Positions 1-64,000 of a DNA stretch of 64,000 nucleotides are shown here, in pieces. The stretch is from Desulfobacterales bacterium (GTDB lineage Bacteria; Desulfobacterota; Desulfobacteria; Desulfobacterales; SpSt-501). Positions within the stretch are counted from its first letter, which is position 1; every line of letters begins with the position of its first letter. The translations under genes and the position numbers were made by a program. The DNA lies in assembly GCA_035467535.1 (NCBI GenBank), contig DATITS010000059.1, forward strand, positions 514 through 64,513. Direction: 5' to 3'. The notes beneath the pieces were generated by a model that was given only the letters and a program-made list of their open reading frames with translations, was not told the DNA's origin and searched no databases.

Positions 1-461
1 TCGTAGTAGATAAACTCGTCGCAGTTGGCGATCAGCAGATCGGAACTGGAGCTTTTGACACCCACGCCGATCACGATCTTGTTGTTCTCGCGCAGTTTGC
101 TGACCAGGGGGGAGAAGTCGGAATCGCCGCTGACGATCACGAACGTGTCCACGTGGGACTTGGTGTAGCAGAGGTCGAGAGCATCGACGACCATGCGGAT
201 GTCGGCGGAGTTCTTCCCCGACTGACGCACGTGCGGGATTTCGATCAGTTCGAAGGCGGCCTCGTGCATGGGCCCCTTGAAATCCTTGTAACGCTCCCAG
301 TCGCAATAAGCCTTCTTCACCACGATGCTGCCCTTGAGCAGCAGCCGCTCGAGCACTTTGCGGATATCGAACTGGGCGTGGCGCTCGTCCCGCACCCCGA
401 TCGCGATGTTTTCAAAATCACAGAATACGGCCAGGTTTTCGGTTTCCGGCTCCTTGGTCAT
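1..461 (-). CDS. NYN (LabA/DUF88-like) domain protein, N-terminal part only; the 3' end lies beyond the window start
   Basis: My reverse-strand translation from the ATG at 459-461 gives MTKEPETENLAVFCDFENIAIGV...HVDTFVIVSGDSDFSPLVSKLRENNKIVIGVGVK. This is the acidic-residue pattern typical of NYN/LabA domains. It is absent from the ORF track because the window edge cuts it. Confidence 0.75.
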   Translation of the reverse strand, partial: MTKEPETENLAVFCDFENIAIGVRDERHAQFDIRKVLERLLLKGSIVVKKAYCDWERYKDFKGPMHEAAFELIEIPHVRQSGKNSADIRMVVDALDLCYTKSHVDTFVIVSGDSDFSPLVSKLRENNKIVIGVGVKSSSSDLLIANCDEFIYY

Positions 462-512
462 CCTAATTCTCCCCGGGCGTCAGCCGCCTGCCTTGGCGCG
501 GCCTTTCGTGAA

Positions 513-562
513 AGGGCTGTTGAAAAACGACGTATCAAACCGTGATCCGGCGTTGTGCGGCT
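513..562. repeat. Half copy of the intergenic GGGTGTTGAAAAA-box repeat family
   Basis: AGGGCTGTTGAAAAAC..CGTGATCCGGCGTTGTGCGGCT has the same box and core as copies at 17662, 20469, 48070 and 50793. Confidence 0.5.
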
Positions 563-735
563 TTGAAGATGAGTTTCCCCGAAAACGAGGGCGCGGTCAA
601 GGGCAATTTCCCGGCCGGCGCGTTCATGCCCGTTCGGGGTGTGGTGTGCACTACATGGGTGTGGGATTCGGTTATCTTTTTCTCCGGTTTATGGTACGAA
701 TGGCCACATGAGTTTAAAAAGGGAGACATGAACGT

Positions 736-930
736 ATGAACGGCACTGCCCGCGAAAATATCAAACCAGGACAGCCTGTCTTGATCGTGTTGAAGCAAGA
801 CCAGCGCTCCGGAAAACTCACCCGGGGGGTCGTGAAAGACATTCTGACGAAATCCCCGACGCACCCCCACGGGATTAAAGTACGCCTGGAAAGCGGCGAG
901 ATCGGGCGCGTCAAGGAAATAGTGGCATAG
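736..930 (+). CDS. YwbE/DUF2196 family small protein
   Basis: The 64-aa ORF contains GKLTRGVVKDILTKSPTHPHGIKVRLESGEIGRVKEI, which matches the conserved YwbE core as I remember it. Confidence 0.8.
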   Translation: MNGTARENIKPGQPVLIVLKQDQRSGKLTRGVVKDILTKSPTHPHGIKVRLESGEIGRVKEIVA

Positions 931-1097
931 CGCTGGGAAAAGCGGGAGCCGAAGCCCGCTTGCGGCAGATGGGCTGCCCGAAGATCAACATCCAGATCCG
1001 CACCGGCAACACCACGGTCATCGAGTTCTACCGAAGAATCGGATTCAAACCCGATGATGTCGTGAGCATGGGAAAAAGGCTTGAAGCGGATGCATGA
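930..1097 (+). pseudogene. C-terminal remnant of a GNAT N-acetyltransferase (no start codon, about 55 codons)
   Basis: Frame 3 reads ALGKAGAEARLRQMGCPKINIQIRTGNTTVIEFYRRIGFKPDDVVSMGKRLEADA-stop (TGA 1095-1097). This is a typical GNAT C-terminus. The open frame begins inside the YwbE stop codon and has no N-terminal domain. Confidence 0.5.
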
Positions 1098-1151
1098 CCC
1101 GCCGTCCCCATGGGTCGTGCGTGCAGTGACAGCTATTGAAAGAGGGACAAC

Positions 1152-1463
1152 ATGACGGCCGCAAGGAAAAAAACTGCCGACGATTCCCTGACCGTCGGGC
1201 TGGCGCAGATCGCACCGGTCTGGCTGAACCGCGAGAAGGCCTTGGCCAAGGCGAATGGGGGCTCCTGCCTGGCGGGGCCCGACGGAGCCTGGGTGATCCC
1301 GCCGGTCGTCGACCAGGAAGCATTGGTGGTCGCAACCCTCGAACACCGACGGGTGCGGGAGGAGCGGCAGAACTTCGACCGGTCCGGCCATTACGCCCGG
1401 CCGGACGTCACCCAACTCACCGTCAATCGGGAGCGGCAGCGTGCTGTCATTTACAAGGAATAG
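1152..1463 (+). pseudogene. Nitrilase/CN-hydrolase family remnant with a large internal deletion
   Basis: The 103-aa ORF joins a family N-terminus (LTVGLAQIAPVWLNREKALAKA) directly to a family C-terminus (GGSCLAGPDGAWVIPPVVDQEALVVATLEHRRVREERQNFDRSGHYARPDVTQLTVNRERQ). About 200 aa, including the catalytic region, is missing relative to the roughly 300-aa family. Confidence 0.55.
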
Positions 1464-2158
1464 GAGCTGAACCCCAGCGAGCAGAGGACCATGGCCTCTG
1501 CGTGGATGGCCGTGGTGTTCAGGAACGGAATCCCGAACTCGTCTTGCGTTAAAATCAGGGGCAGCTCCGTGCAGCCCAGGATAAGCGCTTCGATGCCGTG
1601 GCGATCGACCATGCGTTTGGCCACGGCCAGGAGCTCCTGCCGGGTCGACTCCTTGATGATCCCAAGCTCGATTTCGGTGAAAAGCCTGCGGTGGATCAGC
1701 TTCTGGTCATCCGGCTCCGGCACGACCACGCTCATTCCCTTCGCAAGGAAAAGTTTCTGGAAAAAATCCGACTGCATGGTGAACGCCGTGCCCATGAGCC
1801 CCAGACGCTTTACGCCCAGCGCCTGCGCCCTGTCGCAGGTCGCTGCGACGATGCTCACCAGCGGCAGGGAGGAGCGGGACTTCACGGCATCGAAGACCAC
1901 GTGGGGGCTGTTGGAGCCGATGGCGGCAAATTCAGCCCCGGCCTTCCACAGCGCCTCGATCTTGTGGAGCAGCCATTCCGTCAACGCATCCCAGCGCTTT
2001 TCCTCCATCAGTTTCAGGAGCTCGCTCATGTTGGCGCTGTAGACCAGAATCTCCGGGTAGTCGGCCGACTTCCGCTCCTGGAAGGCGCGGATGATCAGCC
2101 GGTAGTAATCCAGTGTCGACTCGGGGCCAATGCCGCCGACCAGCCCGATTTTTTTCAT
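1451..2158 (-). CDS. Aspartate/glutamate racemase family protein (aspartate racemase-like)
   Basis: The 235-aa ORF starts MKKIGLVGGIGPESTLDYY and contains ILGCTELPLI. Both half-site motifs of the Asp/Glu racemase fold are present. Confidence 0.85.
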   Translation of the reverse strand: MKKIGLVGGIGPESTLDYYRLIIRAFQERKSADYPEILVYSANMSELLKLMEEKRWDALTEWLLHKIEALWKAGAEFAAIGSNSPHVVFDAVKSRSSLPLVSIVAATCDRAQALGVKRLGLMGTAFTMQSDFFQKLFLAKGMSVVVPEPDDQKLIHRRLFTEIELGIIKESTRQELLAVAKRMVDRHGIEALILGCTELPLILTQDEFGIPFLNTTAIHAEAMVLCSLGFSSYSL

Positions 2159-2196
2159 TTAAGACCTCCGAAGCGATTGCAAATCGTGTCTTCTAC

Positions 2197-3081
2197 TTAA
2201 CCGGCCGCCAGCCGAATGATGGCCCGCAGGCTGCGCTCGACATCCGCCTCGGTCGTCGCCCACGAGGAGACGCTGATGCGCATGGCGACATGTCCCTGCC
2301 ATTCGGTGCCGCCGCACCAGCAGGTGCCGTCCTCCTGGACCCTTCCGACCACGTGGCGGGTGCGCTCTGCGCTTCCAAAAGAAACCAGAACTTGGTTTAG
2401 TACCACCTCGTTGAGCACATCGTAACCGGCACTCTTGAGCCCTTCGGCGAAACGTCGGGCATACCGGCAGTTGCGCCCGATCAGATCGGCCAGACCGGAG
2501 CAGCCGAGGGACCGCAGGGCCGCCCAGACCTCCACCCCCCGCGCCCGGCGCGAGAGCTCCGGCGTGTAGTGGCTTGGCTCCCGCGTATCGCCGGCGATGA
2601 GGTAGGCCGCGCGAGAGGACATGGAGGCCTTGAGGTGCTGCGGGTCGGCTGTGAACACGATCCCGCTGTCGTAGGGCACGTTCAGCCATTTGTGGGCATC
2701 GGTCGCCCACGAGTGTGCGGATGGGATCCCTGCCGCCAGAGGAGCCAGATCCGGGCAGGCCGCCGCCCACAGCCCGAAGGCGCCGTCGACATGCACCCAG
2801 GAATCCGATGCCTGGGCAATGGCGCAGATCTCCCCGGTCGGGTCGAAGGCCCCGGTGTTCACGTTGCCGGCCTGAATACAGATGATCGCAGGCGCGGACA
2901 GGGTGGGAATGGCTTCCGGCCGCATCCGCCCCTGGCCGTCCACCGGGACGCGGACGACACGCTCCCGGCCGAGCCCCAAAAGGCTCAAGGCCTTCAGCAC
3001 GCTCACGTGCGCTTCCGCACCGACGATCACCGCAATCGGCGGCGCCCCGAACAGGCCGCGCGCTTCGACGTCCCACCCCAA
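2197..3081 (-). pseudogene. 5'-truncated PLP-dependent (group II) decarboxylase
   Basis: The ORF has the PLP-lysine region SWATDAHKWLNVPYDSG and the C-terminal domain. The lysine lies about 130 aa from the ORF start, versus about 300 aa in full-length members of roughly 450-480 aa. Family-like sequence continues about 18 codons upstream without a start (LFSALAAARHALLDRLGWDV) and then ends near 3135. Confidence 0.55.
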
Positions 3082-3163
3082 CCGGTCCAGCAGCGCGTGC
3101 CGCGCGGCAGCCAGCGCGCTGAAGAGGGAAGTATACAGGCTTTTTGCGGGGGCGCAGGAAGGG

Positions 3164-3202
3164 TTGGGGGGCGCATTGCGTCGAGCAGAATGCGCCCCCC
3201 AA
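3164..3202. terminator. 13-bp-stem GC-rich hairpin between the decarboxylase remnant and hyi
   Basis: The stems are TTGGGGGGCGCAT (3164-3176) and ATGCGCCCCCCAA (3190-3202). A T-run (CGTTTTCTTTCT) follows on the + strand only, yet the upstream gene that would need termination is on the - strand, so orientation and function are uncertain. Confidence 0.45.
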
Positions 3203-3238
3203 CGTTTTCTTTCTGTCTATTCCGGGAGGGCCCCCGGT

Positions 3239-4024
3239 CTATCGGCGGAAGGGCTGAATCCAGCCGAGACCGTCCTCGGTCTTCCCGGCGGGTTTGTACT
3301 CGCACCCGATCCACCCCTTGTAGCCGGCCGCGTCGATGGCCTTGAAGAGGTTGGGGTAGTTGATCTCGCCGGTTCCGGGCTCGTTCCTTCCGGGGTTGTC
3401 GGCGATCTGGATGTGGGCGATCGAGTCGAGGTTCGCCTGGATGGTCTTGGTCAGGTTCCCCTCCATGATCTGCATGTGATAGGCGTCGTACTGAAAATAG
3501 ACGTTGGGGCTGCCGACCTCTTTGATGAGGGCGAGCACGTCCGCCGTGTGCACCAGGTAAAATCCCGGGACGTCCTTGTCGTTCAAGGCTTCCAAAAGCA
3601 GGCGGATGCCTTCCTTTTCAAAAGCGGAGGCAGCGAACTTCAGGTTGGCGACCAGGGTCTTGCGCACCTTGTCAGCGGGAACGCCGGCAGGGGTGAGTCC
3701 GACCAGACAGTTGACCTGGGGGCACTTCAGGGCCTTGGCGTACTCGATGGCCTTGCCCACCCCCTCCTGGAACTCGGTTTCACGGCCCGGCAGGCAGGCA
3801 ATCCCCCGCTCGCCCTTGTTCCAGTCGCCGGCCGGCAGGTTGTGCAGCACCTGGGTCAGACCGAAGGCGCCGAGCTTTTCCACCAGCTGCTCTTTTTTCC
3901 AGGCATAGGGAAAGAGGTACTCGACGCCCTTGAATCCGGCCTTGGCCGCCTTCTCGAAACGATCCAGGAAGTCCACTTCATTGAACAGCATCGTCAGGTT
4001 CGCGCAAAACTTTGGCATCTTCAT
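3239..4024 (-). CDS. hyi: Hydroxypyruvate isomerase family (xylose-isomerase-like TIM barrel)
   Basis: The 261-aa ORF reads MPKFCANLTMLFNEVDFLDRFEKAAKAGFKGVEYLFPY...HIQIADNPGRNEPGTGEINY...GWIGCEYKP, the classic Hyi/OtnI-type signature. Confidence 0.85.
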   Translation of the reverse strand: MKMPKFCANLTMLFNEVDFLDRFEKAAKAGFKGVEYLFPYAWKKEQLVEKLGAFGLTQVLHNLPAGDWNKGERGIACLPGRETEFQEGVGKAIEYAKALKCPQVNCLVGLTPAGVPADKVRKTLVANLKFAASAFEKEGIRLLLEALNDKDVPGFYLVHTADVLALIKEVGSPNVYFQYDAYHMQIMEGNLTKTIQANLDSIAHIQIADNPGRNEPGTGEINYPNLFKAIDAAGYKGWIGCEYKPAGKTEDGLGWIQPFRR

Positions 4025-4053
4025 TGCTCCTTTTCATTACCCGATGTGACGGG

Positions 4054-4944
4054 TTATTTCAAAAGCCCCATATCGGTCAGAATTTTTTTAAGCTGCTGGC
4101 GCTCCGCGCTGCTCATCGGACCCACCGGCGCCATGCAGGCGCCGGCGTCGATGCCGAGCAGCTCCAGGCTCTCCTTGATCACCGCGGGAAAGGTCCCCAG
4201 GTTGAAGGCGATCCTCAGGGGTGCGAGCGTGTACTGGGCTTCGAGCGACCCCTTGATGTCGCCGGCCACATACTTGTCGTAGATGTCCGCCACGAGACGC
4301 GGCGCCACGTTGGCGCAGGCGGCGATGGACCCCTTGCCGCCGTAACACAGGCCGGCATGGATGAGGGTATCACGACCCAGCAGGACATGGAAGTCTCTGC
4401 CCCGGGTCAGGCGGATGTACTCGCCCGTGAGGGTGAAGTCGCCGGAGGAGTCCTTGATGCCGACGATGTTGGGCACGTCGGCAAGCTTCGCCACCGCGGC
4501 CGCGGCCAGGTTCACGCCGGTCTTGGGCGGGTTGTTGTAGAGCAGCACCGGCAGCCCGGTCGAGGCGGCGATGGCCGTGTAGTGTTCGATCAGCTCCTTC
4601 TGGCTCGGGCTGATGAACATGGGGGTCAGCACCGAGACCGCGTCCACCCTGGCCTGCTCGGCGTAGCGGGTCAGCTGGATGGCCTCGCGGGTGGTGATCG
4701 CGCCGGTTCCGGCATACACCGGCACCCGGCCACGGGCCTGATCGACGGTGATTTCGAAGAGCTCCTTTTTCTCCTCGGGCGAAAGCCCGTAGAACTCGCC
4801 GGTGGTACCGACCACGAAAAGCCCGTGGGAGCCGCCCTCGATGAGGTAGTCCGCAAACCTGCGCAGGGCCTTCTCGTTTACTTTCCCGTCCTTGGTGAGG
4901 GGCGTCACCATCGCCGGGATGATGCCCTTGGGGATGAAAGCCAT
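4054..4944 (-). CDS. DapA/dihydrodipicolinate-synthase family aldolase or dehydratase
   Basis: Motifs GTTGEF, LYNNPPKTG and the Schiff-base lysine context IVGIKDSSG are present. I chose the start MAFIPKG (ATG 4942-4944) because it follows AAGGGAGG and abuts the upstream stop; the track's longer start at 5049 is rejected. Confidence 0.85.
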   Translation of the reverse strand: MAFIPKGIIPAMVTPLTKDGKVNEKALRRFADYLIEGGSHGLFVVGTTGEFYGLSPEEKKELFEITVDQARGRVPVYAGTGAITTREAIQLTRYAEQARVDAVSVLTPMFISPSQKELIEHYTAIAASTGLPVLLYNNPPKTGVNLAAAAVAKLADVPNIVGIKDSSGDFTLTGEYIRLTRGRDFHVLLGRDTLIHAGLCYGGKGSIAACANVAPRLVADIYDKYVAGDIKGSLEAQYTLAPLRIAFNLGTFPAVIKESLELLGIDAGACMAPVGPMSSAERQQLKKILTDMGLLK

Positions 4945-4946
4945 CT

Positions 4947-5912
4947 CTACCTCCCTTGCTTCGGCGCATTCACCGGCCAGGTCGGGCGCTTGCCGGACAG
5001 CACCTCGTCGATTCCCTGGGCCGCGTGCAGCGCCATGCGGATCATGCACTCCCGTGTCATGGAGGCATTGTGAGGCGTCAAGAGCACGTTGCGCATGCCC
5101 ATCAGCGGGTTGTCCTTCGGAGGGGGTTCCTTTTCGTAGACATCGATGGCGGCCCCGGCAATCGTCCCGTTGCGCAGGGCCTCGATCAGGGCCGCCTCGT
5201 CCACCACGTCGCCCCGCGAGGCATTGATGAAAAAGGCCGTCTTCTTCATGAGGGCGAAGAGCTTCTCGCCGACGACGCCCTTGTTGGAGGCGCCGCCCGG
5301 GATGTGCAGGGTCAGGAAATCAGCGGCGCTGAAAACCGCCTCCAGCGATGCGACGGGGGCGGCGAATTCGGCCATCTGTTCGGGCTTCAGAAACGGATCG
5401 TAGCCGACGACCTTCATGTCGAAACCGCGCGCGGCCTTCAGCGCCACCCGGCGGCCGATCTTGCCCAACCCGACGACGCCGAGCACTTTCCCGGCCAGGT
5501 CCGAGCCGAACAGCTTGTCGCGGATGGGGAAATTGCCGGCCCGGGTCTCCCGGTCCAGCTGGATGAAGTTGCGCGCCAGGGTGAGGATGCAGCCGATGGC
5601 GTGCTCGGCGACCGTGTCGGCGTTGGATTCCGGCGCAAAGGTCACCCATATGCCCAGCTCGGTCGCCTTGGCCACATCGATGTTGTCGTAGCCCACCCCG
5701 TGGCGCGAAATGACCTTGAGTTTCTTGCCGGCCTCGAACACCTTGGCCGGGAAGAGCGCCGTGCGGCCCAGGATGGCGTCGCAGTCGACCACGTCGGCCG
5801 CAATGGCCTCCGCCGTGATGCCGCTGCCCATCTTGATCTCGTACCCCCGCTCGCGCAGGTAGTCCTTGCCCGGCTGGGCCACGTCCTGCGGGATCAACAC
5901 TTTATAAGCCAT
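4947..5912 (-). CDS. D-isomer-specific 2-hydroxyacid dehydrogenase (hydroxypyruvate/glyoxylate reductase or PGDH-like)
   Basis: The NAD fold GVVGLGKIGRRVA is present, along with INASRGDVVDE and TPHNAS. The start MAYKVLIP (ATG 5910-5912) follows GAAGGAGG. Confidence 0.85.
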   Translation of the reverse strand: MAYKVLIPQDVAQPGKDYLRERGYEIKMGSGITAEAIAADVVDCDAILGRTALFPAKVFEAGKKLKVISRHGVGYDNIDVAKATELGIWVTFAPESNADTVAEHAIGCILTLARNFIQLDRETRAGNFPIRDKLFGSDLAGKVLGVVGLGKIGRRVALKAARGFDMKVVGYDPFLKPEQMAEFAAPVASLEAVFSAADFLTLHIPGGASNKGVVGEKLFALMKKTAFFINASRGDVVDEAALIEALRNGTIAGAAIDVYEKEPPPKDNPLMGMRNVLLTPHNASMTRECMIRMALHAAQGIDEVLSGKRPTWPVNAPKQGR

Positions 5913-6006
5913 TTTAGAACCTCCTTCTGACGCTGTTACGGATTGGCGGATCTTGCTGAACCGCGAATGCGAGCGAACCCTGAAAAAGAGCGCATTCCTC
6001 ACGGTC

Positions 6007-6040
6007 GAAGATTGCCTTCAGCTTGCTGCAGGGAATCTTC
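6007..6040. repeat. 34-bp palindrome directly after the aldolase stop; sister copy at 43778-43811
   Basis: GAAGATTGCCTTCAGC-TT-GCTGCAGGGAATCTTC. The right arm matches the right arm of the copy at 43796-43811 in 15 of 16 positions. Confidence 0.6.
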
Positions 6041-6042
6041 AA

Positions 6043-6804
6043 TCAGGCCTTGTACTTTTGGCAGATCGCCTTCAGGCCGGCCGCCAGGATGTTGGTGTCC
6101 AGATTGCTCATGACCAGCGTGAGCCCCTTGGACAGCCAGCGCTCGGTGAGAGGGTCCGGGGAGTGCATGCCGAACATTTTGCCGTGTTTTTTCGCGGCGG
6201 CCGCCACCTTGCCGATGGCCTTGTCCAGGGTGTCGCCCAAGAGGTCGCCGGCGCAGCCCATCGAAATGGCGAGATCGTTGGGCCCGATGAGCAGGGCGTC
6301 GATGCCCGGCACGGCGGCGATCGCATCGATGTTCTCGATGGCCTGGGCGGTTTCAATCTGGGCAATGGCAAGCGTGTCCACATTGGCCTTGGCCATGAAG
6401 GCCGGGGTGGCATCGGGGCTGACCCCGGCGAAGTTGCTGTGACCGCCGGCGCCGCCGAAGCCGCGTCCGCCGAGCGGCGCGTACTTGGACCAGCGCACCA
6501 GCAACTGGGCCTGCTCCACCGATTCGAGCATGGGCACCATGACGCCGGTGGCGCCGCAGTCGAGCGCGCGCGAGACGTAGCCCTTGGCGAGCTCCGGCAC
6601 ACGGACAAAGCAGCCCAAACCGAGCGCCCGGCCCACTTTGAAGACGTCGTCCACCGTTTCCATGGTGTAGGGTCCGTGCTCCAGGTCGAGCATGATGAAA
6701 TCGAGGCCGGCATTGTGCGCCACCACGGCCACGGCGGGATTCTGGATCATGCGCACCATGGTGCCGACAACCCGCTTGCCTTCACGAAGTTTTTGAACAG
6801 CCAT
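6043..6804 (-). CDS. HpcH/HpaI family 2-keto-3-deoxy-acid aldolase (GarL/YfaU-like)
   Basis: MAVQKLREGKRVVGTMV...FIMLDLEHGP...CFVRVP...GVMVPMLES...AIAQIET...IGPNDLA shows the class II aldolase pattern. The start at 6802-6804 follows AAAGGAGAA. Confidence 0.85.
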   Translation of the reverse strand: MAVQKLREGKRVVGTMVRMIQNPAVAVVAHNAGLDFIMLDLEHGPYTMETVDDVFKVGRALGLGCFVRVPELAKGYVSRALDCGATGVMVPMLESVEQAQLLVRWSKYAPLGGRGFGGAGGHSNFAGVSPDATPAFMAKANVDTLAIAQIETAQAIENIDAIAAVPGIDALLIGPNDLAISMGCAGDLLGDTLDKAIGKVAAAAKKHGKMFGMHSPDPLTERWLSKGLTLVMSNLDTNILAAGLKAICQKYKA

Positions 6805-6857
6805 GATATGTTCTCCTTTTTTGCTCAATCTGCTTGAAATGAAATTCTGATATCGAA

Positions 6858-6881
6858 TGCCCCGCAGCTTGCCTCGGGGCA
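6858..6881 (-). terminator. Hairpin immediately downstream of the GntR gene
   Basis: The stems are TGCCCCG (6858-6864) and CGGGGCA (6875-6881) with a 10-nt loop. The hairpin lies 18 nt after the GntR stop on the - strand, and AT-rich sequence follows it. Confidence 0.45.
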
Positions 6882-6898
6882 CGTTTCATTGGGTCTTC

Positions 6899-7558
6899 CT
6901 ACTTATTATTCGAAGATGTTGCGAGCATGCCGGGGTAAAACTGCTCCACGACATGCCGGCAGGTTTCCCGCAAGTGCTCGCGCATCAACTGTTCGCCCTT
7001 TTCTTCGTCCCCCTGAAGCATGGCGTTGATGATGTTGAGATGGGCGTCGGCCGATGCCTTTTCGATGGCCGGCGACCGCTTGGTGATGTTGGCCGTGAGG
7101 AGGGTCAGATTTTCGAGCCTCTCGTTGATATCGGCCATGATGCTGTTGTGCGCGGCATCCATAATGGCCCTGTGAAGCTCGCGGCCGAGCGCGATACCCA
7201 TCATTGGATCGGATTCGATATTGGCCTTGGCGATTTTTTTCTTGATCTCGCGCAGCTTCAAGTGGAACGTCTCGCCGCCCCTGCGGCAGGCCAGCCGAGC
7301 GGCCATGCCTTCGATAGCCTCCCGCGCCTGAAAGATTTCGAAGATCTGTTCAAGGCCGAGTCGGCGCACGACGAAACCGCGGTTGGCTTCCTGTTCCAGG
7401 AAACCGTCGGCCGTGAGCTTCCAGAGAATCTCCCGGATGGGGGTACGGCTCATGCGGTAGGCTTCGCAAAGCTCGCGCTCGATCAACCAATGCCCGGGCG
7501 CGAGCTTCTCCTCGACGATCTGGCGCCGGATATCTCCATAAACCGTATTCTTGTCCAT
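6899..7558 (-). CDS. GntR family transcriptional regulator, FadR/FCD subfamily
   Basis: The winged-HTH region LIERELCEAYRMSRTPIREILWKLTADGFLE is followed by an all-helical FCD domain. The start is either MDKNTVYG (7558) or 7579. Confidence 0.85.
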   Translation of the reverse strand: MDKNTVYGDIRRQIVEEKLAPGHWLIERELCEAYRMSRTPIREILWKLTADGFLEQEANRGFVVRRLGLEQIFEIFQAREAIEGMAARLACRRGGETFHLKLREIKKKIAKANIESDPMMGIALGRELHRAIMDAAHNSIMADINERLENLTLLTANITKRSPAIEKASADAHLNIINAMLQGDEEKGEQLMREHLRETCRHVVEQFYPGMLATSSNNK

Positions 7559-7559
7559 A

Positions 7560-7741
7560 ATGACATTTTTGTATACCAATAGAATTTTTACTTGTCAATT
7601 TATTCTTGACATTAAAATACAATTGACATTATAAAAATTAAATCGTGTCCAGGACAAGGAGAGGCAAAAATATATCGGCGCAAAATGTAATACCCGTGCG
7701 GATATCGGACTAAGGGGCACGCTGCGGAGGTAAGGCGGAAG
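7560..7741. promoter_or_regulatory. AT-rich divergent promoter/operator region between the GntR gene and tctB
   Basis: A GntR-type half-palindrome TTGTATACCAA lies at 7569-7579. An inverted pair TTGTCAAT (7592-7599) / ATTGACA (7622-7628) is present. A TTGACA -35-like hexamer lies at 7606-7611, followed by TATAAA-like sequence. Confidence 0.5.
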
Positions 7742-8194
7742 ATGGCGAAGTGGAATAAAATTGCCGGTTGCGCCCTTTTTGGCATTGGGGCTGCGACAGC
7801 CTGGAGCGCTGCCACGACTCTATCCATGGGAAGCTTTCGCCATCCCGGGGCGGGGTTTCTGCCATTCGGCTTGGCTTGTATCCTGAGCCTGCTCAGCCTG
7901 CCGCTTGTGTTTGAAGCGAGGAAGGAAACAGGCCGGGCCTCGGCCTTTTGGCCGGAACGCACCTGGGTAAGGCCTTTGCAGGGATCCCTGGCCCTTTTCG
8001 CTTACGCCTTTGTCCTGGGCTTGCTTGGATTTATGCTTACCACGTTCCTCTTTATGATAGGATGGACGCGGTTTATGGAAAAGCTTTCCTGGCGGAAGGT
8101 TCTTTTCGTGTCCGCGGGCGTGACTGCGGGGCTGTATCTGGTGTTCGTGTGGTTTCTCGGTGTCCCCGTCCCGATCGGTTTCTGGAAGCGGTAG
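7742..8194 (+). CDS. tctB: Tripartite tricarboxylate transporter small membrane subunit TctB
   Basis: This is a 150-aa protein with 4 predicted TM segments, placed directly before tctA. A GGAGGTAAGG RBS precedes it. Confidence 0.8.
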   Translation: MAKWNKIAGCALFGIGAATAWSAATTLSMGSFRHPGAGFLPFGLACILSLLSLPLVFEARKETGRASAFWPERTWVRPLQGSLALFAYAFVLGLLGFMLTTFLFMIGWTRFMEKLSWRKVLFVSAGVTAGLYLVFVWFLGVPVPIGFWKR

Positions 8195-8206
8195 GAAGGA
8201 GTATTC

Positions 8207-9724
8207 ATGGGCGAACTGTTTGGCATTTTCCAAGGGCTCGCCGAGGGGTTTGGAATTGCCTTCTCGCTGAACAACCTGTTTTTCGCACTAATCGGAGCCC
8301 TTCTGGGCACGATGGTAGGGATTTTACCGGGCCTTGGCCCCTCCGCCACTATTTCCCTCCTCTTGCCGCTGAGTTTCAAGATAGGATCGCCCGTTAGCTC
8401 CATTATCATGATGGCGGGCATCTTTTATGGGGCCATGTACGGTGGCTCCACAACTTCCATCCTCGTCAATATCCCTGGCGAGGCGGCCTCGGTGGTCACC
8501 TGCATTGACGGATATCAAATGGCCAAGAAGGGCAGGGCAGGGCCTGCCTTGGGAATAGCAGCCATCGGATCCTTCATCGCGGGAACCATCGGCGTTATCG
8601 GCCTCACCTTCGTTGCACCCCCCTTGGCGGAGTTCGCCCTGAGCTTCGGTCCGCCGGAGTATTTCTCTCTCACTCTCCTGGGGTTGCTTATGGCAACTCT
8701 CATCGGAGGGGACTCTGTGGTCAAGGGCTTGATCATGGTGGTGGCCGGCCTGCTCATGGGCGCGGTGGGCCTGGATCCAATATCCGGTGCCATCCGATTC
8801 ACCTGGGGCATTCACATGCTTCAGGAGGGGATAGACTTTGTCACCATGGCGATGGGTCTCTTTGGAATTGGCGAAATACTCTTCAACCTGGAGCGGGTCC
8901 TTGTGACAAACTTGGTGACCCGGAAGATCACCCACCTCTGGCCCAGTCTGAAGGATTGGGCCGACTCTAAGTGGGCGATAATCCGGGGCTCATTTATCGG
9001 CTTCTTCATCGGGATCCTCCCGGGCGGGGGGGCCGTCATTTCCTCACTGGCCTCTTATGCCGTAGAGAAAAAAATGTCCAAAAACCCCCAGGAGTTCGGG
9101 AAAGGGGCAATCCAAGGGGTGGCCGGCCCGGAATCCGCGAACAATGCGGCTGCCAGCGCATCCTTCATCCCGCTGTTGACTCTCGGCATCCCTGGCAATG
9201 CAGCAATCGCCATGATTTTTGCGGCCTTGTTGATTCAAGGGGTTACGCCGGGGCCTTTCCTCATCAGCGAAAAGCCGGATATTTTCTGGGGGGTGATCGC
9301 CTCCATGTACATCGGCAACGCCATGCTGCTGATCTTGAACCTTCCCCTGGTGGGTGTGTGGGTACAACTCCTGAGGGTGCCATACTCAATCCTGGCCCCG
9401 GTGATCGTGCTGTTCTGTTGCGTAGGGGTTTACAGCTCCCGCAACTCCGCTTTCGACATCTGGGTCATGGGGGTCTTCGGCGTGATCGGCTACTTCCTGC
9501 GAAAACTGGAATTCGAACCCGGCCCCATGATCCTGGCCTTTGTTTTAGGACCTATCCTGGAAAACGGATTGAGGCAGTCCTTGCTCATGTCGGCTGGAAG
9601 CCCGCTTATATTTGTCTCCCGCCCCATCTCAGGATCGTTGATCGCTATCTTGGTCCTCTTCATCCTGACTCAAGTCGTTTTACGGTTGGCTTGGAAAAAA
9701 CCAGGGGCCGCATCCGGGCGCTGA
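8207..9724 (+). CDS. tctA: Tripartite tricarboxylate transporter large permease TctA
   Basis: The 505-aa polytopic protein contains GILPGLGPSATISLLLP, YGGSTTSILVNIPGE and EKKMSKNPQEFGKGAIQGVAGPESANNA, all typical of TctA. Confidence 0.9.
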   Translation: MGELFGIFQGLAEGFGIAFSLNNLFFALIGALLGTMVGILPGLGPSATISLLLPLSFKIGSPVSSIIMMAGIFYGAMYGGSTTSILVNIPGEAASVVTCIDGYQMAKKGRAGPALGIAAIGSFIAGTIGVIGLTFVAPPLAEFALSFGPPEYFSLTLLGLLMATLIGGDSVVKGLIMVVAGLLMGAVGLDPISGAIRFTWGIHMLQEGIDFVTMAMGLFGIGEILFNLERVLVTNLVTRKITHLWPSLKDWADSKWAIIRGSFIGFFIGILPGGGAVISSLASYAVEKKMSKNPQEFGKGAIQGVAGPESANNAAASASFIPLLTLGIPGNAAIAMIFAALLIQGVTPGPFLISEKPDIFWGVIASMYIGNAMLLILNLPLVGVWVQLLRVPYSILAPVIVLFCCVGVYSSRNSAFDIWVMGVFGVIGYFLRKLEFEPGPMILAFVLGPILENGLRQSLLMSAGSPLIFVSRPISGSLIAILVLFILTQVVLRLAWKKPGAASGR

Positions 9725-9764
9725 GGCCCGGGGGAACGGTCCCGCAGAAAAAAAGGAGGAAGCA

Positions 9765-10751
9765 ATGATAAAGTTGACATCTCGTCTAACGGTGTTGATT
9801 CTGGTGGTCTTCCTGGCGGGGCTCGCGGCAGGGCCGGCCGCATTTGCAGCGGACAAGTACCCCTCCAAACCCATCGAATTGGTCGTTCCCTTCTCTGCCG
9901 GCGGTTCGACGGACGTAATGGCTCGGCTCGTTGCCAAGTTTGCACCCAAACATTTCGATCAGCCCCTGGTGGTCGTCAATAAACCGGGCGGCGGAGGGAT
10001 TACCGGGACGGAAGGTGTGGTGCGATCCGCACCAGACGGCTACTCTCTCTTTGTCGGGTATGGATCGGGCCACGATTTAGTGACCCCCCACTTCCAGAAG
10101 TTGCCCTATGATACCTTCGGGGATCTGGTACCGGTGAGCCGCATTTCCGTACATTCCATCGTGGCGGTCGTTCGTTCGGACGCCCCCTACAAAACCCTCA
10201 AGGAGTTCTTGGCATGGGGCAAGAAAAAGGACCAAGTGACCGCTGCCGTGTCCACTAAAGCGGGGTCGGTTGATATCACGTTTCAGGCGCTGGCGAAGGC
10301 CAGTGGCGTCAATATCGTCACAATCCCTTTTAAGGGTGGAGCTGACGCCGTCAGGACGATCCTGGGCGGCCAAACAGATATCGGAGGCAACCACCCCTCG
10401 GAGATCATGAGCCACATCAAGGCCGGCCGGCTGGTCCCCGTTGGGGTGGCGCTGGAGGAGAGAGATCCCTCCCTCCCCAATGTGCCAACCTTCAAGGAAC
10501 TCGGCTATGACGTGGTGACCGTGGGCTCGGTCAAGGGGGTTGCGGCTCCCAAGGGGACCCCTCCAGAAGTTGTGAAGTATCTGGCAGAGCGGTTTAAAAA
10601 GGTCTGTGAGGACAAGGAATTCATTGCAGCCATGACGGAGATCGGCCAGCCGGTGATGTATCAAGGGCCGCAAGCGTTCGGCAAGTACCTCAAAGACGGC
10701 TTCGACACCTACGGGAAGCTGATCAAGGAATTTAACATCAAGATGGAATAG
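9765..10751 (+). CDS. tctC: TTT substrate-binding protein TctC (Bug family)
   Basis: A signal peptide is followed by YPSKPIELVVPFSAGGSTDVMARL, VNKPGGGG and IPFKGGADA. Confidence 0.9.
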   Translation: MIKLTSRLTVLILVVFLAGLAAGPAAFAADKYPSKPIELVVPFSAGGSTDVMARLVAKFAPKHFDQPLVVVNKPGGGGITGTEGVVRSAPDGYSLFVGYGSGHDLVTPHFQKLPYDTFGDLVPVSRISVHSIVAVVRSDAPYKTLKEFLAWGKKKDQVTAAVSTKAGSVDITFQALAKASGVNIVTIPFKGGADAVRTILGGQTDIGGNHPSEIMSHIKAGRLVPVGVALEERDPSLPNVPTFKELGYDVVTVGSVKGVAAPKGTPPEVVKYLAERFKKVCEDKEFIAAMTEIGQPVMYQGPQAFGKYLKDGFDTYGKLIKEFNIKME

Positions 10752-10790
10752 GCGGAAGACCCGATTCCGCTGCCATTGATGGAACTGATT

Positions 10791-10849
10791 CGCGCGGACC
10801 CCGGAAAAGGCCATGAGGAACTGCACGGGATCCGCGCGGATTGTTTTCT
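10791..10849 (+). terminator. Hairpin plus T-run between tctC and the corrinoid fusion gene (attenuator or partial terminator)
   Basis: The stems are CGCGCGGACCC (10791-10801) and GGGATCCGCGCG (10827-10838), followed by GATTGTTTTCT. The AAGGAG RBS of the next gene follows immediately. Confidence 0.5.
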
Positions 10850-10860
10850 AAGGAGATTAC

Positions 10861-12822
10861 ATGCCGCTGACCCACAAGCAGCGGATGCTTATGGCTGTGC
10901 AAGGCGACTTGCCGGATGAGCTTCCGTATGCCCCCCGCATCGATCTGTGGTACAACGCAAACCTTGCTGCCGGAACCTTGCCTGAGAGACACCGCGGCCG
11001 CACGGCGGACGAGATCGTTTTGGCCGAAGGATGGGCGCTGCACAAGGTGGTGGCGGATCACTTGCGCCAACCCCGCGCGGATGCAATGCTGCACCGAGCA
11101 TTAGGGGTGCATTTCTTGAAGGAGTACGTTGCGCACTTTATATTCACCAAGCGAGTGAAAATCGATGTGCTGCGTGAAGGCGACCGCACGCGCATCCGCT
11201 ACACCACCGCCAAGGGATCCATCAACACCAGCACCGTTTACAGCCAGGAAATGCGGCGCTCTGGCACCTCCGTCCCCTGGATTGAAGAGCATGCCGTCAA
11301 AACACCGGATGATATAGATGTGCTGGCCAGTGTGTTTGAAAATATAGACGTCGTGCCAAATTACGAGACGTTTAAGACCCACGAGACGCAAGTAGGCGAG
11401 AACGGCTTGCCGGTTACCGCCTTCACCGTAGCAGCCGGGCCTGTTCACCATATCCAGAAATACTTTTTGGGTGCGACCGAATTCTTCAATTATTACCACG
11501 ACCACCAGCCTAAACTGCTCCGCCTCGCCGAGGCACTGTCCCCCTTGTATGAAAAGGCATTGCACATCGTCGCAGAATCCCCAGCCCGCGTTATCCAATG
11601 GGGGTCCAACTTCGACGATATGCTCACATTTCCTCCGATGTTCGAGAAACATTTCCTGCCCTGGATCCGGAAAGCCAAAGAGGTGTTAAGTCCTAAAAAC
11701 ATCCGAGTCCTCTGCCATACCGACGGTGAGAACAACGGGCTGATGGACCTTCTGCATGATTCAGGGATGGACGTTGCCGAGGCGGTCTGCCCGGCGCCCA
11801 TGACCAAGGTCACCATCCAGGAGTACTATCGGCGCTGGAGCGATCGGATCACCATTTTCGGCGGAGTGCCCTCCAATCTGCTTCTGCCGCAGCTTACCCC
11901 CGATGAGCAATTTAACAGTTTCATGGATGGGCTTTTCTCCGGCATAGGCGATGGGCGCAGGTTCATCCTTGGCATAGCGGACACCACGCCGCCGGATGCC
12001 GACTTCGAGCGGCTGGTCCGTATCGGCGAGATGGCCCGGGAGAGGGGGCGCCTGCCCCTGAAGGCCGGTTCATTCAACCCGGTTGACCCCGCGGCGGTCG
12101 CCGGGGTGCTTGCAGAAAAGGAATCTGCGGTATCGGACTTGCAAGATACCCGGTTTGCACAAATACGGCGGGCGGTCCTCGAGGGCCGGGAACAGGATCT
12201 CATCGGAGAGGTCCAGGAACTCCTGTTAAAGAAAACCGCCCCCAAGGATATCATCGATCAGGGAATGGTCGCTGCTATGGAAAGCCTCAACGCGTCGTTC
12301 AAAAACGGCACTGTCTTCATACCGGAAGTGCTGGCAGCCGCTCGGGCTATGAATGCGGCCGTGCTCTTTCTGGAACCGCATCTTACTGAAAAAGAAAAAA
12401 ACAGGGGAGGCAAAATCCTGATCGGCACGGTCAAGGGTGACCTTCACGACATCGGTAAAAACATGGTTGCGACCATGCTGCGCGGCGTCGGGTTCAACGT
12501 GACCGACTTGGGGATCAACATTAGCGCCGATCTCTTCGCCAAGAAAATTGCCGAGGAACGCCCGCAGGTCCTGGGGTTGTCCGCTCTGCTCACCACCACC
12601 ATGCCGGAGATGGGCAAGGTCCTGGAAGCGCTTGATAAGGCTGGTTTGAGAAACTCGGTGAAAGTCATGGTTGGTGGAGCCCCGGTAAACGCTCGATTTG
12701 CACGAGATATCGGAGCGGATGGTTACGGCCGCGACGCAGCCGCGGCCGTTGAGGTGGCTAGGGCGCTAGTTGCTGAATCCGCATTTCTTGAGACGAAGGC
12801 CGCAGTGCCGGCCAGGGGATGA
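10861..12822 (+). CDS. Fusion protein: URO-D-like (MtaA/CmuA-superfamily) domain plus B12-binding corrinoid domain
   Basis: The 653-aa protein has a C-terminal part of about 210 aa with a B12-binding_2 helical cap and a Rossmann B12 domain carrying the D-x-H-x-x-G signature (GTVKGDLHDIGKN), plus SALLTTTMP and MVGGAPV. The N-terminal part of about 420 aa resembles uroporphyrinogen-decarboxylase-fold methyltransferases (GSNFDDMLTFPPMFEKHFLPW, VLCHTDGEN, ITIFGGVPSNLL). Confidence 0.75.
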   Translation: MPLTHKQRMLMAVQGDLPDELPYAPRIDLWYNANLAAGTLPERHRGRTADEIVLAEGWALHKVVADHLRQPRADAMLHRALGVHFLKEYVAHFIFTKRVKIDVLREGDRTRIRYTTAKGSINTSTVYSQEMRRSGTSVPWIEEHAVKTPDDIDVLASVFENIDVVPNYETFKTHETQVGENGLPVTAFTVAAGPVHHIQKYFLGATEFFNYYHDHQPKLLRLAEALSPLYEKALHIVAESPARVIQWGSNFDDMLTFPPMFEKHFLPWIRKAKEVLSPKNIRVLCHTDGENNGLMDLLHDSGMDVAEAVCPAPMTKVTIQEYYRRWSDRITIFGGVPSNLLLPQLTPDEQFNSFMDGLFSGIGDGRRFILGIADTTPPDADFERLVRIGEMARERGRLPLKAGSFNPVDPAAVAGVLAEKESAVSDLQDTRFAQIRRAVLEGREQDLIGEVQELLLKKTAPKDIIDQGMVAAMESLNASFKNGTVFIPEVLAAARAMNAAVLFLEPHLTEKEKNRGGKILIGTVKGDLHDIGKNMVATMLRGVGFNVTDLGINISADLFAKKIAEERPQVLGLSALLTTTMPEMGKVLEALDKAGLRNSVKVMVGGAPVNARFARDIGADGYGRDAAAAVEVARALVAESAFLETKAAVPARG

Positions 12823-14138
12823 AAAACGCTATGCAAATTTTATCGAATACCATCGATCGATTGGTGGGGGATGTTCCCATCCCCCGCGTCGTGAAGGTCC
12901 GGCAGAAGTTCGAGCGGCCCTTCATAGCGGATGTTGAAGCAGCGGTTTTAGACCGGCTGCACAGCTCGCGCGTTCTCGACGCTGTGCGACCGGGTATGCG
13001 CATCGCCGTCGGCGTCGGGAGCCGGGGGATCGCCAACCAGCCGCTTGTCGTAAGGCTCTTGGTGAGCCAACTCAAGGCCAAGGGGGCCGAACCGTTCATC
13101 TTCCCCGCCATGGGCAGCCACGGCGGGGCCACGGCGGAAGGGCAGCAGGACCTTCTTGCTCGCACGGGCGTCACGGAGCAGGCCATGGGAGCCCCCATCC
13201 GTTCCACCATGGACGTGGTCGACATGGGAACGGCTGAAAACGGGCTTACGGCATGGTTTGACGCGTATGCCGCCGCGGCGGACGGCATCGTGCTGGTGAA
13301 CCGGATCAAACCCCATGTCTCCTTCAGGGGCCAATACGAGAGCGGCCTGATGAAAATGATCGCCATCGGGCTCGGCAAGCAGAAAGGCGCAGAGGCCAGC
13401 CACCAGCTGGGCATGGAGCGTATGCTCGAAAACATCGTGGCGGTTGGTCGTAAGGCACTTGCGACCGGGAAAATCCTTTTCGGGATCGCCTTGGTCGAGA
13501 ACGCTTACCATGAGACCTGTCGCATCGAGGCCGTCCCCGCCCATCGCATCGAGGAGGAGGAAGTCGCGCTCCAGGCGGAAGCCAAACGACTGGAACCGAG
13601 GATCCTCTTCGACCGCTTGGATGTCCTCATCATCGATGAAATCGGCAAGAACATCTCGGGGACCGGCTTTGACAACAACGTCGTGGGCCGTTACCACCTG
13701 CCGCACATGAAATCCGAAGGCCCCTTCATCACGCGCATCTGCGTTCTGGACATCACCGATGCCTCGCACGGCAACGGCAACGGCCTGGGCATCGTCGACT
13801 TCACCACCGAGCGGGCCTTCCGGAAATTCAGCTTCGAGGAGACCTACCCCAACGCTCTTACCTCCACCGTGCTGGCGAGCGTCAAAATCCCCATGGTGCT
13901 AAAAACCGACCGACTGGCCATCCAGGCGGCAATCAAAACCTGCAATATTGCGGACTTCCGGAACGTGAGGTTGGGGCGCATCAAGAACACCCTCGAGGCC
14001 CACCTGCTGGAGATCTCGGAAAACCTTCTTGATGGGGCCCGGGCAAACCCCGGCATCGATATCCTTTCCGAACCTTACGAACTGGCTTTCAACGCGGAAG
14101 GAAGCCTCCCGGGAGGCGCTCCGGTTTCTCAGCCCTGA
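12819..14138 (+). CDS. LarA_N/DUF2088 (lactate-racemase-domain) family protein, copy 1
   Basis: The 439-aa protein has the blocks FPAMGSHGGAT, DGIVLVNRIKPHVSFRGQYESGLMKMI, ENAYHET and LDVLIIDEIGKNISGTGFD. Its ATG overlaps the upstream stop (ATGA). A paralogue lies at 40303..41571. The family assignment is from memory of the LarA N-terminal architecture and is not exact. Confidence 0.65.
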   Translation: MKNAMQILSNTIDRLVGDVPIPRVVKVRQKFERPFIADVEAAVLDRLHSSRVLDAVRPGMRIAVGVGSRGIANQPLVVRLLVSQLKAKGAEPFIFPAMGSHGGATAEGQQDLLARTGVTEQAMGAPIRSTMDVVDMGTAENGLTAWFDAYAAAADGIVLVNRIKPHVSFRGQYESGLMKMIAIGLGKQKGAEASHQLGMERMLENIVAVGRKALATGKILFGIALVENAYHETCRIEAVPAHRIEEEEVALQAEAKRLEPRILFDRLDVLIIDEIGKNISGTGFDNNVVGRYHLPHMKSEGPFITRICVLDITDASHGNGNGLGIVDFTTERAFRKFSFEETYPNALTSTVLASVKIPMVLKTDRLAIQAAIKTCNIADFRNVRLGRIKNTLEAHLLEISENLLDGARANPGIDILSEPYELAFNAEGSLPGGAPVSQP

Positions 14139-14154
14139 GCTTTCCGGCTGCGCG

Positions 14155-15510
14155 CTATAGGCTTCTTTTCCGACCCGGTGTGTGCGTGCGGATGAACTCC
14201 GCGAGCACATGGTCCAGATCGGGCTGCCCGATCTCCTGCAGGTTGTAATAAACGCGCGTGCTCGGTTTCTTGATCGTAACGATGCGCTTCAGGTCGATGG
14301 GGGTGCCGATCACCACCGCATCACATTCGGTGCGGTTGATGGTGGCTTCCAGGTCCTTGAGCTGCCGGGTTCCGTAGCCCATGGCGGGCAGCACCGCGCC
14401 GATGCCCGGGTACATCCGGAACGTCTCCTTGATCCGTCCCACCAGATACGGCCGGGGGTCGACAAGCTCCGCCGCCCCGAACTTGCGCGCCGCCACTACC
14501 GCCGCCCCGATTTTCATCCCGCCGTGGGTCAGCGTCGGCCCGTCTTCCACGGCCAGAACCCGCCTGCCCCGGACCACGGCCGGGTTGTCCATTTCGAGCA
14601 CCGAGGCGGCGTCGATGACGACCGCCTTCGGGTTGACCGCTGCGATGTTCCGGCGCACGGCATCGATGCCGGCGGAATCGGCGCTGTCGATCTTGTTGAT
14701 CACCACCACGTCGGCCAGCCTCAGGGTGACGTTGCCCGGGTAGTAGCACATCTCGTGCCCCGGCCGGTGGGGGTCCACCACGGTCACGTGCAGGTCGGGC
14801 TTGTAAAAGGGAAAGTCGTTGTTGCCGCCGTCCCAGAGAATCACGTCGCACCCCTTGGGGTCGTTCTCGGCCGCACGCAGGATGGCCTCGTAGTCCACCC
14901 CGGCATAAATAACGTTGCCGCGCACGACATGAGGCTCGTACTCCTCCATCTCCTCGACCGTGCACTTGCGTTTCGCCAGATCGCTGATCCTGGAAAACCG
15001 CTGCACCTTCTGGGCGGCAAGGTCGCCGTAGGGCATGGGATGGCGCACGGCCACCACCTTCAACCCTTTGGCCATGAGGATTTCGATGATGCGCCGCGCG
15101 GTCTGGCTTTTGCCGCACCCGGTGCGCACCGCACCCACCGAGATCACGGGCCTGGCACTCTTCAGCATGGTGGCCTTCGGCCCCGGCAGCACGAAGTTGG
15201 CACCCGCCGCCTGCACGACGGCAGCGACGTTCATGACGTGCTGGTAGGAGACGTCGCTGTAGGAGAACACGCAATCGCTCACGTCGAAGGCACGGATCAG
15301 CTTGGGCAAGTCGGCCTCGGGGTGGATGGGGATCCCCTTGGGGTAGAGCTTTCCCGCCAAGGCCGCCGGATAGTTGCGCCCGGCGATGTCGGGGATCTGG
15401 GCCGCAGTGAAGGCGACCACCCGTTGACTGTCGTCGTCGCGATAGACCGTGTTGAAGTTGTGAAAATCGCGTCCGGCAGCACCGATAATGACTACATTTT
15501 TGCGCTTCAC
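14155..15510 (-). CDS. COG2403-type GTPase (cyclic 2,3-diphosphoglycerate-synthetase-like)
   Basis: The 451-aa protein starts VVIIGAAGRDFHNFN and has a P-loop, GAVRTGCGKSQTA. This family is commonly found next to carbamate kinase and OTC genes. Confidence 0.7.
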   Translation of the reverse strand: MKRKNVVIIGAAGRDFHNFNTVYRDDDSQRVVAFTAAQIPDIAGRNYPAALAGKLYPKGIPIHPEADLPKLIRAFDVSDCVFSYSDVSYQHVMNVAAVVQAAGANFVLPGPKATMLKSARPVISVGAVRTGCGKSQTARRIIEILMAKGLKVVAVRHPMPYGDLAAQKVQRFSRISDLAKRKCTVEEMEEYEPHVVRGNVIYAGVDYEAILRAAENDPKGCDVILWDGGNNDFPFYKPDLHVTVVDPHRPGHEMCYYPGNVTLRLADVVVINKIDSADSAGIDAVRRNIAAVNPKAVVIDAASVLEMDNPAVVRGRRVLAVEDGPTLTHGGMKIGAAVVAARKFGAAELVDPRPYLVGRIKETFRMYPGIGAVLPAMGYGTRQLKDLEATINRTECDAVVIGTPIDLKRIVTIKKPSTRVYYNLQEIGQPDLDHVLAEFIRTHTPGRKRSL

Positions 15511-16457
15511 GCGTTCTCCCTTTCGGTTGGCCCGTAAACTTCCGTCCCTGCCTCGCCGGCGACGGCTTGCGCGATCTCCTCCAGGTGACAGATGATGCCG
15601 CGGCCCCCGGAGGCTTTCACAAACCGGGTGATGGCTTCCACCTTGGGGCCCATGGAGCCGGCCGGGAAATGGCCCTCGGCCGAGTAGCGCTCCATCTCGG
15701 CCGCGGGAACTTTCCTCAATACCCGCTGCTCCGGCTTGCCCCGGTGGACGGATGCCCCGGACACATCCGAGGCGATGAGGAAGAGATCCGCCTTGATTTC
15801 GCTTGCGAGCACCGCGCTGGCGAGGTCCTTGTCGATGACGGCATCCACCCCTCTGAATTTGCGCTCTTTGCGGACCACCGGGATGCCCCCGCCGCCGCAG
15901 CAGATGACGATGAACTCCATCTCGATCAACTTCTTGATCTCGCGATGCTCGACAATTGCGAGCGGTGTGGGGCTCGCCACGACGCGCCGGAAGCCTTTGT
16001 CCGTCTTGACCATGGTGTAGGGCAAACGTCCGGCCTGCTCCTCGGTGTAGGCGGGACCGATGGGCTTGGTGGGGTTCTGAAACGCCGGGTCTTTCTCGTC
16101 AACCACGACATAGGAGATCAGCGAGATGAACAGTTGCTCCGTGGTGACACCCATCTCCATCAGCGCCCGGTCGAGGCTGGATTCGATCATGTAGCCGATC
16201 TGACCCTGGGTCATGGCGACGATGATCTCGAGCGGCATGTCGGGCACCTCGCGGCAGCTCTCCTGCTGCAGGAGCAGGTTGCCCGCCTGAGGGCCGTTGC
16301 CGTGGGTGATCACGATGCGGTAATCACGCGACAGGCAGGCAATCTGACGCATGGGCACCTTCAGGTTCGCGAACTGCTCCTCGACCGTGCCCTTCTGGCC
16401 TTTCTGAATCAGGGCGTTGCCGCCCAAGGCGATCAACATGAGTGGTTTTATCGACAT
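15507..16457 (-). CDS. arcC: Carbamate kinase
   Basis: LIALGGNAL, ITHGNGPQAGNLLLQ, CCGGGGIPV and GHFPAGSMGPKVEA are carbamate kinase signatures. Confidence 0.9.
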   Translation of the reverse strand: MSIKPLMLIALGGNALIQKGQKGTVEEQFANLKVPMRQIACLSRDYRIVITHGNGPQAGNLLLQQESCREVPDMPLEIIVAMTQGQIGYMIESSLDRALMEMGVTTEQLFISLISYVVVDEKDPAFQNPTKPIGPAYTEEQAGRLPYTMVKTDKGFRRVVASPTPLAIVEHREIKKLIEMEFIVICCGGGGIPVVRKERKFRGVDAVIDKDLASAVLASEIKADLFLIASDVSGASVHRGKPEQRVLRKVPAAEMERYSAEGHFPAGSMGPKVEAITRFVKASGGRGIICHLEEIAQAVAGEAGTEVYGPTERENA

Positions 16458-16471
16458 GGCTGATAGATAAC

Positions 16472-16557
16472 GGATGCTCGATACGCGATGCTGGATGAAT
16501 AGGATTGCCAGCGAAGAGCCGCTGCGGCCTTAATCTCTTATCGCGTATCGGGCATCC
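16472..16557. repeat. 18-bp inverted repeat inside the OTC-carbamate kinase spacer
   Basis: GGATGCTCGATACGCGAT (16472-16489) pairs with ATCGCGTATCGGGCATCC (16540-16557) at 17 of 18 positions. The loop of about 50 nt contains a small GCCGC/GCGGC hairpin. Confidence 0.55.
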
Positions 16558-16593
16558 AGAATCTCGCATCGCGCGCAGCGCTTTATCGGCGCG

Positions 16594-17595
16594 CTAAGCG
16601 CCGATAGTTGCCACCATCACCGCCTTGATCGTGTGCAGACGGTTCTCGGCCTGGTCGAAGACGATCGCGGCCGGCGACTCGAAGACATCGTCCGTCACCT
16701 CCATGGACGCGAGGCCGAACTTTTTAAATATGGCTTCACCGATCTCCGTCTGCCGGTCGTGAAAGGCCGGCAGGCAGTGCAGGAATTTGACGTTGGGGTT
16801 TCCGGTTTTCTCCATGGCCGCCCGGTTCACCTGGTAGGGCTTGAGCAGCCGGATGCGCTCCTCCCAAACCTCTTCGGGCTCCCCCATGGACACCCAGATA
16901 TCGGTGTACAGGAAATCACAGCCGGCACACCCGCTAGACAGGTCATCGGTGATCGTGATCCGCGCCCCGGTCCCCTTGGCGATCTCGCGGGCCCGGGCCA
17001 CCAGCTCAGCAGTGGGATGAAGCGCTTTGGGCGCGACTGCACGGTAATCCATGCCCGTCTTGGCGGCGGCGATCAGAAGCGAGTTGGCCACGTTGTTGCG
17101 CCCGTCGCCCAGGAAGGCGAAGGCCACCTGCTTCAGGGGCTTGGCGCTGTGTTCCAGCATGGTGAGCAGATCCGCCAGTGCCTGGGTCGGGTGGAACTCG
17201 TTGGTCAGCCCGTTCCACACAGGCACCCCGGCGTACGTTGCCAGTTCCTCTATTCTTGCCTGCTCAAAGCCGCGGTACTCGATGCCGTGGTACATGCGTC
17301 CCAGCACCCGGGCCGTGTCCCGGATGGACTCCTTCTTCCCGAGCTGGGAGCCGGTGGGGTCCAGGTAGGTCACGCGGGCGCCCTGGTCGTAAGCCGCGAC
17401 CTCAAAGGCGCAGCGCGTGCGGGTGGAGGTCTTCTCGAAGATGAGCGCAATGTTCTTGCCGGTGAGCCGCTGCGGCTCGGCCCCGGCGTATTTGGCTCTC
17501 TTTAATTCCGCCGCCAGCTGCAGCAGATAAGAGATCTCTTCCGGTGTAAAATCCAGGAGCTTTAAAAAGTGACGGTTTTGAAACTGCAACGCCAT
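16594..17595 (-). CDS. argF: Ornithine carbamoyltransferase
   Basis: [29 protein letters not shown] and HCLPAFH are present. The start [11 protein letters not shown] (ATG 17593-17595) follows GAGGGAGG; the track's longer start is rejected. A catabolic (arcB-like) role is possible given the adjacent arcC. Confidence 0.9.
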
Positions 17596-17661
17596 ATCGC
17601 ATCCTCCCTCATTTAGGCGAATAAACGGACAAGCGCCATCTTGCCGTGGAAACAACCCTGA

Positions 17662-17712
17662 CAGGGTGTTGAAAAAACAGCGCCTCGCGCCGTGACACGG
17701 CGTTGTGCGGCT
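17662..17712. repeat. Half copy of the GGGTGTTGAAAAA-box repeat family
   Basis: CAGGGTGTTGAAAAAAC..GCCGTGACACGGCGTTGTGCGGCT, preceded by an abutting right-end-like AACAACCCTG. Confidence 0.5.
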
Positions 17713-17889
17713 CTTGTAGCGGTATGCCCGCTGCGCCGGCTTTGGTGCTATTGCCTTGGTGGAGGAACCGTATTACATTTCACCTGACAAAGTAAATCCC
17801 CTTCATCGCATAAACCGTTTTTCATTCAGCCGGGTATCGTGATGTTCGTCTCCGGACAAATCCAATAACGGAATCGAAAGGAAGGCCAT

Positions 17890-18420
17890 ATGGGAGTACC
17901 GAAACCGCTCGCGAAGGATCAGGCGGAATCCAGCATCCGCGAACTTTTCGAAGGCATGCAGGATACCATCGGCAAGATACCCAATGTCTTCGGCGTCATG
18001 GCCCGTTTTCCGGCGGCACTGAAACGCTTCGTGCCCTTTTACAACGCGGTCATGCTGAAAGGCCGGCTCCCGCACAAATTGAAGGAGTTGGCCTATCTGA
18101 AGACCGCCAGCATCAATGCCTGCCAGTACTGACTGCGCGCCCACACTGCTTCGGCGAAGCAGGCCGGCGTGACCGACCGGCAGATCGAAGACCTCCGGTT
18201 CTACCAGCACAGCGAGGCTTACGACGACAAGGAGCGGGCCACCGTGCGCTTTGCCGACCTGGTGACCCGCGGGGCCTCCGCCATCGACGCCTCCGTGCTC
18301 AACTGGCTGGGCCAATACTACTCGGACGATGAAATCGTCGAGCTGGTGATGGTGGTCGCGCTGGCCAACATGGTCAACCGCGTCAACGACACGCTGCAGA
18401 TCGAGCCGGATTTAGGATAG
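17890..18420 (+). CDS. CMD/AhpD-fold protein, predicted selenoprotein (C-x-x-U; in-frame TGA at 18130-18132)
   Basis: ORFs 17890..18132 and 18169..18420 share a frame. Read-through gives ...KTASINACQY-U-LRAHTASAKQAGVTDRQIEDL..., which is the N-x-C-x-x-C-x-x-x-H AhpD motif with the second Cys encoded by TGA. A hairpin follows 13 nt downstream. Confidence 0.7.
18146..18162 (+). promoter_or_regulatory. Candidate SECIS stem-loop for TGA 18130
   Basis: The stems are CTGCTTC and GAAGCAG with a GGC loop, beginning 13 nt after the TGA. Confidence 0.45.
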
Positions 18421-18422
18421 CC

Positions 18423-19394
18423 ATGGCCCCCACTCGCATCGTTGTGACCGACGGTTACACCCTCAACCCGGGCGACAATCCCTGGGACGAGATCGGAGCC
18501 CTGGGAACCCTCGCCGTTTACGAGCGCACCGAACCGGCGGAGTTGACGGCGCGCTGCCGCGAGGCGGAGATCCTCATCGTCAACAAGACCCGCGTCTGCG
18601 AGGAGGATCTGGCGGAGCTTGCCCAACTGCGGTTCATCAGCGTGTCCGCGACGGGATACGACTGTGTCGACATCGCGGCGGCCGGCCGCCGCGGGATCCC
18701 GGTGTCGAACGTGCCGGTCTACGGAACGGACTCCGTCGCCCAGTATGTGTTTTCGGCCCTCCTGCACGTCTGGCACAACATTGCCGTCCACGCCGACGCC
18801 GTGAAGGCCGGGGAGTGGGGCGCGCAGCCGGATTGGTCGTTCTGGAAGACGCCGCTGACCGAGCTGCGCGGCAAAACCATCGGGATCGTGGGCTTCGGCC
18901 GCATCGGCCGCCGGGTCGGGGAGTTGGCCAACGCCTTCGGCATGCACGTAATGGCGCATGACGCATTCAAAGGAGCGGAACCGGGCTATGCGCCGTTTGC
19001 CTGGGCTGCAATCGAGCATCTCTTCGCCGCAAGCGACGTGGTCAGCCTGCACTGCCCGCTCACGGCCGAAAACCACGCGTTCGTCGACACGAATCTCTTG
19101 AACCGCATGAAGCCGGCAGCCGTGCTGATCAACGCCTCCCGCGGCCCGCTCGTGAACGAGCGCGACCTGGCCGGGGCACTCAACGCCGGGCGCATCGCGG
19201 CGGCGGTCGTGGACGTGGTCTCGGCGGAACCGGTCCGGGCGGACAACCCGCTCTTGTCCGCCCGCCGTATCGTGATCACCCCCCACATCGCCTGGGCCAC
19301 CCGCGAGGCCCGGCAGCGGCTGATGCACACCACGGCTGAAAACGTGAGGGCCTTTCTGGAGGGAAAACCACGGAACGTGGTGAACGGATTTTGA
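18423..19394 (+). CDS. D-2-hydroxyacid dehydrogenase (glycerate dehydrogenase/HprA-like)
   Basis: GIVGFGRIGRRVG, INASRGPLVNE and ITPHIAWAT are present. Confidence 0.85.
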   Translation: MAPTRIVVTDGYTLNPGDNPWDEIGALGTLAVYERTEPAELTARCREAEILIVNKTRVCEEDLAELAQLRFISVSATGYDCVDIAAAGRRGIPVSNVPVYGTDSVAQYVFSALLHVWHNIAVHADAVKAGEWGAQPDWSFWKTPLTELRGKTIGIVGFGRIGRRVGELANAFGMHVMAHDAFKGAEPGYAPFAWAAIEHLFAASDVVSLHCPLTAENHAFVDTNLLNRMKPAAVLINASRGPLVNERDLAGALNAGRIAAAVVDVVSAEPVRADNPLLSARRIVITPHIAWATREARQRLMHTTAENVRAFLEGKPRNVVNGF

Positions 19395-19433
19395 CAGAGA
19401 GTTGAAAAGCCGCGATTCACGGCCGTGATCCGG
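19395..19433. repeat. Degenerate half copy of the repeat family
   Basis: CAGAGAGTTGAAAAGCCGCGATTCACGGCCGTGATCCGG. Confidence 0.4.
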
Positions 19434-19446
19434 AATCCCCAAACAC

Positions 19447-20418
19447 CTATTTTCTGTCCTCCGTGCGATCGGTAGCCGGCGGCGGCGCAGGCGCGAGCGA
19501 CGACAGGCGCGCGTAAAGCTCGTCGGTCATTGGGATTTCGGGGGCGATCAGCGCCGGCTCGATCTGGGCAACACTGCGGGCGCCGATGATGGGGCAGCTC
19601 ACCGCCGGGTGGTGCGCCGCCCAGGCGACGGCCAGGCTCACCGGCGAGATCCCGACCTCGTCCGCGACGACTTTCAGCCGCTGAGCCGCCTCGTACATCC
19701 AGTCTGCTGCGTAGCGCCGGGTGTACGTGGCGTTCTCGGAAAGCCTGCCAGCGCCGTCGGCCGGCGTGCGGCCGTATTTCCCGGTCAGCAAGCCCCCGCC
19801 CAGCGGGTTGTAGGCCATCACGCCCATGCCCGCATCGAGCGCCAGGGGAAGCAGCTCGACCTCGGCCTGCCGCTTCACCAGGTTGTACATGGGCTGCATG
19901 ACCCGGATGGCGCTCAGGCCGCACAGGGCGCTGGTGCCGAGGGCCTTGGCGATCTGCCACGCCGCCCAGTTGCTGACGCCCAGATACCGCACCTTGCCCT
20001 GCTGGATCAGCGTGTCGAAGGCGCGCAGCGTTTCCTCGATGGGGACAAGCGTGTCGAACCGGTGGGCGAAGTACACGTCGATCCAGCCCGTGTTGAGCCG
20101 CCGCAGGCTCTGCTCACACTGCTGGATGAGATGCCGCCGGGACAGCCCTTCCTGGTTGGGCCCCGCTCCCATCGACCCGCCGACCTTGGTGGTGACGATC
20201 AGCTGCTCGCGCTCCTCGGGGATGATCTCGCCCAGGATGCGCTCCGCCTCTCCGCTGGAGTAAACGTTGGCGCAGTCGAAAAAATTGATGCCGGCCTCGC
20301 GGCAGCGACGGTAGATGGCCTCGCTCGCCTTGCGGTCGGCTTCTTTCCCGAAAGTCATGGTCCCCAGGCAAAGCTCCGAGACCTTGAGCCCGGTGGTCCC
20401 CAGGTTGACGTACTTCAT
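19447..20418 (-). CDS. Aldo/keto reductase
   Basis: MKYVNLGTTGLKVSELCLGTMTFG...GINFFDCANVYSSGEAE...YLGVSNWAAWQ. Confidence 0.9.
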   Translation of the reverse strand: MKYVNLGTTGLKVSELCLGTMTFGKEADRKASEAIYRRCREAGINFFDCANVYSSGEAERILGEIIPEEREQLIVTTKVGGSMGAGPNQEGLSRRHLIQQCEQSLRRLNTGWIDVYFAHRFDTLVPIEETLRAFDTLIQQGKVRYLGVSNWAAWQIAKALGTSALCGLSAIRVMQPMYNLVKRQAEVELLPLALDAGMGVMAYNPLGGGLLTGKYGRTPADGAGRLSENATYTRRYAADWMYEAAQRLKVVADEVGISPVSLAVAWAAHHPAVSCPIIGARSVAQIEPALIAPEIPMTDELYARLSSLAPAPPPATDRTEDRK

Positions 20419-20468
20419 TCTCGCACACTCCTTCCGCTCAGGGTTCGATCACTTCGACAACTATCGAT

Positions 20469-20514
20469 CAGGGTGTTGAAAAAACTGTGCTTCAGGCCGT
20501 GAGCCGGGGTTGTG
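20469..20514. repeat. Half copy of the repeat family
   Basis: CAGGGTGTTGAAAAAACTGTGCTTCAGGCCGTGAGCCGGGGTTGTG. Confidence 0.5.
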
Positions 20515-20535
20515 TCGTCCCAGGCGCGCTGCGTC

Positions 20536-21654
20536 TCACTGGCTCCTGCCGCGCAGATCGATCGTCCAGACATCCACCACCTTGCTGCCCCGTGTCACGA
20601 AAAAGCGGTCGAACTGGTTGATGGTGGGGTCGCAGTGCGAGACAATCAGCTCCAGGACCGTCCCGAGTTCGGGCAGAGGGGTTCCCCGGCTGCGGGCGCT
20701 GAGCTTCCCGTATTCATCGCCGAACCAGTCGTACTGAAGGTTTGGGAACTCCGGGTTCAGGACCCGCGGGTGCCCGCCGTCCTTGTAAAGCGCTTTCAGC
20801 CCGGCATCGACCGTCACCTGCCGGCCGTGGCCCACACTGACCACCGTGGTGAGCATGGTCAGCGCCGGCTGGTAATCGGCACATTCGGAGCCGTCCGCGC
20901 ATTCGATCGCCAGGTATTCGGCATCCATCAGGGCGTACGAGCCGGCCTGCAATTCCGTCAACTCCGGGATCGCGAGATCGATCCTGGCGGTGCCCGTGCC
21001 GGAGGCGCTGAAGATGGTGCAGGATTCCGCCCGTGGCTGCAGTTGGCGAAAGACCGCCGCGGCCTGCTTCAGCCCCTTGAGCGAGGCCGCCCGGCGAACG
21101 CTGTAGCGGGGGATGTGCTGCACGTTACCGGCGTAGGCCTGGATGCCTCTCAGCCGCAGGCGGTCGCTCGCCAGAACCCGCTCGGCCAGTTCCATGGCCT
21201 TGCCCGGGACCACCCCGGTGCGACCGTGGCCGATGTCCAGATCCACCAGCACATCCAGGGTCAACCCGGCGCCGGCCAGCTGCTGCTCGAGCAGTTCGAT
21301 GCTCGCGGGGTGGTCGACAACGGTCATCAGGAAGGGTGCGGTGCGCAGCAGCGACATCAGCCGGGCGATTTTTTCAGCCGTCGCAACCGGTCCGGTGATC
21401 AGCACGTTGGGAATCCCGGCCTGCACCAGGGCCTCGGCCTCCGAGACCTTGGCCGCGCAGATTCCGACCGCGCCGGCGGCCAGCTGCATCTTGGCCAAAA
21501 GCGAGCACTTGTGGGTCTTGGCGTGCGGCCGCAGCGCCTTGCCGGCGGCGGCGACCGTGGCCTGCATCTTCTGAAGGTTCTCGTCCAGCAGATCCAGGTC
21601 CAGCACCAGGCAGGGCGTATCCAGTTCGAATTTGTTTCGGCCGACGATTTTCAT
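20536..21654 (-). CDS. DSD1/D-threonine-aldolase-like PLP enzyme (alanine-racemase N-terminal fold)
   Basis: The PLP-lysine motif LRPHAKTHKC is present. The start MKIVGRNKFELDTPCLVLDL (ATG 21652-21654) follows GAGGGGAGA; the 459-aa track ORF is over-extended. Confidence 0.8.
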   Translation of the reverse strand: MKIVGRNKFELDTPCLVLDLDLLDENLQKMQATVAAAGKALRPHAKTHKCSLLAKMQLAAGAVGICAAKVSEAEALVQAGIPNVLITGPVATAEKIARLMSLLRTAPFLMTVVDHPASIELLEQQLAGAGLTLDVLVDLDIGHGRTGVVPGKAMELAERVLASDRLRLRGIQAYAGNVQHIPRYSVRRAASLKGLKQAAAVFRQLQPRAESCTIFSASGTGTARIDLAIPELTELQAGSYALMDAEYLAIECADGSECADYQPALTMLTTVVSVGHGRQVTVDAGLKALYKDGGHPRVLNPEFPNLQYDWFGDEYGKLSARSRGTPLPELGTVLELIVSHCDPTINQFDRFFVTRGSKVVDVWTIDLRGRSQ

Positions 21655-21682
21655 TTCCCAATCTCCCCTCAACTGTTTCCGG

Positions 21683-22210
21683 CTATAGCCCCTTCTTTTC
21701 AAAAAAGACAAAGGCCAGGATATAGACCACCGCCAGGACTGCGATGACCGGCCAGGGGCCCACGCCCAAAACGCCGGGAAGCGTGATCGGGCCGAGACTG
21801 CCCATTTGCAGAAAACCCTTCTCCAGATACGGGTAGGCCTCGGCGAAAAGCGCCGCGCCGGCCAGCATGCCGAGGATGGCAAAGACCGCGTGCACGCGGC
21901 CCTCGGCCACCGCACCGACGGAGGTGCCGGGGCAAAACCCCATGATGGCCCAGCCGCCGCCGAACAGAATGCCGCCCACGATGTTCGCGCCGAGCACGGT
22001 AGCCTTGGGGCTGAGCTTGACGAGCCCGAACCCGGCCAGCAGGTTGATGCCGACCATGCCCACTATGATGGCGGAGAGCATGAACTTCATGATGGTCATG
22101 TCCTTCAGCAGCATGGCGCCGACCTGTTTTTCAAAACGCAGCACGCGGCCCTGCTGGAGCAAAGCACCGAAGGCCACCCCCGTGATCAGGCCCAGCCATT
22201 GCTCGCTCAT
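21683..22210 (-). CDS. YeeE/YedE family membrane protein (sulfur/selenium-compound transport-like), second half-gene
   Basis: The 175-aa product reads MSEQWLGLITGVAFGALLQQGR...GGGWAIMGFCPGTS. Its ATG overlaps the upstream stop (ATGA). The first 211 aa of the 386-aa track ORF are an out-of-frame overlap artefact. Confidence 0.75.
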   Translation of the reverse strand: MSEQWLGLITGVAFGALLQQGRVLRFEKQVGAMLLKDMTIMKFMLSAIIVGMVGINLLAGFGLVKLSPKATVLGANIVGGILFGGGWAIMGFCPGTSVGAVAEGRVHAVFAILGMLAGAALFAEAYPYLEKGFLQMGSLGPITLPGVLGVGPWPVIAVLAVVYILAFVFFEKKGL

Positions 22211-22746
22211 CGCACACCTCCCGCGCCCCGGTAGACCAGGGCAGCCACCAGCACGCCCGCACCGAAGAAGCAGGCGAGCGCAACGAACCCGCTGACCGAC
22301 AGCTGCATCAACCCGCTCAGCCCGTGCCCGCTCGGGCACCCATCCGCCATGCGGGCACCGAACATGGCCACCGCACCCCCCAGGAAGGCGCCTACTGCAC
22401 GGACCTTCGCGCTGTTTCCGAAACGCTCGCGCCAGACCGGCGGAACGGTCTCCACCTTGAAGCTTCCGTCCGCCAGCGCCGCGGCCAGCGCCCCGATGAA
22501 GACCCCGACGACCAGCATGAACTGCCAGTCGATCTTGACCTTCTCCTTGGCGAAGTAGGCGTTGTTCTTGACATGCTCCGGGGCGAGGCGCTCCTCGATG
22601 AACCCGGCCGCGCGCACGAACGTCGTGGACGCACCCAGGTACTGCGCCTTGCCCAGGACCTTCGTGCTGGCGAAAACGGACACCGTGGCCAGCACGCCAA
22701 CCAGCGCCCCGGCAATGTAAGGCCTCCAGCTGAAACGATTCTGCAT
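22207..22746 (-). CDS. YeeE/YedE family membrane protein, first half-gene
   Basis: MQNRFSWRPYIAGALVGVLA...GARMADGCPSGHGLSG. The start at 22746 follows AAGGAG. Confidence 0.75.
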   Translation of the reverse strand: MQNRFSWRPYIAGALVGVLATVSVFASTKVLGKAQYLGASTTFVRAAGFIEERLAPEHVKNNAYFAKEKVKIDWQFMLVVGVFIGALAAALADGSFKVETVPPVWRERFGNSAKVRAVGAFLGGAVAMFGARMADGCPSGHGLSGLMQLSVSGFVALACFFGAGVLVAALVYRGAGGVR

Positions 22747-23148
22747 GCTTGCTCCTTTGCGGTTGGGCTGCATGGGCCGGCGGAAAGATGCGGAGGGCGT
22801 CCGCGCCGGCACGACGGCAGCCTGCGGGGTGTGATGCGTCCAACTATAGTACGATTCAGCGGAACGCTCAAGCGGATCGGCGATCTCTCACACAAAAGCA
22901 ATAACTATTCATAGATGGACGGCTCTCTTTTTGTCAATTATAAAAAAGGCGCCGCATCTCTTTTGCCTGCGGAGCAGCCCGTCGCAACTTTTTAACGTTT
23001 ACGAAGCAGCCGGGGAAATCGTGAGCCTGAACGTTCTCGTAATTCGAAAAATCGCCCCGCGCCTTGAATTTCACCTTTGCGTGCCCATTTTGAGCAGCAA
23101 ATATGTGAGACCCCATAGCTGCGTTTCATCAGTGGAAAGAATTTCAAA

Positions 23149-24348
23149 ATGCTGTTCGGAATGACCATACCCACGTTTCGGTTGACCATTCTCGCCCTCG
23201 CGGTGCTCGCCCAGCTATACCTTTTTTTCCGCGTGCGCCGGGTTATCCGGTCCTCGCAGCGCTCCGAGCGTTTCAAGGCGCGAGCCACCCGCCTGGTGGG
23301 TGCGGCGATCGGCCTGCTCTTTGTCGTCAACACCGGCATCCTGTTCAAACCCCTCCCCTGGCCGGACCTGCCGGCCGCCGCCAACATCGGCCTTATATAC
23401 CCGGCGGCCGTCTGGGGCCTGGGATCGATCTTCTCCGCCGTGTTGCTTTTTGTTATGCAGGTTGCCGGCGGGCTGGGGCGGATGGTTGTCCGGCTCATCA
23501 GCGGCCTTGCCGGCAGAACGGCCCCCGCTCCCATGGACCCCGGCCGCCGCCGTTTTCTCCGGGCCGGGGTCGGCGGGCTTGCCGCAGCGCCTTTCTTGCT
23601 TTCCGGCTACGGCGCCGCCTATGCCGGCAAATCCTATGAGGTCCAGGAGCTCAATCTGCCCTTTGGCCGCCGGGTGCGGGTCGTCCAACTCACCGACATC
23701 CATTGCGGCATTTACATGTCCCGGGAAGAGATGCGCCGCTATGCGGAACAGGTCAACGCGCTGCAGCCGGATCTGTTCGTCCTCACCGGCGATTACATCT
23801 CCAATTCGATCCGGTTCCTGCCGCCCTGCCTGGAGGAGATGGCCCGGGTCAGCGCCCGCTACGGCCGCTTTGCGACACTGGGCAATCACGAGCACTGGTA
23901 TGGGCAACTCGACGAGCTTCAGGCCATCTTCGACCGCCATGGCATCCCGCTGCTGCAGAACAGCCACCAGGTGATCCAGACCCCGGAGGGCCCCTTCGCC
24001 GTCGCCGGAATCGATGACCTGCGGAGCGGCAACCCGGACCTGCCGGCCGCCCTGCGGGGGATCGCGCCCGGCATCTCGACGATCCTCCTGTCGCATCGCC
24101 CCGAGATCTTCCCCCGGGCCGCTGCCGCAGGGATCGCGCTGACCCTGTCCGGCCACTACCACGGGGGGCAAATCAAGCTGAGCCTGCCGGGCGGCGACAT
24201 CAGCCTGGCCCACCTACGCACCCCCTACCCGGAGGGGCTCTACCGGATCGACGCTTCGCACCTGTACGTCAGCCGCGGCATCGGCACCACTTTCACGCCG
24301 GTGCGGCTGAACGCCCCGCCCGAAGTCACCCTGCTGCACCTGAGATAG
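23149..24348 (+). CDS. Membrane-anchored metallophosphoesterase (YkuE-like)
   Basis: N-terminal TM helices are followed by an RRRFLRAGVGGLAAAP Tat-like motif and then LTDIHCG, LTGDYIS, GNHEHW and LSGHYHGGQ. Confidence 0.8.
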   Translation: MLFGMTIPTFRLTILALAVLAQLYLFFRVRRVIRSSQRSERFKARATRLVGAAIGLLFVVNTGILFKPLPWPDLPAAANIGLIYPAAVWGLGSIFSAVLLFVMQVAGGLGRMVVRLISGLAGRTAPAPMDPGRRRFLRAGVGGLAAAPFLLSGYGAAYAGKSYEVQELNLPFGRRVRVVQLTDIHCGIYMSREEMRRYAEQVNALQPDLFVLTGDYISNSIRFLPPCLEEMARVSARYGRFATLGNHEHWYGQLDELQAIFDRHGIPLLQNSHQVIQTPEGPFAVAGIDDLRSGNPDLPAALRGIAPGISTILLSHRPEIFPRAAAAGIALTLSGHYHGGQIKLSLPGGDISLAHLRTPYPEGLYRIDASHLYVSRGIGTTFTPVRLNAPPEVTLLHLR

Positions 24349-24355
24349 CGCACCC

Positions 24356-24435
24356 GTTATTTCACCCTGCCGCAAGAATCGGGTGGCGCCCGCACTCGGC
24401 CTGGGTTAGAAGGTGATCCAGGGTTGTGAAACCAC
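24356..24435. repeat. Short (about 80 bp) palindromic member of the repeat family
   Basis: The ends are GTTATTTCACCCTG and CAGGGTTGTGAAACCAC. The right end is nearly identical to 35411-35431. Confidence 0.45.
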
Positions 24436-24474
24436 TTCTTGTATCGTGACAAACCGACCTCTTGGGAAATAACC

Positions 24475-25392
24475 ATGACTGCTGGAAGCGCAGTGCGTCT
24501 TCTCATCCTGGCCGCGATCTGGGGCGGCTCTTTCCTGTTCATGCGGATCGGGGCCCCCGTGCTGGGGCCGGCCTGGTTGATTCAGTTTCGCGTGGGCATC
24601 GCGGCGCTGTTTCTGTTGATCTGCGCCGGGTGGTTTCACAAGCCTCTCCAACTTCGAAAATACTGGAGGCATTACCTGATACTGGGGTGTTTCAACTCGG
24701 CGCTGCCCTTCTTTCTGATCGCATTTGCGGCAAAGACCCTGACGGCAGCGCTGCTCTCCGTTCTGAACTCGTCATCCCCGATATTCGGCGCCATCATTTC
24801 CGCAGTGTGGCTTCGCAACCGGGTCACACGACTAACTGCGGCCGGTTTGGCCATGGGGGTCATCGGAGTCATTATATTGGTGCAGAATGGCATCGCCACC
24901 CGGACGGACGAATGGGGAATGGCGGTCGCCGCAGCGTTGTTGTCGACCATTTGCTACGGTATTTCCGGCACCTATATCAAAGCCTCCCCCAAGCCGGTTG
25001 AGCCGTTCAGCAACGCGCACGGAAGCATGTGGGCGGCGACCGTTCTGATGGCGCTGACATTGCCGTTCTGCCCGACCGCGGCGGAGCCGAGCCCTGGGGT
25101 CTGGACTGCAGTGGCGGCACTGGGGGTGCTGTGCACGGGAGTTGCCTACCTGATCTATTTCCGACTGATCCAGGACATGGGGCCGATCTCGGCCCTGTCG
25201 GTCACGTTTCTGATTCCGGTGTTCGGAATCTTGTGGGGAGTTCTTTTTCTCGATGAGCAGATCGATTGGAGCACGATCATCGGCGCCCTGATCGTCCTGG
25301 TCGGCACGGCGTTGACGAACGGTATCACCCCCCGCTTCTTCCTTGAGTCCGGGAAAAGGGCCCGGCCGGATCGACCCGAAAAATCGCAATAG
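24475..25392 (+). CDS. EamA/DMT family transporter
   Basis: This is a 10-TM-type protein containing LAAIWGGSFLFMRI and duplicated EamA halves. The start MTAGSAV is preferred over 24439. Confidence 0.8.
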   Translation: MTAGSAVRLLILAAIWGGSFLFMRIGAPVLGPAWLIQFRVGIAALFLLICAGWFHKPLQLRKYWRHYLILGCFNSALPFFLIAFAAKTLTAALLSVLNSSSPIFGAIISAVWLRNRVTRLTAAGLAMGVIGVIILVQNGIATRTDEWGMAVAAALLSTICYGISGTYIKASPKPVEPFSNAHGSMWAATVLMALTLPFCPTAAEPSPGVWTAVAALGVLCTGVAYLIYFRLIQDMGPISALSVTFLIPVFGILWGVLFLDEQIDWSTIIGALIVLVGTALTNGITPRFFLESGKRARPDRPEKSQ

Positions 25393-25457
25393 TCAACAAT
25401 GCCCCTCGGATGATATTGCTGAATGGCAACCAGCTCGCACGAAAGGAGAAAACACCC

Positions 25458-26000
25458 TTGACGTGGACAACATGGATTGAAATCGAACCAGACGACACAA
25501 CCAATGCCACGGTGCAGCAGCTCTACAAGAGCACGCAAGACCGCGCGACGTGCCGCCCTCCCGACACCGTGCGCCTGACCAGTCTGACCCCCAGGGTGGC
25601 CGGCCTTATTCACGACCTCAATCGCGCTATTCACCGCGATGCAAAAGGGCTAACGGCCCGTGAACAAGAGATAGCAGCGCTCATCGTATCTTCTTATAAC
25701 GGGTGAGGACACTGAACAGCCAGCCATCTGGCGGCCCTCGGTCGAGCGGCCCGGAATCAGCAATTGGCAGAACAGGTAAAAAACGACTTTACCAAGGCGG
25801 ACTTGAATCCACGGGAACGGAGAATCGCCGACTTCGCGGTCAAAGTAACCCGTTCTCCCAATGCTTGCAGCCCTGCGGATGTTCAGGCACTGAGAGAGGT
25901 GGGATTAGGCGATAAAGACATTTTGAGCCTTGTGCAGATCATAGCCTACTACAATATGAGCAATCGGCTTTTTGAGTCCCTCAGTACCGTAGATCCTTGA
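25458..26000 (+). CDS. CMD/AhpD-fold peroxidase-related protein, predicted double selenoprotein (U-x-x-U; TGA at 25704-25706 and 25713-25715)
   Basis: ORFs 25410..25706 and 25764..26000 share a frame with only two TGAs between them. Read-through gives LIVSSYNG-U-GH-U-TASHLAAL...RERRIADFAVKVT...IIAYYNMSNRLFESL, so both TGAs sit on the C-x-x-C positions. The start is probably the TTG at 25458, after AAGGAGAAAACACCC; the ATG at 25410 is the alternative. Confidence 0.6.
25719..25751 (+). promoter_or_regulatory. Candidate SECIS region (two adjacent GC-rich stem-loops)
   Basis: One stem-loop is GCCAG-CCAT-CTGGC (25719-25732). The other is GGCC-CTCG-GT-CGAG-C-GGCC (25733-25751). Confidence 0.35.
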
Positions 26001-26100
26001 AAGCAAAATTGCCGCCATCAGGCAGCACGATATCGGGTTTGCGGTAGAGGACTGGTCATCCTTTATGTTTCTGCAGGTTTCCAGAACCTCCAAGCAGTCC

Positions 26101-26166
26101 CTGCATAGGAATCTGCATAGTTTCACAACAATATATAATTGAAATTTTATATTTCATAAATGAAAT
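26101..26166. promoter_or_regulatory. Candidate upstream activator sites in an AT-rich region
   Basis: A direct repeat of CTGCATAG lies at 26101-26108 and 26113-26120. A palindrome ATTTCAT-AA-ATGAAAT lies at 26151-26166. Both are 75-140 nt upstream of the sigma-54 promoter. Confidence 0.4.
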
Positions 26167-26239
26167 TTAGAACTCATGTTCAAATTTAATCTAAAATAAA
26201 AAATGTATAAAAACATGGTTTTAAATGGTTATGCCGTAC

Positions 26240-26255
26240 TGGCACCCATATTGCT
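26240..26255 (+). promoter_or_regulatory. Sigma-54 (-24/-12) promoter
   Basis: TGGCAC-CCATA-TTGCT is an exact match to TGGCAC-N5-TTGC. It lies about 70 nt upstream of the ATG at 26327, and a sigma-54 activator is encoded nearby (28815..30761). Confidence 0.8.
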
Positions 26256-26326
26256 TAGATTCCTATTCTCAGCGGCTTTTGCCTAGCCGTACGATTTGGT
26301 CAGCCAATCGACAATAGAAAGGATGG

Positions 26327-27514
26327 ATGAAAATGGATTTCAAACTCAACAGTGAACAGACACGGATGATTGCGGCGTTAGACGAACTCGGTCGCAAAGA
26401 ATTTGCGCCGAAAGCGGCGCGATGGGACGAAAATCATGAATACCCCTGGGAAAACCTCCACATGCTCCGAGAACTCGGTTTTCTCGGGATGACGATTCCC
26501 GAGGCATATGGCGGCCAGGGGCGCCCCCTCATCGATGCCATATTGGCCATTGAAACGGCAGCCAAGTATTGCGGCGTGACCGCCCGCATACTGGTTGAAA
26601 CCAACATGGGGGCACTTGGATGCGTAATGGCATATGGTACGGAAGCTCAACGGAAGCTGGTGGCGCATCGCATCATCCACGAAGGGGATAAACCGGCTAT
26701 CGGCATGACCGAACCGGAAGCCGGAACCGCCTTGACAGACCTTCAGGCCACTGCTGAAAAGAAGGGTGAAAACTATGTGGTCAACGGGACGAAGCATTGG
26801 ATTACCGGAGGGGGCATTTCTGTAACCAATCTGATTTTTGTACGATTTGTCGAGGACGGCAAAGACCTCGGAATCGGCGGGATTCTTGTGGACAAAGGAA
26901 CACCCGGGTTCAGCTTCGGAACCGTTGAAAAGGCGATGGGGCTGAGAGGCATACCGGAGGCAGAGCTCATCTTTAAAAATTGCACGGTCTCTCCGGAAAA
27001 CGTGGTCGTTAAGGGCGAGGGAAACGAGGGCTTCAAGAAACTCATGTACGGATACAACGGTCAGAGGGTGGGGGCCAGCGCCGTTGCAATGGGAATCGCC
27101 CAGGGTGCGCATGAGCTCGCCATCGATTGGATGAAACGCCGGAAGGCATTCGGCAAAACGCTATCCGAATTCCAGGGCCTCCAGTGGATGATGGCGGATG
27201 CTGAAATCAAGCTGAACGCTGCCCGCCTGCTCATCTACCGCGCAGCATGCAATGCCCGGGACCTACCGAACAATGTCAAGCTGCCGCAAATGGATGAAGC
27301 CTCAATGGCCAAGGCCTACACCGGGCATGTGGCACTGGAAGTGGTCAGCGAAAGCCTCCAGATGTTCGGCGCCTATGGCTATTCGCAATCGCTGCCGCTG
27401 GAGCGCATGTTCCGCGACGTGCGCATGTTCCAGATCGGCGGCGGGACAACGCAGGCGCAGATCAATATGGTGGCACGGTCCATTTTCAGCAAAAAGTTCA
27501 ACTACCGGAATTAG
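26327..27514 (+). CDS. Acyl-CoA dehydrogenase-fold flavoprotein lacking both canonical catalytic glutamates (3-sulfinopropionyl-CoA-desulfinase-like?)
   Basis: The 395-aa protein shows the ACAD fold (GMTEPEAGTA, HWITGGG, FQGLQWMMAD). The Y-E-G-T site reads QIGGGTTQAQ and the helix-G alternative site reads YNGQRVGAS. Confidence 0.8.
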   Translation: MKMDFKLNSEQTRMIAALDELGRKEFAPKAARWDENHEYPWENLHMLRELGFLGMTIPEAYGGQGRPLIDAILAIETAAKYCGVTARILVETNMGALGCVMAYGTEAQRKLVAHRIIHEGDKPAIGMTEPEAGTALTDLQATAEKKGENYVVNGTKHWITGGGISVTNLIFVRFVEDGKDLGIGGILVDKGTPGFSFGTVEKAMGLRGIPEAELIFKNCTVSPENVVVKGEGNEGFKKLMYGYNGQRVGASAVAMGIAQGAHELAIDWMKRRKAFGKTLSEFQGLQWMMADAEIKLNAARLLIYRAACNARDLPNNVKLPQMDEASMAKAYTGHVALEVVSESLQMFGAYGYSQSLPLERMFRDVRMFQIGGGTTQAQINMVARSIFSKKFNYRN

Positions 27515-27537
27515 ATGGCCCGATGAAAGGGATCGCG

Positions 27538-28734
27538 ATGAATCAGAAGCTTCCGTTACAAGGCATGAAAGTACTTGATTTCACCCGTGTCCTTGCGGGG
27601 CCCTTTGCTACCATGATCCTCGGAGATATGGGGGCTGAGGTGATCAAGGTCGAGCCGCCTCAAGGGGATGAGAGCAGGACGTGGCCGCCAAAGCTAGCCC
27701 GCGGCGAAAGCGGATACTATATGGCTCTCAACCGCAACAAGCAGTCCATCACTCTCAACCTAAAACACCCGCGCGCGCGCGAAATCGCGGTCCAACTAGC
27801 TGAAAAGGCCGATGTGGTAATTGAAAACTTTACTCCGGGGGTCGCCAAAAAGCTGGGAATCGATTATGACACCATCGCGGCAAAAAACCCGGCCGTCATT
27901 TATTGCGCGGTCTCCGGATTTGGCCAAACCGGCCCCTATCGGGACAAGAAGGCTTACGACCCCATTATTCAAGGGATGACCGGCCTCATGTCCATCACCG
28001 GGGAGCGTACCCGCTCGCCGGTTAAGGTGGGGATACCGATCACAGACCTGGTCGCTGCCATTCAATCGGTGAACGCGATCATGGCGGCCTACGTTCACAG
28101 GATGCAGACCGGTGAAGGGCAGTTTATCGACGTCGCTCTGTTCGACAGCACGCTGAGCCTTCTCACCATCATGGCCATGGATTATTTTGCGACCGGAAAG
28201 CCGCCCGAGCGCTGGGGAATGGACCACATTCATCGCGTCCCGGCCAGGGCCTTCCAGACGCGCGACGGTCGTTATGTGCAGGTCGCCGCCACCAGCGACA
28301 CCATGTACCCGGACTTCTGCCGCGTGCTGGACCTGGAGCATCTCATTGCCGATCCGAGGTTCCGAACGAACGCCGACCGGGTCAGAAACCGCGACATCAT
28401 CATGCCGATTCTCGAGGCCAGAATGCTGGAAAAAGACAGCACGGAGTGGCTGAGCCTGTTCGAGGCCGCGGGTATTCCCTGCGGCCCGATCCTCAATATG
28501 GAGGAAGTGTTTCAAGACCCCCACGTGGCCGCCCGGCAAATGCTGTTTTCGATGGAACACCCGACGGAAGGCAGCATCCCGCAGATAGGGTTTCCCTATA
28601 AATTCTCCCGCACACCCCTTCAGGCCCGGATATGCCCGCCTCGACTGGGTGCGGACACGTCCGCGGTTCTCTCGGATTGGTTGGAAATGCAGGCGGCCGA
28701 CATCGAAGGGTTGCGCCGGGAGGGTGCGATATGA
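27538..28734 (+). CDS. Class III (CaiB/BaiF family) CoA-transferase
   Basis: MNQKLPLQGMKVLDFTRVLAGPFATMILGDMGAEVIKVEPP...GDESR...DLVAAIQ. The start could instead be 27523. Confidence 0.85.
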   Translation: MNQKLPLQGMKVLDFTRVLAGPFATMILGDMGAEVIKVEPPQGDESRTWPPKLARGESGYYMALNRNKQSITLNLKHPRAREIAVQLAEKADVVIENFTPGVAKKLGIDYDTIAAKNPAVIYCAVSGFGQTGPYRDKKAYDPIIQGMTGLMSITGERTRSPVKVGIPITDLVAAIQSVNAIMAAYVHRMQTGEGQFIDVALFDSTLSLLTIMAMDYFATGKPPERWGMDHIHRVPARAFQTRDGRYVQVAATSDTMYPDFCRVLDLEHLIADPRFRTNADRVRNRDIIMPILEARMLEKDSTEWLSLFEAAGIPCGPILNMEEVFQDPHVAARQMLFSMEHPTEGSIPQIGFPYKFSRTPLQARICPPRLGADTSAVLSDWLEMQAADIEGLRREGAI

Positions 28735-28814
28735 ACCGGAGCAGAAAAACTCGCTCGCGCTTTGCACCAAGCGGACCGAAAAAATCAAACGCCTGGCGTT
28801 GACGGTTTTCACCA

Positions 28815-30761
28815 TCAATTTTTCTGGGTATCGTGGGTTAGCTTTCGCCAGAGTGTGGGCAGGCTGATTCCGAGGGCCTCGGCGGCCAGCTTTCGATTGT
28901 AACGACACTCTTTCAGGGTTTGCGTGATGAGGTTTTTTTCAAACGCCTCCAGTCGTTGCTTTAGCGTCGGCTGGCCGTCAGGTGTTGAGACCTTTCGGTC
29001 GTCGGGATTTTCCGCTTCACTCGATTTCTTCCCCCTCTCACCCTCCCAGCGGATTTCGTCCATTATCTGATCGAAAAGAGACTCGTCGCAGGCGCCCCCC
29101 TCGTTCAGGAGCATGTAACTGTCCAGCACCGATAGCAACTCGCGAATGTTCCCGGGCCAATAATAGGATTGAAGTAATTCCCGCATCCTGGCGGAAAGGC
29201 AGTCGAGATTGCGCCCCTGATGGCAGAGTGCCGCCTCCGCGATCACCAGGATGTCTTCGGAGCGCTCCCGGAGAGGTGGGATCCGCAACCGCAGCAATGC
29301 AAGTCGAAAGTAAAGATCCGCTCTGAATTTGCCCGCCTGGATTTCCTGACGCAGATCCCGGTGGGAAGAGGCGATAACCCGAACGTCCACGGGCAGGATC
29401 CGGTCGCCGCCGACCCGCATCACCTCCCTGGTTTCGAGCACTCGCAGCAGCCGGACTTGCATGGCTGCTGAAATGTCGGCGATCTCATCCAAAAAAATGG
29501 TCCCCTGGTTTGCCAGTTCGAAGAGACCGATCTTTCCGCCTTTTTTCGCCCCGGTAAATGCACCCTCTTCGTAGCCGAACAGTTCGGTTTCCAGAAGATT
29601 TTCAGGAATCGCCGAGCAGTTGAAGGCCACGAAGGGTTTTTCTCGACGGCCGCTGAAATTGTGGATCGTTTGCGCAAACAGTTCTTTTCCCGTCCCCGTT
29701 TCCCCCTGGATAAGGACCGTCGCATTGGCCATAGCGTATTTCCCGGTCTTGTGGAGCAGTTCCTTTATTTTTGCGCTTTCCCCTTTGATATCCTGCTCCG
29801 TGTAGCGCGCAACGAAGCCTCTCAAGTAAAGACGTTCTCGCAGCTTGCGGTCGATATTGTGGATTGCGTGAGCTTCACGGAAAAGCGCCACGGCGCCCTT
29901 CGGTCGACCATCGATCGTGATCGGTAGAGAGCTCACCACAAGATCCTTGTCGCTTATCCTTCGGATCTCCTCGATTTGGGCCTTGCCCCCCGAAAGCACA
30001 TCGATCAGGCCGAACTCTCTGGAAACTCGCGACAAGGATTGCCCCATGATGCTTTTCAGGTCGGTCTTGAGGATCTTTTCGGCGGCCGGGTTGAAAAAAT
30101 TCACTCTGCCGAAGTTATCAATCCCCAACAAGCCGTCGCCGATGATGTGAAGCGTGGTCTTGAGCTGCTCGGCATATTCGACCTCCCGGCGGCGCGCAGC
30201 TGCGATTGCGCGCGCCTGGGTCAACGCCTCCTTGATCAGTCTGATATTGGGTTCAATGATGACCACTGCTCCCTGACCGCTTGGGACAAGGCCGCGGCTG
30301 ACGCCTCCACCCACAATCACACGAAAGTCTCCGGCAAGGGCGGCATGAATGCCTTCCTCAAGCTCGATGTTGGTTCGATATACGACTTGCCAAATCGTCA
30401 GGTGAAGCAGTTTTTCAAGAAGTTCCATCCCGTCTCGTGGAGCGGCAAAACTCGTAATGGCTACCCGGTTGGAAATCTCGCGCGCCTTCAGCAGCGCGTT
30501 CAACACTTCAAGCGTGGTTGTCGGAATGTTGACCACCTGCTGGCCCACATTCTGCGCAATCGTCGCGCCAGTCCCGCCGTGTCCTAAAATGACCTCGCAG
30601 CCCTCCTTCAACAGCCGTTGCGCCGTCGGCAACGCTTTATCCAAGTCCACCAGTTCCGTTGCCAGATGTTCGCTTTCCGGCTCGATGCATTTGCGGACCG
30701 CCTCAATGATTTCCATGGAATGAGTGACCAATGCGAATTGGTAGGGTCGGTGTTGGCTCAT
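28815..30761 (-). CDS. Sigma-54-dependent transcriptional activator, PrpR-type (PrpR_N + PAS + AAA+ + Fis HTH)
   Basis: A PrpR_N-like N-terminus (ILGHGGTGATIAQ..VVNIPTTTLEVLNAL) is followed by Walker A GETGTGKE, the GAFTGA motif (EEGAFTGAKKGG) and a C-terminal HTH (AAEALGISLPTLWRKL). Confidence 0.9.
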   Translation of the reverse strand: MSQHRPYQFALVTHSMEIIEAVRKCIEPESEHLATELVDLDKALPTAQRLLKEGCEVILGHGGTGATIAQNVGQQVVNIPTTTLEVLNALLKAREISNRVAITSFAAPRDGMELLEKLLHLTIWQVVYRTNIELEEGIHAALAGDFRVIVGGGVSRGLVPSGQGAVVIIEPNIRLIKEALTQARAIAAARRREVEYAEQLKTTLHIIGDGLLGIDNFGRVNFFNPAAEKILKTDLKSIMGQSLSRVSREFGLIDVLSGGKAQIEEIRRISDKDLVVSSLPITIDGRPKGAVALFREAHAIHNIDRKLRERLYLRGFVARYTEQDIKGESAKIKELLHKTGKYAMANATVLIQGETGTGKELFAQTIHNFSGRREKPFVAFNCSAIPENLLETELFGYEEGAFTGAKKGGKIGLFELANQGTIFLDEIADISAAMQVRLLRVLETREVMRVGGDRILPVDVRVIASSHRDLRQEIQAGKFRADLYFRLALLRLRIPPLRERSEDILVIAEAALCHQGRNLDCLSARMRELLQSYYWPGNIRELLSVLDSYMLLNEGGACDESLFDQIMDEIRWEGERGKKSSEAENPDDRKVSTPDGQPTLKQRLEAFEKNLITQTLKECRYNRKLAAEALGISLPTLWRKLTHDTQKN

Positions 30762-30875
30762 CAGTCCATCCGTTCAGAATTTTGCTTTATCAAGCTGGAT
30801 TCGTTTGAATTACATACAAACAGCTGTACCGATATCAAGCGTAACGCGGCACCGTTTCATCTCGCACTGAAAGGT

Positions 30876-32114
30876 TTATGCTCTTCCGCGCGTCCGGCGA
30901 TGACGCCGTTTGAGATGCATCAGCACCGAGGCAACCATGCACCCGAGTCCGAGGCTGCCGAAGGCAATACCCCAGGCGGCGGGGTTGGCCTTGCCGCCGG
31001 CCATGTCGAGCACCACACCAAAAAAGAGCGGCGCGACGAACCCCGCCCCAAAGCCTAAGAAAGAATACACCGCCATGGCCGCTCCGCGCTGATTGAGTGG
31101 TGTTGCGGCGACGAAGCCGGCGGTCAACGCCGCGGAATCGGCCATTACGGTTAAATAGTAGAGCATAACGATCAAGAGCATTAGCCAACAGGGCCACGTC
31201 GCGCTGAATCCCACAACCCATGCCAGGGTCCCGGAGACCGCCATCACCACTTTGATATAACTCGCCCGGCCAAAGCGCCCGGCAAACTCGTTGCCCAGGA
31301 TGCTGGCAGCCAATCCCAGCAGGCCGACGAGGGCCGCCGCCTCCGTGGCGCTGAACAAAGGCTCGGATGGCCGTTGAAGACCGTAGGCAAAGATGATGAA
31401 TGCCACCATCCACGAGCGCAGCCCGAAGAGTTCCCAGCAGTGCACAGCGTAACCGAGGATGTAGCCCAGTACGGAGCGTTCGCGCAAGACAGCATAAACC
31501 CCAGGAACCAATTTGGGTTTTGCCTCTCCGGCAAGGGGCGTAAGCGTCTCCAGACCAAAGCCGACCAGCAGAGCGGCGGTGAGCGGGCCAACCGCCAGCA
31601 GGCCAAACACCCAACGCCAGCCCATCGAGCCGACAAACCAACCTGAAAGCAATAGGGATAGGCTGCTGCCGATAGCGAAGGTCGCGGTGTAGAACGCGAT
31701 GTAGCGGCTCTGGCGCGGCCCGGCCACACGGTCGGTCAACGCCTTCAGCCCGGGCATGTAGGTGCCGGCCAGTCCCGCTCCGGCGAGGGCTTGGAGCAGG
31801 GCGGCGGTAACGACACCGTCGGCGAAAACCGCGAACCCGACCGCACTGATCCCGGACAGCATGCAGGAGAGCATGTAAACCCGGCGGGCATCGAAGCGAT
31901 CGGTCAGGCTGGAGAGGGTGGGCACGGCGACCATGTAGCCGCCGAAAAACGCCCCGCCGATGAACCCGGCCTCGGAGTTGCTGATGCCCCAGGTGTCCCG
32001 CAGCAGGGCCAGGAACGCCGGGTAGACCGCGAAGCCCGTCATGCTGAGCACTTCGGCCAGGCACATCAGGCCAACGACGCGGAGGGCACCGGAGTTATTA
32101 GAACTGGGGGTCAT
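30876..32114 (-). CDS. MFS transporter
   Basis: This is a 12-TM-type protein with SSLTDRFDARRVY in the loop 2-3 motif. The start MTPSSNN (32114) is preferred over 32174. Confidence 0.8.
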   Translation of the reverse strand: MTPSSNNSGALRVVGLMCLAEVLSMTGFAVYPAFLALLRDTWGISNSEAGFIGGAFFGGYMVAVPTLSSLTDRFDARRVYMLSCMLSGISAVGFAVFADGVVTAALLQALAGAGLAGTYMPGLKALTDRVAGPRQSRYIAFYTATFAIGSSLSLLLSGWFVGSMGWRWVFGLLAVGPLTAALLVGFGLETLTPLAGEAKPKLVPGVYAVLRERSVLGYILGYAVHCWELFGLRSWMVAFIIFAYGLQRPSEPLFSATEAAALVGLLGLAASILGNEFAGRFGRASYIKVVMAVSGTLAWVVGFSATWPCWLMLLIVMLYYLTVMADSAALTAGFVAATPLNQRGAAMAVYSFLGFGAGFVAPLFFGVVLDMAGGKANPAAWGIAFGSLGLGCMVASVLMHLKRRHRRTRGRA

Positions 32115-32190
32115 GGTGGCGCTGCCGGAATTGAATTCTTTACCGCAAAGGCGCAGAGCGCGCGGAGAAAGCACCTTTTATTGAACCGCC

Positions 32191-32275
32191 GTGAGAGGCC
32201 GGCGGTTGAAAAAAACCACTCCTCTCGCCGGCAGCCCGTGAAGCGGCTGAGGTTTTGCACTTGCCGGCCTCTCAC
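32191..32275. repeat. Repeat-family member bounded by 13-bp inverted repeats
   Basis: The inverted repeats are GTGAGAGGCCGGC (32191-32203) and GCCGGCCTCTCAC (32263-32275). The interior, GGTTGAAAAAAACCAC..GCCGGCAGCCCGTGAAGCGGC..GGTTTTGCA, resembles the left arm of the 143-bp element. Confidence 0.45.
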
Positions 32276-32333
32276 CGGCAAATGCAAAGATCTCTGCGTT
32301 CTTGGCGCCTTTGCGGTGTAAGATCCCTTGTTT

Positions 32334-32690
32334 TTATTTTTTGTCGCCTCGGCTGCCGCTCAAATAGTCGGCCAGAACCCCGCGGCTGTGTTCGTCGTCG
32401 TGGCAATAAGCGCAGAGGTTCTCCCAGTTGGAGCCATCGGCCGGGTTGTTGTGGTGGTTGCCGTCCCGGTGGTGCACCGTGAGCAGCTGCCGGTTCGTAT
32501 GGTCGAACTCCCGGCCGCACTTGGCGCAGATGAGGCCGTGGATCCGGAGCGAACGCTCGCGGTAGTCGCCGTCGGCGGACTTTTTTTGCCGGGCTTCCCG
32601 GATGATCTCATCGATGCTCGGACCTGATGAACCGCCAACGCGCTTCACCGGGTGGCGCAATTTAGGTTTGCCTCTAAGCCGCATCACCAT
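32334..32690 (-). CDS. YajD-like HNH nuclease family protein
   Basis: CAKCGREFDHTNRQLLTVHHRDGNHHNNPADGSNWENLCAYCHDDEH is present. The start MVMRLRG (32690) follows AAGGAGG. Confidence 0.75.
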   Translation of the reverse strand: MVMRLRGKPKLRHPVKRVGGSSGPSIDEIIREARQKKSADGDYRERSLRIHGLICAKCGREFDHTNRQLLTVHHRDGNHHNNPADGSNWENLCAYCHDDEHSRGVLADYLSGSRGDKK

Positions 32691-32712
32691 GTCACCCCTC
32701 CTTGACGACTTC

Positions 32713-32819
32713 GCAAAAAGTCCAACTTCGGCGTTGCGCGTCATCTCGATGTCACTGCGGCGTACGATAAGTACGCCTCATGACACGAGACTCGCGCGCC
32801 TTGAATTTGGAGTTTTTGC
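32713..32819. repeat. 107-bp long imperfect palindrome
   Basis: The ends are GCAAAAAGTCCAA (32713-32725) and TTGGAGTTTTTGC (32807-32819). The centre is GGCGTAC-GATAA-GTACGCC (32759-32777). The inner arms carry a GGCGTTGCGCG core like the other repeats. Confidence 0.5.
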
Positions 32820-33156
32820 AAAGCCGTCTGTAAATCGACTTTTTACGAGCCCATCCTCCTTAGCGATCCCGCGGGCGGCTGTTTGCCGCACCCCAAGAAT
32901 TTTTATTCGCTCTTATAATGACATGAAAGTGCACGTCTATCAATCGCTTCCGTGTAACAGAATTGCATTCCCTATCTTGTCGCTGCAACCGGGAAGAGCC
33001 GGACGATGTCTATCGTGAAAAAAGCTACCGCACCTTCCATGGACAAGCAGGCGGCGCGCATGCGCGCCGCACGGCAAGTGTCCACCCGGAGGGGTTGCGC
33101 CGCATCCTCTCTGAAACGGTTGAAGCCATTGCCGCTGCCGTGTTAGGATCGCGGCC

Positions 33157-34341
33157 ATGTCGGTCGAATCCACATTTGACACCATTATCATCGGCGCCGG
33201 TGCCGCGGGCATGATGTGCGGGGCCACGGCCGGGCAGCGCGGCCGGAAGGTGCTGCTGCTTGAACGCTCGCCAAATATCGGCCAAAAGATTTCGATATCC
33301 GGCGGCGGCCGCTGCAACTTCACCAACCTCAGGGTGGATCCAAAAAATTATTTTTCCGACAACCCGCACTTCTGCAAATCCGCGCTCAGCCGGTTCACCC
33401 CGCTCGACTTCATCAAACTGATCGAGAAGCACGGCATCGCCTACCACGAAAAGACAGCCGGCCAGCTTTTTTGCAACGATCGGGCGCAGCGGATCGTCGA
33501 CCTGCTGGTATCCGAGTGCAAGGCCGGCGGCGTCATCATCAAAACCGGTTGTGCCGTCAAGCGAATCGAGAAGAAAGACCTCTTCAGCGTGCAAACCGAT
33601 ACGGCCACGTACACCGCCCCGGCGCTGGTCGTGGCGACCGGCGGCCTGTCTTACCCGCAAACAGGCGCCACGGGTTTCGGCTATGAAATTGCCGCGCAGT
33701 TCGGCCTGGGGATCATTGCCTGCGCGCCCGCGCTGGTGCCGCTGTCCTACCAACCCGCGGACGTCAAGCGCTACGGGAGCCTATCCGGCATTTCCATCTT
33801 TGCTGCGGCCGCAACCGGCAGCACCACGTTTACAGATGCGATTCTGTTTACGCACAAGGGGCTGAGCGGCCCCGCCATCCTGCAGCTTTCGAGCTACTGG
33901 AGCCCGGGGGAGCCGATCACCCTCGACCTGCTGCCGCACCTGCGCCTGAACGAGGCGATCCCAAAGTGGAAGTCCGAACGGCCGACCGCCGAACTCAAAA
34001 CCCTGCTGAGAGAGCACCTGCCCGAGCGCCTGGCTCAGCGCTTTCTGGATCTGCATGGGCGAAACCGCCCTGTCCGGCAGCTCACCGAGCGGGACGAGGC
34101 GGCGCTCGCCCGCATCTTTCATCACTGGCAAATCCAGCCCCGCGGAACCGAGGGCTACGGCAAGGCCGAAGTCACGCGGGGCGGGGTCGACACCCGTGAA
34201 CTATCCTCCAAGACCTTCGAGTCCCGCAACGTCCCCGGGCTTTATTTCATCGGAGAAGTCCTCGACGTCACCGGCTGGCTGGGGGGCTTTAATTTCCAGT
34301 GGGCCTGGGCATCCGGCCACTGCGCGGGGTTGGTTGTGTAG
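33157..34341 (+). CDS. HI0933/YhiN (BaiN-like) family NAD(P)/FAD-dependent oxidoreductase
   Basis: FDTIIIGAGAAGMMCG...ISGGGRCNFTN...GEVLDVTGWLGGFNFQWAWASG. Confidence 0.85.
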   Translation: MSVESTFDTIIIGAGAAGMMCGATAGQRGRKVLLLERSPNIGQKISISGGGRCNFTNLRVDPKNYFSDNPHFCKSALSRFTPLDFIKLIEKHGIAYHEKTAGQLFCNDRAQRIVDLLVSECKAGGVIIKTGCAVKRIEKKDLFSVQTDTATYTAPALVVATGGLSYPQTGATGFGYEIAAQFGLGIIACAPALVPLSYQPADVKRYGSLSGISIFAAAATGSTTFTDAILFTHKGLSGPAILQLSSYWSPGEPITLDLLPHLRLNEAIPKWKSERPTAELKTLLREHLPERLAQRFLDLHGRNRPVRQLTERDEAALARIFHHWQIQPRGTEGYGKAEVTRGGVDTRELSSKTFESRNVPGLYFIGEVLDVTGWLGGFNFQWAWASGHCAGLVV

Positions 34342-34462
34342 GCGGTTGAACGGCGGCAACTCAGGCCATGACCCGACGTTGCGCGGGGTTTTGGAAATGC
34401 TCACATGACGGCAGCAGAAAGCTTGAGGGAACTCAACGCCTCCACTGGATTGTGATGCCGGC
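34341..34462. repeat. Degenerate copy of the repeat family
   Basis: GGCGGTTGAAC..GACGTTGCGCGGGGTTTTGGAAATGCTCACATGA..CAACGCC..CTGGATTGTGATGCCGGC is alignable by eye to the 143-bp consensus. Confidence 0.4.
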
Positions 34463-34501
34463 TGAACTGAACTCTAGTTTGCCGGCCATACGGTATTGCA
34501 C

Positions 34502-35230
34502 TTAGCCTTGCTTGCGCGAAATCCGCTGACGCAGCCGCGCAACCTGATTTTGCGATTCAGTGCGGGCCGAGCGCAGCAGCGCAATGGAAGGCTGTGGCTG
34601 CCGCATAGCATCGAGGACCACATTTTCAGCGGCGATGAATTCATCGCCCACGTCCGCGACCTCAGAGGCAATCTCGCGCGGAATGGTCGTGACGCCGTTG
34701 CGATCGGCGTGGAGCAAATCATTGGGATAGACAGCCAATCCACCCACATGGACTGGCACGTGAACCTGTGGGATGTGGACATAGCCGTGCGAACAGTTGG
34801 TGCCGCTGGTGAATACGGAAAAGCCGATTTTGCAAACTTGGTCCAAGTCACGGCCGGTGCCACTGGTAATGAGACCCTGCGCGCCGAATACCTGGTACAC
34901 AGTGCACATGATTTCGCCGAACGTCGCGGCGACCGAGGGGCTGTCGAGATCCTGAAAGACAATGATCGCCGGGCCATCGAGTTCTTGAAAGCGCGAAACC
35001 TGTCCATCCAGGCCGGCATAGGCATCGCCCTGCCGTGGCGGAGCTGAAGCGCGGAACGTGGCTGTCGCCGCAAAACCCACAACCGGCGGCATCTCGGGAA
35101 AGCACGCTTTGATCCGCTCGTCCATGTAACCGGCGTTGCGTGGACGCACGTCAAACAACTCGATCACGTTACAGATCGTCGGCGTATCAAACTGGCGCAG
35201 CTTTTCCAACATCGCTGATTGAATCTTCAC
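34502..35230 (-). CDS. RraA family protein (HMG/CHA-aldolase or oxaloacetate-decarboxylase-like)
   Basis: TPTICNVIE...GEIMCTVYQVFGAQGLITSGTGRDLD...VYPNDLLHADRNGV. The GTG start at 35230 follows AGGAGG. Confidence 0.75.
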   Translation of the reverse strand: MKIQSAMLEKLRQFDTPTICNVIELFDVRPRNAGYMDERIKACFPEMPPVVGFAATATFRASAPPRQGDAYAGLDGQVSRFQELDGPAIIVFQDLDSPSVAATFGEIMCTVYQVFGAQGLITSGTGRDLDQVCKIGFSVFTSGTNCSHGYVHIPQVHVPVHVGGLAVYPNDLLHADRNGVTTIPREIASEVADVGDEFIAAENVVLDAMRQPQPSIALLRSARTESQNQVARLRQRISRKQG

Positions 35231-35297
35231 TCAAGCCTCCTGTCTCTGGCGCATGTTACCGTCTTTGGGCAACTCACTTGCGCACCGAATTATCTTA

Positions 35298-35431
35298 TGA
35301 GTGGAAAACCCCGCCTGACCCCCGATAGCGGCGTTGCAGGCTTCTCGAAATGCTCACATACTGCCGTGTATGCTGAGTTTTCGAACCGGCCCGCACCTTG
35401 CCCTCAGGTGTGATCCGAGGGTGTGAAACCA
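35298..35431. repeat. Degenerate copy of the repeat family
   Basis: GAGTGGAAAACCCC..GGCGTTGCAGGC..GAAATGCTCACATA..GGTGTGATCCGAGGGTGTGAAACCAC. Together with the copy at 34341-34462, it flanks the RraA-family gene. Confidence 0.4.
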
Positions 35432-35445
35432 CTTCTATAGCGTTT

Positions 35446-37131
35446 TTACTCCTCGTCTTCATAACTGGGGGCTATTAACACGGCTCCTTTGTCAGCGGAG
35501 GTGACAAGTTCTGCATAGCGCGCCAACGCACCGCCTTTGACCTTTTTGGGGTGAACTACGGTCTTCAGGCGATCCTGGATTTCTTGGTCGCTCAGAGCGA
35601 CCTCCAGCTTACGGGCCGGGATGTCAATGGTGATGATATCCCCATCGCGGAGAGCCGCGATGGGGCCGTTCATTGCGGCTTCGGGCGAGATATGCCCGAT
35701 GCACGGCCCTCGGGTGGAACCGGAAAACCGACCGTCGGTGATCAAGGCCACGCTTTCGTCCATCCCTCTGCCGACCAGCAGGGATGTGGTCATGTGCATC
35801 TCCCGCATGCCGGGGCCGCCCCTTGGCCCCTCGTAGCGTATCACCATCACGTCGCCCGGTTTTATCCTGTCGCTGACCACTGCTTCCGTAGCGTCTTCCA
35901 TCGAATGGAACACTACCGCCTTGCCCTTAAACTGAAACATGGATGGCTTCACGGCGGACTGTTTGACCACCGCGCCATCGGGCGCGAGGTTACCTCTTAG
36001 AACCGCAAGCCCGCCTTCCTTCTTGAGCGGGTGATCGACACTGTGAATGACGTCTCCGGGAACCATGGTTACGCCCGAAAGATTTTCCTTCACCGTTGTC
36101 CCGGTCACCGTCAACTGCTCAGGCTTGATAAACCGTTCCACGGCCTTCAGCACTGCCGGAATGCCCCCGTGTTCGCCAAGTGCGCGCACCGCGTACTTGC
36201 CGGAAGGTTTGATGCTGCATATGTGCGGCACGATTTTGCCGATCCGGTCAAAGGAGTCCAGATCCAACCGGATGTGAGCCTCCTTGGCGATGGCTATCAA
36301 ATGCAGGATGCTGTTGGTTGAACCGCCAAGCGCCATGTCGGCGACGATGGCGTTGTGCAGGGCGGCTTCGGAAACAATCTTCCGGGGGGTGATGTCCCGC
36401 CGAAGCAGTTCGAGCACCTGCCGGCCGGACTTGCGCGAGAATTCCTCTTTCTCGGCCTGCAGCGCCATTGCCGTCGAACACCCGGGCAGCGAAAGCCCCA
36501 AGACTTCGGTCAGACACCCCATGGTGTTGGCCGTACCGAACATCGCGCACGTGCCGGGACCGGGGCAAGCGACCTTTTCAATTTCCGATAGTTCATCCAT
36601 GGAAATTTTTCCGGTCTGTGCCTGGCCGACAAACTCTCGCATGTCGGTCAGGGTGATATTTGAACGTTCTTTGTAGCGACCGGCTTCCATGGGGCCGGCG
36701 GTAACAATGATGGTCGGGATATCGACCCTCAATGCCGCCATGATGTGGGCAGGCACGGTCTTGTCGCATCCCGGCAGCATGACCATGGCATCAAATTGAT
36801 GGGCCTGGACCATCATCTCGATGGAGTCCGCAATGATTTCCCTGCTGGGCAGGGGGTAACTCATCCCCTTGTGGCCCTGGCACATGCCGTCACACAGGGC
36901 AATGGTGTCGAACTCCTTTGCGATACCGCCACCTTCAACAATACCGTGTTTGGCACATTCCCCCAATTTGCGCAGATGAATATGCCCGGGTACGATTTCG
37001 TTCCAGGAGTTCACAACGGCAACCAAGGGTTTTTCGAAATCTTCCTTTTTCATTCCCGTGGCATATAGCAGCGCTCGGTGACCGGCACGCTCGATGCCGT
37101 GAGTGATCTGCCGGCTGCGGTATTTTTTCAC
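35446..37131 (-). CDS. ilvD: IlvD/Edd family dehydratase (dihydroxy-acid dehydratase type)
   Basis: The 561-aa protein contains PGHIHL, LPGCDKTVP, GPGTCAMFGTANTM and ALITDGRFSGSTRGPCIGHISPEAA. Its operon context suggests it may act on a sugar or hydroxy acid rather than in branched-chain amino acid synthesis. Confidence 0.85.
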   Translation of the reverse strand: MKKYRSRQITHGIERAGHRALLYATGMKKEDFEKPLVAVVNSWNEIVPGHIHLRKLGECAKHGIVEGGGIAKEFDTIALCDGMCQGHKGMSYPLPSREIIADSIEMMVQAHQFDAMVMLPGCDKTVPAHIMAALRVDIPTIIVTAGPMEAGRYKERSNITLTDMREFVGQAQTGKISMDELSEIEKVACPGPGTCAMFGTANTMGCLTEVLGLSLPGCSTAMALQAEKEEFSRKSGRQVLELLRRDITPRKIVSEAALHNAIVADMALGGSTNSILHLIAIAKEAHIRLDLDSFDRIGKIVPHICSIKPSGKYAVRALGEHGGIPAVLKAVERFIKPEQLTVTGTTVKENLSGVTMVPGDVIHSVDHPLKKEGGLAVLRGNLAPDGAVVKQSAVKPSMFQFKGKAVVFHSMEDATEAVVSDRIKPGDVMVIRYEGPRGGPGMREMHMTTSLLVGRGMDESVALITDGRFSGSTRGPCIGHISPEAAMNGPIAALRDGDIITIDIPARKLEVALSDQEIQDRLKTVVHPKKVKGGALARYAELVTSADKGAVLIAPSYEDEE

Positions 37132-37153
37132 AAGCTGTCCCCTTCCCTGTCTG

Positions 37154-38686
37154 TTAGTTTTTTCTTTCTGCGCCAGCGGTTCGGCACAGGTTTCCGGTCC
37201 GGATGATGCGCGGTTTGATCCAGGCGATCAGGATGGGACCCAGCAGCACCAGGACCCCGACAAGCAGGATCGTGCCCGCAATGGGCCGATTCAGAAAGAC
37301 CGTCAGGTCACCCCGGCTGATCATCATCGCCTCCCGGAAGCTTCGCTCCATCATGGGGCCGAGGACCAGGGCCAACACCAGAGGCGCCAGGTCGTACTTG
37401 AGGCGCCGCAGGAGATAGCCCAAAAGACCGAAGCCGGTCATGAGCCAAATGTCGAGGATCGAGTTGTTGACGGAGTAAACGCCCACCAGGCACAGCAGCA
37501 TGACAATCGGCATGAGAATGTAGAGAGGGGTCCGGATGATGCTCGCAAAAACACCCACCAGGGGGAGATTGAAGACGAGAAGCATGAAGTTGCCGATATA
37601 CATGCTGGCAATGACGCCCCAGAAGAGATCGGGTTTTTCGCTCATCAGCAAGGGGCCGGGGTTGATCCCGTGGATCAAAAGGACCGCCATCACCACCGCC
37701 ATGGCGGGAGTGAAGGGAATCCCCAGCGCCATCAGCGGGATATAAGCGGCTCCGACCGAAGCATTGTTGGCCGCCTCGGGCCCTGCAACTCCTTCGATGG
37801 CGCCCTTGCCGAACTCTCCGTGCTTGTCGAGCTTTTTCTCTACGGAATAGGCAACCATGGTTGAGATGACCGGGGAGGGACCGGGGACAAGACCGACGAA
37901 AAAGCCGATAAAAGAACCCCGGATCATGGGCCAAAACGACCGCTTCCACTCCACGAGCGTCGGCCACAGCTCCCGGAAGCCAACCCGCCGCAGTTGCATG
38001 TTCCCGGTCTGTTCTTCTGCCGTGACAAGCACTTCGGAAATACCGAAAAGCCCCATGGCGACCGGGAGAAAATCGATGCCCTGCGCCAGAAGCTGCTGCT
38101 TGAAGGTGTAGCGCATGTACCCGGCCACGGTCTCCATGCCGACCGTTCCGAGAGCCAGCCCGAGGGCGATCATCATCAGCGATCTGACAAGATTACCCCC
38201 CGTCAAGCGCGACATGATCACAAGCCCGACAAGGGCGACGGCAAAATACTCTGACGGCCCGAACTTGAGGGCTGCCGTTGCCAGTGTGGGAGCCAGAAAG
38301 CTCAGACCGATCAGGCTGATCGTTCCGGCGATGAACGATCCGATGGCGGCGACGGCAAGGGCGGCTCCGGCGCGGCCCCGGCGAGCCATCTGGTAGCCTT
38401 CGATCACCGTGATGACGGAGGCGGCCTCCCCGGGGATGTTGAGCAGGATGGAGGTGGTCGAGCCCCCGTACATTGCGCCGAAGTAGATGCCGGCAAAAAG
38501 GATCATGCCCGCCGTTGGGTCGAAACCGTAGGTCAGAGACAGGAGCAGCGCCATCGTCCCCAGGGGGCCCAGACCCGGCAGGATGCCGATGATCGTTCCA
38601 ATCACCGCCCCCAGGAATCCGAATAAAAGATTGGTGGGGGTCAATGCGACCGAAAAACCGTTTAGAAGTCCTCCAAAGACATCCAT
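37154..38686 (-). CDS. tctA: TTT large permease TctA, copy 2
   Basis: The 510-aa protein shares the conserved blocks of 8207..9724 (GILPGLGPLGTMALLL, YGGSTTSILLNIPGE, GVAGPEAANNA). Confidence 0.9.
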   Translation of the reverse strand: MDVFGGLLNGFSVALTPTNLLFGFLGAVIGTIIGILPGLGPLGTMALLLSLTYGFDPTAGMILFAGIYFGAMYGGSTTSILLNIPGEAASVITVIEGYQMARRGRAGAALAVAAIGSFIAGTISLIGLSFLAPTLATAALKFGPSEYFAVALVGLVIMSRLTGGNLVRSLMMIALGLALGTVGMETVAGYMRYTFKQQLLAQGIDFLPVAMGLFGISEVLVTAEEQTGNMQLRRVGFRELWPTLVEWKRSFWPMIRGSFIGFFVGLVPGPSPVISTMVAYSVEKKLDKHGEFGKGAIEGVAGPEAANNASVGAAYIPLMALGIPFTPAMAVVMAVLLIHGINPGPLLMSEKPDLFWGVIASMYIGNFMLLVFNLPLVGVFASIIRTPLYILMPIVMLLCLVGVYSVNNSILDIWLMTGFGLLGYLLRRLKYDLAPLVLALVLGPMMERSFREAMMISRGDLTVFLNRPIAGTILLVGVLVLLGPILIAWIKPRIIRTGNLCRTAGAERKN

Positions 38687-38698
38687 GACGCTTTGCTC

Positions 38699-39187
38699 CT
38701 ATCCCAGAACCTCTTCCAGAATCCCGAGAGGCAGGGGGACTTTCAACCAGATGACGAAGGCGACATAGGAAATAGCGGTAATAATCGTTGCGGTGACCAG
38801 GGTGATAACCCAATGGCGCGAGCCGAAGATGCGGGTCGAAATCAGCAGGAAGATACAGATGGTGACGGGAAAACCGAGCGGGGTCAGCGCGAGGATGTAA
38901 CCGATCATGAGCGCCATCAGCTGAACGGTTTTGCCGAAATTGCCTTCAGCGGATGCAGCCTCACCCGAGGAGGGGGCACCCGGTTGACGGTCAACGGCTT
39001 TACACTTCAGGATTTCCTGAACAAGGCATCCCAGCGCCGTGGCGATCAGAAAAACGCCCACCACCAAGGGAAAGAAGCCGGGGCCGGGGTAGGCCATAGT
39101 GCCCCGGGGCATATACAAGGCCATGATCTCATAGACCACCCCGACCGCGAGCATCACACCCGGAAATATGGCTGAGGTCAGCTTCAT
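38699..39187 (-). CDS. tctB: TTT small subunit TctB, copy 2
   Basis: This is a 162-aa, 4-TM protein placed between tctC and tctA. Confidence 0.75.
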   Translation of the reverse strand: MKLTSAIFPGVMLAVGVVYEIMALYMPRGTMAYPGPGFFPLVVGVFLIATALGCLVQEILKCKAVDRQPGAPSSGEAASAEGNFGKTVQLMALMIGYILALTPLGFPVTICIFLLISTRIFGSRHWVITLVTATIITAISYVAFVIWLKVPLPLGILEEVLG

Positions 39188-39247
39188 TCGAACACCTCAG
39201 GCGGGAGAGACCCACGGCCTCTCCCGCCCCCCGCATTCAGAGGAAGA

Positions 39248-40243
39248 TCATTTCGCAGCGCCCGCTGCTTTACCGTACTTATTCCAAAGGGGTTGGTAGA
39301 TCGAATCCAGTTTCTTGATAAAAGCGGCGTATTCTTCCGGCCCTTTGTAATCAGCCGGAAAGGCCGTCTTTTGCACATTCGCTTTAAATTCCTCCGAATC
39401 CATTACCTGTTTTACTGCGGCGGCGAAAAGGTCGATGATGGGCTTGGGGGTGTTCTTGGGCATGGCAAACCCCCTCGCCGAGCCGCTGGTAACGTCGTAC
39501 CCCAGTTCTTTAAAGGTGGGAACGTCGGGGAGGAACGGACTACGCTTATCCGTCATGATCGCCAGCGCCCGGAGTGAGCCCGCTTTGACTTGAGGGTAAA
39601 CAATTCCCAGGTTGTTGGCGGAGGCGTCGACGTGGCCGGCCAGCGCGGCCTGCCAGGAAGGACCGTCTCCACTGAATGGGACGATGTTGAATTTGGCTTG
39701 CGATGCCGCTTCGAACATGTAGGTGGCAAACCAGTCATCCCCGGGTGCTGAGGCGACGCCTACGCCGACCGTTCCAGGCTTATCCGTGGCCGCCTTGAGG
39801 ATATCCGCCAACGTCATATAGGGGCTTTCCGCCCGGACCACTAGAATGCCAGGATCTGTAACGACATTGGCGACGAAGGCAAGATCTGACGTCTTGTAGC
39901 TGGTTTCCCGAACATACGTGTTGATGGGAATCATGGGGGTGCAGGAGATGAAGACCGTGTAGCCGTCGGGCTTGGACATGGCCAACTCGGTCGCGGCGAT
40001 GTCGCTGCCGGCGCCCGGCTTGTAGACCGGTACCAAGGTGGCATTGAGCGCCTTTTCAAGTTGTGGCCTTATCATGGAAAACATGACGTCACTGCCTCCT
40101 CCGGGAGAAAAGCCGATCAAGACATTGATCGGCTTCCTGGGATAGTTGGCATCGGCCGATTTCCCTTGAGCAAAAACGTTCGTCGCAAGAACCATAATTA
40201 AAAATGCGATAACGCTGAATCCGGATTTCGTGCACATGTTCAT
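39248..40243 (-). CDS. tctC: TTT substrate-binding protein TctC, copy 2
   Basis: A signal peptide is followed by YPRKPINVLIGFSPGGGSDV and VPFSGDGPSWQA. The start MNMCTKS (40243) follows AGGAGGAGAG. Confidence 0.85.
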   Translation of the reverse strand: MNMCTKSGFSVIAFLIMVLATNVFAQGKSADANYPRKPINVLIGFSPGGGSDVMFSMIRPQLEKALNATLVPVYKPGAGSDIAATELAMSKPDGYTVFISCTPMIPINTYVRETSYKTSDLAFVANVVTDPGILVVRAESPYMTLADILKAATDKPGTVGVGVASAPGDDWFATYMFEAASQAKFNIVPFSGDGPSWQAALAGHVDASANNLGIVYPQVKAGSLRALAIMTDKRSPFLPDVPTFKELGYDVTSGSARGFAMPKNTPKPIIDLFAAAVKQVMDSEEFKANVQKTAFPADYKGPEEYAAFIKKLDSIYQPLWNKYGKAAGAAK

Positions 40244-40302
40244 CTCTCCTCCTGTTGTCACGTTATCATTGTTCAGGGCCTAACGCCCGTTGGCCGCGCA
40301 GA

Positions 40303-41571
40303 TTAGAAAAGATTACCCTGGTCATTGAAAGCCAAGACGTGCGGCTCGCCCGGCGTTTCAAGGTGCCTGCTCGCCCTCACCTCCGGCAGCAGGTTCTCCG
40401 ACACGGCGATTTCATCCAGGGCAACGGTGTTCTTGATCCGCGCCAGCCGGACTTTTGATTTGTCCAGTATGTTGCAGGTCTTGATCGCCGCCTGGATGGC
40501 GTGGCGATCGTTTTTCAAAACCATCGGGATCTTCACGCTCATCGGAACAGTGGACGTGAGCGAGTTGGGATAGGTGTTCTCGAAGTCGAACTTGCCGAAC
40601 GCCCGCCGCGTGGTGAAATCCAGGATCCCCAGGCCGTTGGCATTGCCGTGCGACCGGTCGGTGATGTCGAGGCCTGCGATCCTGGTGATCGCAGGCCCGC
40701 CGCTGACAAACGGGGTATGGTAACGCCCGACCACGTTGGTATCGAAGCCCGTGCCGCTGATGTCCTTTCCGATCTCGTCTATGATCAGGACATCGAGCTG
40801 CTCGAAGTATAATTTGGGGTACAGGCGCCAGGCCTCTTCCAGCAGCACCGGTTCGCGCACCGGGATCTCCTCCCGGGCAAGCACTTCCAGCTGTGCGGTT
40901 TCGTGGTAAGCGTTTTCGAGAATGCCCACGCCGCAGATGATGTTCGACTTTGCCAGGGTCACTCGACCGATGGACAGGATGTTTTCCGCCATCTTGCCAA
41001 ACCCCAGCTCATGGCAGATATCGGCGCCCTTCTGTTTGCCCATGCCGATGACGATCATCTTCATCAGCCCGCTTTCACATTTTCCGCGAAAGGCCACGTG
41101 GGGCTTGATGCGGTTGACGACCACGATCCCGTCGGCCTCATAGGCGTATTTGTCCAGGTGGGCCGGAAACCCGTTCTCGGAAGTCCCGATCTCCACGGTT
41201 TCCATGGTCGCACGGATGGGGGCTCCGACAACCTCCTCGGTGATGCCCATACCGATGAGCATGTCGCGCTGGCCTTCAGGTGTGGCGCCGCCGTGGCTGC
41301 CCATGGCCGGAAACAAAAAGGGTTCGCCCCCGGCCCGCTTGATCTCTGATACCAGGCTTTTCAGCATCTGCGGCAATGCGGTGATTCCGCGGCTCCCGGC
41401 GGTGATGCCGATCTTGTGACCCGGCTTCACTTTCGCAAGGACGCCGCTGTCTCGAACTTTCCGGATCAGTTCGCTCTCGACATCGAGGACCCGCGGCCGA
41501 TCAAAGGCCTGCAGGACTTTAATCATTCTGGGAATCGGTATGCCATCCAAAAGAGTGTCGATCGTGCTCAT
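40303..41571 (-). CDS. LarA_N/DUF2088 family protein, copy 2
   Basis: The 422-aa protein is colinear with 12819..14138 and shares long identical blocks (FPAMGSHGGAT, VNRIKPHV, ESGLMKMI, ENAYHET, LDVLIIDEIGK, ISGTGFD, NVVGRYH, AIQAAIKTCNI). Confidence 0.65.
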   Translation of the reverse strand: MSTIDTLLDGIPIPRMIKVLQAFDRPRVLDVESELIRKVRDSGVLAKVKPGHKIGITAGSRGITALPQMLKSLVSEIKRAGGEPFLFPAMGSHGGATPEGQRDMLIGMGITEEVVGAPIRATMETVEIGTSENGFPAHLDKYAYEADGIVVVNRIKPHVAFRGKCESGLMKMIVIGMGKQKGADICHELGFGKMAENILSIGRVTLAKSNIICGVGILENAYHETAQLEVLAREEIPVREPVLLEEAWRLYPKLYFEQLDVLIIDEIGKDISGTGFDTNVVGRYHTPFVSGGPAITRIAGLDITDRSHGNANGLGILDFTTRRAFGKFDFENTYPNSLTSTVPMSVKIPMVLKNDRHAIQAAIKTCNILDKSKVRLARIKNTVALDEIAVSENLLPEVRASRHLETPGEPHVLAFNDQGNLF

Positions 41572-41665
41572 TTCTTAAACCTTTAATTAAGTGTTTTTAA
41601 CGTCTGCCTGCAGGAAAGGACCCTCTTACGCGTGATACCTGAAGCGCCCTTTGACTGCAGCGCCG

Positions 41666-42751
41666 TCACGGTTTGATGGCCACCCGCAGCGCCTCCGAAC
41701 GGGTGGCCGCCATTTCGAAGCCGGCATACCACTCTTCGAGCGGATAGACATGGGTCACCAACTCTTCGGTCCGCACTCTGCCGGTAGCTACCAGGTGAAT
41801 GGCGGTCTTCCAGTCGTAGGGGATCTGGGAGATCTCCCCGCGGATGTCGAGTTCCTTTACGATCACCTTGTAGGTGTCCACCGGTGCGACAATTCCGCCC
41901 CGGATACCGCCGCCGGCCCACAACACCCGGCCGCCCTTGCGCACGATGTCGAGGGACTCGTCGATGGGCCCGACCGAACCGGTGTTCTCGAGCACCACGT
42001 CGACACCGATGCCGCGCGTCAACTCGGCCACGCGCTTCCTCAGGTCTTCCTTTTCCACGTTGACGATGTAGTCGGCACCGAGTTCTTTGGCCTTCGCCAG
42101 GCGGAAGGCCGCGTCGCGGTCCATTCCGGAAATGATGATCGGCCCCGCACCGATGGCCTTGCAGACCTGGGCCAGCAGAATGCCGCGAGCCCCGGGGCCG
42201 AGAATGGCCACCGATTCCCCGGCCTTGACCCCCATGCGCGTGACAATGGTGTGCACCGAACCGGCCACCGGTTCCAGCAGCACGGCCGCTTTCGAGCTGA
42301 TCGCATCGGGCAGCACATGCAGCTGCCATTCCGGCCAGACCGTATGCTTGGCGAAGCCGCCGCCGGTCACGAAATGCGCCCGGCCCTCCATCGGAGGCAA
42401 GGTGTTGCAGATGTTGAACCGGCCTTCCAGACAGGCCGGGCAGCGTCCGCAGTACATGGTGACGATCTCGTGCACGACCCGCTCACCGGGCTTGACCGTG
42501 GTCACCTCTTTGCCGACCGCCTTGACCACGCTGACGATTTCATGGCCGGCCACCACCGCGCGCGAAGTGGTTTTTACTCCGGTCTTGTCGGCGCCCCACT
42601 TGTGGATGTCGCTGCCGCAAATGCCGCAGTACTCCACCTCGCACAAAACGTCATGCGGGGCGTATCGGTTGTTGCCGAGTTCGGGAACCGGCACCTCTTC
42701 CAGTTTCAAATCACCGCTGGGATGCGACACCAGCGCTTTCATGTTCGCCAT
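41666..42751 (-). CDS. Zn-dependent medium-chain alcohol/polyol dehydrogenase
   Basis: CGICGSDIH, GHEIV, CGRCPACLEGRFNIC and the GPGARG nucleotide loop are present. The ATG at 42751 follows AGGAGG. Confidence 0.85.
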   Translation of the reverse strand: MANMKALVSHPSGDLKLEEVPVPELGNNRYAPHDVLCEVEYCGICGSDIHKWGADKTGVKTTSRAVVAGHEIVSVVKAVGKEVTTVKPGERVVHEIVTMYCGRCPACLEGRFNICNTLPPMEGRAHFVTGGGFAKHTVWPEWQLHVLPDAISSKAAVLLEPVAGSVHTIVTRMGVKAGESVAILGPGARGILLAQVCKAIGAGPIIISGMDRDAAFRLAKAKELGADYIVNVEKEDLRKRVAELTRGIGVDVVLENTGSVGPIDESLDIVRKGGRVLWAGGGIRGGIVAPVDTYKVIVKELDIRGEISQIPYDWKTAIHLVATGRVRTEELVTHVYPLEEWYAGFEMAATRSEALRVAIKP

Positions 42752-42790
42752 CAATGCCTCCTGATATTAATATAGTGCGGCGTCTTATCT

Positions 42791-43495
42791 TCACCTGGGT
42801 CCGCGTTTGTGCAGGACCAATTCTTCCGTGACCTGAATATGTCGCTGCATCATCGCAACAGCACCTTCGGTATCGCGCTTTTTTAGCCTATCTATTATCG
42901 CTTTGTGTTCTTGCACTGCTTCGGGCATTCTGTGGGTCCTGCCTCTTATGTTTAAACTTGCCAGCTCGATCAATTCGCGGACATTTTCAAACGAAGAGAC
43001 GAGAAAGCTGTTCTCGGTAAGTGCCGCGAGGAATCCATGGAATTCTCGATTGACATTGATAAACCCATGCATGTCTTGTCGAGCGGCAACCCGCTTGTCT
43101 TCTTTGTGCAATGCGTCCAAACGCAGTATCGCCTGCTCGCTTATTCGGGGAGCAGCAATTCGTATAATCCCCGTCTCCAAGACCATCCGAAACGCATACA
43201 GCTCTCGAATGCTTTCTTCTGTTATCTCTTTGATCTGGAAACCGCGCCTGGGAATAAACGTCACGAAACCCCGCGAAGACAGATCAAGCAGGGCCTCGCG
43301 AACCGGGGTGCGTGAAATGCCCAATTGCCTGGCGATTTCCGGCTCGCTGTACAACGCCCCCGGCGTTAAATCGCCCGACAAAATGGCTTCTTTTAAAGAA
43401 TCAAAAGCCAGATCTTTGAGGCAGCTCGGCACTTCGATGCTACGGAGTTTAGGCTTCTGAGTGGCAAGGTTTTTCATAGCGGTTTCAGATTCCAT
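42791..43495 (-). CDS. GntR family regulator (FCD subfamily), copy 2
   Basis: The HTH region SEPEIARQLGISRTPVREALLDLSSRGFV is followed by an FCD domain. The start is 43495 or 43477. Confidence 0.85.
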   Translation of the reverse strand: MESETAMKNLATQKPKLRSIEVPSCLKDLAFDSLKEAILSGDLTPGALYSEPEIARQLGISRTPVREALLDLSSRGFVTFIPRRGFQIKEITEESIRELYAFRMVLETGIIRIAAPRISEQAILRLDALHKEDKRVAARQDMHGFINVNREFHGFLAALTENSFLVSSFENVRELIELASLNIRGRTHRMPEAVQEHKAIIDRLKKRDTEGAVAMMQRHIQVTEELVLHKRGPR

Positions 43496-43516
43496 GTAGC
43501 ATGTAACATACTACAT
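43494..43516. promoter_or_regulatory. Imperfect 23-bp palindrome overlapping the GntR start codon (possible autoregulatory operator)
   Basis: ATGTAGCATGTAACATACTACAT. Confidence 0.35.
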
Positions 43517-43777
43517 TTTACAATGTCAAACTTTTTTATGAATTGGCCGCCTTTTATGAGAGGGTTGATTGAATCCATATAGCCGGTCAAGGGCGGGCGG
43601 GTGTCGGCGCAACGGTTGAAGCTTTCAAATTGGCAATTCGCTTGGCAGGCTGCCCATAAAAAGCCAATTCCAGGCAGGCTCTCCGTCAAAGTCGAGGCCT
43701 TGTTTAGGAGACAACGACTGTTCGTAGTGAGGCCATCCGGTATGCCTGAAGCGTATCTTCCTGGATGCCTGAAAATC

Positions 43778-43811
43778 GAAGCTTCCCTGCAGCAAGCTGC
43801 AGGGAAGCTTC
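43778..43811 (-). terminator. Perfect 16-bp-stem hairpin downstream of panB
   Basis: GAAGCTTCCCTGCAGC-AA-GCTGCAGGGAAGCTTC is followed on the - strand by GATTTTC. It lies 32 nt after the panB stop. A sister copy lies at 6007-6040. Confidence 0.7.
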
Positions 43812-43842
43812 GACGGTCAAGGAATGCGCTCGCTTGCGCGGT

Positions 43843-44697
43843 TCAGCTGCCCTGCATGAGTTTGAGAAACTTCGGCTCCTCGCCCTCGATCATTCGATAG
43901 CAGTGCTCGTCGCCGGGAAACTTGCCGGCGCGCACGTCGGCGCAATATTCCTTCATGGCCTTGGTGATGACCTCGGCCACGTTGCAGTATTTTTTGACAA
44001 ACTTGGGGGTGAACGCCTGGAATTGCCCGATCAAATCGCTGACGATCAAGAGCTGGCCGTCGCAGTGCAGACCGGCGCCGATGGAGAGCACCGGAATGCA
44101 GAGTTTCTGATGAATGTAACGCGTCACTTCGGGCGGCACCGCCTCTACCAGGATCATCTGCGCGCCGGCACTTTGCACGGCCAGGGCGTCTTCCACCACC
44201 AGCTTGGCCGCATCTGCCGTACGTCCCTGGGCCTTGTGGCCGCCCAGCACCCCCGAGCTCTGGGGGGTGAGTCCGATGTGGCCGACCACTAGAATACCGG
44301 CCTCTACGATGGCTTTTATGCGGCCGGCGGCCCGCACGCCGCCTTCGAGCTTTATGGCATCGACGCTGGCTTCCTTGAGAAACCGGCCGGCATTTTCCAC
44401 GGCCTTCTCATCGCTGACCTGATAGGAAAGAAACGGCATGTCGCCGATAACGAAGGTGTTGGGGGCCCCCCGGCGCACGGCGTCGCAGTGCAGGATGCAC
44501 TGGTCCATGGTCACCGGCACTGTTCCCGGGTATCCATAAACACACATTCCGAGCGAATCTCCGACCAGGAGCATGTCCAGCCCTGCGGCTTCGGCGAACT
44601 GGGCCGTCGGAAAATCGTAGGACGTGAGCCAGGTAACTTTGCGCCCCTCCTGTTTCATCTGGTAGAAATCGTGGATCATTAGTTTCTTTTTAGCCAT
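43843..44697 (-). CDS. panB: 3-methyl-2-oxobutanoate hydroxymethyltransferase
   Basis: LLVGDSLGMCVYGY, IKLEGG, VVGHIGLTPQS, GGHKAQGRT and LVEAVP are present. The start MAKKKLMIHDF follows GAGGA. Confidence 0.85.
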   Translation of the reverse strand: MAKKKLMIHDFYQMKQEGRKVTWLTSYDFPTAQFAEAAGLDMLLVGDSLGMCVYGYPGTVPVTMDQCILHCDAVRRGAPNTFVIGDMPFLSYQVSDEKAVENAGRFLKEASVDAIKLEGGVRAAGRIKAIVEAGILVVGHIGLTPQSSGVLGGHKAQGRTADAAKLVVEDALAVQSAGAQMILVEAVPPEVTRYIHQKLCIPVLSIGAGLHCDGQLLIVSDLIGQFQAFTPKFVKKYCNVAEVITKAMKEYCADVRAGKFPGDEHCYRMIEGEEPKFLKLMQGS

Positions 44698-44705
44698 TAC
44701 AGTCC

Positions 44706-45332
44706 TCACTTGTCAGCCATTGCTTTGATCAGCCCAGCCGCTCTGTCCGCGTTGAAAATTCCGCACATGCAGGGCTTGAACAGACGCTCGGCGCCCTGTT
44801 CCGGGGTCATTTCCCCGTTCTTGACCTTGGCCGCCGTATCTTCGATCAGCTTCACCGTGACCATGCCATGACCGCACATGGTATTCAGTTCCAAAACGTC
44901 CTGCGGCGGCAAGCGGTCGGTCCGGCCCCAGCGACCCAGGGTGTTGTTGACCGTATGAGGGGTCAGCCCGGCTTTCTTACAGCAATCACCCACCTTGCCA
45001 AAAAGGCCGGAGACGACCACGGATATGCCTAAATCCGCCGCCTTGAGTTCCTTGAGGGCAGCGGTCATCTTTTCCGGGTCGTTGAACACGGCGTGCACCA
45101 CCGCGCGGTCCTCAACGTGCTCCAAAAGCGTATCGAGGCCGCCTTGATAGTATTCGTTGCCCAGGCGGCAATCGCCAATCCGTATGGCGCCGTTCTTCAG
45201 GCTGATTTCCAGCATTTTTCGAAGCTTGGGGCCGGATCCGACGTGGTTGATATCCTTCGACGGCATGAAGAGCAGGACATAATCCCGGCTCAAGCTCTCG
45301 GGATTGCCCACTCGATGAAGCGTGTGAGTCAT
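44706..45332 (-). CDS. Conserved-looking protein of unknown function with a C-x-H...C-x-C motif
   Basis: MTHTLHRVGNPESLSRDYVLLFMP...ELNTMCGHGMVTVKLIED...LFKPCMCGIFN. The codon usage is coding-like. The start is tightly coupled to the upstream gene: AAGGAGG lies inside that gene and the gap is 1 nt. I do not recognise the family. Confidence 0.55.
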   Translation of the reverse strand: MTHTLHRVGNPESLSRDYVLLFMPSKDINHVGSGPKLRKMLEISLKNGAIRIGDCRLGNEYYQGGLDTLLEHVEDRAVVHAVFNDPEKMTAALKELKAADLGISVVVSGLFGKVGDCCKKAGLTPHTVNNTLGRWGRTDRLPPQDVLELNTMCGHGMVTVKLIEDTAAKVKNGEMTPEQGAERLFKPCMCGIFNADRAAGLIKAMADK

Positions 45333-45333
45333 C

Positions 45334-46053
45334 TTAGTCCTCCTTGAACACCGGTCGGCCAAGGCCGACGTTTGTTTTGCCATTTGGGGCGAACCAAATG
45401 CTATTTCTGCGCATTATCTCGTTCGTCGGGATTTCTCCGTTGGAGGATACCCGGGACGCTACACAAAGGGAAAAAACGGTTTCGATGCGTTGGCTCACCT
45501 CTTTGAGGCCGGCAAAGACCTGATCGAGCTTCTCCAGGGGCACGGAGAATTCGATGATGGCCGAGAGGACCTTCTCCTTGAGAACATCGTCTTTGAATTT
45601 GCCGGTCTTGACATCGGACATCAGGGAAGTGGTGGGGTTGGAGCGCTCGAATTCCACCCCCAACGTGGCCATGGCCATGGCGATTTTCTCCACATCGTAG
45701 AACCGTGCCCCCAGGGTAGGGCGGCCGACTTCGATGCCCACGCCGGCCCATCCATGTTTGAAGCGGCCTGTGACCTCGTTGGTCTTCATCTCCTCGGTCC
45801 CTCGCCCTGAAATGCCCGATTCCGGTGCGATGGTGAGAACGTCGCTCAAAACGCTGCGCACGGTGCGCGGCCATTCCAGTTTCTGCTGATAGATGGCCTC
45901 CGTCGGGCAGTCGGCCATTCTTAGGCAGTTGTAGCATTCCGTGCACTCGTCAAAATCGATTTCGGCGTGCTCATCACCGATCGTGATGGCCCCCACCGGG
46001 CAATAGACTTCGCACTGCCCGCACGCAATGCATTTTTCCGGGTCGATTCGCAT
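45334..46053 (-). CDS. 2x[4Fe-4S] ferredoxin domain fused to an uncharacterised domain of about 175 aa
   Basis: The N-terminus has CIACGQCEVYCP and CTECYNCLRMADCP. The rest (WPRTVRSVLSDVL...GRFKHGWAGVGIEVGRPTLG...) is unknown to me. AAAGGAGAA precedes the ATG. Confidence 0.7.
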   Translation of the reverse strand: MRIDPEKCIACGQCEVYCPVGAITIGDEHAEIDFDECTECYNCLRMADCPTEAIYQQKLEWPRTVRSVLSDVLTIAPESGISGRGTEEMKTNEVTGRFKHGWAGVGIEVGRPTLGARFYDVEKIAMAMATLGVEFERSNPTTSLMSDVKTGKFKDDVLKEKVLSAIIEFSVPLEKLDQVFAGLKEVSQRIETVFSLCVASRVSSNGEIPTNEIMRRNSIWFAPNGKTNVGLGRPVFKED

Positions 46054-46103
46054 TCAACTTTCTCCTTTCTTTGTGACGCGCTCGATGAGTCTTGGAAATA
46101 CGT

Positions 46104-47381
46104 TCACATCCCGGCCATCCACATCGTCGTCGGCAGATAGAAGATGACCAGCAGGATGATCAACACGATTGCTGCCAGGAACCAGAGGACATCGCGACTG
46201 ACAACCTCGATCGGCGCTTGGGCCACGAGGGCGGATATGTAAAGCGTCTGCCCCACGGGCGGAGTGAACAGGCCGATGCCCAAAACCATAGTGATCACCA
46301 CTCCAAGCTGAATCGGGTCAACCCCCAGGTTGGTGGCAAACGGAAAAAAGATCGGCGTAAAAATTAAAAGCGAAGGGGCCAGATCCAGGAAACAACCGGT
46401 GAAGAGCAGGATCGCCGAGATGACGATGAGCGCCATGTTTCCGTTGGAAATGTATTTGACCAAGCTATCCTGCAGGGCCAGGGGCACCCGGGAGAGCACG
46501 ATGACATAGGTGAGCATGAGGGAGGTGGCAATCAGAAAAACAACCACTCCGGTCACTTTGGCAGATTCCACCAGCATCCCGAAAAGGTCCTTTAACCCGA
46601 AGGCCCGGTAATAAAGCATCTCGATGACAATGACATATAGCGCCCCGATCAGAGCCGCTTCCGTCGTGGTGTAGACGCCGGCGAGGATGCCGCCCATGAC
46701 GATCACCGGGATGAACAAGGCGGGGAAGGCTTTCACCAATTGAGGCCAGACGATGGCAAAGGAAGGCCGCGGTGCCCGATAGTGCTTGCGCCGAAAGCCC
46801 AGTAGCCCTGCCGTGAGCATCATGGCCACACCGACCAGCACACCCGGTATTACGCCGGCCAGGAAGAGCTTCCGGATGGATACCTCAGTGACCCAGGCGT
46901 AAAGAATCATGGGAATGCTCGGCGGAATGATGATGCCGATCGTCGAAGAGGCGGCGTTGAGGGCCGCGGCATACCCCTTGCCGTAGCCTTTTCGGACCAT
47001 CTCCGGAATCATGACCCCACCGATACTCGAGGCATCGGCGACAGCTGAGCCTGAACAGCCGCCGAAGAACATGTTTACCACGACCATCACGGAACTCAGA
47101 CCGCCGTAGAACCAACCGACGAGGCTGTTGGCCAGGTCCATGAGATAATTGCCCGACTTTCCCCGGTTGAGAGCAATCCCCATCAGGACAAAGAACGGCA
47201 CGGCCATGATGGGCCAGGATTCAGTGGCCATGGCCATGCGATGGGTGAGGGCCTCCACGGGGATGCGGTCGGTTATAAAGCAGTAAAGCACCGCACACAT
47301 ACCCACTGAGAATGAAATCGGTATTCTCAGAAAAAATGCGAAGACCAGAAAGCCCACGCCACAAATGAATACTGCATCCAT
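46104..47381 (-). CDS. dctM: TRAP transporter large permease
   Basis: This is a 425-aa polytopic protein of typical DctM length and hydrophobic pattern, adjacent to dctQ and dctP. Confidence 0.85.
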   Translation of the reverse strand: MDAVFICGVGFLVFAFFLRIPISFSVGMCAVLYCFITDRIPVEALTHRMAMATESWPIMAVPFFVLMGIALNRGKSGNYLMDLANSLVGWFYGGLSSVMVVVNMFFGGCSGSAVADASSIGGVMIPEMVRKGYGKGYAAALNAASSTIGIIIPPSIPMILYAWVTEVSIRKLFLAGVIPGVLVGVAMMLTAGLLGFRRKHYRAPRPSFAIVWPQLVKAFPALFIPVIVMGGILAGVYTTTEAALIGALYVIVIEMLYYRAFGLKDLFGMLVESAKVTGVVVFLIATSLMLTYVIVLSRVPLALQDSLVKYISNGNMALIVISAILLFTGCFLDLAPSLLIFTPIFFPFATNLGVDPIQLGVVITMVLGIGLFTPPVGQTLYISALVAQAPIEVVSRDVLWFLAAIVLIILLVIFYLPTTMWMAGM

Positions 47382-47492
47382 ATCAGCCTCTTTCTCAGAC
47401 TTCTTTTTGTTTAACCTTGATGCACCGAGCCCGATTCGTGAATGGGCCTCATCTTTAGCGGACGCATATCATGTCAGCGACGGTCTATTTAC

Positions 47493-48014
47493 CTACGCCT
47501 TCGCTGGATCGTTCTCTTTCTTTACGTATCTTCCCTTGCCGAAGTCGGCCTGAAACTGGTCGATTATTTTTTCGATAACGAACACCATGAAAATCAGCGC
47601 GCCGACAGGAATTCCGATGAAGTAATAAATTTTGGGGAATTTCAAGACGACAAAACTGGAGCTCAAAGAAAGGGCAACATCCGACTCATAGTAGAAAATG
47701 ACGAAGAAGAAAGCGAGGGTCAAAAAGAGTTCAATATAACGGGCCACTTTGCGGAACCTGCGAGGCAGCCGGTCAAAAACCAGCGACACCCCCAGGTGAC
47801 TATCTTGTCGATAAGCGGCGGCCGCAGCTATGAAACAAACCCAGAGGAAAACAAACAGGGGGAATTCCTCGGCCCAACCGAAGGACACATTGAAAAGGTA
47901 GCGCGAAACGACCTGAACGCCGACGGAAATACACAGTGCGGTGAATGCGCAGCCGGCGAGTATGTTGCTCAAAAAATAGACTTTGTCAAAAAAGAATCTG
48001 CCGGCCCTGTTCAT
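47493..48014 (-). CDS. dctQ: TRAP transporter small permease
   Basis: This is a 4-TM protein of about 173 aa. The start MNRAGRFF (48014) follows GGGGAGG. Confidence 0.75.
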   Translation of the reverse strand: MNRAGRFFFDKVYFLSNILAGCAFTALCISVGVQVVSRYLFNVSFGWAEEFPLFVFLWVCFIAAAAAYRQDSHLGVSLVFDRLPRRFRKVARYIELFLTLAFFFVIFYYESDVALSLSSSFVVLKFPKIYYFIGIPVGALIFMVFVIEKIIDQFQADFGKGRYVKKENDPAKA

Positions 48015-48069
48015 GCGTGCCTCCCCTGATACCCGTCCCACTCGATGGCTGAAGATTTGCCGCCCTAAG

Positions 48070-48212
48070 CAGGGTGTTGGAAAACAAGCATCAGGCTGTC
48101 AGCCAAGGCGTGCGGCGTTTTGGAAAGCGCAGCATATGCGGTCATATGTGAGCATTTACAATAGCGGCACAACGCTGGATCACGGCCTCCGGCGCGTTTT
48201 TTCAACACCCTG
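48070..48212. mobile_element. Complete 143-bp MITE-like palindromic element, copy A
   Basis: The terminal inverted repeats are CAGGGTGTTGGAAAAC and GTTTTTTCAACACCCTG. In an ungapped hand alignment, 124 of 143 positions are identical to 50793-50935. It lies between dctP and dctQ. Confidence 0.65.
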
Positions 48213-48276
48213 TTAGATCACCGAGCCGGAGGCGGCTCCCCCGGCCCTGCGTGATCAACCATTCTGCCCGTCGAGC

Positions 48277-49341
48277 CTACTTGCTCTCCGGACCGAAGTA
48301 CACCTTCCCCGTCGGGTACTCTTTTCTAACTTTTTCCACCGCAGCCAGGACTTCGTTGACCTGATCGGCGCTCCATTTACCCTTGGCCCACGCGTAAACA
48401 GGCTCCACCGCCTTCCGGAATGGCGTCAGATCGGCCACATCGTTGATTTTCATGCCGGCCGCTTCCATGGCCTTGCGCTGGTTATCTTCGTTGGCGCCGA
48501 CCTTTTTGCGAAAGTATACGGCCGCTTCAAGAGCGGCCGCCTGGATGGCCTTGCGCTGGTTGTCGTCGAGTTTCTTCCAGGTCTTTTCAGAAATTATCAG
48601 CGGAAGGGTGCTGTACTGGTGCTTGGTCACAGACATATACTTCTGCACTTCGTAAAACTTGGAAGCGTAAATATTCATAAAAGGGTTTTCCTGGCCATCC
48701 ACGACCCCTTGCGACAACGCCGTGTAGAGCTCGGAATACGACATGGGCACGGCACTGCCGCCCAGGGCGTTGATGATGTTGATGGACATTTCGGACTGAA
48801 CAACGCGGATCTTCAACCCTGTCATGTCCGCCGGTGTATTGACGGGTCGAACGTTGTTGGTCATATGTCGGAACCCGTTGTCCCACGTGGCGAGATACCG
48901 GATGCCTTTTGAAATCAGCGGCTCATAATACTTGGCCACAAACGGCTGGTCCATGAAAGCGTAGGCTTGGGAATAGTTGTCGAACAGGTAGGGCAGTTCG
49001 AGGAGCTCCTGTGTTCTTTTGGGATCGAAAACGGAGACCAGGCCGGCCGTGGTGATGTAAAAATCCAGTGTGCCCATGGACACCTGCTCCTGACAGCCTT
49101 GGTGGGTTCCTAAAACACCGGCGGGGAATATCTCGATCTTCACCTCACCCTTCGAAAGCTCATCCACCCGCTTGGCGAAGAAAAGGGTGACGTCGTGGCG
49201 GATGTTCGCCACGGCCTCTGAATGGGCCAGTTTCAAATTCACTGTTTTGGCCGTGGCCGAATCCGCTGCCAACGACAGGAAGACCAACACGGAAAGCATT
49301 AGCCCTACTGACAACCAGGTGAAAGACTTTTGAGTGCGCAT
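48277..49341 (-). CDS. dctP: TRAP transporter substrate-binding protein
   Basis: A signal peptide is followed by a DctP-type fold (LKLAHSEAVANIRH..., RVVQSEMSI). The start MRTQKSF follows AAAGGAGAA. Confidence 0.85.
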   Translation of the reverse strand: MRTQKSFTWLSVGLMLSVLVFLSLAADSATAKTVNLKLAHSEAVANIRHDVTLFFAKRVDELSKGEVKIEIFPAGVLGTHQGCQEQVSMGTLDFYITTAGLVSVFDPKRTQELLELPYLFDNYSQAYAFMDQPFVAKYYEPLISKGIRYLATWDNGFRHMTNNVRPVNTPADMTGLKIRVVQSEMSINIINALGGSAVPMSYSELYTALSQGVVDGQENPFMNIYASKFYEVQKYMSVTKHQYSTLPLIISEKTWKKLDDNQRKAIQAAALEAAVYFRKKVGANEDNQRKAMEAAGMKINDVADLTPFRKAVEPVYAWAKGKWSADQVNEVLAAVEKVRKEYPTGKVYFGPESK

Positions 49342-49571
49342 CGTCGATTCTCCTTTTTGCATGAGTTAGGGTTGGCGGGGGGAGCACGTCACTCCCAGCA
49401 CTGTATTCCTGTATACACGAATACATTATCAACCATACCCCCCATCGAAAGTCAAGCCATTTTTAGATCGGATTTCACCTCCGGCTTGTTTGGAAAGCAA
49501 TCGATGGAAGGTTGCCACAGGCGTGAATTGCATTGACAGGTTATTTCGTTTCGGATATTCATTTTCAGAAT

Positions 49572-49585
49572 ACATGTATACATGT
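49572..49585. promoter_or_regulatory. Perfect 14-bp palindrome with a GntR-type core (candidate operator)
   Basis: ACATGTATACATGT lies about 28 nt upstream of the amidohydrolase start. A second TGTATACA lies at 49410-49417 in the same divergent region. Confidence 0.45.
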
Positions 49586-49612
49586 TTTAAGACTGGTCTC
49601 GAAAGGGCGAAT

Positions 49613-50803
49613 GTGAAGACGACGCTCGTGAAAGCGGACGCAATGGTTGACGTCGCCGTCGGACACGTCAACCGGCCTGGCGCTGTTCTGATCCGAGACG
49701 GCCGCATCATCGCCACTGGACCTGAGGCCGCCCAGCGGGTTTTCGGTGTGGATGAACGGATCGACTGTGAGGGGCAGACCCTCTTGCCAGGGCTGATCGA
49801 CTGCCACAATCATCTCTCCCTTGATCCGTCACTCGATAACTATTTGCTCCGAATGAACGACAGCATTCCAGAGCTCACCATCCGAGCGATAAATACCATG
49901 GCCATGGATCTTAACGCCGGAGTTACCACCTCCCGGTGCATGGGCGATAAAGGGTTCTTGGACATCGAATGCAAAAAGGCGGCCGCGGCCGGAGCAATCG
50001 CCGGGCCTCGGCTTCTTGTGGCCACCCGCGGTATCCGGGCGCCGAACGGCCATGGCTTTGTCGGTTATCCCTTCAGCGGAGTTGAAGCCATTCGCCAAGC
50101 CGTGAGGGAAAACCTGTCGGCCGGGGCTGACCTCATTAAGATTTACACCACGGGCACGGTGAAAAGCCCTAAGGGGCTGCCGCATTATTTTTCGCTCGAG
50201 GAGGTTCAGACATTGGTGGATGAGGCCCATCGCGCCGGTGTCCCGGTAGCCACCCATTGCATCGGTGGGCCGGGACTGACAATCGCCTTGAAAGCGGGTA
50301 TTGACGTAATCGAACATGGCTATTTCGCCTCTGACGAGGGGATCGACGAAATCGGAAACCTGGACCGGTGGCTGGTGATGACCCCCAGCATTTTCTATAC
50401 GGACGCACGCATCAAAACTCTTCCGCCGAATTTGATTCAGCCCCACCTCCAACAGCGTGAGGAGGTGGGGCAGCGGATGTCTGCGGCCATAAAATCGGGA
50501 ATTAAATTCGCCGTGGGCACGGATGGAATGCACGGCGGCCTGGCGCAAGAGATCAAATACCTGACTGATTTTGGCGCCTCTGCCGCTGCTGCAATCCGAG
50601 CGGCCACTATACAGGCCGCGATTCTTTGCGGATTGGAAAACGAAATCGGCACGCTGGAAGCCGGTAAGGCCGCCGACGTTATCGGGGTGGATGGCAACCC
50701 TTATGAAGACATCAGCGCCTTGTCCCGCGTCGCGACCGTGATTCAAGGGGGCAACATCATTCGATTCAAACATGGCGGCACAAGCGCTTTAACAGGGTGT
50801 TGA
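49613..50803 (+). CDS. Amidohydrolase family metal-dependent hydrolase
   Basis: LIDCHNHL (the HxH motif) is present, followed by IKIYTTG, VATHC and VGTDG. I propose the GTG start at 49613 (VKTTLVKADAMVD...) after GAAAGGG; the track's start at 49490 is probably too long. The last three codons and the stop lie inside the repeat at 50793. Confidence 0.75.
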   Translation: MKTTLVKADAMVDVAVGHVNRPGAVLIRDGRIIATGPEAAQRVFGVDERIDCEGQTLLPGLIDCHNHLSLDPSLDNYLLRMNDSIPELTIRAINTMAMDLNAGVTTSRCMGDKGFLDIECKKAAAAGAIAGPRLLVATRGIRAPNGHGFVGYPFSGVEAIRQAVRENLSAGADLIKIYTTGTVKSPKGLPHYFSLEEVQTLVDEAHRAGVPVATHCIGGPGLTIALKAGIDVIEHGYFASDEGIDEIGNLDRWLVMTPSIFYTDARIKTLPPNLIQPHLQQREEVGQRMSAAIKSGIKFAVGTDGMHGGLAQEIKYLTDFGASAAAAIRAATIQAAILCGLENEIGTLEAGKAADVIGVDGNPYEDISALSRVATVIQGGNIIRFKHGGTSALTGC

Positions 50804-50935
50804 AAAACAAGCATCCGGCCGTCAGCCCAGGCGTGCGGCGTTTTGGAAAGCGCAGCCTATTCTGGCATATGTGAACATTTACAATAGCCGCGCAACGCTG
50901 GATTACGGCGCGAGGTGCGGTTTTTCACCACCCTG
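50793..50935. mobile_element. Complete 143-bp MITE-like palindromic element, copy B
   Basis: The terminal inverted repeats are CAGGGTGTTGAAAAAC and GTTTTTCACCACCCTG. With one extra base at each end, the element is flanked by TA on both sides. It supplies the stop codon of the amidohydrolase. Confidence 0.65.
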
Positions 50936-50964
50936 TTAAATCGACCTGACACCGGAGGAACCAC

Positions 50965-51840
50965 ATGAACACGACGATTGGAATCATTGGCTTGGGCCGC
51001 TGCGGAATGCCGGCCGTGAAGCGTTTTGTTGAGAGCGGCTTTAAAGTCTACGGATATGCGCGCAGGCCCGAGGTCATTCAGCAATTTGCAAACGTGGGCG
51101 GGGAATTCATGCCAAGCCCGGCCGCAGTGGCCACCCGTGCGGCGGTGGTCATCGTAATGGTTCTCAACGACGACCAGGTGATCGATGTCATCACCGGACC
51201 GCAGGGTATTCTCGAGGGCGCCGCAGAGGGCTCGACGGTGATCTGCATGAGCACCATTAACCGCGACAACCTCGACTGGATGGCCAGGGAGTGTGAAGCC
51301 AAAAAGACCCATTTCATCGATTGTCCTTTCACCGGCGGACCCGCCCGGGTCGCCAACGGAACGCTCACGTTGATTGCCGCGGCCCCGGAACCCGTGCTGT
51401 CACCCTGCCGTGGCATCTTGGAGGTCATCGGCAAAATCACCTACGCCGGTGAAACCCCCGGCATGGGACAGGCCATCAAACACTGCAATCAACTCTTGGT
51501 GACCGCGATACACGCCGCAGCCATTGAGCTGATACTTCTTGCTCAAAAAAGCGGTGTCGATCCCAAGCTGGTCTGTGAGGTGGTGGGCAGCGGGATCGGA
51601 GGAAACGACTATTTCCGGCTTCTTTCGAAAGCCATTCTCGAAAAAACCTCATCACCGGGCGGCATGGGACAGCTCTGGAAAGATATCAACATCGTGATCA
51701 CTTCTGGCCGCAAACACAATTTGCCGCTGCTGGTCGCCTCTGCAGTGTCCCATTACTTCAACATGTCTGTCGCCCAGGGGCTGGCGAATGATGATTCTTC
51801 CAAAATGATGGACGTCATGTTGAAAATGATCGAAAAATAA
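50965..51840 (+). CDS. Beta-hydroxyacid dehydrogenase family (3-hydroxyisobutyrate / tartronate-semialdehyde / succinate-semialdehyde reductase-like)
   Basis: IGIIGLGRCGMPAV is the N-terminal Rossmann motif. The protein is 291 aa, with DCPFTGGP and GQAIKHCNQL. GGAGGAA precedes the ATG. Confidence 0.8.
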   Translation: MNTTIGIIGLGRCGMPAVKRFVESGFKVYGYARRPEVIQQFANVGGEFMPSPAAVATRAAVVIVMVLNDDQVIDVITGPQGILEGAAEGSTVICMSTINRDNLDWMARECEAKKTHFIDCPFTGGPARVANGTLTLIAAAPEPVLSPCRGILEVIGKITYAGETPGMGQAIKHCNQLLVTAIHAAAIELILLAQKSGVDPKLVCEVVGSGIGGNDYFRLLSKAILEKTSSPGGMGQLWKDINIVITSGRKHNLPLLVASAVSHYFNMSVAQGLANDDSSKMMDVMLKMIEK

Positions 51841-51906
51841 ATTTGCCACAGCCTTCCGGATAGACCTTCCGGTCTTTGACCAACACTTACGACACTCAGG
51901 TTGCCG

Positions 51907-52701
51907 ATGAACACCTTCAATGGTTTGCGCCCCAAAGTGATAGTCGACCCGGCAAAATCGATCGCCGATCAAATTTACGAAACGCTTAAGAACGCAATCA
52001 TCAGGGGCGAAATCGCGCCCAGCCAACGGCTATTCGAGGTGGAGGTTGCCAAAATCTTCAACGCCAGCCGAACGCCGGTGCGGGAGGCTTTCCGGAGGCT
52101 GGAACAGGACGGCGCTGCCGAACGGCTGGCGCAGGGTGGCATTCGAGTTCCCCAGTTAGACGAGCAGAGCATTCAAGACCTTTTCAATCTGCGCATCATC
52201 CTCGAAGTTCATGCCATTGAGCTTGCAAGCGCGCGCATCAGCGCGGAAGAGATCGCCTACCTGAAGCAGATCCGGGCACAGGCGAACGAGTTGCTCCAGT
52301 CGAGCGACATCGGCCAAGACTTCACTTTGAGCAGGTTTTTTGAACTTAACTCCATGTTCCACGACACCATCTACAACGCGACCCGCAGCAGGGTCCTCAT
52401 CAAAGTGATCAGCAACATCCGCGCCATGGTATTGAGCATGCGATCCATGAGCATTCGCTTAGACTCGATCCGCGAAGTTTGGAATGAGCACAGCCGGCTC
52501 ATTGACCACCTCGAAGGCAAGGAAAAAACAGCTGCGGTCCGGTTGGTAAAGGAGCACGTATCCAAAACCGCGAGTCAGGTCTTGTCATTTGTTCGGTCGA
52601 AACGATCCGACACCACCGACCCTGCCGGCGCAGGCGCCCCGCAGAAATCCATTGCCGGCCGAAAGCAGGCGGTCAAGCGTAAGAAGCATCGCGCGGGCTG
52701 A
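51907..52701 (+). CDS. GntR family regulator (FCD subfamily), copy 3
   Basis: The HTH region EVEVAKIFNASRTPVREAFRRLEQDG is followed by an FCD domain and a basic C-terminal tail. Confidence 0.85.
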   Translation: MNTFNGLRPKVIVDPAKSIADQIYETLKNAIIRGEIAPSQRLFEVEVAKIFNASRTPVREAFRRLEQDGAAERLAQGGIRVPQLDEQSIQDLFNLRIILEVHAIELASARISAEEIAYLKQIRAQANELLQSSDIGQDFTLSRFFELNSMFHDTIYNATRSRVLIKVISNIRAMVLSMRSMSIRLDSIREVWNEHSRLIDHLEGKEKTAAVRLVKEHVSKTASQVLSFVRSKRSDTTDPAGAGAPQKSIAGRKQAVKRKKHRAG

Positions 52702-52720
52702 TTAGAAGGAGGATACGCAA

Positions 52721-53542
52721 GTGTTGCTGACTCGGCATCTTACCGACAACGGCGTTCGTTGGGCTTCGAATGGAATGTTTCTGACACCCTTTTTTTCGCT
52801 TTCGGCCTTTTTAGGGGTATCGCGCGCGAATGGCATTCAAATGGTCGAAGCTCACTTGACCGACAGCCCCGCCGCGGGTTCGTTGCTGGCTCCCCTTGAT
52901 GATTCGCAAGAAGTGTGGGCCAGCGGGGTCACGTATCTTCGCAGCCGGGAGGCTCGCAAGGAAGAATCCGAAGCTGCCGATATTTACCAGAAAGTGTACG
53001 ATGCGGATCGACCGGAGCTTTTTTTCAAGGTCTGCGGGTGGCGGGTGGTCGGACACGGTGGCGCTATCCGGGTGCGGCACGACAGTGCCTGGAACGTTCC
53101 TGAGCCTGAAATGACGATTGTCGTCAACTCACAGCGCGAAATCGTCGGCTATTGCGCCGGCAACGATGTTTCTTCCCGAAGCATTGAGGGCGAAAACCCG
53201 CTTTATCTGCCGCAAGCCAAAATATTCAACGGGTGCTGTGCCCTGGGCCCTGCCATCAAATTGGTTTATCCTGAGGAGATCAGGGAGATCGCCATTCATT
53301 TGGAAATCATGCGCGGGGGGGCCTCGGTGTTCGAAGGAAACACGCGGACCTCCATGATAAATCGGCCGCTTGAAAATTTGATCGAATTTCTATTCCGGGA
53401 GACGGACTTTCCAACCGGCGTATTCCTGATGACCGGAACCGGTATTGTGCCCCCGGAGAGTTTTTCACTATCAGTTGGAGACAGAGTTGTTATTACCATC
53501 GGTGAACTAAGCCTTGGAAATGTTGTTGCCAGCGGTCGCTAA
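52721..53542 (+). CDS. Fumarylacetoacetate-hydrolase family protein, 2-keto-3-deoxy-arabinonate-dehydratase (KdaD)-like
   Basis: EVWASGVTYLRSREARKEES, RPELFFK, WNVPEPEMTIVVNS, GNDVSSRSIEGENPLYLPQAKIFNGCCALGP. The GTG start follows GAAGGAGGA. The subfamily call is from memory. Confidence 0.7.
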   Translation: MLLTRHLTDNGVRWASNGMFLTPFFSLSAFLGVSRANGIQMVEAHLTDSPAAGSLLAPLDDSQEVWASGVTYLRSREARKEESEAADIYQKVYDADRPELFFKVCGWRVVGHGGAIRVRHDSAWNVPEPEMTIVVNSQREIVGYCAGNDVSSRSIEGENPLYLPQAKIFNGCCALGPAIKLVYPEEIREIAIHLEIMRGGASVFEGNTRTSMINRPLENLIEFLFRETDFPTGVFLMTGTGIVPPESFSLSVGDRVVITIGELSLGNVVASGR

Positions 53543-53724
53543 TGCCGACGGCGGGTTCATCCGATGGGCTCTTCGCTTAGACCCTTGCAAGGCCTCAGTG
53601 CTCATCGCATGAGACCATCTGCCGTGCAGACGATCCATCACTTTCAGCATGAGGACCCGTAGGCCTTCATAACCAGGCGGTTTTGCACTTCGGGATCCCC
53701 TCGAAACGTCGATGGAGACCGCTT

Positions 53725-55161
53725 TTATTCCTCTATTCCGGCCAGGCGGCGGGCGGCGCGTTTACGCGCCTCGACGTCGCTTTCCCGCAGGATGGTCACC
53801 CGGTGGGCTTCGGGAGAGCCGCCCCCGTGGATGTCCGAAATCGTGTCCGCACTTTCCATCGCCATTTTTTCAACCAGGCGAAACATCTTGACCCGTTTTT
53901 CCACCGGCACATCCTGCTTGCCCTTCAGGTATTTTTTCAGCAGCCCGCCGATTTCCGGGTTGTCGAAATCGCGATCCGAGGGCAGATCTGCAACGTATCC
54001 TCCGCAGACATCGACCATCAAGCGAATGGCCTCGGCCATTTCCTTGCCCTCGTGTATTTTAGATGCATTCGCCAGCACCGTGTCGATAAAATAGGTCCCC
54101 GACGGCATCTTCATGCCCTCGTAAGAGGCCGCCAAGCTGCATCCGTACAGGGTTTCGGCGCGGTGAATCATGTCGATAATTTTTTGTTTGAGGTGGCCGG
54201 CCCGGCTCGTGCCGTTGTAGTCCATCATCGTCAGGGCTGCGCCGGTCATGCAGTCGATCTTGCCGGATTTGCACCCCCCGTGGCTCTGGCGGTGGAAGGA
54301 AGAGAACGTGACGACCATGTCGACGGCAAACTCCGTTTCGCCGCACATGAAGACGCGCTCCCACGGCACGAAGACGTCGTCGAAGATGACCGTCGGGCAG
54401 TACTTGGAATAACGGACATTGCCGATGTCGCAACCTTCCAGCTCCCGGCTGTCCAGGCTGGAGCGCCCCACGACGTGAATCAGCCCCGGCGTGTCGTTGG
54501 GGATGGCGAACGCCACGGCATAGTCTTCGTCCCCCGGTCGCAGCGCCCGGGTCGGCAAAACGATGATCTCGTGGGAGGAGAGCGAGCCTGTCTGATGGGC
54601 CTTGGCGCCTCGCACGACAATACCGTCATCCCGGCGCTCGACCACGCGCAGGTACATGTCCTTATCCGCCTGCTCGTGGGAACCGAGCGAGCGGTCGCCT
54701 TTGACGTCCGTAACCCCGGCATTGCAGGTCAGATCATTTTTTTGAACGTGTTTCAAAAAACCCTGGAACCGTTCGAAGTAAGGTGTGTCGTGTTTCTGAT
54801 CGATGTCGTAGGTGACGATGGACAATGCCGATAGACAGTCCAGTCCGGTGCAGCGCTGGTGGCAGGTGCCGACACGATTGCCGAGCGCGCGGTTGATCTT
54901 GACGCGGGCGACCAGATCGGCGATCGAACCGGGGGGCAGCGTGAAACGGTTGACCGGTTCGTCTATCAGCGGGCTGTGGGCCAGGATCAGATCGCGGTAT
55001 TCATCCATCTGCGCCAGCTCGTAGGTGGCGCCGGTCGACTCGATACCGGATCGCAGGCGGGGATTGTCGACGATGTCGGTGATGCGCTCACCGAACATGT
55101 AGGCGGTCGGCTTCATCTGCCGCAGCGATTCGATGTACTCTTCCTTGGTTTTAACTCCCAT
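53725..55161 (-). CDS. 4-hydroxybutyryl-CoA dehydratase/vinylacetyl-CoA isomerase (AbfD)-like Fe-S flavoenzyme
   Basis: The protein belongs to the 4-hydroxyphenylacetate-3-hydroxylase/AbfD fold. C100-x3-C104 (GTCHQRCTG) and H290-x6-C297 (FHRQSHGGC) reproduce the spacing of the AbfD [4Fe-4S] ligands (C99, C103, H292, C299, as I recall). The start MGVKTKEEY follows GAGGAG. Confidence 0.75.
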   Translation of the reverse strand: MGVKTKEEYIESLRQMKPTAYMFGERITDIVDNPRLRSGIESTGATYELAQMDEYRDLILAHSPLIDEPVNRFTLPPGSIADLVARVKINRALGNRVGTCHQRCTGLDCLSALSIVTYDIDQKHDTPYFERFQGFLKHVQKNDLTCNAGVTDVKGDRSLGSHEQADKDMYLRVVERRDDGIVVRGAKAHQTGSLSSHEIIVLPTRALRPGDEDYAVAFAIPNDTPGLIHVVGRSSLDSRELEGCDIGNVRYSKYCPTVIFDDVFVPWERVFMCGETEFAVDMVVTFSSFHRQSHGGCKSGKIDCMTGAALTMMDYNGTSRAGHLKQKIIDMIHRAETLYGCSLAASYEGMKMPSGTYFIDTVLANASKIHEGKEMAEAIRLMVDVCGGYVADLPSDRDFDNPEIGGLLKKYLKGKQDVPVEKRVKMFRLVEKMAMESADTISDIHGGGSPEAHRVTILRESDVEARKRAARRLAGIEE

Positions 55162-55245
55162 TTCAACTATCTCCTCATGCATGACGTGATTTGCAATGAT
55201 GTGCGCCCGGTTGTCACCTTCGGCGGCGCTTCCGGGAGGCTCGCG

Positions 55246-55785
55246 TCAGGCCGGCCTGACACGCTTTACTCCCAAGTCCAAGGCGCTCAAGTTGACCTGA
55301 TCCTTGCCCGCAGGAACCGCGGCCACGATCGCCGCCTCCAACGCCTTGCGGCTGACGATTTCGGTAATCTTGAACAAGGCACCGAGCATGACAATATTCG
55401 CCGCCAGAGGCACCTTCAGCTCGTTGCGCGCGATCGAGGTGGCTGCGACGTGATATACCTTCTTGGCATTCGGCGGCGTGCTCCGAACCATGTCGCTGTC
55501 GACGATCAGAATCCCGCTCGACTTCAAAGCAGCTCCGAAACGGTCGATGGAGTCCTGCGCCTGGGCCACGAGAATGTCCGACTGAATGACCCGCGGATAC
55601 TCGATGGGCTGATCGGATACGATGACCCAGGTTGCGGCAAACCCCCCGCGCAACTCTGAGGAATAGGCCTGCGTCTGGGTCGCATAGCGACGGTCGAAGG
55701 TGACGGCCGCCGATCCCAGGATCACGCCGGCCAGGATCGATCCTTGTCCCCCGACTCCGGCTATGGTCAGGTCTGTTTGTGCCAT
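55246..55785 (-). CDS. 2-oxoacid:ferredoxin oxidoreductase, gamma subunit
   Basis: MAQTDLTIAGVGGQGSILAG...; the ATG overlaps the beta-subunit stop. Confidence 0.8.
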   Translation of the reverse strand: MAQTDLTIAGVGGQGSILAGVILGSAAVTFDRRYATQTQAYSSELRGGFAATWVIVSDQPIEYPRVIQSDILVAQAQDSIDRFGAALKSSGILIVDSDMVRSTPPNAKKVYHVAATSIARNELKVPLAANIVMLGALFKITEIVSRKALEAAIVAAVPAGKDQVNLSALDLGVKRVRPA

Positions 55786-56618
55786 TAGGCCTCCTCCGCC
55801 AATTCGCAGCGCAGCCGGGCCCACTGGGCGCTCAACTCGGCTTTTTCTCGGTCGACGAATTCGCCCACGATGATTTTCCCCTCGAGCTGCGCCGGGGCCA
55901 TCTCCAGCGCCTTGTCGCGCCGCACGCTGTTTTCTTTAAAATGTTGCAACATGCGGGTCGCGCCGCCCAACTTGCTGGCCCGGCCGAATTGCACCGGACA
56001 CTGGCTCACGGCTTCGATCAGCGCAAACCCTTTTTTTTCAATGCCTTTTTTGATGGCGCGGCACATTTGGCGGGGGTGATGGGTCGTCCAGCGCGCAACG
56101 TAGGACGCCCCGGCGGCAGTGACCATCTCCGAAACGTCAAAATCGTATTCCATGGAACCGTACGGGCTGGTGATGGTCTTTATTCCCGGGGGGGTCGTGG
56201 GTGCCGTCTGTCCGCCGGTCATCCCATAAATTCCGTTGTTGATCAGCACCACGGTCAGGTTGATGTTGCGCCGGGCCGCGTGAATCAAATGATTGCCGCC
56301 GATCGCCGTCAAATCGCCGTCACCGCTGACCACCATCACGTGCTTGTGCGGCAGACCGAGCTTGACGCCCGTAGCAAAGGCAATCGGCCTGCCGTGCGTG
56401 GTGTGCAGCGTGTCGGTGTTGTAAAAAGGACTCGGGACCCAGGCTGAACAGCCGATGCCCGAAACAAAAACAAAATCATCGATATCGATTTGCAGCTCGT
56501 CAATCGCCCACAGGATCGATTGCGAGACCGTACCGATGCCGCATCCGGGGCAGGTGGTGGTGCGGGCGACATGGCGGCGGGTATATTTTTCCCTCAATGG
56601 ATGGGTAGTTGCCGTCAT
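55785..56618 (-). CDS. 2-oxoacid:ferredoxin oxidoreductase, beta (TPP-binding) subunit
   Basis: CPGCGIG, GIGCSAW and the GDGD..IGGNH..NNGIYGMTGGQ TPP motif are present. Confidence 0.85.
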   Translation of the reverse strand: MTATTHPLREKYTRRHVARTTTCPGCGIGTVSQSILWAIDELQIDIDDFVFVSGIGCSAWVPSPFYNTDTLHTTHGRPIAFATGVKLGLPHKHVMVVSGDGDLTAIGGNHLIHAARRNINLTVVLINNGIYGMTGGQTAPTTPPGIKTITSPYGSMEYDFDVSEMVTAAGASYVARWTTHHPRQMCRAIKKGIEKKGFALIEAVSQCPVQFGRASKLGGATRMLQHFKENSVRRDKALEMAPAQLEGKIIVGEFVDREKAELSAQWARLRCELAEEA

Positions 56619-57772
56619 TGCATCATCTCCTTGACCTTCGCTACGATGTATTCCGGATCGTGGATCTGCCCCAGGAGCTGGGGGCCCAGAAAAGAGACCC
56701 GGCAGGCATGCGCGGATTCGGCCTTGATATAGGGGTAGAGCTGTCCGGTGTTGTTTTCCAATACCAGCAGGTGCTCGACACGCTCCGCCACGCGGCGAAT
56801 TTCAAGGTCGGGAAGCGGCCAGCAGGTCACCAGGCGCAGCGTGCCCACCTTTAATCCCTGGCTGCGCGCCATGCGTGCCGCCGCACGCGCCGAGCGTGAC
56901 ACCGTGCCGCAGCTGACGAGCACCAGTTCGGCATCGCCGGCCTCGTCCCGCACCTGCACGATGTCGTCGCGGTGGCTGAGGATCTTTTCGATCGGCCGCA
57001 TCACATAGCGGTGCATGGTCTCCGGGTCCGACAGGTTCCGCATGCCGTGTTCGTCATGGCAGGAGCTGGTCACATGGGCCTTGAGTCCCCGGCCGAACAC
57101 GGGCATGGGCGCCACGTCGACGTCCAGAAAATCGATACGTTCAAGAACCGTCTCGGCCGGCGCTGCAATCTTTCGACTCTCGATGGCGATCTGCTCGCCC
57201 GGGGGAATGACGATCTGCTCCCGCATGTGCCCGATAAAACCGTCGGCGAGCACAAAGACCGGCACCCGATATTTCTCTGCCAGGTTGAACGCGCGGATGG
57301 TCAGGTCGAACATCTCCTGGGGGCTCTCCGGGCACAGGGCGATGATCTGATAGTCCCCGTGGGACCCACGGGCGACCTGGACGACATCACCGCCGAGTCC
57401 GACCGACGGCACCCCGGTGGACGGCCCGAAGCGCTGCACATCGACAATGACCAGCGGTGTTTCCGTGGCGACCGCGAAACCGATGGTTTCCTGCATCAGA
57501 CTGATGCCGGGACCGGAAGTGACGGTCATGGCCTTGCACCCGGCCCAGGAAGCACCGACCGCCGAACAGATGGCGCTGATTTCGTCTTCGGTTTGCAGGA
57601 AAGTGCCGTCCAAGTGCGGCAACCTGGCAGCCAATTGGTTGGCGATTTCACTGGCCGGCGTAATCGGGTATCCGGCCACGAAATTGCACCCGGCGGCAAG
57701 GGCGCCCTCGGTGCAGGCCCAATTGCCCATTTCGAAGTGGGTTCCCGTTAAAACTCTATGGTTCCGACCCAT
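56615..57772 (-). CDS. 2-oxoacid:ferredoxin oxidoreductase, alpha subunit
   Basis: GNWACTEGALAAGCNFVAGYPITPASEI...TSGPGISLMQE. Confidence 0.85.
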   Translation of the reverse strand: MGRNHRVLTGTHFEMGNWACTEGALAAGCNFVAGYPITPASEIANQLAARLPHLDGTFLQTEDEISAICSAVGASWAGCKAMTVTSGPGISLMQETIGFAVATETPLVIVDVQRFGPSTGVPSVGLGGDVVQVARGSHGDYQIIALCPESPQEMFDLTIRAFNLAEKYRVPVFVLADGFIGHMREQIVIPPGEQIAIESRKIAAPAETVLERIDFLDVDVAPMPVFGRGLKAHVTSSCHDEHGMRNLSDPETMHRYVMRPIEKILSHRDDIVQVRDEAGDAELVLVSCGTVSRSARAAARMARSQGLKVGTLRLVTCWPLPDLEIRRVAERVEHLLVLENNTGQLYPYIKAESAHACRVSFLGPQLLGQIHDPEYIVAKVKEMMQ

Positions 57773-58019
57773 GAGAATCCTCTGAATTGCAATCGGTCAA
57801 TTTTTCTCCCTTTTCAACAATGATCGCGAAATCAGGACAGCAGAGCATGCACGTTCGGCAGCCGGTGCATTCATCCGGGTCCGTCAGTTCGGGCGGATAG
57901 TAGCCGGCCGCGTTCATTTCCCTGCAGGCCTGGAACAACTGCTGCGGACAGACAAACTTGCAAATCCCGCAATCATCGACGCCCTTGCATGACTGCGGGA
58001 GTATCGTCAGCTTCGCCAT
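57756..58019 (-). CDS. 4Fe-4S dicluster ferredoxin (OFOR delta-type subunit)
   Basis: The 87-aa protein has CKGVDDCGICKFVCP and CTGCRTCMLCCP. AAGGAG precedes the ATG. Confidence 0.8.
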   Translation of the reverse strand: MAKLTILPQSCKGVDDCGICKFVCPQQLFQACREMNAAGYYPPELTDPDECTGCRTCMLCCPDFAIIVEKGEKLTDCNSEDSHGSEP

Positions 58020-58038
58020 ACAAATCTCCTTAACAGGC

Positions 58039-59109
58039 TCAGGAATACTTTATGTCCAAACCCAATCGAGCAGCTAGCGAATCCAACTCACGACAAGTGG
58101 CTTCGGAAATGAGAATCCCTTTCTCCAATCTTTGTTTTTGAGTTCGTGCCTCTATTTCTCCCGGGAAAAAAATCTCTTCAACGCCCTTTGCTTTTCCGCT
58201 GCTTTTTAGCATCAGGATGTATTCATCCAAGCTATTCTTAAAGGCATCGCGGCCGACGAAACAATCCGGATCGATCGCCATGAATGAATGGCAGGTGCCT
58301 TGTATTCCCGTAGGATCCTCTTCGTAAAGGCTTTTTATATTTCGCGTGATCTTGCCGCCCGTCAGCAAGGCGGCCAGAATCTCGTGGGCGACCGCCAAGC
58401 CGTATCCCTTGTGCCAGCCGATAGGGGCCAGGGATCCCCCGCCTTCATACCCTTCGTAGGGGTCTTCCGTGGGCAGACCCTCTTTGTCGACGGCCCATCC
58501 CAAGGGTATTTTTTCCCCTTTTTTGCGCATCAGGATCAAACGCCCCGAAGCCACTACCGAACATGAAAAGTCCACCACCACATCATCGTGCTTTTCTGCC
58601 GGAAAGGCGTAGGACATGGGGTTATTCCCCATGATTCGCTCACGACCGCCGAAAGGCGCCATCATGGGCGCTGAATTTGAGCAAATATAACCGACAAGGT
58701 CTTTTTCCGAGGCCATCATGGGAAAAAGACCGGTTACACCGAAATGCCCACTGTCTTTAACCGATACCCAGCCGATACAGTGCTCTTCGGCCAGTTCGAT
58801 CGCCAATTGCATGGCCTTGTAAGAAACCACATGCCCCATGGATCCGTGCGCATCGACAAAGGCCGACGCTCCTTTTCGCCGCGTAATGTCGAATCGGCAT
58901 TTTTTTCGGACAAAATCCTTTTCCAGCCGTTTTATATATATCGGCAGGCGCATTACACCGTGGCTCTCAATGCCACGCAAATCGGATCGAGCCAAAAGAT
59001 CCGCTACAATCGCAGCCTCATCTTCCGGAACGCCGACCGCCAGGTAGCATTGTTTAACGAAAAGGTTTAAGTCATCGAACCGGATGCGTCGAGTTCCATT
59101 ATTGCTCAT
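58039..59109 (-). CDS. Ldh_2 family (malate / L-sulfolactate / L-2-hydroxycarboxylate) dehydrogenase
   Basis: GIESHGVMRLPIYIKRL, SGHFG, NNPMSYAFP and GWHKGYGLA are present. The start MSNNGTRR (59109) follows AAGGAG. The gene is visibly more AT-rich than the OFOR genes downstream. Confidence 0.8.
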   Translation of the reverse strand: MSNNGTRRIRFDDLNLFVKQCYLAVGVPEDEAAIVADLLARSDLRGIESHGVMRLPIYIKRLEKDFVRKKCRFDITRRKGASAFVDAHGSMGHVVSYKAMQLAIELAEEHCIGWVSVKDSGHFGVTGLFPMMASEKDLVGYICSNSAPMMAPFGGRERIMGNNPMSYAFPAEKHDDVVVDFSCSVVASGRLILMRKKGEKIPLGWAVDKEGLPTEDPYEGYEGGGSLAPIGWHKGYGLAVAHEILAALLTGGKITRNIKSLYEEDPTGIQGTCHSFMAIDPDCFVGRDAFKNSLDEYILMLKSSGKAKGVEEIFFPGEIEARTQKQRLEKGILISEATCRELDSLAARLGLDIKYS

Positions 59110-59140
59110 CTCTTGCTCCTTGGATGGTATGGTGGTTGTC

Positions 59141-59172
59141 AAAATAACGTTCCGACTGTCGGGCGTTATTTT
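59141..59172. promoter_or_regulatory. 32-bp near-perfect palindrome in the leader of the Ldh_2-OFOR-AbfD operon
   Basis: AAAATAACGTTCCGAC-T-GTCGGGCGTTATTTT lies 32 nt upstream of the ATG at 59109. Confidence 0.4.
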
Positions 59173-59677
59173 GTTACAACCACTTATGCCGCCATCCTCT
59201 TTTTCGGAAAATTATTATGACAAGCGGTATAAAAACGCATTTTTGAGGGTAAGTATACGGAGTCTGCGCGTGTGTGTAAAGGACAAATCCAGGCTCTGAT
59301 ACGGCGGATTATCGATCATCGCCGGCCGGGGTCAATGCGAAACAGATCGACCTAATCCTTGAGGGGCAATTGAGTTATAGCGTGCATCGAACGAATCTCG
59401 GCCTTGGCAGAAGTGATTGGCGATCAGCAGGGGAAAGGTGTTGGTGGGATATACCCATAAATCACTATCTATCCGACCTTCTCCCAGAGAGGATATTCGC
59501 AATTTTCAGGTGAGTTGCTTGCTTTCGATTACCTGACGAAGTCCAATCGTCAGCATCTGCGGATAATATTGATCGGAAGTGCGCTTTTTTGACTATGACC
59601 CGAACATCTGTAGCATTTAGAAAGAATGGGAGGTGCAACTACAATGTATCGCGGGACCCAGTCAGGCCGGGTTGTGT

Positions 59678-59712
59678 AGGTTAGGTTGCCAATAAAGACG
59701 GCAACCTAACCT
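59678..59712 (-). terminator. 13-bp-stem hairpin downstream of the NTF2-like remnant
   Basis: The stems are AGGTTAGGTTGCC and GGCAACCTAACCT with a 9-nt loop. No U-run follows on either strand. Confidence 0.35.
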
Positions 59713-59750
59713 GCGCGGCGAAAGCGGCTGGAAAATAAAAATCGGGCAGA

Positions 59751-59954
59751 TCAGTTCGGCGCGAACGGCAGCGCCGACTTGTGAACAACAATCCTCAGCT
59801 TGCCGTCATCGCCCCGCTTGAACGCGAAGAACTTGTCGACCATGGTCTCGCCCCCCTTGGAATCGGTTATGAACACGTTACCCATAGTGAAAGCATAGTC
59901 GCCATCAATCAAGACGCCCGCGTTACCCCTGAACTCCCCGACTCGTGGAAATCT
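59751..59954 (-). pseudogene. C-terminal remnant of a SnoaL/DUF4440 (NTF2-like) protein
   Basis: The open frame, with no usable start, reads RFPRVGEFRGNAGVLIDGDYAFTMGNVFITDSKGGETMVDKFFAFKRGDDGKLRIVVHKSALPFAPN-stop. It is bounded upstream by an in-frame stop and an AT-rich junction. Confidence 0.45.
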
Positions 59955-59977
59955 TCAACATATAGTTTTAATTATAG

Positions 59978-60151
59978 TTAGATAATCAAGAAGTCCAGAT
60001 CGCCTCGTTCCACGTCGGGGTTGAGCTGGCGGATGGCCGAAAGGTTCTGCAAGCAGCGCACGGGGGTGAGCTTGCGATTGCTGCTGATATCGGGTATCAC
60101 CGTCAGCCCCGGCATGCGCGACAGATCCGGGCCGTAAAGGTACACGTCCAT
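59978..60151 (-). CDS. Small hypothetical ORF (57 aa) or gene fragment
   Basis: MDVYLYGPDLSRMPGLTVIPDISSNRKLTPVRCLQNLSAIRQLNPDVERGDLDFLII has a coding-like composition, but I recognise no family and see no clear RBS. Confidence 0.25.
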   Translation of the reverse strand: MDVYLYGPDLSRMPGLTVIPDISSNRKLTPVRCLQNLSAIRQLNPDVERGDLDFLII

Positions 60152-60186
60152 GATCCCCACCCTGGTCCCGTTGAATCTCCTATCCT

Positions 60187-61569
60187 TTAACTGGACTCGG
60201 CTGATCCAGGTGAAATGTTGGCGACGTTGGCCCGAGCGAGCACCGCGCGACGGACAAGGTCGATGTGGTCGCGCAGCGTATAGGCTTCGCTCGCGTAACA
60301 GGCCGGTGTGCGCACGCCTTCGACGGCATGTTCGATACGATCGAGGTCGCGCAGCCACTGGTCGATCGGCGGGAGGTCCTGCCTTGAGCCGACATCGCGC
60401 TCGATCAGCGCCAGTTCGCCGTACCAGCGATAGATGCGCGAGCGCATTCGCCAGCGTATGAATTTCGGGATGTAGCTGAGCAGAGGAGGCAAAACGACCA
60501 GCATCGGCACGAGCAGGATGATTGCCCGTTCGAGGAAGGCCGCTACCCGGAACGGCAAGTAGTTGTATACCGCACTCGCCCCGTAGCGTCGGTAATTGTC
60601 CGCGTGCAGCGATACGCGCAAGTCAATGGGTGCGGTATTGGGAAACTCGCCCGCTGCCTTAAATTCGTCCTGCTCGGCGTGGATTTCGCGCGCGGCATCG
60701 ACCAGGAGGTTGATGATCGCCGGGTGCAGTCCGTCGCGCGCCGCAAGCATGGCCTTCGTGCCGATCAGCGACACCTGCTGCTGGGGCACGTTCCGTTCAA
60801 GATCGATAGTGCCTTCCGACAGCGTGAGTCGGGAGATGTGCGGCCACCGATGCGCGTAAGCTTCGGCCCGCGGCAGGCTCATCAGCTTCAACGCCGGATC
60901 GTTGAGCGCGTCCCGGACAAATGGGGTATCCACGCCTCCCACGTAGAACATGACATCGACGTCGCCCCGCCGCAGCGCGGCCAGCGCCTCGGGTCCGTTG
61001 AGCGGCACCCGGGGCGTGGAGCCCACATCAAGCCCATTCGCGACCAGCAGGGGTTCGGTGGAGGCATGGGTGCCTGTCCCCGGACCGCCGTTGGAGATCC
61101 GGCGTCCCTTGAACTCGCGAATCTCGGTCGGCGCATCGCTGACGCGATGAAAAATCCACAGCGGCTCGTAAAAAAGGCTGATCAGCATCACCAGACCGTC
61201 GGTACGCGGCGGCTGCTTGAGTCCGCCCTGCACGAACGCGACCTCCACGCCAGAGGCGGGATCCAGCAGCAACTCGATGTTTTCACCCGCGCCCGAACTG
61301 CGCTTCAGCTCGACCTCGATGCCGTTGCGCGCCAGGAGTTCCCGGTAGCGCAGCGCGTGCTGGTGGTAGAGGCCGAATTCGGGGCCAGAAGCCAGAACGA
61401 TGCGCCGTGGCGGCGCGGGTATCGGGAACTGGATCGATACCCAGAGCGTCGCGCCGACCAGCACGACCGCCAGCAACAACGTTCGGATTGATAGGAACCC
61501 ACTTTTGGCAGGCCGCAGCTGCCCGAGGGCATGATTGCGGTCCTGCCGCCCGTCTGCCCAAAATCCCAT
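60187..61569 (-). CDS. TAXI-family TRAP-type solute-binding protein with N- and C-terminal TM segments
   Basis: RRIVLASGPEFGLYHQHALRYRELLARNGIEVELKRSSGAGENIELL...ISNGGPGTGTH...; a C-terminal TM helix and tail follow. The start MGFWADG (61569) follows AAAGGAGA. Confidence 0.7.
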   Translation of the reverse strand: MGFWADGRQDRNHALGQLRPAKSGFLSIRTLLLAVVLVGATLWVSIQFPIPAPPRRIVLASGPEFGLYHQHALRYRELLARNGIEVELKRSSGAGENIELLLDPASGVEVAFVQGGLKQPPRTDGLVMLISLFYEPLWIFHRVSDAPTEIREFKGRRISNGGPGTGTHASTEPLLVANGLDVGSTPRVPLNGPEALAALRRGDVDVMFYVGGVDTPFVRDALNDPALKLMSLPRAEAYAHRWPHISRLTLSEGTIDLERNVPQQQVSLIGTKAMLAARDGLHPAIINLLVDAAREIHAEQDEFKAAGEFPNTAPIDLRVSLHADNYRRYGASAVYNYLPFRVAAFLERAIILLVPMLVVLPPLLSYIPKFIRWRMRSRIYRWYGELALIERDVGSRQDLPPIDQWLRDLDRIEHAVEGVRTPACYASEAYTLRDHIDLVRRAVLARANVANISPGSAESS

Positions 61570-62149
61570 GGGTTGTCTCCTTTGGAAGCTCCGTTTTGAG
61601 GACCGTGAACGTGAACACCCTGATTTAACCGGCAGCATCGGCCCTTCATCTTGAATAGCAACCCACCGATGAAAGGTCAACTCACAACAATTTTACGATA
61701 GCGGTCATCCCCCCCCCCGGACATCACCCCCTGTACAGCCTCGATCCAATTCTCTTGAATGTGGAAACCACGGAGGCCTTCCGTCCCCTCGATTGAGCGC
61801 TTCAGTCGGGCGCAAACGGACGGCGGCGAAATCTTGCCGAACGACCAATGAGTGGGCAACGACGCATTATTACAAAATCACGGCGCGCCTTTTATTTCTC
61901 TTTCGGTTTTGCCGCTGCCATCGCTTTCGCCCGGGATTCCTCTTCCTGCTGGATCACGGCCAATGCCGCGGCCGGACCAATTTAATTCGTGCCTGCAACG
62001 AATCCTGACTCTGGCAGAAGTGGATTGGGATTAGCAGATGAAATGTGCAGCTTTAAAAGTTACTGGCTTAGTTTGGGTCGGCGGGCCGGCAGGTCGATCA
62101 GGTCTTGAGATAGTTTTCGTTTTTCAACGCCTTGATCGTACGTCATTGC

Positions 62150-62536
62150 CTATCTTTTCAAGCAGGTTCCGTAGTATTGAGACGGAAGGATCTCGCCCTC
62201 GACGATGATATTGCGGCTGTGGACGGATTTCCCGGAAGGGTCGATGGTGGTCGTTAGGACCTTGCCCCCGTCGATCATCTCGATGAACGTCATGCCCCCG
62301 CTCGGGGAATACAACATCTCGACATCGAAACTGCCTTTGCTGCCGATCGTTTTAGCCGTCTCCTTCGCGGTGTCGACGGCAAAGACGAGTTTGAACTCCT
62401 CCGGCATCTTATGGTTGCCCTTCTTGTCGCTGTAGCTCTGATACTGGCAGGCGTAGGTAATCGTGTCACAAAGTGCAGGGATGGGTACCAGGCAGAGGAA
62501 AGCTGCGAGCATCAGGATTGTCACGGCCGGTCTCAT
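62150..62536 (-). CDS. Exported hypothetical protein
   Basis: The 128-aa protein has a signal peptide (MRPAVTILMLAAFLCLVPIPALC). AAGGGGGAAAG precedes the ATG. I recognise no family. Confidence 0.5.
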   Translation of the reverse strand: MRPAVTILMLAAFLCLVPIPALCDTITYACQYQSYSDKKGNHKMPEEFKLVFAVDTAKETAKTIGSKGSFDVEMLYSPSGGMTFIEMIDGGKVLTTTIDPSGKSVHSRNIIVEGEILPSQYYGTCLKR

Positions 62537-62570
62537 CGTTCAGGCTTTCCCCCTTCATGCAAGGTTCGGG

Positions 62571-63059
62571 CTAAGGTGCCGGCCAGCCCATGATCGGCAC
62601 CGTACTGAGGCTGTTCTGCGGGCTGCCCGCGAGGACGCGGTCGCTGTACGACACGTACACCAGCACGTTGCGCTCGCGGTCGTAGAAGCGCACGACCTGC
62701 AGCGTCTTGAACACCAGGCTGCGGTGCTCGTCGAAGACCCGCTCGCCGTCCTTGAGCTCCCCGAGAATGCGGATCGGGCCGATCTGGCGGCAGGCGATGC
62801 TGGCGTCACTCGTGTCTTCCGCGGCACCGATGGCGCCTTTAACGCCTCCCGTTTGCGCCCGTGAGATGTGGCAGGCGACCCCCTGGACTTTGGGGTCGTC
62901 GAAGCCGTCGACCACGATCTTGTCGTTGGGGCCGAGCCAGCGGAAATTCGTGCTGACCGAGCCGGTCGTCCCGCGGTCGGGACGGCTGACAACCCACCAT
63001 CCGAATCCCCCCGCCGCCAGAAGAATCAGTGCACCGATGGTAATGCCGATTTTTTTCAT
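62571..63059 (-). CDS. creA: CreA family protein
   Basis: An N-terminal TM/signal segment is followed by DDPKVQGVACHISRAQTGG, SDASIACRQIGPI and VFKTLQVVRFYDRERNVLVYVSYSDRVLAGSPQNSLSTVP. Confidence 0.75.
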   Translation of the reverse strand: MKKIGITIGALILLAAGGFGWWVVSRPDRGTTGSVSTNFRWLGPNDKIVVDGFDDPKVQGVACHISRAQTGGVKGAIGAAEDTSDASIACRQIGPIRILGELKDGERVFDEHRSLVFKTLQVVRFYDRERNVLVYVSYSDRVLAGSPQNSLSTVPIMGWPAP

Positions 63060-63064
63060 CCTGA

Positions 63065-64000
63065 CTACCTCCCTGCTTCCAGATTGAGCGCGGCGCTCAC
63101 CGAGTCTTTCTCGTCGACCGCGGCCGAGGGCTTCACTTCGATGCGTTCGGCCGGGATCTGTCCGGCTGCGCTCAGCTCGGCGACGATGGCTTGCGCCCGG
63201 GCGTCGGCCAGCTGGGTCAGCTCGGGGTCGCCGATCGGTTCGGCATCCGCCAGCCGCGCAAACATGGTCTTCGCAAGCTGACCCGGGTCCCTGGGCTCGC
63301 CTTCCGCCGCGGATGCAGCGCCCTTGGCAGCCGCCTCCTTCTTGGCCTTGTCTTCCGCCGCTTTCTGTTCATCCTTGAGCGCTTTGAGGGCGTCGCTGCC
63401 GAAGCGCTCAGCGAACATGACCTCCAGGGCTTTGCCGGTGTCCGGGTTGCCGAAATCCACCGGCCCGGGTTCAGTGCTTCGTCGGAGCTTTCGCCCGAGA
63501 CTGACGGCCAGCGTGCGGCGCAAACTGGCGGTGCGCAGCTCCCTCAGATCGGTTTCGGGATTGTAGCGGCCCTGCACGACGAGCTTCAGCTGCGGCCGTT
63601 TCTGCAGCGCTTCCCCGAGCTTGGCGAGCTTCTCCTTTTCCGGCGGCGGAACATCGGGCCGGCCGGGCTCGAAGGCCACGGAGTTGAACGATTCCTCTCC
63701 TCCGCCGGGCACAAGCGCCCCCAGGGCTCGGAAGGGGCTGGTGACGATCTTGGTGAGCAGGTTGGTGAAGGCTTTCCATACCACCGCGCCGAAACTGAAC
63801 TCGGGAGAGTCCAGATCGCCCTTGACCGGCAGACCGAGATCGATGACGCCGTTGGAGTCCTCGAGCAGCGCGATGGCGAGATCCAGCGGCAGGTCCATGG
63901 CCTCCGGGCTTTCCACTTTTTGGCCGAGGACCAGGCGCTCCACGACGATCTGGTTGTCACCTGCAAGCTGCCTTTGGGCAACCTTGTACTTCAGGTTCAC
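63065..64000 (-). CDS. DUF748 domain protein, C-terminal part; the 5' end lies beyond the window end
   Basis: DLPLDLAIALLEDSNGVIDLGLPVKGDLDSPEFSFGAVVWKAFTNLLTKIVTSPFRALG is followed by a Lys/Ala/Glu-rich tail. The frame is open to the window edge. Confidence 0.65.
   Translation of the reverse strand: MNLKYKVAQRQLAGDNQIVVERLVLGQKVESPEAMDLPLDLAIALLEDSNGVIDLGLPVKGDLDSPEFSFGAVVWKAFTNLLTKIVTSPFRALGALVPGGGEESFNSVAFEPGRPDVPPPEKEKLAKLGEALQKRPQLKLVVQGRYNPETDLRELRTASLRRTLAVSLGRKLRRSTEPGPVDFGNPDTGKALEVMFAERFGSDALKALKDEQKAAEDKAKKEAAAKGAASAAEGEPRDPGQLAKTMFARLADAEPIGDPELTQLADARAQAIVAELSAAGQIPAERIEVKPSAAVDEKDSVSAALNLEAGR

Follow-up and report, generated by a model that had tools for sequence, protein, structure and literature searches.

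The window, a 64,000-nucleotide stretch of Desulfobacterales DNA, carries two unrelated gene modules lying tail to tail: a compact anaerobic operon, conserved in many genomes, encoding a four-subunit 2-oxoacid:ferredoxin oxidoreductase (OFOR) and an AbfD-like protein (module A), and a KdaD sugar-acid module (module B) (Table 1). Nine open reading frames had been named in an earlier reading of the sequence (the original prediction). All nine exist, and Pfam or NCBIfam matches, weak for the OFOR delta subunit only, bear out every gene identity claimed. The operon had been placed at 59109-53725; its genes are present, but the Ldh_2 frame reaches 59142, which makes the ATG at 59109 an alternative start inside the frame.

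Table 1 Features of modules A and B in the window
Feature	Position	Strand	Remarks
Module A	59142-53725	minus	Ferredoxin-linked operon
Ldh_2-family NAD(P)-dependent 2-hydroxyacid dehydrogenase	58039-59142	-	Operon gene 1; PF02615, 382 bits
OFOR delta, 2x[4Fe-4S] ferredoxin-like	57756-58019	-	Weak Fer4 and OGOR_delta/OorD matches
OFOR alpha	56615-57772	-	POR_N and PFOR_II domains
OFOR beta, TPP-binding, with proximal [4Fe-4S] cysteines	55785-56618	-	TPP_enzyme_C domain
OFOR gamma	55246-55824	-	PF01558 POR domain
AbfD-like [4Fe-4S]/FAD enzyme	53725-55161	-	HpaB_N and HpaB domains; 478 aa from ORF Met8
Module B	44706-53542		TRAP transporter, amidohydrolase, BHADH, GntR, KdaD-like dehydratase, ferredoxin-domain protein, orf225
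KdaD-like FAH-family dehydratase (2-keto-3-deoxy-pentonate dehydratase type)	52721-53542	+	PDB 2Q18, E = 4e-54
GntR/FCD regulator	51901-52701	+	Pfam GntR and FCD domains
Beta-hydroxyacid dehydrogenase (BHADH)	50965-51840	+	NAD_binding_2 and NAD_binding_11 domains
Amidohydrolase (Amidohydro_1)	49490-50803	+	Heads KdaD operon; nearest model Xaa-Pro dipeptidase, below its cutoff
Divergent TRAP operon	44706-49362	-	Pfam matches
DctP	48277-49362	-	Divergent TRAP operon
DctQ	47493-48041	-	Divergent TRAP operon
DctM	46104-47381	-	Divergent TRAP operon
Ferredoxin-domain protein (Fer4)	45334-46053	-	Divergent TRAP operon
225-aa protein orf225	44706-45383	-	Divergent TRAP operon

From Ldh_2 to the AbfD-like gene, the spacings in module A are 19, -17, -4, about -1, and 84 nt; with only overlaps or gaps of at most 84 nt, the gene set has the compactness of an operon. 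The ATG at 55785 is the likely start of OFOR gamma and gives a product of 179 aa, the commonest size in related loci. OFOR alpha passes the NCBIfam model PRK08659 (455 bits; cutoff, 411) and matches PDB 1YD7 at 1e-104 and Helicobacter pylori OorA at 2e-65. The best solved match of OFOR beta is H. pylori OorB (8YS5_C, 5e-66), and OFOR delta, at 51 to 70% identity, keeps its position in 16 related loci. OFOR beta scored 254 against a 2-oxoglutarate-specific NCBIfam cutoff of 364, and gamma scored 179 bits against PRK08537 (cutoff, 235). Because beta, gamma, and delta, as well as the SucC-like beta subunit of the ligases described below, fall under the 2-oxoglutarate- or succinate-specific cutoffs, canonical specificity is not established.

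The Ldh_2 gene has a GC content of 0.511 and a GC3 of 0.56. Values for the alpha, beta, gamma, and AbfD-like genes are 0.59 to 0.63 and 0.74 to 0.78, respectively, the delta gene falls between (0.54 and 0.66), and mean gene GC across the window is 0.589 (standard deviation, 0.039). Hand counts given earlier, 25 G+C of 60 nt at 58081-58140 and 45 of 60 at 57361-57420, are exact. The slot 5′ of OFOR delta is usually occupied by a D-2-hydroxyacid dehydrogenase (D-2HADH) rather than Ldh_2, which, like the GC anomaly, fits the earlier proposal that the AT-rich gene was recruited separately. The nearest solved relatives of Ldh_2 are type-2 malate dehydrogenases and the L-sulfolactate dehydrogenase of M. 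jannaschii, and orthologs with 65 to 70% identity adjoin OFOR/AbfD-like genes in two other loci (L011 and L166).

The context of AbfD-like genes was surveyed in 67 loci from the 67 informative genomes found through the AbfD-like protein, each extending 2.5 kb or more upstream of the gene. An OFOR in the order delta-alpha-beta-gamma lies directly 5′ of the AbfD-like gene in 12 of them, a SucCD-like CoA ligase takes its place in 42, and 13 have neither supplier nearby. No locus (0/67) has both, indicating that two CoA-thioester-forming enzymes alternate before the AbfD-like enzyme. Conversely, among six OFOR-alpha homologs (77 to 88% identity) on long contigs, the AbfD-like gene directly follows OFOR gamma intact in four, is represented only by an inverted fragment in one, and is absent in one. 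The OFOR/AbfD-like pairing is real and co-conserved in this survey, of the kind that the original prediction had proposed, and OFORs of this clade seem to be dedicated to the AbfD-like enzyme rather than to housekeeping. Firmicutes have a minimal SucC-SucD-AbfD unit, which in three of five loci (L031, L046, and L073) is accompanied by Ldh_2. We found no description of the OFOR/AbfD-like arrangement in the searchable literature.

The recurrent third partner, a 2-hydroxyacid-oxidizing enzyme, comes from three families that are not homologous: D-2HADH 5′ of delta (8 of 16 OFOR loci), Ldh_2 in two subtypes (about 10 loci), and a GlpO/LhgO-like flavoprotein with PNDR and DUF1667 partners 3′ of the AbfD-like gene (16 of 64 loci). 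Dicarboxylates are indicated by the affinity of OFOR beta to OorB, by the SucD-like alpha subunit, which clears the succinate-CoA ligase cutoff, and by the proximity of Ldh_2 to malate and sulfolactate dehydrogenases. Furthermore, a SucCD-type ligase, of a family known for dicarboxylates, is the supplier in most genomes, which makes a monocarboxylic 4-hydroxybutyryl route less likely. Extended OFOR loci contain a LarA-like nickel-pincer isomerase (group 22), a cupin, a BaiCD/FadH-like flavoenzyme, an SDR, CUT1 ABC or TRAP transporters, DUF386, an Iso_dh-family dehydrogenase, and an aldehyde:ferredoxin oxidoreductase; these accessory genes suggest sugar-acid input rather than 2-hydroxyglutarate.

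The AbfD-like protein aligns with Clostridium aminobutyricum AbfD (PDB 1U8V) at an E value of 5e-129 and 43% identity. Its C100/C104/H290/C297 (Met8 numbering) fall exactly on the ligands C99/C103/H292/C299, as the spacing noted earlier had implied. Orthologs with at least 77% identity occur in at least 80 genomes, carriers including Syntrophus, Syntrophorhabdus, and Desulfatiglandales, and form a tight clade whose nearest full-length outside relatives (48% and 44% identity) are canonical E/Y/E-type AbfD proteins. Across 74 members the clade keeps C99, C103, H292, C299, T190, K300, and R90, and all 74 carry the replacements E257C, Y296H, E455S, G255K, and Q466H, so that, of the four non-ligand residues with a reported importance for dehydratase activity, three (E257, Y296, and E455) are lost. 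These clade-wide replacements make ordinary 4-hydroxybutyryl-CoA dehydratase activity doubtful, and the enzyme, as judged from its residues, appears to be distinct from an ordinary 4-hydroxybutyryl-CoA dehydratase. The part of the original prediction that coupled OFOR directly to the AbfD-like enzyme is backed by conservation, while its assignment of an ordinary dehydratase is weakened. Our literature search returned no paper on this variant clade.

In module B, the plus-strand genes run in the order amidohydrolase, BHADH, GntR, and FAH. The FAH-family protein keeps the ENPLYLPQ(A/S)K block, the PEPE motif, and the Asp of the xDVS motif; together with its structural match, these features mark it as a genuine KdaD homolog, in line with the earlier assignment. 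BHADH remains under every NCBIfam equivalog cutoff. Close KdaD orthologs are accompanied by TRAP, BHADH, GntR, Fer4, and orf225 genes: BHADH orthologs in KdaD loci are 76 to 92% identical, GntR orthologs (68 to 91%) lie between BHADH and KdaD in six loci (L081, L087, L088, L090, L091, and L094) and directly 5′ of KdaD in L086, an 80% identical amidohydrolase lies 5′ of BHADH in L088, TRAP-operon genes are collinear with BHADH-GntR-KdaD in L090 and L091, and Fer4 and orf225 proteins are 85 to 89% identical in L089, L091, and L092. The amidohydrolase and the divergent TRAP operon had no place in the original prediction, nor had the loss of E257, Y296, and E455.

That prediction joined both modules in one oxygen-independent unit that would replace the Weimberg end steps: the KdaD-like enzyme would give 2,5-dioxopentanoate, BHADH 5-hydroxy-2-oxopentanoate, OFOR 4-hydroxybutyryl-CoA, and the AbfD-like enzyme crotonyl-CoA. 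The solid KdaD identity, the succinate-semialdehyde and tartronate-semialdehyde reductases among the relatives of BHADH, the physical adjacency of the genes in the window, and the conserved OFOR-to-AbfD-like coupling all favor it. However, the 86 AbfD-like or OFOR loci contain no FAH or IlvD homolog and no convincing BHADH homolog (the sole match, in L029, is weak at 28%), and 80 KdaD loci contain no AbfD or OFOR genes. In L081, which encodes an approximately 96% identical KdaD protein, nucleotide similarity is lost no more than about 8 nt from the KdaD stop codon; the gene that comes next is unrelated. Given the lack of shared loci, the partners of KdaD's own, and this synteny break, we conclude that the modules are separate and that module B is a sugar-acid or keto-deoxy-acid module adjacent to module A in this genome only. 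The single-unit scheme also leaves Ldh_2 without a role, invokes 5-hydroxy-2-oxopentanoate, of which the searchable literature makes no mention, and requires catalytic residues of true 4-hydroxybutyryl-CoA dehydratases that are missing here; we regard it as highly improbable.

For the locus as a whole we tentatively prefer, at a little less than even confidence, two independent catabolic modules, of which module A would most likely be self-contained. Its Ldh_2 would oxidize an imported 2-hydroxy acid to a 2-oxo acid, the dedicated four-subunit Oor/Kor-type OFOR would convert this to an acyl-CoA and reduced ferredoxin, and the acyl-CoA would be the direct substrate of the specialized AbfD-family [4Fe-4S]/FAD enzyme, which would send the carbon to enoyl-CoA and beta-oxidation-type metabolism. 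We infer the direct coupling, the substrate class, and this direction of flux. The AbfD-like enzyme most probably acts on a C4-C5 thioester, dicarboxylic or gamma-substituted, that belongs to the succinyl-CoA or 4-hydroxyacyl-CoA type, and 2-hydroxyglutarate, entering via 2-oxoglutarate, is the best single guess for the input. We know of no AbfD-type reaction that applies to succinyl-CoA, and 4-hydroxybutyryl-CoA is awkward to reconcile with a SucCD-type ligase as the other supplier and with the loss of catalytic residues. The 13 loci with neither supplier and the accessory genes of extended OFOR loci also count against the preferred reading.

A rival route, already named as an alternative in the original prediction, would lead from 2-hydroxyglutarate through 2-oxoglutarate (Ldh_2) to succinyl-CoA (OFOR), then via succinate semialdehyde and 4-hydroxybutyrate, with genes elsewhere, to 4-hydroxybutyryl-CoA and, by the AbfD-like enzyme, to crotonyl-CoA. 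It agrees with the families of the partner enzymes no less well than the single-unit scheme does: Oor/Kor-type OFORs and SucCD, which take turns next to the AbfD-like gene, both have succinyl-CoA as their canonical product; 2-hydroxyglutarate/2-oxoglutarate interconversion would suit the Ldh_2 subgroup, the PHGDH-like D-2HADH, and the LhgO-like flavoprotein; in L163 and L166, an aldehyde:ferredoxin oxidoreductase adjoins the operon and could convert succinate to succinate semialdehyde or the reverse; and the clade's closest outside relatives are canonical. We nevertheless consider it unlikely, since no clade member retains E257, Y296, or E455 and succinate-semialdehyde dehydrogenase, 4-hydroxybutyrate dehydrogenase, and 4-hydroxybutyrate CoA-transferase are absent from the recurrent neighbors in 86 loci. 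In the known pathways of Clostridium kluyveri and Porphyromonas gingivalis, all succinate-semialdehyde/4-hydroxybutyrate steps are clustered. Quite unlikely, in our judgment, is dehydration of a 4-hydroxyacyl-CoA with an extra carboxylate, such as 2-hydroxyglutaryl-5-CoA to glutaconyl-CoA, which, if true, would avoid the need for the ATP-dependent activator chemistry of 2-hydroxyglutaryl-CoA dehydratase. Dicarboxylates are the substrates of SucCD-family ligases, and the Firmicute SucC-SucD-AbfD unit with Ldh_2 would suffice to turn 2-oxoglutarate into glutaconyl-CoA in three steps; glutaconyl-CoA is metabolized by Syntrophus, Syntrophorhabdus, and Desulfatiglandales. The clade's changes, which drop two Glu and add a Lys and two His in catalytic segments, might fit extra negative charge on the substrate. 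Yet the reaction has no known biochemical precedent, and OFOR-type operons, including the one in the window, would need 5-hydroxy-2-oxoadipate as the 2-oxo acid, for which we know of no natural source. The extended OFOR loci, with their isomerase, cupin, SDR, transporters, DUF386, and Iso_dh-family dehydrogenase, suggest instead that OFOR might decarboxylate a keto-deoxy or oxidized sugar acid to a polyhydroxyacyl-CoA, for example, 3,4-dihydroxybutyryl-CoA, from which the AbfD-like enzyme would remove the gamma-hydroxyl to give, for example, acetoacetyl-CoA. This hypothetical reaction is very unlikely: the accessory genes occur in a minority of loci and nowhere in the window's operon, and polyhydroxy monocarboxylates are not among the known substrates of SucCD-type ligases.

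Compared with characterized systems, the self-contained module A that we prefer has the OFOR subunit order of H. pylori OorDABC (PDB 8YS5), as originally predicted. Its AbfD-like enzyme departs from true AbfD in that the His-ligated cluster, thought to bind the gamma substituent, is kept, whereas the Glu257/Tyr296/Glu455 set is replaced.

Sequence comparison places the last gene of the minus-strand operon, which also encodes an Ldh_2 protein and the delta, alpha, beta, and gamma subunits of a 2-oxoacid:ferredoxin oxidoreductase (OFOR), in the AbfD (4-hydroxybutyryl-CoA dehydratase) family. The operon comprises six genes that overlap or are separated by short gaps. All genes named in the original prediction are present in the window according to the ORF list, Pfam, and NCBIfam. 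In PDB sequence comparisons, the AbfD-like protein aligns over its full length with C. aminobutyricum AbfD (1U8V; E = 5e-129, ∼43% identity) and with the N. maritimus enzyme (6VJR; E = 2e-122), and Pfam detects its HpaB_N and HpaB domains at 314 and 210 bits. A start at Met8 of the ORF yields a 478-aa protein, the length of its closest database homologs. Counted from this start, C100, C104, H290, and C297 align with the [4Fe-4S] ligands C99, C103, H292, and C299, bearing out the ligand spacing originally recognized, and all four are invariant in 74 orthologs.

AbfD is a model for radical chemistry without B12, SAM, or ATP, and its proposed mechanism relies on Tyr296, Glu455, and Glu257, a set thought to generate the radical. 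The AbfD-like protein retains T190, K300, and R90 in the alignment to 1U8V. In 74 of 74 clade sequences, E257 is replaced by Cys, Y296 by His, and E455 by Ser, which is followed by Asp (all in 1U8V numbering). T190, E257, Y296, and E455 are the non-ligand residues reported to be important for dehydratase activity (bioRxiv 10.1101/2020.02.05.935528), and the replacements argue against the ordinary AbfD chemistry assumed in the original prediction. Altogether 25 positions are fixed differently in the clade and in strict canonical sequences, including G255K, A460G, and Q466H beside the E257, Y296, and E455 changes. Through these fixed changes the segments around the catalytic positions lose two Glu and gain one Lys and two His, a shift that might reflect substrate charge when read from the alignment rather than from mapped coordinates.

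An exhaustive representative search delimits the clade sharply: identity among its members is 77% or higher, and the next full-length relatives, at 48% and 44% identity, are both canonical E/Y/E proteins. Clade-specific patterns retrieved 294 matching stretches in total and at least 80 species-level genomes. The distribution is mainly in Desulfobacterota, with some Bacillota and Chloroflexota MAGs; by genome label the sources are Desulfobacterales, Syntrophus, Syntrophorhabdus, Syntrophomonadaceae, Dethiobacter, and Chloroflexota, and Syntrophus buswellii and Syntrophorhabdus aromaticivorans are among the named carriers. Many annotated homologs are labeled "4-hydroxybutyryl-CoA dehydratase" in public databases. 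If abfD-type markers catch the clade, the potential for butyrate formation or the 4-hydroxybutyrate cycle may be overestimated.

We compared the neighbors of clade members in 80 genome loci by tblastn and ORF clustering, and upstream partners were counted in the 67 loci having at least 2.5 kb of upstream sequence. OFOR delta-alpha-beta-gamma genes lie directly upstream of the AbfD-like gene, as in the window, in 12 loci, and a SucC/SucD-like ADP-forming CoA ligase takes the place of OFOR in 42. No locus has both systems, and 13 have neither. The SucCD-like genes are usually divergent from the AbfD-like gene, with a GntR/FCD regulator between them, and are co-directional in Firmicutes. In the reciprocal direction, sequence searches found numerous OFOR-alpha homologs of at least 76% identity. 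Among six contexts on long contigs, an intact AbfD-like gene follows in four (one frameshifted in the assembly), only an inverted HpaB_N fragment is present in one, and the AbfD-like gene is absent from the last. The adjacency from which the original prediction had argued is thus a conserved unit. Because two unrelated systems that form CoA thioesters alternate before the AbfD-like gene, their thioester may be its substrate; this is our main argument for direct coupling.

Within 10 kb on each side of 86 loci, the annotated neighbor clusters comprise SucCD-like proteins, OFOR, GntR, a GlpO/LhgO-like protein with PNDR and DUF1667, Ldh_2, D-2-hydroxyacid dehydrogenase (D-2HADH), transporters, and acyl-CoA dehydrogenase, and include no 4-hydroxybutyrate dehydrogenase, CoA-transferase, or succinate-semialdehyde dehydrogenase. 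Some extended loci hold sugar-acid-type genes (LarA-like group-22 isomerase, cupin, SDR, CUT1 ABC or TRAP transporters, DUF386, BaiCD/FadH-like flavoenzyme, and aldehyde:ferredoxin oxidoreductase).

The four OFOR subunits carry TPP and Fe-S motifs. Alpha exceeds the cutoff of a generic 2-oxoacid NCBIfam model only (455 versus 411 bits), and the 2-oxoglutarate-specific models score beta at 254 (cutoff, 364), gamma at 179 (235), and delta at 41 (125). Beta is closest to H. pylori OorB, and for alpha, P. furiosus 1YD7 is a better match than OorA. Since an AbfD-like gene follows in most contexts of this OFOR clade (four intact and one fragment of six sampled), the clade is probably a dedicated catabolic paralog and the partner of the AbfD-like enzyme. 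In the alternative supplier, the SucD-like subunit lies above the succinate-CoA ligase NCBIfam cutoff and the SucC-like subunit below its specific cutoff.

The third partner of the OFOR/AbfD-like module is a 2-hydroxyacid dehydrogenase, which occurs in nonhomologous forms. In 8 of 16 OFOR loci, the gene directly preceding OFOR delta encodes a PHGDH-like D-2HADH. The window's Ldh_2 is a full-length PF02615 match (382 bits) below all NCBIfam equivalog cutoffs and has type-2 malate and sulfolactate dehydrogenases as its nearest relatives. Its orthologs (65-70% identity) in L011 and L166 (labels of this form denote related genome or metagenome loci used for neighborhood comparison) are convergent with and downstream of AbfD, and a second Ldh_2 subtype is co-directional and downstream of AbfD in L162, L163, L011, and L043. 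Another arrangement, co-directional AbfD-FADox(DAO+BFD)-PNDR-DUF1667, is found in 16 of 64 loci, including L017, L025, L030, L032, L035-L037, L039, L040, L049, L052, L054, and L079. The FADox flavoprotein of this arrangement is similar to type-2 glycerol-3-phosphate oxidase or to L-2-hydroxyglutarate oxidase, and these oxidoreductases could serve in hydroxy-acid oxidation or as redox partner of the AbfD-like enzyme. Syntrophus buswellii has AbfD-FADox-PNDR-DUF1667 without SucCD or OFOR genes nearby.

Only one gene of the window has a lower GC content than Ldh_2 (GC 0.511, GC3 0.56); the alpha, beta, gamma, and AbfD-like genes range from 0.59 to 0.63 (GC3, 0.74 to 0.78), delta is intermediate (GC 0.54), and the hand counts for the Ldh_2 region and its partner, from which separate recruitment had been proposed, were exact. 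A low-GC Ldh_2 in the slot normally held by D-2HADH supports that proposal, although Ldh_2 proteins of this type recur as associates of the module. The ∼1-kb interval of lower GC (0.45-0.50) that separates Ldh_2 from a TAXI-type TRAP solute-binding gene contains no complete ORF above 71 aa and no trace of a D-2HADH or regulator that might have been displaced, and Rfam gave no matches in the whole window. Two -35/-10-like sites upstream of Ldh_2 face the gene; a promoter/terminator scan performed no better than on shuffled sequence.

The original prediction had joined this operon to the convergent genes for a beta-hydroxyacid dehydrogenase (BHADH), a GntR/FCD regulator, and a FAH-family protein, which lie in that order on the plus strand. 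As had been proposed from its ENPLYLPQxK block, the FAH protein is a KdaD homolog: it matches S. solfataricus KdaD (2Q18) with E = 4e-54 over residues 57-263, conserves the PEPE and E-x-ENPLYLPQ-x-K motifs, and aligns the Asp of the xDVS motif. Neither a pentonate dehydratase nor a 2,5-dioxopentanoate dehydrogenase gene adjoins it in the window or in close orthologs, and IlvD/Edd-family genes flank only more distant relatives (53-60% identity). In a set of 80 metagenomic loci around KdaD relatives, close orthologs (62-96%) keep the TRAP DctPQM, amidohydrolase, BHADH, and GntR genes and those for a 239-aa Fer4 protein and a 225-aa protein, with the full gene set collinear in L090 and L091. Conversely, the 86 AbfD-like or OFOR loci contain no FAH or IlvD homolog and a single, weak BHADH match (28%, in L029). 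In L081, where the KdaD protein is ∼96% identical, nucleotide similarity to the window collapses within ∼8 nt of the KdaD stop codon, and an unrelated 290-aa minus-strand ORF stands where the window has the AbfD-like operon (L081:2490-3996 compared with the window from 53543 onward), a difference that marks a recent rearrangement or insertion at the KdaD/AbfD-like junction. Together with the differing partners, this collapse identifies the tail-to-tail junction as a synteny breakpoint between two modules. Given the breakpoint and the lack of gene-set overlap across the 80 KdaD and 86 AbfD-like/OFOR loci, we rejected KdaD, BHADH, OFOR, and AbfD as one unit. The 5-hydroxy-2-oxopentanoate intermediate of that scheme is not named in the full-text literature searched. 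Overall, the original interpretation holds for the coupling of OFOR to AbfD and for Ldh_2 as a separately recruited gene, but fails for the link to KdaD/BHADH and for ordinary AbfD chemistry.

The 239-aa protein and orf225 travel with KdaD modules (85-89% identity; L089, L091, and L092). Pfam, NCBIfam, and PDB searches with the two proteins returned only the ferredoxin domain, and the single-sequence AlphaFold model of orf225 was of too low confidence (mean pLDDT, 52) to be searched by fold. The pair may act on hydroxy or oxo acids as a ferredoxin-linked enzyme. In L044 (18646-19989), a copy of the pair adjoins D-2HADH, and an OFOR/AbfD-like operon lies ∼7 kb upstream of it. A gene that passes the panB NCBIfam equivalog cutoff (312 versus 208 bits) is located where the TRAP/Fer4/orf225 operon ends. 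All GntR/FCD proteins score far below every NCBIfam equivalog cutoff.

Coordinates of modules, genes, and sites in the window
Feature	Coordinates	Strand	Context
Ldh_2, OFOR delta-alpha-beta-gamma, AbfD-like operon	59142-53725	-	
KdaD module	44706-53542		TRAP operon, amidohydrolase, BHADH, GntR, KdaD-like FAH gene, Fer4 protein, orf225
Tail-to-tail junction	53543-53724		between the two modules
Low-GC interval	59143-60186		upstream of Ldh_2
-35/-10-like sites	59335-59308 and 59280-59252		facing Ldh_2
TAXI-type TRAP solute-binding gene	60187-61680		
239-aa protein, N-terminal 2x[4Fe-4S] domain and ∼180-aa domain without match	45334-46053	-	end of divergent TRAP operon
orf225, Cys-rich 225-aa protein, no family match	44706-45383	-	end of divergent TRAP operon
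panB	43843-44709	-	
TctABC clusters	34502-43495 and 7742-14138		
LarA-like group-22 isomerases	40303-41571 and 12819-14138		one per TctABC cluster
IlvD-type dehydratase	35446-37131		34502-43495 cluster, separate from KdaD-like gene
RraA-like aldolase	34502-35230		34502-43495 cluster
653-aa URO-D/B12 fusion	10861-12822	+	
Acyl-CoA module	26327-30761		
PrpR_N/sigma-54 activator	28815-30761		acyl-CoA module

The window as a whole has the look of a catabolic island for hydroxy acids and sugar acids. Two more organic-acid clusters each combine a TctABC transporter with a LarA-like nickel-pincer isomerase of NCBIfam group 22, and the one containing the IlvD-type dehydratase also holds a Zn-dependent alcohol dehydrogenase and a GntR/FCD regulator. 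In the other, a URO-D-like (methyltransferase-type) domain is fused to B12-binding_2 and B12-binding domains in a protein whose gene is downstream of TctBAC and directly upstream of the LarA-like gene, an unusual pairing. An acyl-CoA dehydrogenase and a family III CoA-transferase, adjoining the PrpR_N/sigma-54 activator, are a separate acyl-CoA module unrelated to the OFOR/AbfD-like operon.

For the operon itself, we propose that Ldh_2 would oxidize a 2-hydroxy acid to a 2-oxo acid, that OFOR would convert the latter to an acyl-CoA with release of CO2 and reduced ferredoxin, and that this acyl-CoA would pass directly to the AbfD-like enzyme. Direct coupling and a substrate of the dicarboxylic or gamma-substituted acyl-CoA class are the reading we favor, at slightly less than even odds. 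The OorB-like beta subunit, the SucD-like cutoff pass, the malate/sulfolactate type of Ldh_2, the L-2-hydroxyglutarate-oxidase-like alternative dehydrogenase, and succinyl-CoA as the canonical product common to Oor/Kor enzymes and SucCD all point to a dicarboxylate of the 2-hydroxyglutarate/2-oxoglutarate/succinyl-CoA series. Against a simple succinyl-CoA route stand the scores of OFOR beta, gamma, and delta and of the SucC-like subunit, which are lower than the specific model cutoffs, the lack of conserved neighboring genes for the intermediates from succinate to 4-hydroxybutyrate, the replaced canonical residues of the AbfD-like enzyme, and the sugar-acid-type genes of some extended loci. 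Schemes based on sulfonates, itaconate, malyl-CoA, glutaryl-CoA, or 2-oxopent-4-enoate/vinylacetyl-CoA were weighed on paper, and nothing discriminated between them.

A clade that keeps the His-ligated cluster without Tyr296, Glu455, and Glu257 implies either that these residues are dispensable or that the reaction differs. Whether fed directly by the dedicated OFOR or by SucCD, such a [4Fe-4S]/FAD enzyme of anaerobes might catalyze a new reaction whose substrate is a dicarboxylic or gamma-substituted acyl-CoA, such as the conversion of 2-hydroxyglutaryl-5-CoA to glutaconyl-CoA, a proposal we regard as improbable; if true, the enzyme would do the work of 2-hydroxyglutaryl-CoA dehydratase without an activator and would open a new anaerobic way into crotonyl-CoA metabolism. 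Pairing with either OFOR or SucCD outlines a three-enzyme pathway that can be tested in syntrophs and sulfate reducers, organisms of importance for anaerobic carbon turnover. Judged from its remodeled active site and dedicated thioester suppliers, the AbfD-like clade is a widespread variant of the AbfD family. The full-text literature searched contained no description of the clade or of the OFOR-AbfD and SucCD-AbfD units, an absence that is not proof of novelty.

With characterized AbfD (1U8V and 6VJR), the clade shares the HpaB_N/HpaB fold, the four cluster ligands, and T190, K300, and R90; it differs in its Cys, His, and Ser replacements, in the identity gap from at least 77% to at most 48%, and in adjoining OFOR or SucCD-like ligase genes rather than those for 4-hydroxybutyrate dehydrogenase and CoA-transferase. 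The OFOR resembles OorDABC/KorABCD in its D-A-B-C order, which equals that of OorDABC, its TPP-binding beta subunit with an OorB-like CxxC cluster-cysteine motif, and its ferredoxin-like delta subunit, but three subunits (beta, gamma, and delta) miss the 2-oxoglutarate-specific cutoffs and an AbfD-like gene usually follows. Like the succinate/4-aminobutyrate-to-butyrate pathway of C. kluyveri, C. aminobutyricum, and P. gingivalis and the archaeal 4-hydroxybutyrate cycles, the module ties an AbfD-family enzyme to the succinyl-CoA level, with crotonyl-CoA a plausible exit; unlike them, it has no nearby genes for intermediate steps, would draw its CoA ester from OFOR or an ADP-forming SucCD-type ligase, and has altered catalytic residues. 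The Weimberg pathway is relevant only to the KdaD module, whose FAH protein shares the catalytic domain and motifs of 2Q18 and has distant relatives adjoining IlvD/Edd dehydratases, a context that pentonate pathways would lead one to expect; that module differs in its TRAP, amidohydrolase, BHADH, ferredoxin-domain, and orf225 genes. In contrast to the hydroxyglutarate pathway (HgdH, GctAB, HgdABC, and Gcd), the OFOR/AbfD-like module has neither a CoA-transferase nor an ATP-dependent activator, and its dehydratase is of the AbfD family rather than HgdAB. By analogy, the two may nevertheless share a logic of 2-hydroxyacid dehydrogenase, CoA ester, and radical-type dehydratase, and the D-2HADH partner and HgdH are members of one superfamily.
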